A stretch of 31,949 nucleotides of DNA from Clostridia bacterium. Its GTDB lineage: Bacteria > Bacillota > Clostridia > Oscillospirales > CAG-272. Positions within the stretch are counted from its first letter, which is position 1; every line of letters begins with the position of its first letter. This document shows, piece after piece, positions 1 through 31,949 of the stretch. The notes beneath the pieces were generated by a model that saw only the letters and a program-made list of their open reading frames with translations, did no database searches and was not told where the DNA came from. The stretch is taken from the NCBI GenBank assembly GCA_900770605.1, contig CAAGKS010000008.1, forward strand, positions 1 through 31,949. The letters run 5' to 3'. Both the position numbers and the translations under genes were made by a program.

Positions 1-22
1 CAGACGTGTGCTCTTCCGATCT
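1..22 (+). other. Illumina TruSeq adapter remnant (assembly artefact)
   Basis: CAGACGTGTGCTCTTCCGATCT matches the 3' end of the TruSeq read-2 adapter/primer and sits at the very start of the window. Confidence 0.95.
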
Positions 23-103
23 AGTATTTCAAAAGGGGCATACTGGAATTATAATACCGGAAATTATACCGTATATTGCACAGACGGTACTATAGCTAAA
101 TAA
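23..103 (+). CDS. 3' end of a truncated gene, probably a surface (BspA-like leucine-rich-repeat) protein C-terminus
   Basis: Open frame SISKGAYWNYNTGNYTVYCTDGTIAK-stop followed by a terminator. The KGxxWxxxTGxYTVxCTDG tail is one I recall from clostridial BspA-type LRR proteins; this is unverified. Confidence 0.55.
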   Translation, partial: SISKGAYWNYNTGNYTVYCTDGTIAK

Positions 104-113
104 AAAACAAACC

Positions 114-146
114 AAGCCCCTCGGATTCATTCCAAGGGGCTTTTGC
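114..146 (+). terminator. Intrinsic terminator
   Basis: AAGCCCCT...AGGGGCTT stem followed by TTTTG, 10 nt after a stop codon. Confidence 0.8.
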
Positions 147-265
147 TTTATTAGTCCTCAATTCTCGCCGAGTTTTGCAAAAAAACGGGGCGGCGTGGGA
201 CGTAGAGCCATGGACTTGCATCCGACCGGCTCATCCACATATCGATCTGTATTTATCTATAAGTA

Positions 266-294
266 TTGAAATCTCCGTAAAAATGTGATATAAT
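266..294 (+). promoter_or_regulatory. Sigma-A-type promoter of trkAH
   Basis: TTGAAA-17 nt-TATAAT with an extended -10 TG. Confidence 0.75.
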
Positions 295-339
295 GATAAT
301 AACTATTATCAAATGCTACGTAAAAAGGAGCAATATCTT

Positions 340-1695
340 ATGAAAATAGTGATAATCGGACTTGGAACTATCGGTACGACTATGCTCAAAACGTTATCGG
401 GCGAGGCGCATACCATAACTATAATCGACGAGGACAAGGATCATATCGAGCGTATGATCGAGAAATACGACGTTCAGGGCGTGGTCGGCAACGGCGCGTC
501 TATCGACATTCAGCGCGAGGCGGGAGTTGCCAGCGCGGACGTTATCATCGCGCTTACCAACAGCGACGAGATCAATGTTTTCGCGTGTCTCGTTGCAAAG
601 AAGCTCGGCGTTAACAACACGGTTGCCCGCGTCAGAAATCCCGACTACCGCAGTCAGATACTTGAGATGAAGGACGAGCTTGGCATATCCATGATCGTTA
701 ATCCCGAGCAGGACACCGCAACTGAAATATTCAGTATGATAAGCCTTCCCGAGATAGCAAAGGTAGAGCGATTTGCGGGCGGCAGAGTTCTGCTCGTTGA
801 AATAGTTGCCGAGAAGGGCTGCGCGCTTATCGGCGAGACGCTTATAACCATCGGTAAAAAGCTTCGCACCAAGGTGCTCATCTGCGCCGTTCAGCGCGGC
901 GACGAGGTCATAATCCCCTCGGGTAACTTTGAGATCCGCGAAAATGACAGGATACACTTTACCTCGGACGCCAACAACCTGCGCGATTTTCTTGCCGAGA
1001 TAAATATAGTCAAGCAGCCGCTGAAAAATATTATGATAGTCGGCGGTGACAGGATAGGATACTATCTCGCCGACGAGCTCTCCAAGAAAAAATACAAGAT
1101 AAAGCTCATCGAGAGCGATCTTCGCACCGCCGAGGAGCTCGCCGAGGAGCTGCCGCGCGTTACCGTAATACACGGCAACGGCACTCGTCACGACCTGCTC
1201 ATCGAGGAAGGCATCGAGGCTATGGACGCTTTCGTTGCGCTGACTAATATCGACGAGGAAAATATGATAGTTTCTATGTTTGCAAACAAGATGAACGTCA
1301 AGAAAACTATCACCAAAATAAAGGGTGACAACCTCTACGGAATGCTCTCCGAGCTTGGAATAAGCAACAACGTCTCCCCAAAGGATATCGTTGCAAACCG
1401 CGTAATAAGCTACATTCGCGCACTTGACAACAGCGTTGGAAGTAACGTGCTCACGCTTTACCGCTTGGTAGGAAATCGCGTTGAGGCGCTCGAATTCCTC
1501 GCAAAGCGCCAGGAAAAGATATACAATAAGCCCCTGCGCGAGCTTAAAATAAAGGATAACTGTCTTATCGCGTGTATCATTCGCGGAACGCGGGTAATAA
1601 TCCCCGGCGGTGATACCTCGATACGTCTCGGAGATAACGTCATAGTAGTTACCACCCACAAGAATTTTGACGATCTGACCGATATTTTTGAATAA
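340..1695 (+). CDS. trkA: Trk system potassium uptake protein TrkA
   Basis: Two RCK-N Rossmann motifs (IIGLGTIG, IVGGDRIG), each followed by an RCK-C domain (IIPSG, IIPGG). AAGGAG at 325-330 supports ATG 340 over 313. Adjacent to trkH. Confidence 0.95.
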   Translation: MKIVIIGLGTIGTTMLKTLSGEAHTITIIDEDKDHIERMIEKYDVQGVVGNGASIDIQREAGVASADVIIALTNSDEINVFACLVAKKLGVNNTVARVRNPDYRSQILEMKDELGISMIVNPEQDTATEIFSMISLPEIAKVERFAGGRVLLVEIVAEKGCALIGETLITIGKKLRTKVLICAVQRGDEVIIPSGNFEIRENDRIHFTSDANNLRDFLAEINIVKQPLKNIMIVGGDRIGYYLADELSKKKYKIKLIESDLRTAEELAEELPRVTVIHGNGTRHDLLIEEGIEAMDAFVALTNIDEENMIVSMFANKMNVKKTITKIKGDNLYGMLSELGISNNVSPKDIVANRVISYIRALDNSVGSNVLTLYRLVGNRVEALEFLAKRQEKIYNKPLRELKIKDNCLIACIIRGTRVIIPGGDTSIRLGDNVIVVTTHKNFDDLTDIFE

Positions 1696-1707
1696 GGCGG
1701 TTGACTT

Positions 1708-3249
1708 ATGAATTACAAAAAACTCGGAAAAATACTTGGCAAGATCATGATCCTTGAGGGCATTCTGATGTTAGCTCCGCTTATCGTCAGCTTTGTTTAC
1801 GGCGAGGATCTGCGCCACAAGATCGCATTCATAATTCCTATCTTGCTGCTTGCAGTAATAGGATTTTTGCTTCAGCTCCCAACCCCTAGGCGCGACACTC
1901 TCTATCAGAAGGAAGGCTTTGCGCTGACGGCGTCCGTATGGATAATCATGACGCTGTTCGGAGCGATCCCCTTCGTTATAAACCGCGACATTCCCAATTT
2001 CGTGGACGCCTGCTTTGAGATAATGTCGGGCTTTACCACAACGGGCGCGAGCATCGTTGGCGACATCACCATGCTATCGCACTCAACTCTGTTCTGGCGC
2101 AGCTTCTCGCACTGGATCGGCGGTATGGGAATACTCGTATTCGTGCTGATATTCATTCCCGAGAGCGACGACGGCTCTGCGATGCACCTTTTGCGTGCGG
2201 AAAGCCCTGGGCCTCAGGTTGGTAAGATCGCCACCAAGATGAAGGTGACGACGCGAATACTTTACCTTATATATCTCGGGCTTACCGTCCTTGAAATAGT
2301 TATACTTATGCTCGACAAGCCCATTCCGGGATACGAGAGCGAGCACTTCTTTTTCAGCCTGCTGACCGCATTCGGCTCTGCGGGCACGGGCGGCTTTGGC
2401 TTTATCCCCGGCAGCATGGAGCTTTTCAGCCCCTTCTCGCAATACGTTATTGCGATATTCCTGCTGCTGTTCGGTATAAATTTCAGCCTTTACTACCTCA
2501 TACTCTTAGGAAAGCTCAGAACGGTATTCAAGAGCGAGGAATTCAAGACCTATCTGCTCGCGATAGTATTTGCGATCACGTTTATATTCATCAGCCTTGC
2601 AGGCCGATTTGACGCCTTTCCGCAAAGCTACTCCACCGAGGAAGCGTTCAGGCATTCGCTGTTCCAGGTAGCCTCGCTGATCACCACCACGGGATACTCC
2701 ACAACGGACTTTGCGGCGTGGCCTATACTCGCCACCACCGTGCTCATGGTGCTTACCTTTGCGGGCGCTATGGCAGGCTCTACCGCGGGCGGCATAAAGA
2801 TGTCCCGAGTAGTTATAGCCGTCAAGGGTACTTATATCAACGTGCGAAAGCTGATCAACCCGCGCTACGTTCCCAAGGCAAAGTTTGAGGGAAAGAGCCT
2901 CGAGGGCAAAACGATAAACGACGTTTTTGCCTTTATCACGATGTATTTCTTTATACTCGTTGCCACGACGTTCCTGCTTGCCTTTGACCCTGTCAACGGC
3001 GAGATGATACAGATAGTATCCGACACCGGAACTTACGAGGTAGGACACGGCTTTTTGTCCAACTTCTCTGCCGCGGTCTCCTGTATTTCAAATATCGGGC
3101 CCGGATTTGAGGCGGTAGGACCTTATTCAAGCTACGCGCATTACAGCGTATTTTCCAAGATAGTGCTGACCTTCACGATGCTTATCGGACGCTTGGAGAT
3201 ACTTCCCGTGCTGATACTTTTCAGCCCTAAATCGTGGAAGAAGATATAA
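1708..3249 (+). CDS. trkH: TrkH family potassium uptake membrane protein
   Basis: Four pore-loop motifs (SGFTTTGAS, AGTGGF, ITTTGYS, SNIGPG) plus WIGGMGI, GSTAGGIK and MLIGRLE. Confidence 0.95.
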   Translation: MNYKKLGKILGKIMILEGILMLAPLIVSFVYGEDLRHKIAFIIPILLLAVIGFLLQLPTPRRDTLYQKEGFALTASVWIIMTLFGAIPFVINRDIPNFVDACFEIMSGFTTTGASIVGDITMLSHSTLFWRSFSHWIGGMGILVFVLIFIPESDDGSAMHLLRAESPGPQVGKIATKMKVTTRILYLIYLGLTVLEIVILMLDKPIPGYESEHFFFSLLTAFGSAGTGGFGFIPGSMELFSPFSQYVIAIFLLLFGINFSLYYLILLGKLRTVFKSEEFKTYLLAIVFAITFIFISLAGRFDAFPQSYSTEEAFRHSLFQVASLITTTGYSTTDFAAWPILATTVLMVLTFAGAMAGSTAGGIKMSRVVIAVKGTYINVRKLINPRYVPKAKFEGKSLEGKTINDVFAFITMYFFILVATTFLLAFDPVNGEMIQIVSDTGTYEVGHGFLSNFSAAVSCISNIGPGFEAVGPYSSYAHYSVFSKIVLTFTMLIGRLEILPVLILFSPKSWKKI

Positions 3250-3258
3250 AACGAAAAC

Positions 3259-3290
3259 AAAAAGGATCGATAAATCATCGATCCTTTTTT
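3259..3290. terminator. Bidirectional intrinsic terminator between convergent trkH and the DtxR-family gene
   Basis: AAAAAGGATCGAT-aaatc-ATCGATCCTTTTT, with an A-tract on one side and a T-tract on the other. Confidence 0.85.
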
Positions 3291-3666
3291 ATTTTATTTT
3301 TTTGAATTCAAGGTAGTGCTCCTTGACGGCAGCAAAGGATTTATCACTGATAACGTGCTCTATACGGCAGGCGTCCTCAGTTGCGGTCTCCTCGTCCACT
3401 CCCAGCGCCACGAGCAAGCTGCTCAATATCGTATGGCGCTCGTAAAGCTGCTCGGAGAACTGCTTTCCTGCGGCGGTCATGGTAATATAGCCGTCATCGT
3501 CAACGGATATATAGCCGTCCTTTTTAAGTATGCCGACTGCGCGGCTTACGGAGGGCTTACTGTAACCAAGGTATGCGCCAACGTCTATCGCGCGAATGTT
3601 TTTATTTGTCTGCAACAAAACGTAGATCGCCTCGAGATACATCTGTCCCGATTCGTGCAATGCCAT
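3289..3666 (-). CDS. DtxR/MntR-family metal-dependent transcriptional regulator (short form, no C-terminal SH3-like domain)
   Basis: QMYLEAI, HTH region SKPSVSRAV, YERH and EDACRIEH motifs. An AAGGAG 8 nt upstream of ATG 3666 sets the start. Divergent from feoA. Confidence 0.92.
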   Translation of the reverse strand: MALHESGQMYLEAIYVLLQTNKNIRAIDVGAYLGYSKPSVSRAVGILKKDGYISVDDDGYITMTAAGKQFSEQLYERHTILSSLLVALGVDEETATEDACRIEHVISDKSFAAVKEHYLEFKKIK

Positions 3667-3699
3667 ATACGCCACTCCTTTCGTTTTTCTTACAATTTT

Positions 3700-3728
3700 A
3701 TTTTACCATATTCCCTGCCTTTTTTCAA
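3700..3728 (-). promoter_or_regulatory. Promoter of the DtxR-family regulator
   Basis: Minus strand TTGAAA-17 nt-TAAAAT with a TG extension. Confidence 0.6.
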
Positions 3729-3785
3729 GACGTATCGCATTTTATTTGCCAAAAAGCTCAAACTTTGTGCAAAACGCTATTTTAG

Positions 3786-3807
3786 GCGGTTAGCGGTAGC
3801 TAACCGC
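3786..3807. promoter_or_regulatory. Candidate DtxR-family operator, copy 1
   Basis: Perfect inverted repeat GCGGTTAGC-ggta-GCTAACCGC between the divergent promoters. Confidence 0.7.
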
Positions 3808-3849
3808 TTTGTAAAATTATACGAAATTACTAAAATGCGCATGAAAATA

Positions 3850-3878
3850 TTGACAACTAAAATAAAATAAGGTATAAT
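3850..3878 (+). promoter_or_regulatory. Consensus promoter of the feo operon
   Basis: TTGACA-17 nt-TATAAT, a perfect consensus. Confidence 0.88.
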
Positions 3879-3885
3879 ATACTGT

Positions 3886-3903
3886 GGTTAGCGATGGCTA
3901 ACC
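3886..3903. promoter_or_regulatory. Candidate DtxR-family operator, copy 2
   Basis: GGTTAGC-gatg-GCTAACC starting 7 nt downstream of the feo -10 box, at about the expected transcription start. Confidence 0.75.
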
Positions 3904-3962
3904 GACACGATCGCGCTACCGCAATAATAATTGCAAGACTTGGAAAGGAAAGGAGATAGCCT

Positions 3963-4175
3963 ATGAACCTCAGAAATGCAACCGTTGGTAAGATATATGC
4001 GATAAAAGAGCTCAGGATAGACGACGAGGAGCTGGGCGCGTTTCTCTTTTCGCTCGGCTGTTACAGCGGCGAGGATATATCCGTGATACGTCACCTCAAG
4101 GGCGGCTGTATCGTGGTGATCAAGGACGCGAGATATCACATAGACAATCAGCTTGCAGAAGCGATAATAGTATAA
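3963..4175 (+). CDS. feoA: Ferrous iron transport protein FeoA
   Basis: 70 aa SH3-like protein (FLFSLGCYSGEDI...IDNQLAEAI) with an AAGGAG RBS, upstream of feoB. Confidence 0.92.
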   Translation: MNLRNATVGKIYAIKELRIDDEELGAFLFSLGCYSGEDISVIRHLKGGCIVVIKDARYHIDNQLAEAIIV

Positions 4176-4216
4176 GCAAAGCAATATTCTGCGAGTTGAT
4201 TATTTTTTTGGCGCTT

Positions 4217-4234
4217 GGTTAGCATAGGCTAACT
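4217..4234. promoter_or_regulatory. Candidate DtxR-family operator, copy 3 (feoA-feoB intergenic)
   Basis: GGTTAGC-atag-GCTAACT, with the same core and spacing as copies 1 and 2. Confidence 0.7.
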
Positions 4235-4281
4235 GAGCGGAATTTACAAAGATGCACTTTGAAAGCAGGAGGAAAGTTCCT

Positions 4282-6294
4282 ATGAGAATTGCCTTGGCAG
4301 GTAACCCCAATGCAGGCAAAACTACAATGTACAACGCGCTCACGGGAAGCAGTGAAAAGGTTGGTAACTGGGCAGGCGTTACGGTCGATAAAAAAGAACG
4401 CCCCATAAAAAAGGCTTACGCGGGCAAGCGTCAGCTCATCGCCGTTGACCTTCCCGGCGCGTACTCTATGTCGCCCTTTACGAGCGAGGAGAGCGTTACA
4501 AGCACATACGTCAAGCAGGAAAACCCTGACGTTATCATAAATATAGTAGATGCTGATAATCTCAGCCGCAGCCTTTTTTTCACCACCCAGCTCCTTGAGC
4601 TTGGTATTCCTATGGTGGTCGCGCTTAACAAGAGCGACGTCAACAAAAAGAAAGGCAACAAGATAGACGCGGACGCGCTTTCAAAAGCGCTCGGCTGTCC
4701 TGTTATCACCACCGTTTCCACCTCGTCCGACGGACTTGGAGCGCTTGTTGAGGCGGCGGTATCACGCGCAGGGGCTGAACAATCCGCGCCGTTTGTACAA
4801 AAAAGCGATATAACCGATAAGGCCGGGGCACTTGAGGCTGACCGCGAGCGCTTTGAATTTGTAAACGGAATCGTAAAGTCAGTTGAAACGCGCAAGACGC
4901 TTACCGTTACCGCAAGCAAGGGCGACAGGATAGACGCCCTGCTCACTAACAAGTGGCTCGGTATCCCGATATTCGCGCTCATTATGTGGGCGGTGTTCTG
5001 GATATCACAGGCGGGGCCCGGCGTATGGCTTGCCGAGGGACTTGACGTGGGAGAGACGCATCTTCCCGGACTTGTGGACTGTATCGCTTGGTTCAAGGGC
5101 ATCGTTGAGGGCTGGCTTGACGGGGCGCACCACATAATTCAGGCTATCGTTCTTGAAGGTATCATCGAGGGCGTTGCGGCGGTGCTTGGATTTTTGCCGC
5201 TCGTTATGGTAATGTACTTTCTTATCGCGCTGCTCGAGGATTGCGGATATATGTCACGCGCTACCGTTGTACTCGATCCGATATTCAAAAAGGTAGGACT
5301 TTCGGGCAAATCCGTAATTCCCTTCGTTATAGGCACAGGCTGCGCTATCCCCGGTGTTATGGCTTGCCGTACCATCAGAGACGAGCGTGAGCGCAGAGCC
5401 ACGGCTATGCTTGCTCCCTTTATGCCCTGTGGCGCAAAGCTCCCTGTTATCGCGCTCTTTGCGGGAGCGTTCTTTGACGGCGCTGAGTGGGTTGGTACTA
5501 TGATGTACTTCGCAGGCATCGTAATAATTCTCCTTTGCGCGCTTCTCGTAAACGCGCTCAACGGATACAAGGCAAGACGCTCCTTCTTTATCATTGAGCT
5601 TCCCGAATACAAGCTCCCCTCCCTCTCATCTGCGCTCAAAGCAATGCTCCAGAGAGGCTGGGCGTACATAGTAAAGGCGGGAACTGTAATTCTCGTATGT
5701 AATTTCGTCGTTTATATGATGCAGACGTATAGCTGGAGCTTTGTGGCGGTCGAGGACCCCGCAGACTCTATCCTTGCAAGCATCGCAACACCTATCGGAT
5801 ACGTTATCGCGCCTATCGTAGGCGTTGCGCTCTGGCAGCTCGCGGCGGCGGCTGTTACAGGCTTTATCGCAAAGGAATGCGTTGTTTCCACGCTTGCTAC
5901 GGTATTTATGTTCGAGCACCTCATAAGCGAGGATCTTGAAGCCGTTGGAGCGGTCACAGGCGCAAATATGGGCGGCATTTCAACAGCCGCAGGACTTGCT
6001 TTCCTTATGTTCAACCTCTTTACCCCGCCCTGCTTTGCCGCTATCGGCGCGATGAGATCGGAAATCAATAGCAAAAAATGGTTCTGGGCAGGAATCGGAC
6101 TCCAGTTCTCCGTTGGCTACGTAATAGGATTTCTCACCTTCTTCTTTGGCACGCTTATCACAGGCGGAAGCCTTGGAAGCTCTTGGATGCCTATCGCAGG
6201 TTGGGCAGTGGTGCTTACAGTAACGGTAATATTTACGGCTATGATACTCAGAGCGAGCAAGCAGCGTAAGGCAACCGCAAAGGTCAAGGTGTGA
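4282..6294 (+). CDS. feoB: Ferrous iron transporter FeoB
   Basis: GTPase motifs GNPNAGKT, NWAGVTV, DLPG and NKSD; membrane domain with LEDCGY, GCAIPG, PFMPCGAK, ELPEY and PPCFA. AGGAGG at 4267-4272 supports ATG 4282. Confidence 0.97.
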   Translation: MRIALAGNPNAGKTTMYNALTGSSEKVGNWAGVTVDKKERPIKKAYAGKRQLIAVDLPGAYSMSPFTSEESVTSTYVKQENPDVIINIVDADNLSRSLFFTTQLLELGIPMVVALNKSDVNKKKGNKIDADALSKALGCPVITTVSTSSDGLGALVEAAVSRAGAEQSAPFVQKSDITDKAGALEADRERFEFVNGIVKSVETRKTLTVTASKGDRIDALLTNKWLGIPIFALIMWAVFWISQAGPGVWLAEGLDVGETHLPGLVDCIAWFKGIVEGWLDGAHHIIQAIVLEGIIEGVAAVLGFLPLVMVMYFLIALLEDCGYMSRATVVLDPIFKKVGLSGKSVIPFVIGTGCAIPGVMACRTIRDERERRATAMLAPFMPCGAKLPVIALFAGAFFDGAEWVGTMMYFAGIVIILLCALLVNALNGYKARRSFFIIELPEYKLPSLSSALKAMLQRGWAYIVKAGTVILVCNFVVYMMQTYSWSFVAVEDPADSILASIATPIGYVIAPIVGVALWQLAAAAVTGFIAKECVVSTLATVFMFEHLISEDLEAVGAVTGANMGGISTAAGLAFLMFNLFTPPCFAAIGAMRSEINSKKWFWAGIGLQFSVGYVIGFLTFFFGTLITGGSLGSSWMPIAGWAVVLTVTVIFTAMILRASKQRKATAKVKV

Positions 6295-6296
6295 TA

Positions 6297-6485
6297 ATGG
6301 GCGCGGTGGATTACATAGCGATAGCCGTTATCGCGCTTATAATCGGCGCGGCGGTGTCTTACATAATTCGGGCAAAAAGACGCGGCGCAAAATGCGTTGG
6401 TTGCCCATATGCAGATCAGTGTGGTAAGGGCTGTGGCTGTACGCCGCCCCGACCGAATAAAGACCGGAATAACGAAAATAACTAA
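6297..6485 (+). CDS. FeoB-associated Cys-rich membrane protein
   Basis: One TM helix, a basic stretch, then CVGCPYADQCGKGCGC, immediately after feoB. An alternative GTG start exists at 6291. Confidence 0.85.
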   Translation: MGAVDYIAIAVIALIIGAAVSYIIRAKRRGAKCVGCPYADQCGKGCGCTPPRPNKDRNNENN

Positions 6486-6518
6486 AATATAAGATATTAA
6501 AACATAGGGGGTGAAGCT

Positions 6519-8987
6519 GTGCGACAGTATAACGTAACGGGTATGAGCTGTGCCGCTTGCAGTGCAAGGGTGGAAAAAGCAGTTCAGAGCGTTGACGGCG
6601 TTGAGGTATGCTCGGTAAATCTCTTGACAAACTCGATGAGCGTAAGCGGAGATGCAAGTGACGAGGCGATAATCGCGGCAGTTACGAATGCCGGCTACGG
6701 CGCATCAATAAAGGGCGCGGACACATCTGGCAAACGCTCGTCCTCGGACGCGCTTGCCGATAGGGAAACTCCGCGACTCTTCAGGCGTCTGATCTTATCG
6801 CTAACCCTTCTGATCCCGCTGATGTATCTCTCTATGGGATACGTAATGTGGGGATTTCCCCTGCCCGAGCTTCTCGGAAAAAGTCCCCTCGCTATAAGCG
6901 TGATACAGCTTGTATTATGTATTGCCGTTATGGCGGTAAACAGGAGCTTTTTCATAAACGGCTTCAAGGGTCTTATACACGGCTCACCCAATATGGATAC
7001 GCTGGTGTCTATCGGCTCTGCCGCGTCGTTTATTTACAGCGTATACGTGATGATAACTATGGCCTCACACGGCGGCCATGCCCTTCTCCACGACCTTTAC
7101 TTTGAGTCAGCCGCAATGATACTTGCGCTGATAACGTTTGGTAAAATGCTTGAGTCGCGCTCCAAGGGAAAGACCACGAACGCCCTCAGGAGCCTTATGG
7201 ATCTTGCTCCCAAGACGGCAACCGTCCTGCGCGACGGACAAGAGGTGAGCGTGCTCATCGACGAGCTTCGCGTGGGAGACGTATTCGTGGTGCGCTCAGG
7301 CGAGAGCATCGCCGCGGACGGTGTGATCATCGAAGGTCACGGCGCTATCGACGAGTCCAGCTTGACGGGCGAGAGCCTGCCCACCGACAAATCGGTTGGA
7401 GATACGGTAAGCGGCGCGACTATAAATCGCTCGGGATTTCTCAAATGCCGCGCGACGCGCGTTGGAGAGGACACCACTCTCTCGCAGATAATAAAAATGG
7501 TGAGTGACGCGGTTGCCACCAAAGCTCCTATCGCAAAGATCGCAGACAAGGTCTCAGGCGTATTCGTGCCGATAGTTATGGCTATCTCAGCGGTAGTACT
7601 CGCGATCTGGTTTATCGCTACGGCAGACCTTGAATTTGCTCTGTCAAGAGCGATATCAGTATTGGTAATAAGCTGTCCCTGCGCGCTTGGACTTGCCACG
7701 CCCGTTGCTATTATGGTTGGAGGCGGCAAGGGTGCGAAAAACGGGATATTATTTAAAACGGCTACCTCTCTTGAGCTTGCGGGCAAGACACAGATAATTG
7801 CGCTTGACAAAACGGGAACTATCACGGCAGGCACGCCGAAGATGACCGACGTTATCGGCTCTGAGGATCTGCTGACGCTTGCTTATAGTCTTGAACAAAA
7901 GAGCGAGCATCCTATTGCAAGAGCGATCACCGAGGGCGCGGAGCTTGAGGGCATCGCTTCTCTTGAAACAACAGACTTTGACACCTTTGCAGGCAGCGGA
8001 CTGTCCGCCCTCATCGGCGGCGCGCGCATAATTGGCGGAAACGCTGAATTTGTGGGCAGCTACGCTTCTATTCCGCAAAGCGCGTTTGAGAGCGCCAAGG
8101 CGCTCGCGCAAAGCGGCAAGACTGTAACCTTCTTTGCAAAGGACAGTGAATTTCTCGGCATCATCGCGGTATCGGACGTAATAAAGCCCGATAGCGAGCA
8201 AGCGATCACCGAGCTTAAAAATATGGGTATCCGCGTAGTAATGCTCACAGGAGACACGGCAGAGGCGGCAAAGACAATCGCAGGCTCGGTTGGCATTGAC
8301 GAAATAATCTCGGGAGTAAAGCCCGACGGTAAGGAGAACGCTATACGCGAGCTTCAAAGGCACGGAAAGGTTGCGATGGTTGGTGACGGCATCAACGACG
8401 CGCCCTCTCTCACAAGAGCCGATATAGGTATCGCAATAGGCGCGGGCGCAGATATAGCGCTCGACGCGGCGGATATAGTGCTTGTGAACAGCAGGCTCTC
8501 CGACGTTTGCGCGGCGATCCGCCTTGGCAGACGTACCCTGCGGACCATACACCAAAATCTCTTTTGGGCGTTTATCTACAACATCGTATGTATTCCTATC
8601 GCCGCAGGCGCATTCGTATGGGCAGGACTTGCTCTGAACCCCATGATAGGCGCCGCCGCTATGAGCCTATCGAGCTTTTGTGTTGTCACAAACGCGCTCA
8701 GGCTCAATCTGTGTGATCCCCATTCTTCAAAGCACGATAAAAAGATAAGACAAAAAACAAAAAAGGAGCGCAAAGAAATGAAAAAGACGTTAAAGATCGA
8801 AGGAATGATGTGCCCTCACTGTGAGGCAAGAGTTAAGAAGATCCTTGAGGAAACGGAAAACGTTACCGAGGCGATAGTAAGCCACAAGGACGGAACGGCT
8901 ATCGTTTGTATGTCCGCGCCCATCGCTGACGAAACGCTCAAAAAGCTCATCACGGACAACGGATACAAGGTGACCGACATATCCTAA
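6519..8987 (+). CDS. copA: Cu(I)-translocating P1B-type ATPase with N- and C-terminal HMA domains
   Basis: GMSCAAC, TGES, CPC, DKTGT, SEHP and GDGINDAP, the P1B-1 signatures YN and MSLSS, and a C-terminal GMMCPHC. Confidence 0.93.
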   Translation: MRQYNVTGMSCAACSARVEKAVQSVDGVEVCSVNLLTNSMSVSGDASDEAIIAAVTNAGYGASIKGADTSGKRSSSDALADRETPRLFRRLILSLTLLIPLMYLSMGYVMWGFPLPELLGKSPLAISVIQLVLCIAVMAVNRSFFINGFKGLIHGSPNMDTLVSIGSAASFIYSVYVMITMASHGGHALLHDLYFESAAMILALITFGKMLESRSKGKTTNALRSLMDLAPKTATVLRDGQEVSVLIDELRVGDVFVVRSGESIAADGVIIEGHGAIDESSLTGESLPTDKSVGDTVSGATINRSGFLKCRATRVGEDTTLSQIIKMVSDAVATKAPIAKIADKVSGVFVPIVMAISAVVLAIWFIATADLEFALSRAISVLVISCPCALGLATPVAIMVGGGKGAKNGILFKTATSLELAGKTQIIALDKTGTITAGTPKMTDVIGSEDLLTLAYSLEQKSEHPIARAITEGAELEGIASLETTDFDTFAGSGLSALIGGARIIGGNAEFVGSYASIPQSAFESAKALAQSGKTVTFFAKDSEFLGIIAVSDVIKPDSEQAITELKNMGIRVVMLTGDTAEAAKTIAGSVGIDEIISGVKPDGKENAIRELQRHGKVAMVGDGINDAPSLTRADIGIAIGAGADIALDAADIVLVNSRLSDVCAAIRLGRRTLRTIHQNLFWAFIYNIVCIPIAAGAFVWAGLALNPMIGAAAMSLSSFCVVTNALRLNLCDPHSSKHDKKIRQKTKKERKEMKKTLKIEGMMCPHCEARVKKILEETENVTEAIVSHKDGTAIVCMSAPIADETLKKLITDNGYKVTDIS

Positions 8988-9008
8988 GCATTGAAATTTA
9001 TAAATATG

Positions 9009-9068
9009 AGGACTGCCGCGCTTCGCGTTTTTCAAAATGCAGAGCAAGCGGCAGTCCTTATTTTTTTG
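9009..9068 (+). terminator. Intrinsic terminator of the feo-copA unit
   Basis: AGGACTGCCGC...GCGGCAGTCCT outer stem with an imperfect inner stem, followed by TATTTTTTT. Confidence 0.7.
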
Positions 9069-9117
9069 CAAAAAAGTATATTAAATAATAAAATAATAAA
9101 ATATTTATATAATAGTG

Positions 9118-9146
9118 TTGTTTTTTGACGGTAAATATGTTACAAT
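9118..9146 (+). promoter_or_regulatory. Putative promoter of the nuclease gene
   Basis: TTGTTT-17 nt-TACAAT with a TG extension and an AT-rich upstream region. Confidence 0.5.
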
Positions 9147-9195
9147 AGTGAGTGCTATGATGCAAATCATTAAATTCAGAAAAGGAGATCATTTC

Positions 9196-12100
9196 ATGAA
9201 TCAAATGACCAAGCGCAGTCTGGCATTGCTTATGGTACTCGTAATGTGCATAAGCCTGATACCCGTACTGCATTTTGAAGCGAGTGCCGCCAATGTTACT
9301 TACACATATGACAGCACAGGTAAATACCTCTACAACTGGGGAACTCGCGGAACAACAGCTACATTCCTCTCCCCTAATGCAGAAGCATTCTACACATCTG
9401 GCAACACCTATGACGTTCTTTCCTCTTATTCGGGCGGAACGAGCGCGTCAAACGCTAACAACAGCGCTCTTTACAGAGAGCTCAAAGAGCTGATGACGGA
9501 AAATCACGACCACATAACCAACTACAACGAAACAAGAGACCTTTACAAATACACCGACTGTCAGAACGGCGGCGGAAAAATCTCCTGCTTCTACACGGGC
9601 AAGGAAATCGGACCTGGCTGGGACGGCGGAGCTACCTGGAACCGTGAGCACACCTGGCCCAACAGTAAGGGACTTAATGGCAGCGACGAGAATGACATTA
9701 TGATGCTCCGTCCTACCGATGCAAATACCAACTCCTCACGTGGCAACAAGGCATACGGCGAGGGAACGGGATATTATAATCCCAACAGCGCGTCGAACGG
9801 TCAGCACAACGTTCACGGCGACGTAGCGCGTATAGTACTGTACGTTTACGTTCGTTGGGGCAACACTAACCTTTGGGGCACGGGCGGCGTTATAGAGAGC
9901 CTTGACATTCTTCTTGAATGGATGGAAGAGGATCCCGTTGACACCTGGGAGCTCGGACGTAACGATGCGGTTGAGGCGATCACAGGCACTCGTAACGTAT
10001 TCGTTGACTACCCTGAGTTTGCTTTCCTCCTTTTCGGTGAGGATATCCCCTCAGATATGGATACTCCCTCCGGCGAGGCTTCCGAAAACTGCGGACACAA
10101 CAATTTCGGCGCGGGCGTTGTTACAGCGGCTACCTGCACAACAAACGGCTACACGCTTTACACCTGCAAGACCTCGGGCTGTAATTACAGCTACAAGGCA
10201 AACACCACCGCAGCTCTCGGACACAGCTACACATCAGGCACCTGCACAAGATGCGGCGCGGCAGAGCCCGTTGCTCCCGCTGAGCCCACGTTCGTGACAG
10301 AGATCACTCCCGGTACTCCCTACAAGCTCGGCTTATTCTCTACCGACAAGAGCGCTGAATATTACTTCACAGGTACTATGAGCGGCTACTACGGCGCAAC
10401 GGATACCGACTACACAAAGGGCGTCGACGTATATGCCGAGCAGACCACAGGCGGCTACTACTTGTATTTCAACAATGCTAACGGACAAAAGCAATATATA
10501 AATCTCGTCCTTAGCGGCACGTATTATAACTTCACGTTCTCCTCCACGGCTACCTCGGTATTCGTTTGGGACGCTGACAAGAGCTCCTTCCACACCACCC
10601 TTGCGGATGAGATATGCTACATCGGTACTTACGGAGCTTACGTAACGATGGGAGTTCTCCGCACCTCAAAGCTTCAGGATACCGACTACATCGCCCGTTT
10701 CTATACAACGAGCGGCGGCTCTTCCTCAGGCGGAAGTGACGATATCTGTCAGCACAATTACAACGCGGTAGTAACCGCTCCCACCTGTACAAAGGGCGGA
10801 TACACGACCTACACCTGCACACTTTGCAACGACGTATATACTGGCAACAACACCCCCGCAACAGGCCACAGCTACCAGAACGACGCTTGTACCGCTTGCG
10901 GCGCGGCTAAGCCCAGCGAGGATAGCGCAACCATTACCTTTGACGCCGACAAGACTAATCGTACCGAATACACATCAACTGTTCAGATATGGAGTCAGAA
11001 CGGCATAACGGTAACCAACAACAAGGCTGCCTCGACGAGCAACGTAGGCGACTACTCCAATCCCGCCCGCTTCTACAAGAGCTCCGAGGTCATCATATCC
11101 TTCAAGGGTATGACCAAGGTAGTGATCGATTGCTCCGGTCTTGAAGCAAAATATGTTAATCCTTGGTTGACGCCCGACAACGGCTCGGCAACAGAGGAAG
11201 ATAAGATCGTCACCATCGTATTTGATTCCCCCGTTGACACACTTACGTTCTCTCAGCTCTCTGCTCAGGCGCGCGCGAAATCCATAACCGTATATTCAGC
11301 GTCCGGTGAGCAGGCTCCCTGCACTCACTCCGTTACTACCATCGTTGGAGCTGTTGCCGCTACCTGCACTTCCGCAGGACACACAGGCAAGACAGTTTGC
11401 GCGAACTGTAACGAAGTTATCAACACAGGAAGCACGATAACAAAGAAGCCTCACGCCGAGGTATCTCACGCGGCAAAGGCTCCTACCTGTACTGAAAAGG
11501 GCTGGAACGCTTACGTGACCTGCTCTAACTGCAGCTACTCCACATACACCGAGCTTCCTGCAGCACACAGCCTGGTTTCCCACGCGGCAAAGACTCCTAC
11601 CTGTACTGAAAAGGGTTGGAACGCATATAAGACCTGTAACAACTGCAATTATACCACTTATTCCGAGCTTTCCATGACCGATCACACTCCCGGCGATTGG
11701 ATCATAGATAGCGAGCCTACTCTTGAGGCGGCAGGATCAAAGCACAAGGAATGCACCGCGTGCGGCAAGACCACCGAAACTCAGGTCATTCCCTCTCTTA
11801 CCCACCACTATGATAACGGCGTAGTAACAGCTCCAACCTGTACCGAGCAGGGATACACCACCTACACGTGTACTGACGAGGGCTGCGAACACTCCTACAA
11901 GGACAACTACGTTACCGCAGCAGGACACACCGAGGTCGCTCACGATGCAAAGGCTCCCACCTGTACTGAAAAGGGCTGGGACGCTTACGTGACCTGTGAA
12001 AACTGTGACTACACCACTTACTCCGAAATGAATGCAACAGGACACACCGAGGTCGCTCACGATGCAAAGGCTCCCACCTGTACCGAAAAGGGCTGGGACG

Positions 12101-12642
12101 CTTACGTGACCTGTGATAACTGTGACTACACGACTTACTCCGAGCTTGCCGCTACGGATCATAGCCTGATCAATCACGAGGGCAAGGTTCCCACCTGTAC
12201 GGAGATCGGCTGGGACTTCTACGTAACCTGCGAGAACTGCGATTACACGACCTACGTTGAAGGCGCGGCAACAGGACACGATTTCGATGATTGGGCAGTA
12301 TCCACCGCTCCTACCTGCACTTCCGCAGGCGAAGAGCACAGAGACTGCAAGAACTGTGATCTGTGCGAGACCAGAGAGCTTGCTCAGCTCGACCACAAGG
12401 ACGAGGATGGCGACAAGACCTGTGACCTCTGCGGAAAGCAGGACGAAACCACCAATCCCCCTGCGGATGACAACAACAACGATAACAGCGAAAATGAAAA
12501 CGAAAACGGCGCAAACAGCGGCGAAACTCCCGAGGAAGAAAAGAAATCCGGCTGTGGAAGCGTTATCTACGGTTCTTCTATGATCATAGTTGCGATTATA
12601 GGCGCGGCTGTTACAATGCTTGCAAAGAAGAAAAGAGACTGA
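9196..12642 (+). CDS. Secreted, C-terminally membrane-anchored endonuclease I family (His-Me finger) nuclease with Cys/His-rich repeats
   Basis: Signal peptide (ending ASA); nuclease motifs WNREHTWPNS, NSSRGNK, GDVARIVLY and RNVFVDYPE; about 10 [AP]TCT...CxxC repeats; acidic linker; C-terminal TM plus KKKRD. AAGGAG supports ATG 9196. Confidence 0.88.
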   Translation: MNQMTKRSLALLMVLVMCISLIPVLHFEASAANVTYTYDSTGKYLYNWGTRGTTATFLSPNAEAFYTSGNTYDVLSSYSGGTSASNANNSALYRELKELMTENHDHITNYNETRDLYKYTDCQNGGGKISCFYTGKEIGPGWDGGATWNREHTWPNSKGLNGSDENDIMMLRPTDANTNSSRGNKAYGEGTGYYNPNSASNGQHNVHGDVARIVLYVYVRWGNTNLWGTGGVIESLDILLEWMEEDPVDTWELGRNDAVEAITGTRNVFVDYPEFAFLLFGEDIPSDMDTPSGEASENCGHNNFGAGVVTAATCTTNGYTLYTCKTSGCNYSYKANTTAALGHSYTSGTCTRCGAAEPVAPAEPTFVTEITPGTPYKLGLFSTDKSAEYYFTGTMSGYYGATDTDYTKGVDVYAEQTTGGYYLYFNNANGQKQYINLVLSGTYYNFTFSSTATSVFVWDADKSSFHTTLADEICYIGTYGAYVTMGVLRTSKLQDTDYIARFYTTSGGSSSGGSDDICQHNYNAVVTAPTCTKGGYTTYTCTLCNDVYTGNNTPATGHSYQNDACTACGAAKPSEDSATITFDADKTNRTEYTSTVQIWSQNGITVTNNKAASTSNVGDYSNPARFYKSSEVIISFKGMTKVVIDCSGLEAKYVNPWLTPDNGSATEEDKIVTIVFDSPVDTLTFSQLSAQARAKSITVYSASGEQAPCTHSVTTIVGAVAATCTSAGHTGKTVCANCNEVINTGSTITKKPHAEVSHAAKAPTCTEKGWNAYVTCSNCSYSTYTELPAAHSLVSHAAKTPTCTEKGWNAYKTCNNCNYTTYSELSMTDHTPGDWIIDSEPTLEAAGSKHKECTACGKTTETQVIPSLTHHYDNGVVTAPTCTEQGYTTYTCTDEGCEHSYKDNYVTAAGHTEVAHDAKAPTCTEKGWDAYVTCENCDYTTYSEMNATGHTEVAHDAKAPTCTEKGWDAYVTCDNCDYTTYSELAATDHSLINHEGKVPTCTEIGWDFYVTCENCDYTTYVEGAATGHDFDDWAVSTAPTCTSAGEEHRDCKNCDLCETRELAQLDHKDEDGDKTCDLCGKQDETTNPPADDNNNDNSENENENGANSGETPEEEKKSGCGSVIYGSSMIIVAIIGAAVTMLAKKKRD
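11921..12154 (+). repeat. Intragenic 117-bp tandem duplication (39-aa Cys/His repeat)
   Basis: Copies start at 11921 and 12038, with 3 mismatches in the first 106 nt. More diverged copies lie near 11450-11670 and 12160-12280. Confidence 0.9.
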
Positions 12643-12704
12643 TCGGTCCACAGAACAGATCTGCTCTTTGAGCATCCGAATAAAAACGGATAGATAAAAA
12701 AAGC

Positions 12705-12735
12705 GCTCCGCGCCCGAGATCACCGGGCGCGGAGC
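12705..12735. terminator. GC-rich hairpin, probable terminator
   Basis: GCTCCGCGCCCG-agatcac-CGGGCGCGGAGC between convergent genes. An A-run just upstream gives a U-tract on the minus strand. Confidence 0.65.
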
Positions 12736-12782
12736 TTAAATTTTGCGCTGCAAAAGATCAACAGTCCATCAGCGGCAAAACC

Positions 12783-12821
12783 AAAAGGCGTTTGGGAGAA
12801 GCTCCCAAACGCCTTTATTTT
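12783..12821. terminator. Bidirectional intrinsic terminator
   Basis: AAAGGCGTTTGGGAG-aag-CTCCCAAACGCCTTT directly after the stop of the minus-strand lipoprotein. Confidence 0.85.
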
Positions 12822-12825
12822 ATTA

Positions 12826-15042
12826 TCAGTTGTGATAGAATTCGAATACAACGGAGAGACCGCCCTGAGTAAGAGTAACGGTTTCAGCAGCCTGGAATGC
12901 AGCCACGAGAGCAGCGTGCTCCGGAACTGTTCCAAGCGCGTTGCCTGCGAGGTCTACGAAGGTAACGCCGTTGAAGTAGATCGTGTATGCCATTCCGCTT
13001 TCATCGTAAACTGTGAAGAAAGGAGGCATCTGCGCGCCTGCCGACTGAGCGTACTCGGAAATACCCTTAATGGTTGCCCAGTGTATATTTTCAGCGCTGA
13101 GAGTTCTATCCATTCCGCTGCCGTCTACAAAGAGCTGACCCTGAGCGGAAATACCTGTGATGATCTGAGCCGCATCGCTACCATTTGCCATAAGAGCACC
13201 TGTAATGTTCATCTTATTAGCAGAGTCAACGTACGTGCCGAGTCCTGCCTGACCAAGCGCAGCTCCAAGGCTCTTGATGCCGCCAACGATGGTATTTGCG
13301 CCAACTGCGGTGAACCAGATCTCAGTTCCCTCTACGTTCGTCTTGATCAAGGAATTGGTAGTAATAACGGTGGGATGCCAGTTTTCATCGGCAAGGCTCT
13401 GCGCGATAATAACAGGACCGCCGCAGCCTTCAACGTAAGAATCCTCAAACGTAAGAGTGGCCGCGCCCCATACGAAAGCGGCGTTCTGATAAGTGTCAAA
13501 GCACTTTGCATTGCTTACGTGCATCTTTCCAAGATCGGCAAAGTAAGTGATAAAGTAAGAGTTTCCGATAATGTTATCCATTGTAACAGTTGCGGAGCAT
13601 CTTGACTTGCAGAATATCAAGCCGCCTGCAGATGCAAGGTTTTCGTTAGCATCGATGAGGTAATCTCTCTTAGCGTTACCTATCAAGGAAAGGTTGGAGA
13701 TCGTGTAATTGAAGGAATTCAAGGGGTACGGATTAGCATCAAATTCCTCGTTAGAGAGCTGAGAGCTGAAGGCAAAGAGTGTAACGTTGGAGAAGTCACT
13801 CTTATAGTCCTTCTCTGCATCAGGTCCGAACACTGCGGGAGAAGCAACGAGCGGGAAGTCGCTTGTATCGAGAAGGAAGAAGTTACCCTCGATCACGAAT
13901 GCTGTACCGCGGCGATCGTAGATCTCGATCTCGTCCTTGATGAACTTTGTTCCTGCGGGAACTGTAACCGTGGAGTTATCTATCGTATTGGTATATACTA
14001 CCTCTTTGTCGGTCGTATAAAGATAGCTCTGAGGAATATCGTCTGCCGTTACCTTGATGTTGTTGTGAAGAACGATGCCGGAAACGTCAACGCCGAGCAA
14101 GCCGTACTCTGCCTTGATCTCATTCCAAGCGGTGTCATAGTTATCAACAACGGAGAGCTGCCAAGCCTCGTAAACGTTATACGCCTTGATGACGTTCGCT
14201 ACGAGAGTAACGGGAGCAAAGGGAGTTGTTGCGGTGTAGTACTCCTCTGAGGGAAGCACGGCGATCTTAACCTTGCTGCCTGCGGCCTCGGGTGAGAACT
14301 GATAAACGCCCTTGTAGGTATCTACGGTTGCGATAGTTGTCTGTCCGTCTGCGTAAGTAACTGTGTTATTCTCTCCGGCGGTCTTGGTAAGAGCAACGAA
14401 CTCGCCGTTCTTCTCAACGTAGATCTCAACTACGGAGTAGAAGGAATCAAGCTCGATAACGGCATCGCCGTCCTCGGAAAGAACTGCAAACTGAGGATTA
14501 AGCTTGAACTCGTTTTCGTTACCGATAACGTAAGTCTTGCCACCAACTGCAAACTGTCCGAAGAAGCCTGACTCGCCGTACTCGGTCTGACCTGCTGTGG
14601 AGTTGTTGCTATCAAACTGTGTCAGTGACGAGGGCTTTTCAAACTGAACTGCAAGAAGCGGATCGGTGTTATCGCCCATCTGAGGCTCTTTGCTGACCTT
14701 GATAATGATCTTGGTCTCCTGCTTTACGTTAAGGTGAGGATCGTTAAAGGATACGATAACCTCCTTATCACCCTCAGTAGCGGTTATATCCTCCGCATAG
14801 GTGATCGTAAGCTCATCATATGTGTATATCTTATTCAGATTTTCATCGGAATACTTTGCGATAGCCTTGATACCGGAGAAATCGATCTCTTCACCAATAA
14901 GATAATTGGTCTTGATAGAGGTGCGGTCAACGGTAAAGGATTCAAGCTTCAATGCGCCGTCCTTTTTACACGCCACAAACGAAAGCGCCAGAACTAAGGC
15001 TGCTAAGATGAGAATGATTTTGGCAAATTTGCGAAGTTTCAT
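12826..15042 (-). CDS. Large uncharacterised lipoprotein with an N-terminal bacterial Ig-like domain and a probable beta-helix C-terminal region
   Basis: Lipobox FVAC. KTNYLIGEEIDFSGIKAIAKYSD resembles Big_3-type Ig repeats. The C-terminal half has periodic short beta strands (ISNLSLIGN, VTMDNIIGN, MHVSNAKC, LTFEDSYVEGCGGPVII). GGAGG RBS. Confidence 0.75.
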   Translation of the reverse strand: MKLRKFAKIILILAALVLALSFVACKKDGALKLESFTVDRTSIKTNYLIGEEIDFSGIKAIAKYSDENLNKIYTYDELTITYAEDITATEGDKEVIVSFNDPHLNVKQETKIIIKVSKEPQMGDNTDPLLAVQFEKPSSLTQFDSNNSTAGQTEYGESGFFGQFAVGGKTYVIGNENEFKLNPQFAVLSEDGDAVIELDSFYSVVEIYVEKNGEFVALTKTAGENNTVTYADGQTTIATVDTYKGVYQFSPEAAGSKVKIAVLPSEEYYTATTPFAPVTLVANVIKAYNVYEAWQLSVVDNYDTAWNEIKAEYGLLGVDVSGIVLHNNIKVTADDIPQSYLYTTDKEVVYTNTIDNSTVTVPAGTKFIKDEIEIYDRRGTAFVIEGNFFLLDTSDFPLVASPAVFGPDAEKDYKSDFSNVTLFAFSSQLSNEEFDANPYPLNSFNYTISNLSLIGNAKRDYLIDANENLASAGGLIFCKSRCSATVTMDNIIGNSYFITYFADLGKMHVSNAKCFDTYQNAAFVWGAATLTFEDSYVEGCGGPVIIAQSLADENWHPTVITTNSLIKTNVEGTEIWFTAVGANTIVGGIKSLGAALGQAGLGTYVDSANKMNITGALMANGSDAAQIITGISAQGQLFVDGSGMDRTLSAENIHWATIKGISEYAQSAGAQMPPFFTVYDESGMAYTIYFNGVTFVDLAGNALGTVPEHAALVAAFQAAETVTLTQGGLSVVFEFYHN

Positions 15043-15047
15043 TTTTC

Positions 15048-15569
15048 TTAATCCTCCTGAATATTAGGGTCTGTATTTTTAGGAATTCTTCCCATTATAA
15101 CGACCTGCGTGCTCTTGTTGGAGCCGTCGATCGCTTTGATGGTAACAGTAATAGCGCGGTTAGGCTGCAGGAATACGAAGGTCCTGGAGATCTCGTGGAA
15201 TACCACAACTCCCTCCATAGCGTCCTTGTCATACTCGAAAATTACTCCCGTTTCATCTGCAAGATGAGGAAATACCTCATAATTGATCTGAACCGCGTTG
15301 GGATTTTGGACGATACTTTCGTCATCAGTCGTATAAGGCTCGTCCTCAGGCGCCGAAATGAAATCGAACATAAACAACGGCTTTCCGTCAAGGTTTTGCT
15401 TTGGATCAAGCGTAACGGGCTCCTGATTGTGAATCGTTATAGACTCACAGTAGATCTCGTCAACGTAAGTAATACCGTCAAAGACCTTGATCTCAAGTCC
15501 GAAGAAGTTAACGACAGCGATCGACGCTATATATACTACAAGGATAACGATAACTATAGTCTTCTTCAT
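15048..15569 (-). CDS. Membrane-anchored hypothetical protein with a probable Ig-like domain
   Basis: N-terminal hydrophobic helix. YEVFPHLAD and ITVTIKAIDGSNKS resemble Big_2-type strands. The start overlaps the upstream stop (TAATG). Confidence 0.75.
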   Translation of the reverse strand: MKKTIVIVILVVYIASIAVVNFFGLEIKVFDGITYVDEIYCESITIHNQEPVTLDPKQNLDGKPLFMFDFISAPEDEPYTTDDESIVQNPNAVQINYEVFPHLADETGVIFEYDKDAMEGVVVFHEISRTFVFLQPNRAITVTIKAIDGSNKSTQVVIMGRIPKNTDPNIQED

Positions 15570-17272
15570 TATTGCTTCTCCTTGTAAAACGCTTTGATTT
15601 TAGAAAGATACGTAAATATCTTCAAGCCTGCGAACAGGATAGATGCGATAGCGAGCTTCGTCCACGCTCCGAAGTCGGGGCGAGATGACAAAAACAATGC
15701 GATCACGAACACAACGGCGGAAATGATTATCGCCGATATACCTGCGTGAGACTCGTTAGGATTGTTGGACTGTGCGCTGAACGTGGCGTACTGCTTGTAC
15801 TGAGGGTTCATGATATCGCTCTCTGCGCAAGAGAACAGATGCGCTACGTAAACGCCGTAGATAAGTATCGCTATCTTTATAGCATCAGGCGCGGTAAGCC
15901 CCGATTCGATAGCAAAGATATTTACTGAGAATATAACTCCCGCAAGCGCGATGATCATCGGGAACACCAGCTTTGACACCAGAAGCTTTGCATAAGGAGC
16001 AGGCTGCACCTTATTGAGATACGAGCTTGCGCCGTCTCGGCTGTAAACCGAAGCTATATCAATGTTGGTCATAAGCAGCAAAAGCAGCATGATGACTACG
16101 TTGAAGCAAATGGTCATCTGAGTACCGAGGAAACGCGTGTTCATTGCGGAATAAAGCTTATTGAGCAGATATATCGCCATAGGCATAGCGACTATGAGGA
16201 TAGCTCCAAGCTTGATAAAGGAATTGGAACGAAGTCCAACGATAAATTCCTTCTTGATAGCGGATATAAAGGGTGTGAGCTTTGCATTCTTCTTCTCATT
16301 GATAGAGTTCTTCTTCTTGAACTCAAAGGGAGTTGACGCCATGCGGTAGAACAACGGCTTTGAGCAAACGAAGCACAAAAGAAGCAGTAGGACGCCTGCG
16401 CCTATCAACACCAGAAGACTGATAAGCGTCTTGGAATGGAAAATAACGCTTGAAAGTCCAACCGTCTTACCCACGATCAGCTCGGTGAATGCATAAAGCG
16501 GAGCAAAGGTACGCGTGTAATTCGAGAGGAACTCCTGAATGTCCCAATAGGTCTCGCCCCAGGTCTCAATAAAGTTTATATTCTCAGGCACAAGTCCGAT
16601 CAGATCCCACAAAAGAAGTATCGCGCTCGATGCAAGTGCAATATAGAGGATATACTGTATCACCTTGAAGCGATTGAGAAAGATATAGGCGAACATTGCG
16701 GGGATGGATATGAGCGCCGCCGCAAGAACGGGAATTACCGAGATAAGCGCAAACATAAGGATAAGCCAAGGGTAATAATACAGAGCGTATCCCTTCACTA
16801 TTCCGTATGCGATAAACATCGGAATGGTAAACATAAAGCTCTTTCTGAACTCGTAAACGTAATAGGTTGCGAGCTTAGAGAAGAAAACGAGCGATGAGGT
16901 TGCAGGGAAAGTCAATATCAGCGCGTTGTCGCCCGAGAAATACAAGGACTTTACAAGTCCTATCGTGTCCGTGACAAGCGACAGCAGCAGCATTATTGAA
17001 AACACAAGCGATATTACCGAAACGGGAATATCGTGTACGAGCGAAAACAGTCCAAGCAGCTTTATAAAATAGAATATGACTGCAATGACCGCCGTGATTG
17101 CAACGAATTCGATCAACAGCCAGACTATTTTAAAGATCAGACTTCTGAGCGAGCTTGTATATCCCAAGTCCATTTTTTCCTTGAGCTGCATCTTGACGAG
17201 CGTTTTGAGCGCTCGGAAGCTCTCGGAAAAGGACTCGAAAAAGCCGCTCTTCTTTACCTTGTTCGTAGTCAT
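15569..17272 (-). CDS. Multi-pass ABC transporter permease (exporter-like)
   Basis: 567 aa with many hydrophobic segments in two similar halves (LYFSGDNALILTFP...FFSKL and YSRDGASSYLNKVQP...LVSKL). ATGA overlap with the ATPase gene. Confidence 0.8.
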   Translation of the reverse strand: MTTNKVKKSGFFESFSESFRALKTLVKMQLKEKMDLGYTSSLRSLIFKIVWLLIEFVAITAVIAVIFYFIKLLGLFSLVHDIPVSVISLVFSIMLLLSLVTDTIGLVKSLYFSGDNALILTFPATSSLVFFSKLATYYVYEFRKSFMFTIPMFIAYGIVKGYALYYYPWLILMFALISVIPVLAAALISIPAMFAYIFLNRFKVIQYILYIALASSAILLLWDLIGLVPENINFIETWGETYWDIQEFLSNYTRTFAPLYAFTELIVGKTVGLSSVIFHSKTLISLLVLIGAGVLLLLLCFVCSKPLFYRMASTPFEFKKKNSINEKKNAKLTPFISAIKKEFIVGLRSNSFIKLGAILIVAMPMAIYLLNKLYSAMNTRFLGTQMTICFNVVIMLLLLLMTNIDIASVYSRDGASSYLNKVQPAPYAKLLVSKLVFPMIIALAGVIFSVNIFAIESGLTAPDAIKIAILIYGVYVAHLFSCAESDIMNPQYKQYATFSAQSNNPNESHAGISAIIISAVVFVIALFLSSRPDFGAWTKLAIASILFAGLKIFTYLSKIKAFYKEKQ

Positions 17273-19527
17273 ACCGTAACTCCGTCAGACGCTTCTTCGT
17301 GCTCAGCCTGCTTTACAGAAACGGGATCCTGAGTATTTCCGTCTATCATTTCCATATAGAACTGCTCAAGCGGGATACCGCTCTCCTTGATCTCTGCCAT
17401 CGTCTTTGAGCAAAGTATCTGTCCCTTGCGGATAATAGCTATGTGATCGCACACGTTCTCAACAACGTCTATCAAGTGGCTGGAGAAGAATACGATATTG
17501 CCGCGGGAAGCGTGCTCCTTCATACATTCTTTGACCTGGAAGATAGATTCGGGGTCAAGTCCCGTAAGAGGCTCGTCCAATATCCATATCTTAGGATTAT
17601 GCACGAGAGCTGACATAATGGTTATCTTTTGCTTCATACCGTGAGAGTAGGTCTTCATCGGGTTATCGATAGCGCTCTCCAGACGGAATCTCGAAATATA
17701 CTCCGCCATACGCTGATTGCGGTCCTCCTTTGATACGTTATAGAGGTCTGCAATATAGTTGATATACTCTCTGCCCGTAAGATTTTCGTAAAGCGCGTAA
17801 TGGTCGGGAACGTATCCGATCTGCATCTTCGCCTCAACGGGCTGCTTGTTAACGTCAAAGCCCGATACCTCGATCTCACCCGAGGTTATGGTCTGAATAC
17901 CGACGATAGTCTTGATGATAGAGGACTTACCGGCTCCGTTCGGGCCAAGGAAGCCGAATATCTGACCGCCGTCGATCTCAAGATTTGCTTTATAAACAGC
18001 GTACACGTCGCTGGTGGAATAACGCTTTGAAAAATCACGAAGGATAAGCTTGCCCTCGTTTTGAGGATTCATAGGTTCCTGCATACTTCTTCCTGCAAGG
18101 TGTACCTCCAGAGCGAGTCTGTCAGCCTTGATCTTGCGGTTCCTTTCCATGATGATTTTGTAAGTATCGGAAATTTCAAACGCCTGCTCGTAAACAAACC
18201 ACATTGCAAGCGAAAGAACGATGTAAACGATAAAGTACAACGCCTGGTAAACAGGATAAAGCACGAATTTGAGGTCCTTATAATAAAACGTCACAGTTAT
18301 CTTACGCAGATCCTCTGCCCACTGACCGAGCTTCTCCGCAACGAAATCGGAGTTGATAAAGAAGAAGTCAACGCCTGAATCGTAGTTGGTGAGCCACGCG
18401 TTTGCGATCAGTATGAAAACGTAATATCCGAAAAACGCGATAAGCGAGTACCAGAACTGCTTTATCTTTGGGCGCCCAAATATTCCCAGACTCATTACCA
18501 GAAGCGGCAGTATCGTTGCTGCATAGTGGTTTGCCCAGAACAGCAAGGACGACGTGGAGAGCCACTGCTCGCAGGTATCGGGCATGATCATTGCGAAAAA
18601 CGCTCCAAGCACGTTTATAAAGATGGTGAAGTAATAGAGCCTGTCCATCTTGAATATCAAAACGAGCGGAACTATAAACATTGCCGTGTGGCAAAGGTGC
18701 AACGGCCAGGTCGTTGGGTGAATAAACGTTGAAAAATCGTATTTGCAGCAGAACGAGATCATCATCGCAAGGCTTATGTATATAAGCGCGTAACGTCTCT
18801 GCTCATACTGACATTTTGAAAACAACAGATGTACGATAACGAAAAACGCTATCGAGCCGTAAATAAACAGACGGTGGAAGAGCGTGAAGTTATCAATCAC
18901 TATCGCGTCGCTACCAAGTCCGAAGAGCACCTGAGGCACCCAGTGAGGCAGCGAGATAGCAAGCATTCCCGCGAATATAAGCGCGGATCTGAGCGCGTGG
19001 CGAGAGGATATTTTCTCTTTCTCTCCCCTTTTCGCACTCAACTGATACAGCGCAAGTCCAAGTCCTATTCCAAGCTCTATCGCGAACACGAGCAGTCTGT
19101 AATGGAAGCCGTCCGCAAGGTTGCCGTCAAGAGCGCGGTTGAGCATCGGTATTGCGATTATCGAAGCCGCGTACGTAAACGTGGCAACGTAACGGGCTAT
19201 CGGAGCTACGCGCGGCAAATGCTTTTCAAAAAACGGGAACGTAACTCCCACGAGCTGTACCGCCGCGATAAGCCAGAGCAAAAGCGCGGAAAGCATGGCA
19301 AGTACACCGCCCTGCGCGCCGAAAGGCGAATATACGTTTCTTCCGATAGTGTTCTGTATCGCAGGCACTCCGCCAAAGCTTCTCACAAAGAAAACTACGG
19401 CATATACGAGTGCAACTATTTGAGTATTTGTAAAGCGCTTAGCGCAAAAAAGCTTATTTTTAAAGCCAAAAAGAAACCATAGCGTCAGCGCAGAAAATAA
19501 CAACGCCGCGCCGTAATATAAAAACAT
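17269..19527 (-). CDS. Fusion of a YwaF/TMEM164-like integral membrane region with a C-terminal ABC ATPase
   Basis: About 450 hydrophobic N-terminal residues with WPLHLCH, FWANH and N-x8-DFFFIN. The C-terminal NBD has GPNGAGKS, YSHGMKQK, ILDEP and SSH. GAGGTG 9 nt before ATG 19527; alternative GTG at 19539. Confidence 0.85.
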   Translation of the reverse strand: MFLYYGAALLFSALTLWFLFGFKNKLFCAKRFTNTQIVALVYAVVFFVRSFGGVPAIQNTIGRNVYSPFGAQGGVLAMLSALLLWLIAAVQLVGVTFPFFEKHLPRVAPIARYVATFTYAASIIAIPMLNRALDGNLADGFHYRLLVFAIELGIGLGLALYQLSAKRGEKEKISSRHALRSALIFAGMLAISLPHWVPQVLFGLGSDAIVIDNFTLFHRLFIYGSIAFFVIVHLLFSKCQYEQRRYALIYISLAMMISFCCKYDFSTFIHPTTWPLHLCHTAMFIVPLVLIFKMDRLYYFTIFINVLGAFFAMIMPDTCEQWLSTSSLLFWANHYAATILPLLVMSLGIFGRPKIKQFWYSLIAFFGYYVFILIANAWLTNYDSGVDFFFINSDFVAEKLGQWAEDLRKITVTFYYKDLKFVLYPVYQALYFIVYIVLSLAMWFVYEQAFEISDTYKIIMERNRKIKADRLALEVHLAGRSMQEPMNPQNEGKLILRDFSKRYSTSDVYAVYKANLEIDGGQIFGFLGPNGAGKSSIIKTIVGIQTITSGEIEVSGFDVNKQPVEAKMQIGYVPDHYALYENLTGREYINYIADLYNVSKEDRNQRMAEYISRFRLESAIDNPMKTYSHGMKQKITIMSALVHNPKIWILDEPLTGLDPESIFQVKECMKEHASRGNIVFFSSHLIDVVENVCDHIAIIRKGQILCSKTMAEIKESGIPLEQFYMEMIDGNTQDPVSVKQAEHEEASDGVTV

Positions 19528-19646
19528 CAAAACAAGCACCTCTTACAAAGGAGAAATAATAGAATATATCGTACGGATACTCGTTGTCGGCACTACCGAC
19601 AGGCGAGTGTTTTATGTTCATGCAGTATTTCATCATACACTTGCAT

Positions 19647-19675
19647 ATTATATCACAAATATGATATAATGTAAA
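19647..19675 (-). promoter_or_regulatory. Putative promoter of the four-gene ABC operon
   Basis: Minus strand TTTACA-17 nt-TATAAT with a TG extension, overlapping the inverted repeat ATTATATCA-N6-TGATATAAT. Confidence 0.65.
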
Positions 19676-19947
19676 GGTTTTTCCGCTCTATTTAACATCT
19701 GCTTAACTTTGAGTTAACGAAAAATCATAATATTTTAACGAAATATTTTCAAAATTGGTTAAAAATGGGTATTTTTCCTTGTTTTTCTATCTTTTTCGAC
19801 ACCAAAACGGCACTCGGACATGACAGCGAGTACGGGTCTTTATGGGCGGTGGATCTCCCCCCCAACGCTCATTCACCCGCCGCAGGAGAGGACGTTAAAA
19901 ATACTCGAAGCGGGAGGAAAGCATTAGCGCGCCTTCACGGACCCTAG

Positions 19948-20280
19948 GTGTGCGAAGTACCCCTACTCATTGCGACGATTTATAGAATACTTTACAACGA
20001 GACCTCTGACGAGTATCTCAAGGAGCTGATCTCAAAGTACATTCCGTGCTTTGATGCGGTAGAGGAATTCTGTGCCAAGATGAACGTTTCGCCGACTGTT
20101 ACAGAGCGCCGGATAATCGCTGACGGCATTCGTCGCACGCTCATTATACGCGCTCATTATATGAGACGGATACACAATACTTTCCTATTCGCAAAAGTGC
20201 GGAAAATTTCAAGAGTATACAAAGAAATCTACCGACATATCGTTTGGCATCTCAACCGTTCAAGGCAAGTAATTACGTAA
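19948..20280 (+). pseudogene. Possible decayed gene fragment or small hypothetical ORF
   Basis: 110-codon frame with no convincing RBS. The first half looks protein-like (YRILYNETSDEYLKELISKY). It is preceded in frame by a TAG and followed by a terminator. Confidence 0.3.
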
Positions 20281-20297
20281 TTTTTATATCAAAATAC

Positions 20298-20331
20298 AAA
20301 AGCAGGAAGAATTATGTTCTTCCTGCTTTTT
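20298..20331. terminator. Bidirectional intrinsic terminator
   Basis: AAAAGCAGGAAGAA-ttatg-TTCTTCCTGCTTTT downstream of the ArsR-type gene. Confidence 0.85.
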
Positions 20332-20370
20332 GTGTTGAATTTTTATATAATTGCACTGCATTTTTAATGC

Positions 20371-21345
20371 TTATTTATAGGTTGCCGTAAAGATTATATG
20401 TTGATCATAGTCGCCGAAATTTCCGCCGAAGAGGTTAAATCCGCCCGGGTGCTGAGCGTCCTTTTTTACCTCTATGCCGAATATAGTCTTATTACCCTCC
20501 TGCAACCCCAGATCATAAAGACCGACGCTCTTGTTCACCAATCTTTCGTTGAGATACACGCCGCTCGATCTGATGCTTATATTGGTAAGAAGCCCGTATT
20601 TCGTGCTTTCGGGATACCACCAGCTCGGCGTGAATTTTCCGTATCGGTCGCCGTAATCTCCGGGGGAGACAAACGTACAGATATCGGTCCCGTTTATCGA
20701 AAAGGTAATATCGCTCGGGTAGTCGTTATTAAATCCGGGCGCTTCGGAGCAGATCTCAAGAGAAATTTTGATCTCATCAAGCTTTCCCTGCTGCGCGTAA
20801 TTGTTTGGAATAGCATAAACAAGCGAGCCGTAGCCCTGTGACCAGATTATCTGGGCATCGTGGCGTCCCGAAACGAAGACGTTGTGAGGGTCTCCGCTCA
20901 TAATTTGCTTTTGAGCGGTAGCAATACCGCACTGATCCGAAAACTCGGCATCGATATATTCGCCAATGTTTATCTGATATACGAACGGCGTCAGGCTTTC
21001 GGGCTTGGAGCGTCCGTTTGAGTTTCTGAAACGGATTATAGCTATATTCGTAACGTAGGTATACCAATGAAGTGTGCCCTTTCCCTTGGTGGAGAAGCTT
21101 TTTTTGATAATACCCGCCTCTTCAAGAATATTAAGGTGAAATATGGTCGAGGAGAGCGGCAGATTAAGCTCTGAGGCTATCTCGGACGCGAGCATATTCT
21201 TCTTGTTGACCAAACGGATCATTTGTATTCGGACAGGTGACGAAAGTGCTCTGCCCAGAGCAGCGAGGTGCGTCGTATCCTTAGTACCCTCGATATCATA
21301 TATTATTTTGCTATCTTCAACGAAGTCAATATCGTGCTCTTGCAT
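20371..21345 (-). CDS. ArsR-type HTH regulator with a large C-terminal domain (COG4189-like, sugar-locus associated)
   Basis: ALSSPVRIQM...EIASELNLPLSSTIFHLNILEEAGII HTH; C-terminal LEICSEAP, PSDITF, PGDYG..G...P.WW, YGLL and GGFNLFG..FGDY.Q motifs. AAGGAG 6 nt before ATG 21345. Confidence 0.85.
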   Translation of the reverse strand: MQEHDIDFVEDSKIIYDIEGTKDTTHLAALGRALSSPVRIQMIRLVNKKNMLASEIASELNLPLSSTIFHLNILEEAGIIKKSFSTKGKGTLHWYTYVTNIAIIRFRNSNGRSKPESLTPFVYQINIGEYIDAEFSDQCGIATAQKQIMSGDPHNVFVSGRHDAQIIWSQGYGSLVYAIPNNYAQQGKLDEIKISLEICSEAPGFNNDYPSDITFSINGTDICTFVSPGDYGDRYGKFTPSWWYPESTKYGLLTNISIRSSGVYLNERLVNKSVGLYDLGLQEGNKTIFGIEVKKDAQHPGGFNLFGGNFGDYDQHIIFTATYK

Positions 21346-21379
21346 CATTTTCTCCTTATTTTTTATTAGGTACAGTAAT

Positions 21380-21408
21380 ATTGTACCACACAACTTAGTC
21401 AAATGCAA
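21380..21408 (-). promoter_or_regulatory. Putative promoter of the ArsR-type regulator
   Basis: Minus strand TTGCAT-17 nt-TACAAT with a TG extension. Confidence 0.6.
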
Positions 21409-21743
21409 GATTTTTTATGTTTTTTCAGTTGAAAAATTGTCACTTTTGTTGTAAAATAATAATTAGATATAACTTTAATATGAAAATATGTGCAATTTGC
21501 ATTGTAATTACCACGGCATAAGACCTTACTTACTTCCCTTCCTTATATATTTAAAAGCAGATCGGTGCTTTTATCCCGCACTTGAACGCAGCACGATATA
21601 ATATCACTCGTCAAAAGAGCCCAAGCGCAATCACCGAAAAAACGACACACGTCGTCAATCGAGCGCGATGGGATCTTCGCTACACAAAAGCTGAATAATA
21701 AATTGCTTTTTCACAAAAGCGGTATAATTATAAATTTATTATA

Positions 21744-21774
21744 TGATAGTTTCGCAACGAATAAAAAACTATCA
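21744..21774. promoter_or_regulatory. Candidate operator or leader hairpin of the sugar operon
   Basis: TGATAGTTT-N13-AAACTATCA between a TATAAT (21723-21728) and the AGGAGG RBS. Confidence 0.45.
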
Positions 21775-21795
21775 AAGTTACAGGAGGCAAAAAGT

Positions 21796-23604
21796 ATGAA
21801 GAAAACCTTTAGTAGAGTACTGGCATTGGTGCTGGTATTAGTTATGGCGGCAGGACTCGTTGCCTGCAAACCCCAGACACCCGCAGAAGCAGGTGACAGA
21901 ACCGTTATTTACTATGCGGCTTCTTTCGTAGATGCACAGATGCAGGCGGCTTACACCGAAATGGTAGACACCTACAACAAAACACAGGGTGTTATTGACG
22001 GTGTATACGTCCAGTTCCGTGCAAACCCCGGTGTAATTTCCGGCTTGGAAAGCGCGTTGCGCAACAACTATCAGTACGACGTTATCGAGCTCAAGGACGA
22101 TGCATTTAAGTCATTGGCTACAAACGGCGATTTCTTTGTTAATCTCGACAGCTATCTCACAGATGAAGCTAAGGCTAAGATGAGCTGGAGCGATATTCCC
22201 GAGCCTTTGATCAACCGTTACCGCTTGAACACTACCAAGTCTGCAAACGGCAAGTACCAGGCAGGCGAGGGCGCAAGCCTTTTGGCTCTCCCCAACGGTA
22301 GCGATCCCCAGATGCTGTTCTACAACAAGAACATGATGACCGCATCAGGCATCAACATCATTTCCGTTCCCGAGAGCGAGCTGGCAGCTTATAATGCCGC
22401 TAACAACGCAACTCTCATGCCTCACGGCTATGCTGAATACAAGGTTGCTCCCTTTGCAGGAGCTAAGAGCAGCACCAACCAGGCAGGCAAGACCGTTTAT
22501 AAGGTATTCAATGAGAGCATCGGTATGAACTGGGAGGAGCAGCGTTGCCTCGCCAGCCAGTTCACGACCTCCGATCAGTACGGCTTCGTAAGTGAGTGGT
22601 GGTTCAATATGGGCTTCTCCGTTGGCGCTGACTGTATCGGTTGGGACGCAGCTTCCAACAACTACAAGCTCACCCTCGGTGACAAGCAGCCCGGTTATCT
22701 TGCTTTGGCAGATATTACGGTAAACGGCAACAATTACAGCAAGGGCGAGGTCCTTGGCTATGAAGACAAGACCTTCTTGAACAACAATGCATCCGCTCTC
22801 GGAGCTTTGAACGGCAAGATCTACGCTCTTCCCTCTACATATGATGCAATTCTGGAATTCACCCGTTTGGGCGTTCCCTCCAATAAGCAGACTGACGACG
22901 GTATTTACGGCTACGGCGTTGCACCTTCCACCACAGAGGCCCGCAACCAGCTCTTTACCTCCGGCAAGTGCCTTATGCTCGTTGAGGACTTCCGCAACAT
23001 CCAGTCCTTCAAGAACGTGCTCGGCTCCGGCTTGGGTATGGCTGTTACTTCCCAGTACCGTGAGTACGTTGGCGGCAGCACCTACACTGAAAACGGCAAG
23101 GAATATCTGAAGGTTATCGGCGAGACCTACAACGGTCAGGTCTACACCGGTGAGCTTCACATGGAAAACGGCACACCTATCGTTGGTGAGGCTGCAACCG
23201 AAAGCGAATCCTTGGGTCTCTTCCTTCCTAAGAATACTAAGAATAAGAATTACGACGAAGCGTTCAAGTTTGCTTCCTGGGTAGCAGGTCCCGAGGGCCA
23301 GACAATTCTGGCAAAGGGCAATAAGTACGTTCCCAACCAGACCTCTATCGGTATGGGCGATGCTTACAACTCTTCCTCCGACCGCCTTATCTCTAACATG
23401 TGGGCAGGCAGCTTCCTTGCGCAGAACGCAGACATCGGTGACTACACCTACTTCACCTCTACGACATGGATCACCGAATGGTCCGTACCGTTCAACACCA
23501 CCGTTCGTGAAGGTAACATGAAGCTTGCTGACTTCTTTGCACAGTATGAGAATACTGCAAACAACCTGTTAAAGGGTATGACACTTTACATCAACAGGAG
23601 ATAA
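21796..23604 (+). CDS. Carbohydrate ABC transporter substrate-binding lipoprotein
   Basis: Lipobox LVAC; SBP family-1-like motifs LDSYL, LALP...LFYNKNM and AFKFASWVAGPEGQ. AGGAGG RBS supports ATG 21796. Precedes two permeases. Confidence 0.88.
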   Translation: MKKTFSRVLALVLVLVMAAGLVACKPQTPAEAGDRTVIYYAASFVDAQMQAAYTEMVDTYNKTQGVIDGVYVQFRANPGVISGLESALRNNYQYDVIELKDDAFKSLATNGDFFVNLDSYLTDEAKAKMSWSDIPEPLINRYRLNTTKSANGKYQAGEGASLLALPNGSDPQMLFYNKNMMTASGINIISVPESELAAYNAANNATLMPHGYAEYKVAPFAGAKSSTNQAGKTVYKVFNESIGMNWEEQRCLASQFTTSDQYGFVSEWWFNMGFSVGADCIGWDAASNNYKLTLGDKQPGYLALADITVNGNNYSKGEVLGYEDKTFLNNNASALGALNGKIYALPSTYDAILEFTRLGVPSNKQTDDGIYGYGVAPSTTEARNQLFTSGKCLMLVEDFRNIQSFKNVLGSGLGMAVTSQYREYVGGSTYTENGKEYLKVIGETYNGQVYTGELHMENGTPIVGEAATESESLGLFLPKNTKNKNYDEAFKFASWVAGPEGQTILAKGNKYVPNQTSIGMGDAYNSSSDRLISNMWAGSFLAQNADIGDYTYFTSTTWITEWSVPFNTTVREGNMKLADFFAQYENTANNLLKGMTLYINRR

Positions 23605-23607
23605 TCT

Positions 23608-24591
23608 ATGGCCCGAAAGAAGTTACTCACGGAGAACCAGCAGATTAAAAAGCGCAAGTGGAAAAAGGAACAGATCTTCGCGTTTATCGTTGCATCCGTT
23701 CCCCTGGTTGGCTTTATCGTTTTTAATGGTTTTCCTTTGCTGATATCTTTCATAGGTATGTTTAGCAACGTGGATCTTTACGATCTCTCTAATATCCAAT
23801 GGAATAATTTTGAGGGCTTCAAGTCCGTATTTATCCCGGGACACGCCTATGAGCTATTTTACTTTGATCTATCTAAATATTTTTACAAGGCTTTAATCAT
23901 AACTGTGTGGATCGCATCCGCACAGTTGGTCACCCTTGCGATCGCGCTCTTTATTGCTACGCTTTTGCATCAAAAGCCCAAGGGCGCAAAGATGTTCCAG
24001 ATATTGTTCTTCGTGCCTTATATCTGCTCCACAGTTGCGGTTTCTCTCATGTGGAGATGGATGTTTGCCAGCGACGGCGGAATTTTAAATGCTATCCTTG
24101 GCACAAACATCGACTGGCTGCGCGATCCGAGCACGATCACCTGGACGATCATTGCGGCAGTCATCTGGCAAGCACCCGGTTACGGTATCGTTATGTATAA
24201 GGCGGCATTTACAGGAATCAACAAGTCCTTGTACGAGGCTGCTGACGTAGACGGCGCAAACATCTGGCAGAAATTCTGGCGCGTGACCGTGCCGAGCATC
24301 AGCCCCACTACCTTCTTCTTGCTTCAGGCAGGAGCAATGGCGGGCTTGCTTACCTACGACCTCGCAGTTTTGATCATTCCTGACGCTTGGGGCTCTCCCG
24401 GCGGCGTGGAGTCTATGGGTCTTACCCTGATCCGTTTGGTATATTACCTGATCACAAATGCTTCCACCAGCGATGCCAACGGCGTAAGCTACATGGTTTC
24501 CTGCGCTTGTGTAATAAGCTGGATGCTTTTCCTTGTGACCGGTACGATATCTATGATCATGTTCCGACTCAGAGAAAAGAGCTTGAAGTAA
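23608..24591 (+). CDS. Carbohydrate ABC transporter permease (MalF-type)
   Basis: FFVPYICSTVA, GILNAILG, and the EAA loop LYEAADVDGANIWQKFWRVTVP. Confidence 0.93.
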   Translation: MARKKLLTENQQIKKRKWKKEQIFAFIVASVPLVGFIVFNGFPLLISFIGMFSNVDLYDLSNIQWNNFEGFKSVFIPGHAYELFYFDLSKYFYKALIITVWIASAQLVTLAIALFIATLLHQKPKGAKMFQILFFVPYICSTVAVSLMWRWMFASDGGILNAILGTNIDWLRDPSTITWTIIAAVIWQAPGYGIVMYKAAFTGINKSLYEAADVDGANIWQKFWRVTVPSISPTTFFLLQAGAMAGLLTYDLAVLIIPDAWGSPGGVESMGLTLIRLVYYLITNASTSDANGVSYMVSCACVISWMLFLVTGTISMIMFRLREKSLK

Positions 24592-24606
24592 AGGACGGTG
24601 ACGAAT

Positions 24607-25482
24607 ATGAAAAAGAAATTTTCTATAGGAAAAATTTTAGTTATTCTGGCGCTGGTCCTTTATACAGTATTTTTGTTTTTCCCTATTGTTACAGTTTTAA
24701 TCACATCATTTACCTCAACAGAGGAATTGGCAAGCTCCGTTGATTTTATCTGGTGGCCCGAAAACTTTACCTTTGATGCCTACAAGGCAATTTTTGAGCA
24801 TGACTTTTACGCGGATCTGACAGGCATGCCCGGCTTGGTGCTCGGCTTCATCAACACAATGTGGCTGACACTCATTCCGTTGGTGATCGGATTGCTAGTC
24901 TCAGGCTATTCAGCTTATGCATTCTCAAAAATGGACTTTCCCTTCAAGGAAAAGCTGTTTAAGTTCTCGGTAATCATCCGTTCCATACCTTTGGGAGCAT
25001 TCAGCGTTATCTCATTCGTATTCTATTCAGCTATCGGTTGGACGGGAGAAAATGGCTTTTTGCCCTTGCTGATCCCCGGTATGTTAGGTAACTTGGGAAC
25101 GGTATTCTTTCTTCGTCTGTTCTTTGACGGAATACCCACATCACTCATCGAAGCGGCAACGCTTGACGGCGCAGGATTTTTCCTTTGCTTTAGAAAAATC
25201 ATGATGCCGCTTGCAAAGCCTGCCTTTATCGCTCAATTTATTTTCGGCTTTGTAGCCGGCTACAACAGTTATCTTGCTCCTCAGCTTTATTTGCAGGACC
25301 AGCCTCAGCTTGTAACCCTGCAGCTTTACCTGAGCCAGATCAGAGAGCTGTTCCCCGGCCTTGGCAACGAGAACATCCATATGGCTGCGGCAATTCTTGG
25401 AATGCTGCCGCTGGTCATCATATACTGCTGTCTGCAAAAATACTTCATCGAGGGTGTTTCTGAAGGCGGCGTTAAGGAATAA
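24607..25482 (+). CDS. Carbohydrate ABC transporter permease (MalG-type)
   Basis: AYAFSKMDFP, EAA loop IPTSLIEAATLDGAG, and C-terminal QKYFIEGVSEGGVKE. Alternative GTG start at 24598. Confidence 0.93.
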   Translation: MKKKFSIGKILVILALVLYTVFLFFPIVTVLITSFTSTEELASSVDFIWWPENFTFDAYKAIFEHDFYADLTGMPGLVLGFINTMWLTLIPLVIGLLVSGYSAYAFSKMDFPFKEKLFKFSVIIRSIPLGAFSVISFVFYSAIGWTGENGFLPLLIPGMLGNLGTVFFLRLFFDGIPTSLIEAATLDGAGFFLCFRKIMMPLAKPAFIAQFIFGFVAGYNSYLAPQLYLQDQPQLVTLQLYLSQIRELFPGLGNENIHMAAAILGMLPLVIIYCCLQKYFIEGVSEGGVKE

Positions 25483-25496
25483 ATGGAGGTACTTCA

Positions 25497-27380
25497 ATGA
25501 AGAAAACACGAGTTATAACGTTGTTTCTCGCCGCAAGTATGCTCTTGTCCTGTATACTTCTTACGGGATGTGCATCGTCCCAGGTGCAATATGAGATCCC
25601 CAACTATCAGGGACTCTTACAGGACGGTCAGAGCAAAGCGGAGTATAACCAAGAGCTTTTCTACCGCAACGATCACAAGGTAGACATCGCTGCCGACCCC
25701 TTTGTATTTGACAACACCGCGCGCGACGGTTATTACTACCTTTACGGTACTCACGGCGATATTTTCTGTTCCCGTTCCAAAGATCTTATGAATTGGGAGC
25801 CTGTTGGAAACGCTCTTGATATTCAGGACTATGTAAACAATCAGCCCAGCGAGGTTCGCAAAGCCTTGTGGGAAGACCTCTGGGCACCCGAGGTAATATA
25901 TGATCCTGATGACGGCAAATACTACATGTTCTTCAGCGCTACGCCCCAGGAGGACACTAACGTTACTGCGGGCGAGGGCGTAATGTACGGAACATATTGG
26001 GAGCTTATGATGGTTGCCGTTTCCGACTATCCCGACCACGGCTTTGTGCCCGTAAACTTTATGGACCCCGAAAGCTGCGGCGAGGAGAATCTGCACGACT
26101 ATAATACGACGACCGGCATTAAGAATCCTGAAACCGGCGAATATGTGGCGGCATGGCCTCATTACTTCGCTAAGTATTTGCTCTTTGATCCTCAGGATTA
26201 CATGGAATTTGCAGAAGCAAACGGTGGATTTATAGGTTTAGGACGCGGAGGCTTTGAAAGCGGCATCGACCCTCATCCTTACGTTGATGAGAACGGCGAT
26301 AAGTACTTGTTCTGGGTAAAGAGCGCCGGTGCTGACTTTATTTCCGTTGTGAAAATGGAAAACTGGTTAAAGCCCGACTGGTCCACCGCAAAGATCCTTA
26401 CCGCGCATAGCTTCTATACTATAGAAGATTATTATGCATCTGTAAACGGTCAGGTGGTTGAACACGTTGCATATGAGCAGAACGGAGTTACCATCAACGA
26501 AGGCCCTGCAGTTATTGCACATAACGGCAAGTATTACCTTACCTTCTCCGTTGGTTCTTATTCCGACAACTCTTACCAGGTCATTCAGGCTGTTTCCGAT
26601 AATCTTACAGGACCTTACCGTAAGCTTACCCTGGAAGAGGGCGGCATACTGATGTCCGGTGAGCTTTCGGGTAGCCAGGATATTACAGGTACAGGTCACC
26701 ACGCCTTTGTACAGGCCGGCGATCAGCTCCTCATGGTATATCACCGCCACAATGACCCCATGGTTGGCGGTGGAGCACGTAACCCCGCAATAGACGAGAT
26801 CAGATGGATCACTATTGTGGACAAATACGGCAATAATCTTGATATTATGTACTCGAACGGTCCTACCTCGACGGTACAGCCCAGGATCGAAGCGTTTACC
26901 GACTATAAGAACATTGCTGATGAAGCTACCATAAGCGGTCACGAAAACGTTAAGTACTTAAACGACGGATTACTTTCCGTATACAAATATCTCAATGACG
27001 ACCTTGAAAAATACATTCAGGAGACTGTTATTGAAGAAACCACTACCTTTACTCTGGATTTTGAGGAAGCACGAGCTGTGAGAGCAGTTATGGTCTATGC
27101 TTCCAAGGATGAAATGGCCGCTTTCTCCAAGATCGCACGTATAGAGTTCGTGTGCATCGAGGACGGCGAAGAGGTTATTCGTTATATCAAGGACGTTGAG
27201 CTCAGCGCAGAGTGCTATCAGGCAAACGACTATGACGGATCTATTTTCTATATTTCCCCCGGTGCAGCTGCCTATGCAGAATTTGACGAGCTGAACGTAA
27301 AATCTATCAAGATCACGATCGAAGTACCTGAGAATCAGGATTCCGTAGGTATTTCCGAGATCCGTGTTCTCGGTAAGTAA
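25497..27380 (+). CDS. GH43 family glycoside hydrolase lipoprotein with a C-terminal beta-sandwich
   Basis: Lipobox LTGC; catalytic motifs ADPFV (base), WAPEV, IDPHPY (pKa modulator), NEGP (acid), GTGHH and YHRH. The C-terminus (LNDG...ISEIRVLG) looks discoidin-like. Substrate cannot be determined by eye. Confidence 0.9.
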   Translation: MKKTRVITLFLAASMLLSCILLTGCASSQVQYEIPNYQGLLQDGQSKAEYNQELFYRNDHKVDIAADPFVFDNTARDGYYYLYGTHGDIFCSRSKDLMNWEPVGNALDIQDYVNNQPSEVRKALWEDLWAPEVIYDPDDGKYYMFFSATPQEDTNVTAGEGVMYGTYWELMMVAVSDYPDHGFVPVNFMDPESCGEENLHDYNTTTGIKNPETGEYVAAWPHYFAKYLLFDPQDYMEFAEANGGFIGLGRGGFESGIDPHPYVDENGDKYLFWVKSAGADFISVVKMENWLKPDWSTAKILTAHSFYTIEDYYASVNGQVVEHVAYEQNGVTINEGPAVIAHNGKYYLTFSVGSYSDNSYQVIQAVSDNLTGPYRKLTLEEGGILMSGELSGSQDITGTGHHAFVQAGDQLLMVYHRHNDPMVGGGARNPAIDEIRWITIVDKYGNNLDIMYSNGPTSTVQPRIEAFTDYKNIADEATISGHENVKYLNDGLLSVYKYLNDDLEKYIQETVIEETTTFTLDFEEARAVRAVMVYASKDEMAAFSKIARIEFVCIEDGEEVIRYIKDVELSAECYQANDYDGSIFYISPGAAAYAEFDELNVKSIKITIEVPENQDSVGISEIRVLGK

Positions 27381-27391
27381 GGAGGGGCGTT

Positions 27392-29245
27392 ATGAAGAAA
27401 ACGAAATTCACTGTTTCCAAGCACGCGCTTCTTATACTTACACTCGCACTGTTAGTTATAGCCCTTGCAGGCTGCGCGGCTAACACGCGTATCGAGGAGG
27501 TTCCGACAAGCGAAACGTATACGTTCACAAATCCCGAGCCTACGTTGGCTCAAACGGATGCCGGCTTTAAGATAGACGGTATTGCAGATGAAGAAGCCTA
27601 CAAGAACGCAAAATGGTTGTACTTAGCCAACGACGGCGAGGGCAACAACGTAAACATTGCGGTAACGAGCTATTTCGGCGGTCAGGGAATGTATTTTGTA
27701 TTCGACGTAACGGAAAGCTTCCCGATCTACGTAAATCCCGAGAGATCATCCGTTTTGAACAGCGGCATTGAAATGTATTTAGCACCCGCGGGTACTAAAA
27801 ACGAAAGACAAAACAATTTCTTTGAGATCGACCTTCAGCCCACCGGCGATATAGTCTTTAAGAAGAGTAACGGTAAATGGGGCTATGTCGACGTAAAAAC
27901 CAGCAACGATAAGATGGCTCGGCTTGGCGCTACCACAAAGGGCGGAGACATCAATACGAATGAGTGCTACGGCTACGTGCTTGAGCTGTTCATTCCCTGG
28001 GATTATTTGGAGTGGCTCGATATCGACGTTGAGAGCATGAAGGATCACGCTCTTGTAAATATCGCCCACATTACTTCCTTCAACTATACCGGAACGAATA
28101 CCAACATAGACAGATATTGGTATCACTTCGGTGAGCAGATAGGCGCGGGCTTTACCGACGTTTATCGCTTCTACAAGTTTGACGGGAACGGCGCGGTTGG
28201 TACTATCCCCGTCACCTTCGTCAGCGGCGAGCATTACAGTATTTCCGGTCAGGCTTCAGTACTGTCCGGTAAGAACGCTACCGTTACCGTAACACCCGAA
28301 GCGGGATATTCGATCACCTCCGTGCTGGTCGACGGTAAGGAGTGCATCAGCGACGTTCAATACAACAATGATGGAAGCGTAACGCTGACAATCAAGAATA
28401 TCACAAAAGAAACTACCGTTTCCGCAGTTGCAGCAGTTACAAAGAGCGGCAACAGCACACTCAGCGGTCAGCTGCATCTCAACAATGCGCTGTTTGAGGA
28501 TACCTTTGACGGTGTTACCTTTACCTGTAACGGCGCACCCGTTACGATAGACGAGAACGGTAATTTCGAGATGGCGGACGTTGCTCCCGGTTACTATGAA
28601 TTACACGCGGAAAAGGCAGGCTACACCTCTGTTACCCGCGGCGTATATCTGGACAGCGATACTAACGTAGACGTAAATCTGGAATACAACCTTTTCTACT
28701 ACAATGATAATAACGCTAAGAACTGGGCGCTCGACGAGCAAAATAGCGGCGTATTGTATAAGAACGTTGGCAGAGCGTGTGTCCTCACTAACGATAGCTT
28801 CAGCGATTTCACATTTGAAATGACAGTTAAATACGATACCGCATTAGCAAATGCAGGAACCACAAGCGACCACAAAGAGCAGCGTATGGGTGCGCGTATC
28901 ATATTTGCAGACGGCAAGGAATGGTACATAAACGTGCTTTACCAGGACGGCTCTTACAGATTGCAGTATGCATCCTTGGGCAATAGCCTGTTCGAGAACT
29001 GGCCTACCCGTTACAGACTCAACGTAGGTCAGATCGAAAAGCTTGAAAGCGCTAACGGCATTAAGCTGAAGATAGTACGTCAGGATAATATCGTAAAGAT
29101 CTATATTGACGGTCTTCAGGTGGCGCAGGAAACACTGAGCGCAGAATATGCAAATATGTCCGCGCAGATCGGCATGGACGCTTGGACGCCCAACGAAGCT
29201 CCTATGGAAATTCCCTTTAGCCTTACGGCTGTAATTTCCGAATAA
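27392..29245 (+). CDS. Modular lipoprotein: CBM9/DOMON-like domain, bacterial repeat, carboxypeptidase-regulatory-like domain and C-terminal beta-rich domain
   Basis: Lipobox LAGC; KIDGIADE...GMYFVFDVTE...GIEMYL...GYVLELFIPW (CBM9-like); VTPEAGYSITSVLVDG; GNFEMADVAPGYYELHAEKAGY. Confidence 0.75.
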   Translation: MKKTKFTVSKHALLILTLALLVIALAGCAANTRIEEVPTSETYTFTNPEPTLAQTDAGFKIDGIADEEAYKNAKWLYLANDGEGNNVNIAVTSYFGGQGMYFVFDVTESFPIYVNPERSSVLNSGIEMYLAPAGTKNERQNNFFEIDLQPTGDIVFKKSNGKWGYVDVKTSNDKMARLGATTKGGDINTNECYGYVLELFIPWDYLEWLDIDVESMKDHALVNIAHITSFNYTGTNTNIDRYWYHFGEQIGAGFTDVYRFYKFDGNGAVGTIPVTFVSGEHYSISGQASVLSGKNATVTVTPEAGYSITSVLVDGKECISDVQYNNDGSVTLTIKNITKETTVSAVAAVTKSGNSTLSGQLHLNNALFEDTFDGVTFTCNGAPVTIDENGNFEMADVAPGYYELHAEKAGYTSVTRGVYLDSDTNVDVNLEYNLFYYNDNNAKNWALDEQNSGVLYKNVGRACVLTNDSFSDFTFEMTVKYDTALANAGTTSDHKEQRMGARIIFADGKEWYINVLYQDGSYRLQYASLGNSLFENWPTRYRLNVGQIEKLESANGIKLKIVRQDNIVKIYIDGLQVAQETLSAEYANMSAQIGMDAWTPNEAPMEIPFSLTAVISE

Positions 29246-29257
29246 TTTTATACCTGA

Positions 29258-29286
29258 TGCCTGCATCTGTGATGCAGATGCAGGCA
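29258..29286 (+). other. Intergenic perfect stem-loop without a U-tract
   Basis: TGCCTGCATCTG-tgatg-CAGATGCAGGCA (12-bp stem) between two co-directional genes, followed by AGGAAAT. Confidence 0.7.
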
Positions 29287-29362
29287 AGGAAATAAACATA
29301 TAATCCAATGGCGTTTGTAAAATGTCTTGAATTATAAAATATTATAAAAGGAGAAAACACTT

Positions 29363-31949
29363 ATGAAAAAGGCATTACCCCTGATCGCCATTCTATGCAT
29401 GGCACTGGTGCTCTTTGCCGGTTGTAAATCCGATCCACAACCCGATACGCAACCCACCGAGACACCTTGCGAGCATAATTGGGTAGATGCAACTTGTACT
29501 ACTCCGAAAACTTGCTCCTTGTGCAATGCAACCGATGGCGAACCTAATGGTCACGTTGAAGAGACCGTTGCCGGTACAGCTCCTACTTGTACCGAGGCCG
29601 GTAAGACCGACGGTAAGAAGTGCTCTGTATGTGGTCTGATCACCGTTGAGCAGACTGTCATCAGCGTTTTGGACCATACCCCCGAGGCAGACGACGGCGA
29701 CTGCGCAACCGAGGTTAAGTGTACTAACGAGGGCTGTGGTGCGATCATTATTCCCGCTGCTTCAAGTCATACTCCCGAAGCAGACGACGGAGACGTGACC
29801 ACTCCTGTAAAGTGTGCTAACGACGGCTGCGAGCAGATAATCGTTCCTGCTAAGGAAGCAATCACTCTTACGATCCCCACCTTTGAAAACGGCGCAGTTG
29901 TAACAGATAAAAAGAACTATGCAATTGGCGATACCGTTAAGCTTACGATCAATCCCGATTTCGGATATGCATCAAAGCTCTACATCAATGGCGCGCCCTT
30001 GATGCTTGATTGGAATAACAATATTTACACCTTTGTTGCTGAAAATGACACCTATGAGATCAGCGGCACCTTCGAGCCGAATATGGAGCTTGTTCCCGCT
30101 GACGTTACAAGATGGGATACAATGAACCAAGCTCACGGTATGATCAGCACACAGTATCTGGCTGAGCATAATTATGAATCCTGGTGGTTCGATTTCGCTG
30201 GCGAATACACTGCTATTTCCGTAAAGGCAAAGAACTATTTGTCCCTTGAGGATAGCAAGGACGGCAACGGAAACGTTGGATTCTCCTTCGTTTTGCGCAT
30301 GACCTTGGATAACGGCAAGGTTTATGCATTCCGTATCTTCAATGATAACGGCACGTATGCATTCAGTGAGTTTGGTACGAACTCTACCGGCTGGGGTAAC
30401 TGGAAGGCACTTGATGCTGATGCGGCAGCAGCCTTGAACGGCGACGGCGTTGACTTCAAGCTTGAGCGCACAGGCGCTAACGTATTGACACTTTCCATCA
30501 ACGGCACTGAGGTCCTTACTTATACTATGGAAGGCGTTACCATAGAAAACCTGATAACATCTGTAGGTCTGAGACATTACGGTAACATCAACATGCAGGT
30601 AGATATCCCCTTCGCATTAACCAGTGCTTGCCAGCACACCTGGGTAGATGCAACCTGTACTACACCCAAGACCTGCTCTACATGTAATATCACTATAGGT
30701 GATGTGATCGATCACACCTATACCAACTACGTATCTAACAACGATGCTACCTGTACAGAGGACGGTACTAAGACCGGTACATGTGTTTGCGGTAGAGAAG
30801 ACACCGTAGCCGACGTAGACTCAGCACTTGGTCACAGTGAAGAAACTGTTTCAGGTAAGGCTGCAACCTGTACCGAGACCGGCTTGTCAGACGGCAAGAA
30901 GTGCTCCGTTTGCGGCGTAACAACTCTTGCACAGTCTGTTCTCCCCGCTAATGGACACGAGGACGATGACAACAACAACGCGTGCGACGTTTGCGGCGCT
31001 AACGTATGCATCAACCACGTTGAAGAGACCGTTGCAGGCAAGGCTGCAACCTGTACTGAGAGCGGCTTGACGGATGGTAAGAAGTGCTCCATTTGCGGAA
31101 GCGTAATTCTTGCTCAGGAAGTTATCCCCGCGAAGAATCATAAGGCAAGCGCAGACGACGGCAACTGCGAGACCGCAGTTAAGTGCGCTAACGCAGGCTG
31201 CGATTATATCTTTGTAGAAGCTCTGACTCACGTTCCCGCAGCAGACGACGGCGACGTTACCACCGCAGTTAAGTGCACCAACGCAGGCTGTAATCAGGTA
31301 ATTGTTCCTGCTAAGGAAGCGATAGCTCTTAACATTCCCACCTTTACAAACGGTACGGTTACACAAGACAAGAAGAACTATGCGGCAGGTGACAAGGTTA
31401 CCTTGACAATTGCGGCTGATAAGGACTATGCTCAGAAGCTGTATATCAACGGCGAGCCTATCCTTGTAGACGCAAATAGCAAGTATAGCTTTGTTGCCGA
31501 GGCAGGCAAGACCTACACTGTTACCGGTGAATTCGTTTACGTAAAGGGCAATTGGTACTGGACTGCTGAGTACGGTGTACTCAACCAGGCACACGGCGTA
31601 TTCCACTCTCCCGTACCCGTCGGTGGCGAGAAGAACGGTGAGTTGGTTCCCACGTTCGGCAAGTGCTATGGCGGTCAGATTCTCTTTACCGATCCCTCCG
31701 GTGGAACCAAGCAGGACTTTGCTATCGTACTTAAGATGACATTCTCCGACGGTCAGAAGGCAGAGATTCGTCTTGTAAACAAGGACGGCAAGGGTCACTA
31801 CATGGTACAGTCCATGAGCGGCATGTTTGGTAGCTGGAAGTGGTACTACGATCTTAATGATGAAGAGAATGCCGCTGTTGCAAGTGGCGAGGGCGTATGG
31901 TTTGAGCTCGTTCGTAACGGCTCTAATATAGACATCCTCGTTAACGGTA
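29363..31949 (+). CDS. Large modular lipoprotein, 3'-truncated by the window (at least 862 aa; absent from the ORF track)
   Basis: AAGGAG RBS; MKKALPLIAILCMALVLFAGC lipobox. My manual translation stays open to the window end (...SNIDILVNG). It contains Cys/His repeats, ADDGD/N-containing repeats and two copies of a large module. Confidence 0.9.
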   Translation, partial: MKKALPLIAILCMALVLFAGCKSDPQPDTQPTETPCEHNWVDATCTTPKTCSLCNATDGEPNGHVEETVAGTAPTCTEAGKTDGKKCSVCGLITVEQTVISVLDHTPEADDGDCATEVKCTNEGCGAIIIPAASSHTPEADDGDVTTPVKCANDGCEQIIVPAKEAITLTIPTFENGAVVTDKKNYAIGDTVKLTINPDFGYASKLYINGAPLMLDWNNNIYTFVAENDTYEISGTFEPNMELVPADVTRWDTMNQAHGMISTQYLAEHNYESWWFDFAGEYTAISVKAKNYLSLEDSKDGNGNVGFSFVLRMTLDNGKVYAFRIFNDNGTYAFSEFGTNSTGWGNWKALDADAAAALNGDGVDFKLERTGANVLTLSINGTEVLTYTMEGVTIENLITSVGLRHYGNINMQVDIPFALTSACQHTWVDATCTTPKTCSTCNITIGDVIDHTYTNYVSNNDATCTEDGTKTGTCVCGREDTVADVDSALGHSEETVSGKAATCTETGLSDGKKCSVCGVTTLAQSVLPANGHEDDDNNNACDVCGANVCINHVEETVAGKAATCTESGLTDGKKCSICGSVILAQEVIPAKNHKASADDGNCETAVKCANAGCDYIFVEALTHVPAADDGDVTTAVKCTNAGCNQVIVPAKEAIALNIPTFTNGTVTQDKKNYAAGDKVTLTIAADKDYAQKLYINGEPILVDANSKYSFVAEAGKTYTVTGEFVYVKGNWYWTAEYGVLNQAHGVFHSPVPVGGEKNGELVPTFGKCYGGQILFTDPSGGTKQDFAIVLKMTFSDGQKAEIRLVNKDGKGHYMVQSMSGMFGSWKWYYDLNDEENAAVASGEGVWFELVRNGSNIDILVNG

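Follow-up and report, generated by a model that had tools for sequence, protein, structure and literature searches.

What might a bacterium achieve with a membrane enzyme that is joined, in one polypeptide, to the motor of an ABC transporter? The question is raised by a window of 31,949 nucleotides, the whole stretch of clostridial DNA analysed here, which carries four minus-strand open reading frames within positions 12826-19527. The answer that we prefer, with a probability of about 40%, is a membrane machine that captures lipid outside the cell, reuses its fatty-acyl chains and couples re-acylation to ATP. The architecture probably represents a new class, and its function we infer from sequence.

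The genes (Table 1) are coupled as the sequence-only reading had described: from gene 1 to gene 4, the junctions are an ATGA, a TAATG and a gap of 5 nt. Gene 1 starts with the ATG at 19527; AAGAGGT lies 10 nt 5' of it and overlaps an alternative GTG at 19539. Residue numbers refer to the 752-aa frame, PF14808 coordinates having been converted from a 756-aa frame. The terminator assumed behind gene 4 was found as a hairpin; a second one (12705-12735) faces a convergent gene. The claim of a single promoter fared less well. A candidate was located, but the scan yielded 17 promoter-like sites versus 11.8 ± 3.9 expected by chance, so that the site has to be taken as a consensus match alone.

Table 1. 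Features of the operon and its flanks (positions in the window)
Feature	Position	Strand	Basis
Sigma-70-like promoter consensus, TTTACA-17-TATAAT with TG	19647..19675	-	11/12 matches, consensus match alone
Gene 1, 752 aa: 13 predicted membrane helices and ABC ATPase	17269..19527	-	
Gene 1, residues 1-205: six helices, degenerate YwaF/TMEM164-like repeat without dyad	18913..19527	-	HHalign
Gene 1, residues 206-450: TMEM164/YwaF domain, seven helices, Cys279 and His334	18178..18912	-	PF14808, conservation, topology
Gene 1, ATPase domain: ABC-2/EcsA-like, all motifs, joined via long helix	17338..18057	-	
Gene 2, 567 aa: full-size ABC-2-type permease (PF16949 / PF09847-like), ~12 helices	15569..17272	-	Pfam, Atlas, hydropathy
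Gene 3, 173 aa: N-terminal membrane anchor and one Ig-like domain	15048..15569	-	alignment, Big_2
Gene 4, 738 aa: lipoprotein (Cys25), Ig-like stalk, right-handed beta-helix head	12826..15042	-	model pLDDT 88
Terminator-like hairpin, 15 pairs, 3' of gene 4	12784..12816	-	

The membrane part of gene 1 had been taken for some 450 residues of TMEM164/YwaF type. Its motifs are in place (WPLHLCH encoded at 18688-18708, FWANH as residues 330-334), and the second half stood the test: residues 214-420 match PF14808 with 65.6 bits against a cut-off of 25 (Pfam), the score for TIGR02206 being 56.3 bits, under the cut-off of 75 (NCBIfam). The first half has no PF14808 match; residues 1-210 yielded no match in Atlas or Pfam, and the repeat is seen only by profile-profile comparison. 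With 64 stand-alone YwaF proteins, HHalign reports 94.6% (E 7e-8, 143 columns), versus 18% or less for reversed, shuffled and permease controls. In this repeat, Trp85 sits at about the Cys position and Leu152 at the His position. The membrane part is thus predicted, from sequence, to be a tandem pair, a dead YwaF-like repeat followed by an active one.

Cys279 (codon 18691-18693) and His334 (codon 18526-18528) align with the Cys and the His present in 64/64 stand-alone YwaF proteins; the nucleophile is found on core helix 2 and the invariant His on core helix 4, as in the TMEM164/YwaF family. Each is retained in 90 of the 94 long relatives, the Cys in 56/60 fused and 34/34 unfused representatives, the His in 57/60 and 33/34, respectively. 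PLHLC had been held to be the family hallmark, but the human motif reads N121-P122-C123-H124 (PMC12830759). The density of Lys/Arg is 0.17-0.28 in the seven segments assumed to be inside and 0.02-0.07 in the seven outside; with the orientation anchored by the cytoplasmic ATPase, the 13-helix topology is predicted to place the dyad on the outer side of the membrane. A membrane Glu occurs in only 11/94 operon-type domains versus 46/64 stand-alone YwaF proteins, and the residue after the Cys is Asn in 71/95 operon-type domains. For these two reasons the human metal site (Glu106/His124/His181) is probably not kept; Glu106 and His124 seem, judged by spacing only, not to be conserved in the operon family, and the chemistry may differ from the human one, a point against lipid capture. 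Fold searches with the whole gene 1 model returned ATPases only and no human TMEM164. Neither 9LW1 nor any other relevant entry came up when PDB sequences were searched with the membrane region or with profiles built from it; matches to RND pumps, with E 0.02 or worse, were dismissed as hydrophobic noise.

The nucleotide-binding domain is intact, as claimed: Walker A (528), Q-loop region (572), the signature YSHGM (627), Walker B/D-loop (647) and H-loop (682) are all there and are invariant across 22 aligned homologues. Its top structural match is EcsA in the RasP-EcsA model (9a6w), with a similarity of 31%; the second VIA match is NosF. Gene 2 scores 36.1 bits with PF16949 (cut-off 25.7), its Atlas rows being PF16949/PF09847. 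Its halves do not align as wholes, there is a weak alignment (33%, E 4.5e-4) between the two putative coupling segments, and a profile search for solved structures matched none. That the fused membrane region is probably not the translocation channel, as had been suspected, fits a sister operon (see below), since there this region is a separate gene.

The remaining genes encode the membrane-anchored Ig-like protein and the large surface lipoprotein already recognised from the letters. In gene 3, Gly24 of the anchor is invariant in the alignment. Big_2 is matched by 11/23 members, the present copy itself not among them, and the protein does not align with gene 4 in the first of that protein's Ig domains. 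Gene 4 is predicted by modelling to carry a beta-helix head on a stalk. The head (residues ~285-738), with a conserved Gly-x-x-x-Trp-Phe motif on the N-terminal side of a hydrophobic helix, matches right-handed parallel beta-helices (VIA Z 11-15, rmsd 3-5, ~200-260 residues): pectate lyases, methylesterases, tailspikes and adhesins, with no clear best. Such a fold more often binds glycan or protein than lipid, which counts against lipid capture. The length of gene 4 ranges from 718 to 2245 aa across copies; the stalk varies while the distal head is conserved, a pattern that fits a part extending beyond the wall and speaks for lipid capture. One carrier (G005) has an additional orphan copy of the head.

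An assembly artefact can be dismissed as the source of the fusion, which is not unique to this assembly either, since 118 of the 120 best homologues listed contain both domains. The gene set is conserved, too. All four genes are found together at 13/14 genome loci and at 32/52 metagenome loci; of the other 20, 18 are cut off by contig edges and 2 are exceptions; gene 4 is placed first in 12 loci. The sister operon has five genes, among them the ATPase as a separate one, and begins with the same membrane-domain gene in 8/8 loci. In a tree that included every fourth stand-alone protein and excluded the orphan L076, where the motif was not found, the domains of fused and split operons form one clade (support 96/91). 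Because the ATPase is a gene of its own in the sister operon, the partnership of enzyme and ATPase is likely older than their fusion. Across 30 loci there is no conserved fifth neighbour; no lipid-metabolism gene is a conserved neighbour, and no plasmid match was found.

The literature searched contained no publication on this operon, no system coupling an ATGY-family enzyme to an ABC transporter and no function for bacterial YwaF proteins; the earlier statement that no characterised system has such a layout holds within it. Partial parallels exist. NosDFY(L) combines an ABC transporter with a beta-helix partner and a lipoprotein, and EcsAB-RasP of Bacillus subtilis couples an ABC-2-like ATPase to an intramembrane enzyme. 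Both differ from the present operon, as gene 2 matches PF16949/PF09847, with no EcsB or NosY family among its reported hits, and the partners are not homologous.

Human TMEM164 (PF14808; PDB 9LW1), a phospholipid:lyso-ether-lipid transacylase, shares with gene 1 the Pfam family, the seven-helix domain, a similar Cys-His spacing (58 versus 55 here), an aromatic residue at His-4 and a conserved Gly in between. It is a homodimer, whereas gene 1 has two repeats within one chain, one of them dead, and a fused ABC ATPase. Its acyl donor is a phospholipid, not acyl-CoA (10.1101/2022.07.06.498872, PMC12830759), and such a donor would agree with a site in the outer leaflet. Stand-alone YwaF proteins (TIGR02206, ~250 aa) have P-x-x-x-C and the His in common with gene 1, and the core aligns at 99.8%. 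Unlike them, gene 1 falls short of the TIGR02206 cut-off, is twice as long and stands in an operon; with its kin it forms a separate clade, in which the membrane Glu is mostly missing. LhaT (YpjA) of B. subtilis, the only characterised bacterial member of the ATGY superfamily that we found, N-acetylates lipoproteins outside the cell (PMC12345273). Its site of action is the outer face and its acyl donor is carried on a lipid, but it belongs to the DUF1405 branch and acts alone with PcrB/YvoF, no ABC partner being described; a Pfam scan of gene 1 gives PF14808 only and no DUF1405/YpjA domain. LplT-Aas, a transporter and an acyltransferase, also act jointly on lysolipids (PMC11416262). They are, however, unrelated proteins of Gram-negatives, with Aas acylating on the cytoplasmic surface and no surface lipoprotein.

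How might the lipid-capturing machine work? Because ABC ATPases act as dimers, one permease would be flanked by two gene 1 copies. Gene 4 would reach beyond the wall to bind phospholipid or lysolipid from the surroundings, and gene 3 would serve as the relay. As in human TMEM164, Cys279 would form a thioester with an acyl chain, from which the chain would go on to either water or a lyso-acceptor. ATP could then serve to flip the product inward or to clear leftover, detergent-like lysolipid. For the Cys/His enzyme the prediction is thus activity in the outer leaflet, for the ABC transporter movement of a lipid substrate or by-product. ABC-2-type pumps are mostly exporters, which counts against lipid uptake. 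A more specific version, in which the ATP motor drives a TMEM164-type transacylase that faces outward and is pseudo-dimeric, a stalked lipoprotein catches lipid and feeds it to this enzyme, and auxotrophs can thereby take acyl chains directly from phospholipids, is tentative and rather doubtful. If true, fatty-acid-auxotrophic gut bacteria would exploit phospholipids of the host or of neighbours, bacterial YwaF proteins would gain a function, and lipid supplements may bring these lineages into culture. The function of YwaF-type enzymes becomes testable here, because the operon ties one of them to an ATPase and a defined surface protein.

Many uncultured gut lineages lack fatty-acid synthesis (PMC6784871). 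The proposed link of the operon to this loss is consistent with the carriers, but it does not discriminate: fabF is seen in 0/28 carriers and in neither of 2 further ones (100% complete), hence is absent in 30/30, versus a presence in 4/36 non-carrying kin (p=0.12 against the 28), and fabD is seen in 0/5 carriers. As 32/36 non-carriers also live without fabF, the operon is not needed for such a life. Within the same family, stand-alone PF14808 genes are found in 14/16 carriers versus 14/36 non-carriers. A stand-alone copy lies immediately upstream of the operon at two loci (L026, L028) and within it at a third (L135). This enrichment, these positions and the absence of fabF speak for lipid capture; the presence of PlsY (26/28 carriers) and of DegV/FakB (9/10 carriers checked) and the missing lipid-gene neighbour speak against it. 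Loss of fabF, plsY, lgt or lnt was rejected as a carrier marker, for it does not separate carriers from kin. In one carrier (G734, 99% complete), none of fabF, fabD, plsX, plsY and DegV was seen; its five AMP-binding enzymes and three PlsC-family genes could provide an alternative supply of acyl chains.

The main rival to lipid capture is a dedicated maturation of the gene 4 lipoprotein. An acyl group would be added, moved or removed at its N-terminal Cys on the outer face, and the ABC transporter and gene 3 would position or extract the protein for surface display. LhaT offers a precedent, the dyad is predicted to face outward, and the gene 4 head occurs in 14/15 fused-operon genomes, yet in 0/63 scored genomes without the operon. 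LhaT, however, is of the YpjA and not of the YwaF branch, the residues following the lipidated Cys vary freely in 28 copies, and at one locus (L131) genes 1-3 are present, but neither the 6 kb downstream nor the 8 kb upstream contain a gene 4. Moreover, Lgt is kept in 29/29 carriers. Of the lipoprotein modification envisaged earlier, general N-acylation is weakened because Lnt is retained in 11/16 carriers versus 21/36 non-carriers of the same family. Dedicated maturation appears unlikely, if still worth considering.

Distinctly less probable is a detoxifying exporter: working in the outer leaflet, the enzyme would hydrolyse or re-acylate lysolipids or comparable gut amphiphiles that damage the membrane, and the ABC transporter would pump out the products, as EcsAB serves RasP. 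The structural match to EcsA would fit; RasP activity requires EcsAB (PMC7478892), and the AIG1/ADTRP branch of the ATGY superfamily consists of hydrolases (10.1101/2022.07.06.498872). A similarity of 31% says little on the substrate, though, and two obligatory surface proteins with a long stalk would be left unexplained. Poorer still are the prospects of a machine that exports a surface glycan or glycolipid and acylates it, while the beta-helix binds the polymer or trims it. The polysaccharide lyases, methylesterases and tailspikes among the head matches are in line with it, but no glycosyltransferase or polymerase recurs beside the operon in 30 loci, and the 20 positions kept in at least 27 of 29 heads are mostly Gly, Asn, Pro or aromatic, D335 and D370 being the only acidic residues at 90% or more. 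It is very improbable that an ordinary exporter acquired the membrane domain as a mere chance passenger: extended two-repeat proteins without ABC do exist alone (L076, L078), but the split operon, with the same gene always first and the dyad kept in the common clade, largely refutes this reading.

The four-gene unit is a real, conserved and undescribed architecture made of known folds; no publication on it was found in the literature searched. The four reading frames, their junctions and the named motifs were all found as the sequence-only reading had them, and the kinship with TMEM164/YwaF that it proposed was borne out by a Pfam scan, which places PF14808 at residues 214-420 of gene 1 and ABC_tran at residues 514-654. 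The same scan assigns gene 2 to PF16949, finds Big_3 in gene 4 as a weak match under the cut-off, and reports no domain for gene 3. The proposed promoter and terminator sites match the consensus and no more. Third-position GC in the unit (0.53-0.59) is near the value of 0.58 that is the median for the genome, and by this measure there is no sign of recent acquisition.

Neighbours of the unit in the window
Position	Strand	Feature	Remark
313-8987		TrkA/TrkH, FeoB, heavy-metal P-type ATPase	Pfam scan; ordinary
9115-12642	+	1175-aa surface protein with Endonuclease I domain, Cys/His-rich repeats and C-terminal anchor	convergent on operon
20371-29245		ArsR-type regulator divergent from sugar ABC importer, GH43 hydrolase, repeat-containing protein	Pfam scan; ordinary

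The fusion is not unique to one assembly, a possibility that the sequence-only reading had weighed: residues 1-455 of gene 1 match 479 proteins among 8000 candidates, and 118 of the best 120 of these have both membrane domain and ATPase. Genes 1-4 are together in 13 of 14 genome-contig loci (uncultured Eubacteriales, Clostridia and Bacilli), the 14th stopping after gene 3, and in 32 of 52 metagenome loci, which include some near-duplicates. The latter show the window's gene order in 19 cases, gene 4 first in 12, a stand-alone YwaF gene between gene 4 and the rest in one and a cut by the contig end in 18. The exceptions are L131, without a nearby gene 4, and L173, in which the ATPase of the gene 1 homologue (L173:3-671) ends early and unrelated genes follow; it is either a pseudogene or a chimeric contig. 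Locus L175 has in fourth place a lipoprotein-like frame of 1359 aa, unmatched by our profiles. Of the fused loci excised from related genomes, 11 are complete (one duplicates locus L012), two stop at contig edges and one begins within gene 1. Besides genes 1-4, no neighbour is shared by more than 4 of the 30 loci compared; in a single clade (L014, L017, L018) the region upstream of gene 1 holds an NADH:flavin oxidoreductase and a membrane protein of 133-146 aa.

The spread of the unit is patchy and rare. Among 48 genomes from the genus at least 7 have it, as do at least 9 of 250 from the family and at least 2 of 398 in a class-level search, and the membrane profile had no match among 200 genomes from the order or 300 from the phylum; these counts are floors, because in the large searches scoring was confined to 2-8 candidates for each genome.

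A split operon, found in 8 loci, encodes in order the membrane domain, a separate ATPase, a permease, a Big_2 anchor protein of greater length and a lipoprotein. The head of this lipoprotein is homologous to the gene 4 head, HHalign giving 97.1% against 0.2% for the reversed control. Both forms coexist in several genomes. A tree built from 44 core domains makes the 20 fused rows (98/98) sister to the 7 split rows (99/99), with joint support of 96/91. The partnership of membrane domain and ABC protein is thus likely older than a single fusion event, the root being a midpoint one. Two Bacilli rows nested within Clostridia rows hint at possible horizontal spread.

Family hydropathy gives gene 1 13 membrane helices, and the AlphaFold model (pLDDT 77) agrees. 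With the ATPase placed inside, the segments alternate cleanly in Lys/Arg density between 0.17-0.28 on the inner side and 0.02-0.07 on the outer. Given that placement, Cys279 is predicted where helix 9 reaches the outer side, and His334 in helix 11, about two turns in from outside; residues were mapped to human TMEM164 via Pfam and spacing, the sequence searches having yielded no direct alignment with it. Among the best 150 of 191 matching 50%-identity representatives, 94 have at least 420 aa, 60 with and 34 without ATPase. Cys279 is kept in 56/60 fused and 34/34 unfused proteins, His334 in 57/60 and 33/34, one fused row having failed to align. The membrane Glu common in stand-alone YwaF proteins (46/64) is mostly missing from the gene 1-type domain (11/94). 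Extended proteins without any ABC exist in carrier genomes (loci L076, L078), and in P0232, an extended TMEM164 protein, DUF805 is fused in place of the ATPase.

The stretch of residues 1-205 can be aligned with a profile built from 64 stand-alone YwaF proteins (HHalign 94.6%, E 7e-8, 143 columns). Among the controls, permease halves reach at most 0.5%, reversed profiles score 10-14%, and none of 25 block shuffles exceeds 18%. Trp85 falls near the Cys position and Leu152 at the His position, and helices 1-6 have the orientation of helices 7-12. We read this segment as a dead repeat giving an internal pseudo-dimer; human TMEM164 is a homodimer (PMC12830759).

Gene 2 groups with PF16949/PF09847 and gives a weak sign of a possible internal duplication; one of its 13 hydrophobic peaks is probably a coupling segment. 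ABC-2 pumps are biased to export. Members of the gene 3 family share a conserved anchor, and Big_2 matches in 11 of 23 of them. The gene 4 model (pLDDT 88) shows Ig domains, then a right-handed beta-helix with helical inserts. Its length varies from 718 to 2245 aa, mostly via extra Big_3 repeats; the head is retained, the N-terminus is not conserved, and Gly572, Trp576 and Phe577, just before a hydrophobic helix, are unchanged across 29 heads. A search for the head found it in 14 of the 15 genomes with the fused operon; in the sole miss the operon sits on a contig of 2.3 kb. Of 63 scored genomes that lack the operon, 0 have the head, and the search gave no match in the genome having the split form only. 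An orphan second gene 4 (1514 aa; L073:3864-8408, genome G005, contig C80) lies near a recombinase-like frame in a genome that also has the operon.

The counts fit the proposed link to loss of fatty-acid synthesis without discriminating: fabF is absent from all 28 distinct carriers and from two further complete ones, but non-carriers mostly lack it too (4/36 positive, p=0.12), and auxotrophy by itself is no predictor of the unit. Stand-alone PF14808 genes occur in 14/16 carriers vs 14/36 non-carriers (p=0.002, kin not being independent), plsY in 26/28 vs 36/36. By these counts carriers resemble fatty-acid auxotrophs with an abundance of PF14808 enzymes. The unit does not replace Lgt or Lnt: lgt is present in 29/29 carrier entries vs 35/36 non-carriers, lnt in 11/16 carriers within the family, 1/12 outside it and 21/36 non-carriers.

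At an outward-facing site, cytoplasmic acyl-CoA or acyl-ACP could not be used, so the acyl donor would be a lipid, as described for TMEM164 (10.1101/2022.07.06.498872) and the lipoprotein N-acetyltransferase LhaT (PMC12345273). We favour, with a probability of about 0.4, capture of exogenous lipids, because in gene 4 the conserved part stands more or less far from the membrane and the N-terminus is unconserved, and because Lnt is retained and fabF is absent in all tested carriers. Maturation of the gene 4 lipoprotein is a distinctly less probable alternative; lysolipid detoxification is unlikely, and acylation of a glycan slightly more so. Substrate binding, transport direction and subunit contacts we infer.

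Lnt scores above cut-off in 33/64 of the Gram-positive genomes examined, and in genome G031 (locus L026) its gene follows gene 4 at a distance of about 2 kb downstream. In five small genomes (G066, G788, G704, G784, G792) this is otherwise for PF14808, an uncharacterised enzyme family that is expanded there to 7-9 genes each. The 99%-complete carrier G734 (loci L032, L074) has no match to fabF, fabD, plsX, plsY, DegV or lnt; it holds CdsA, three PlsC-family genes and five AMP-binding genes.
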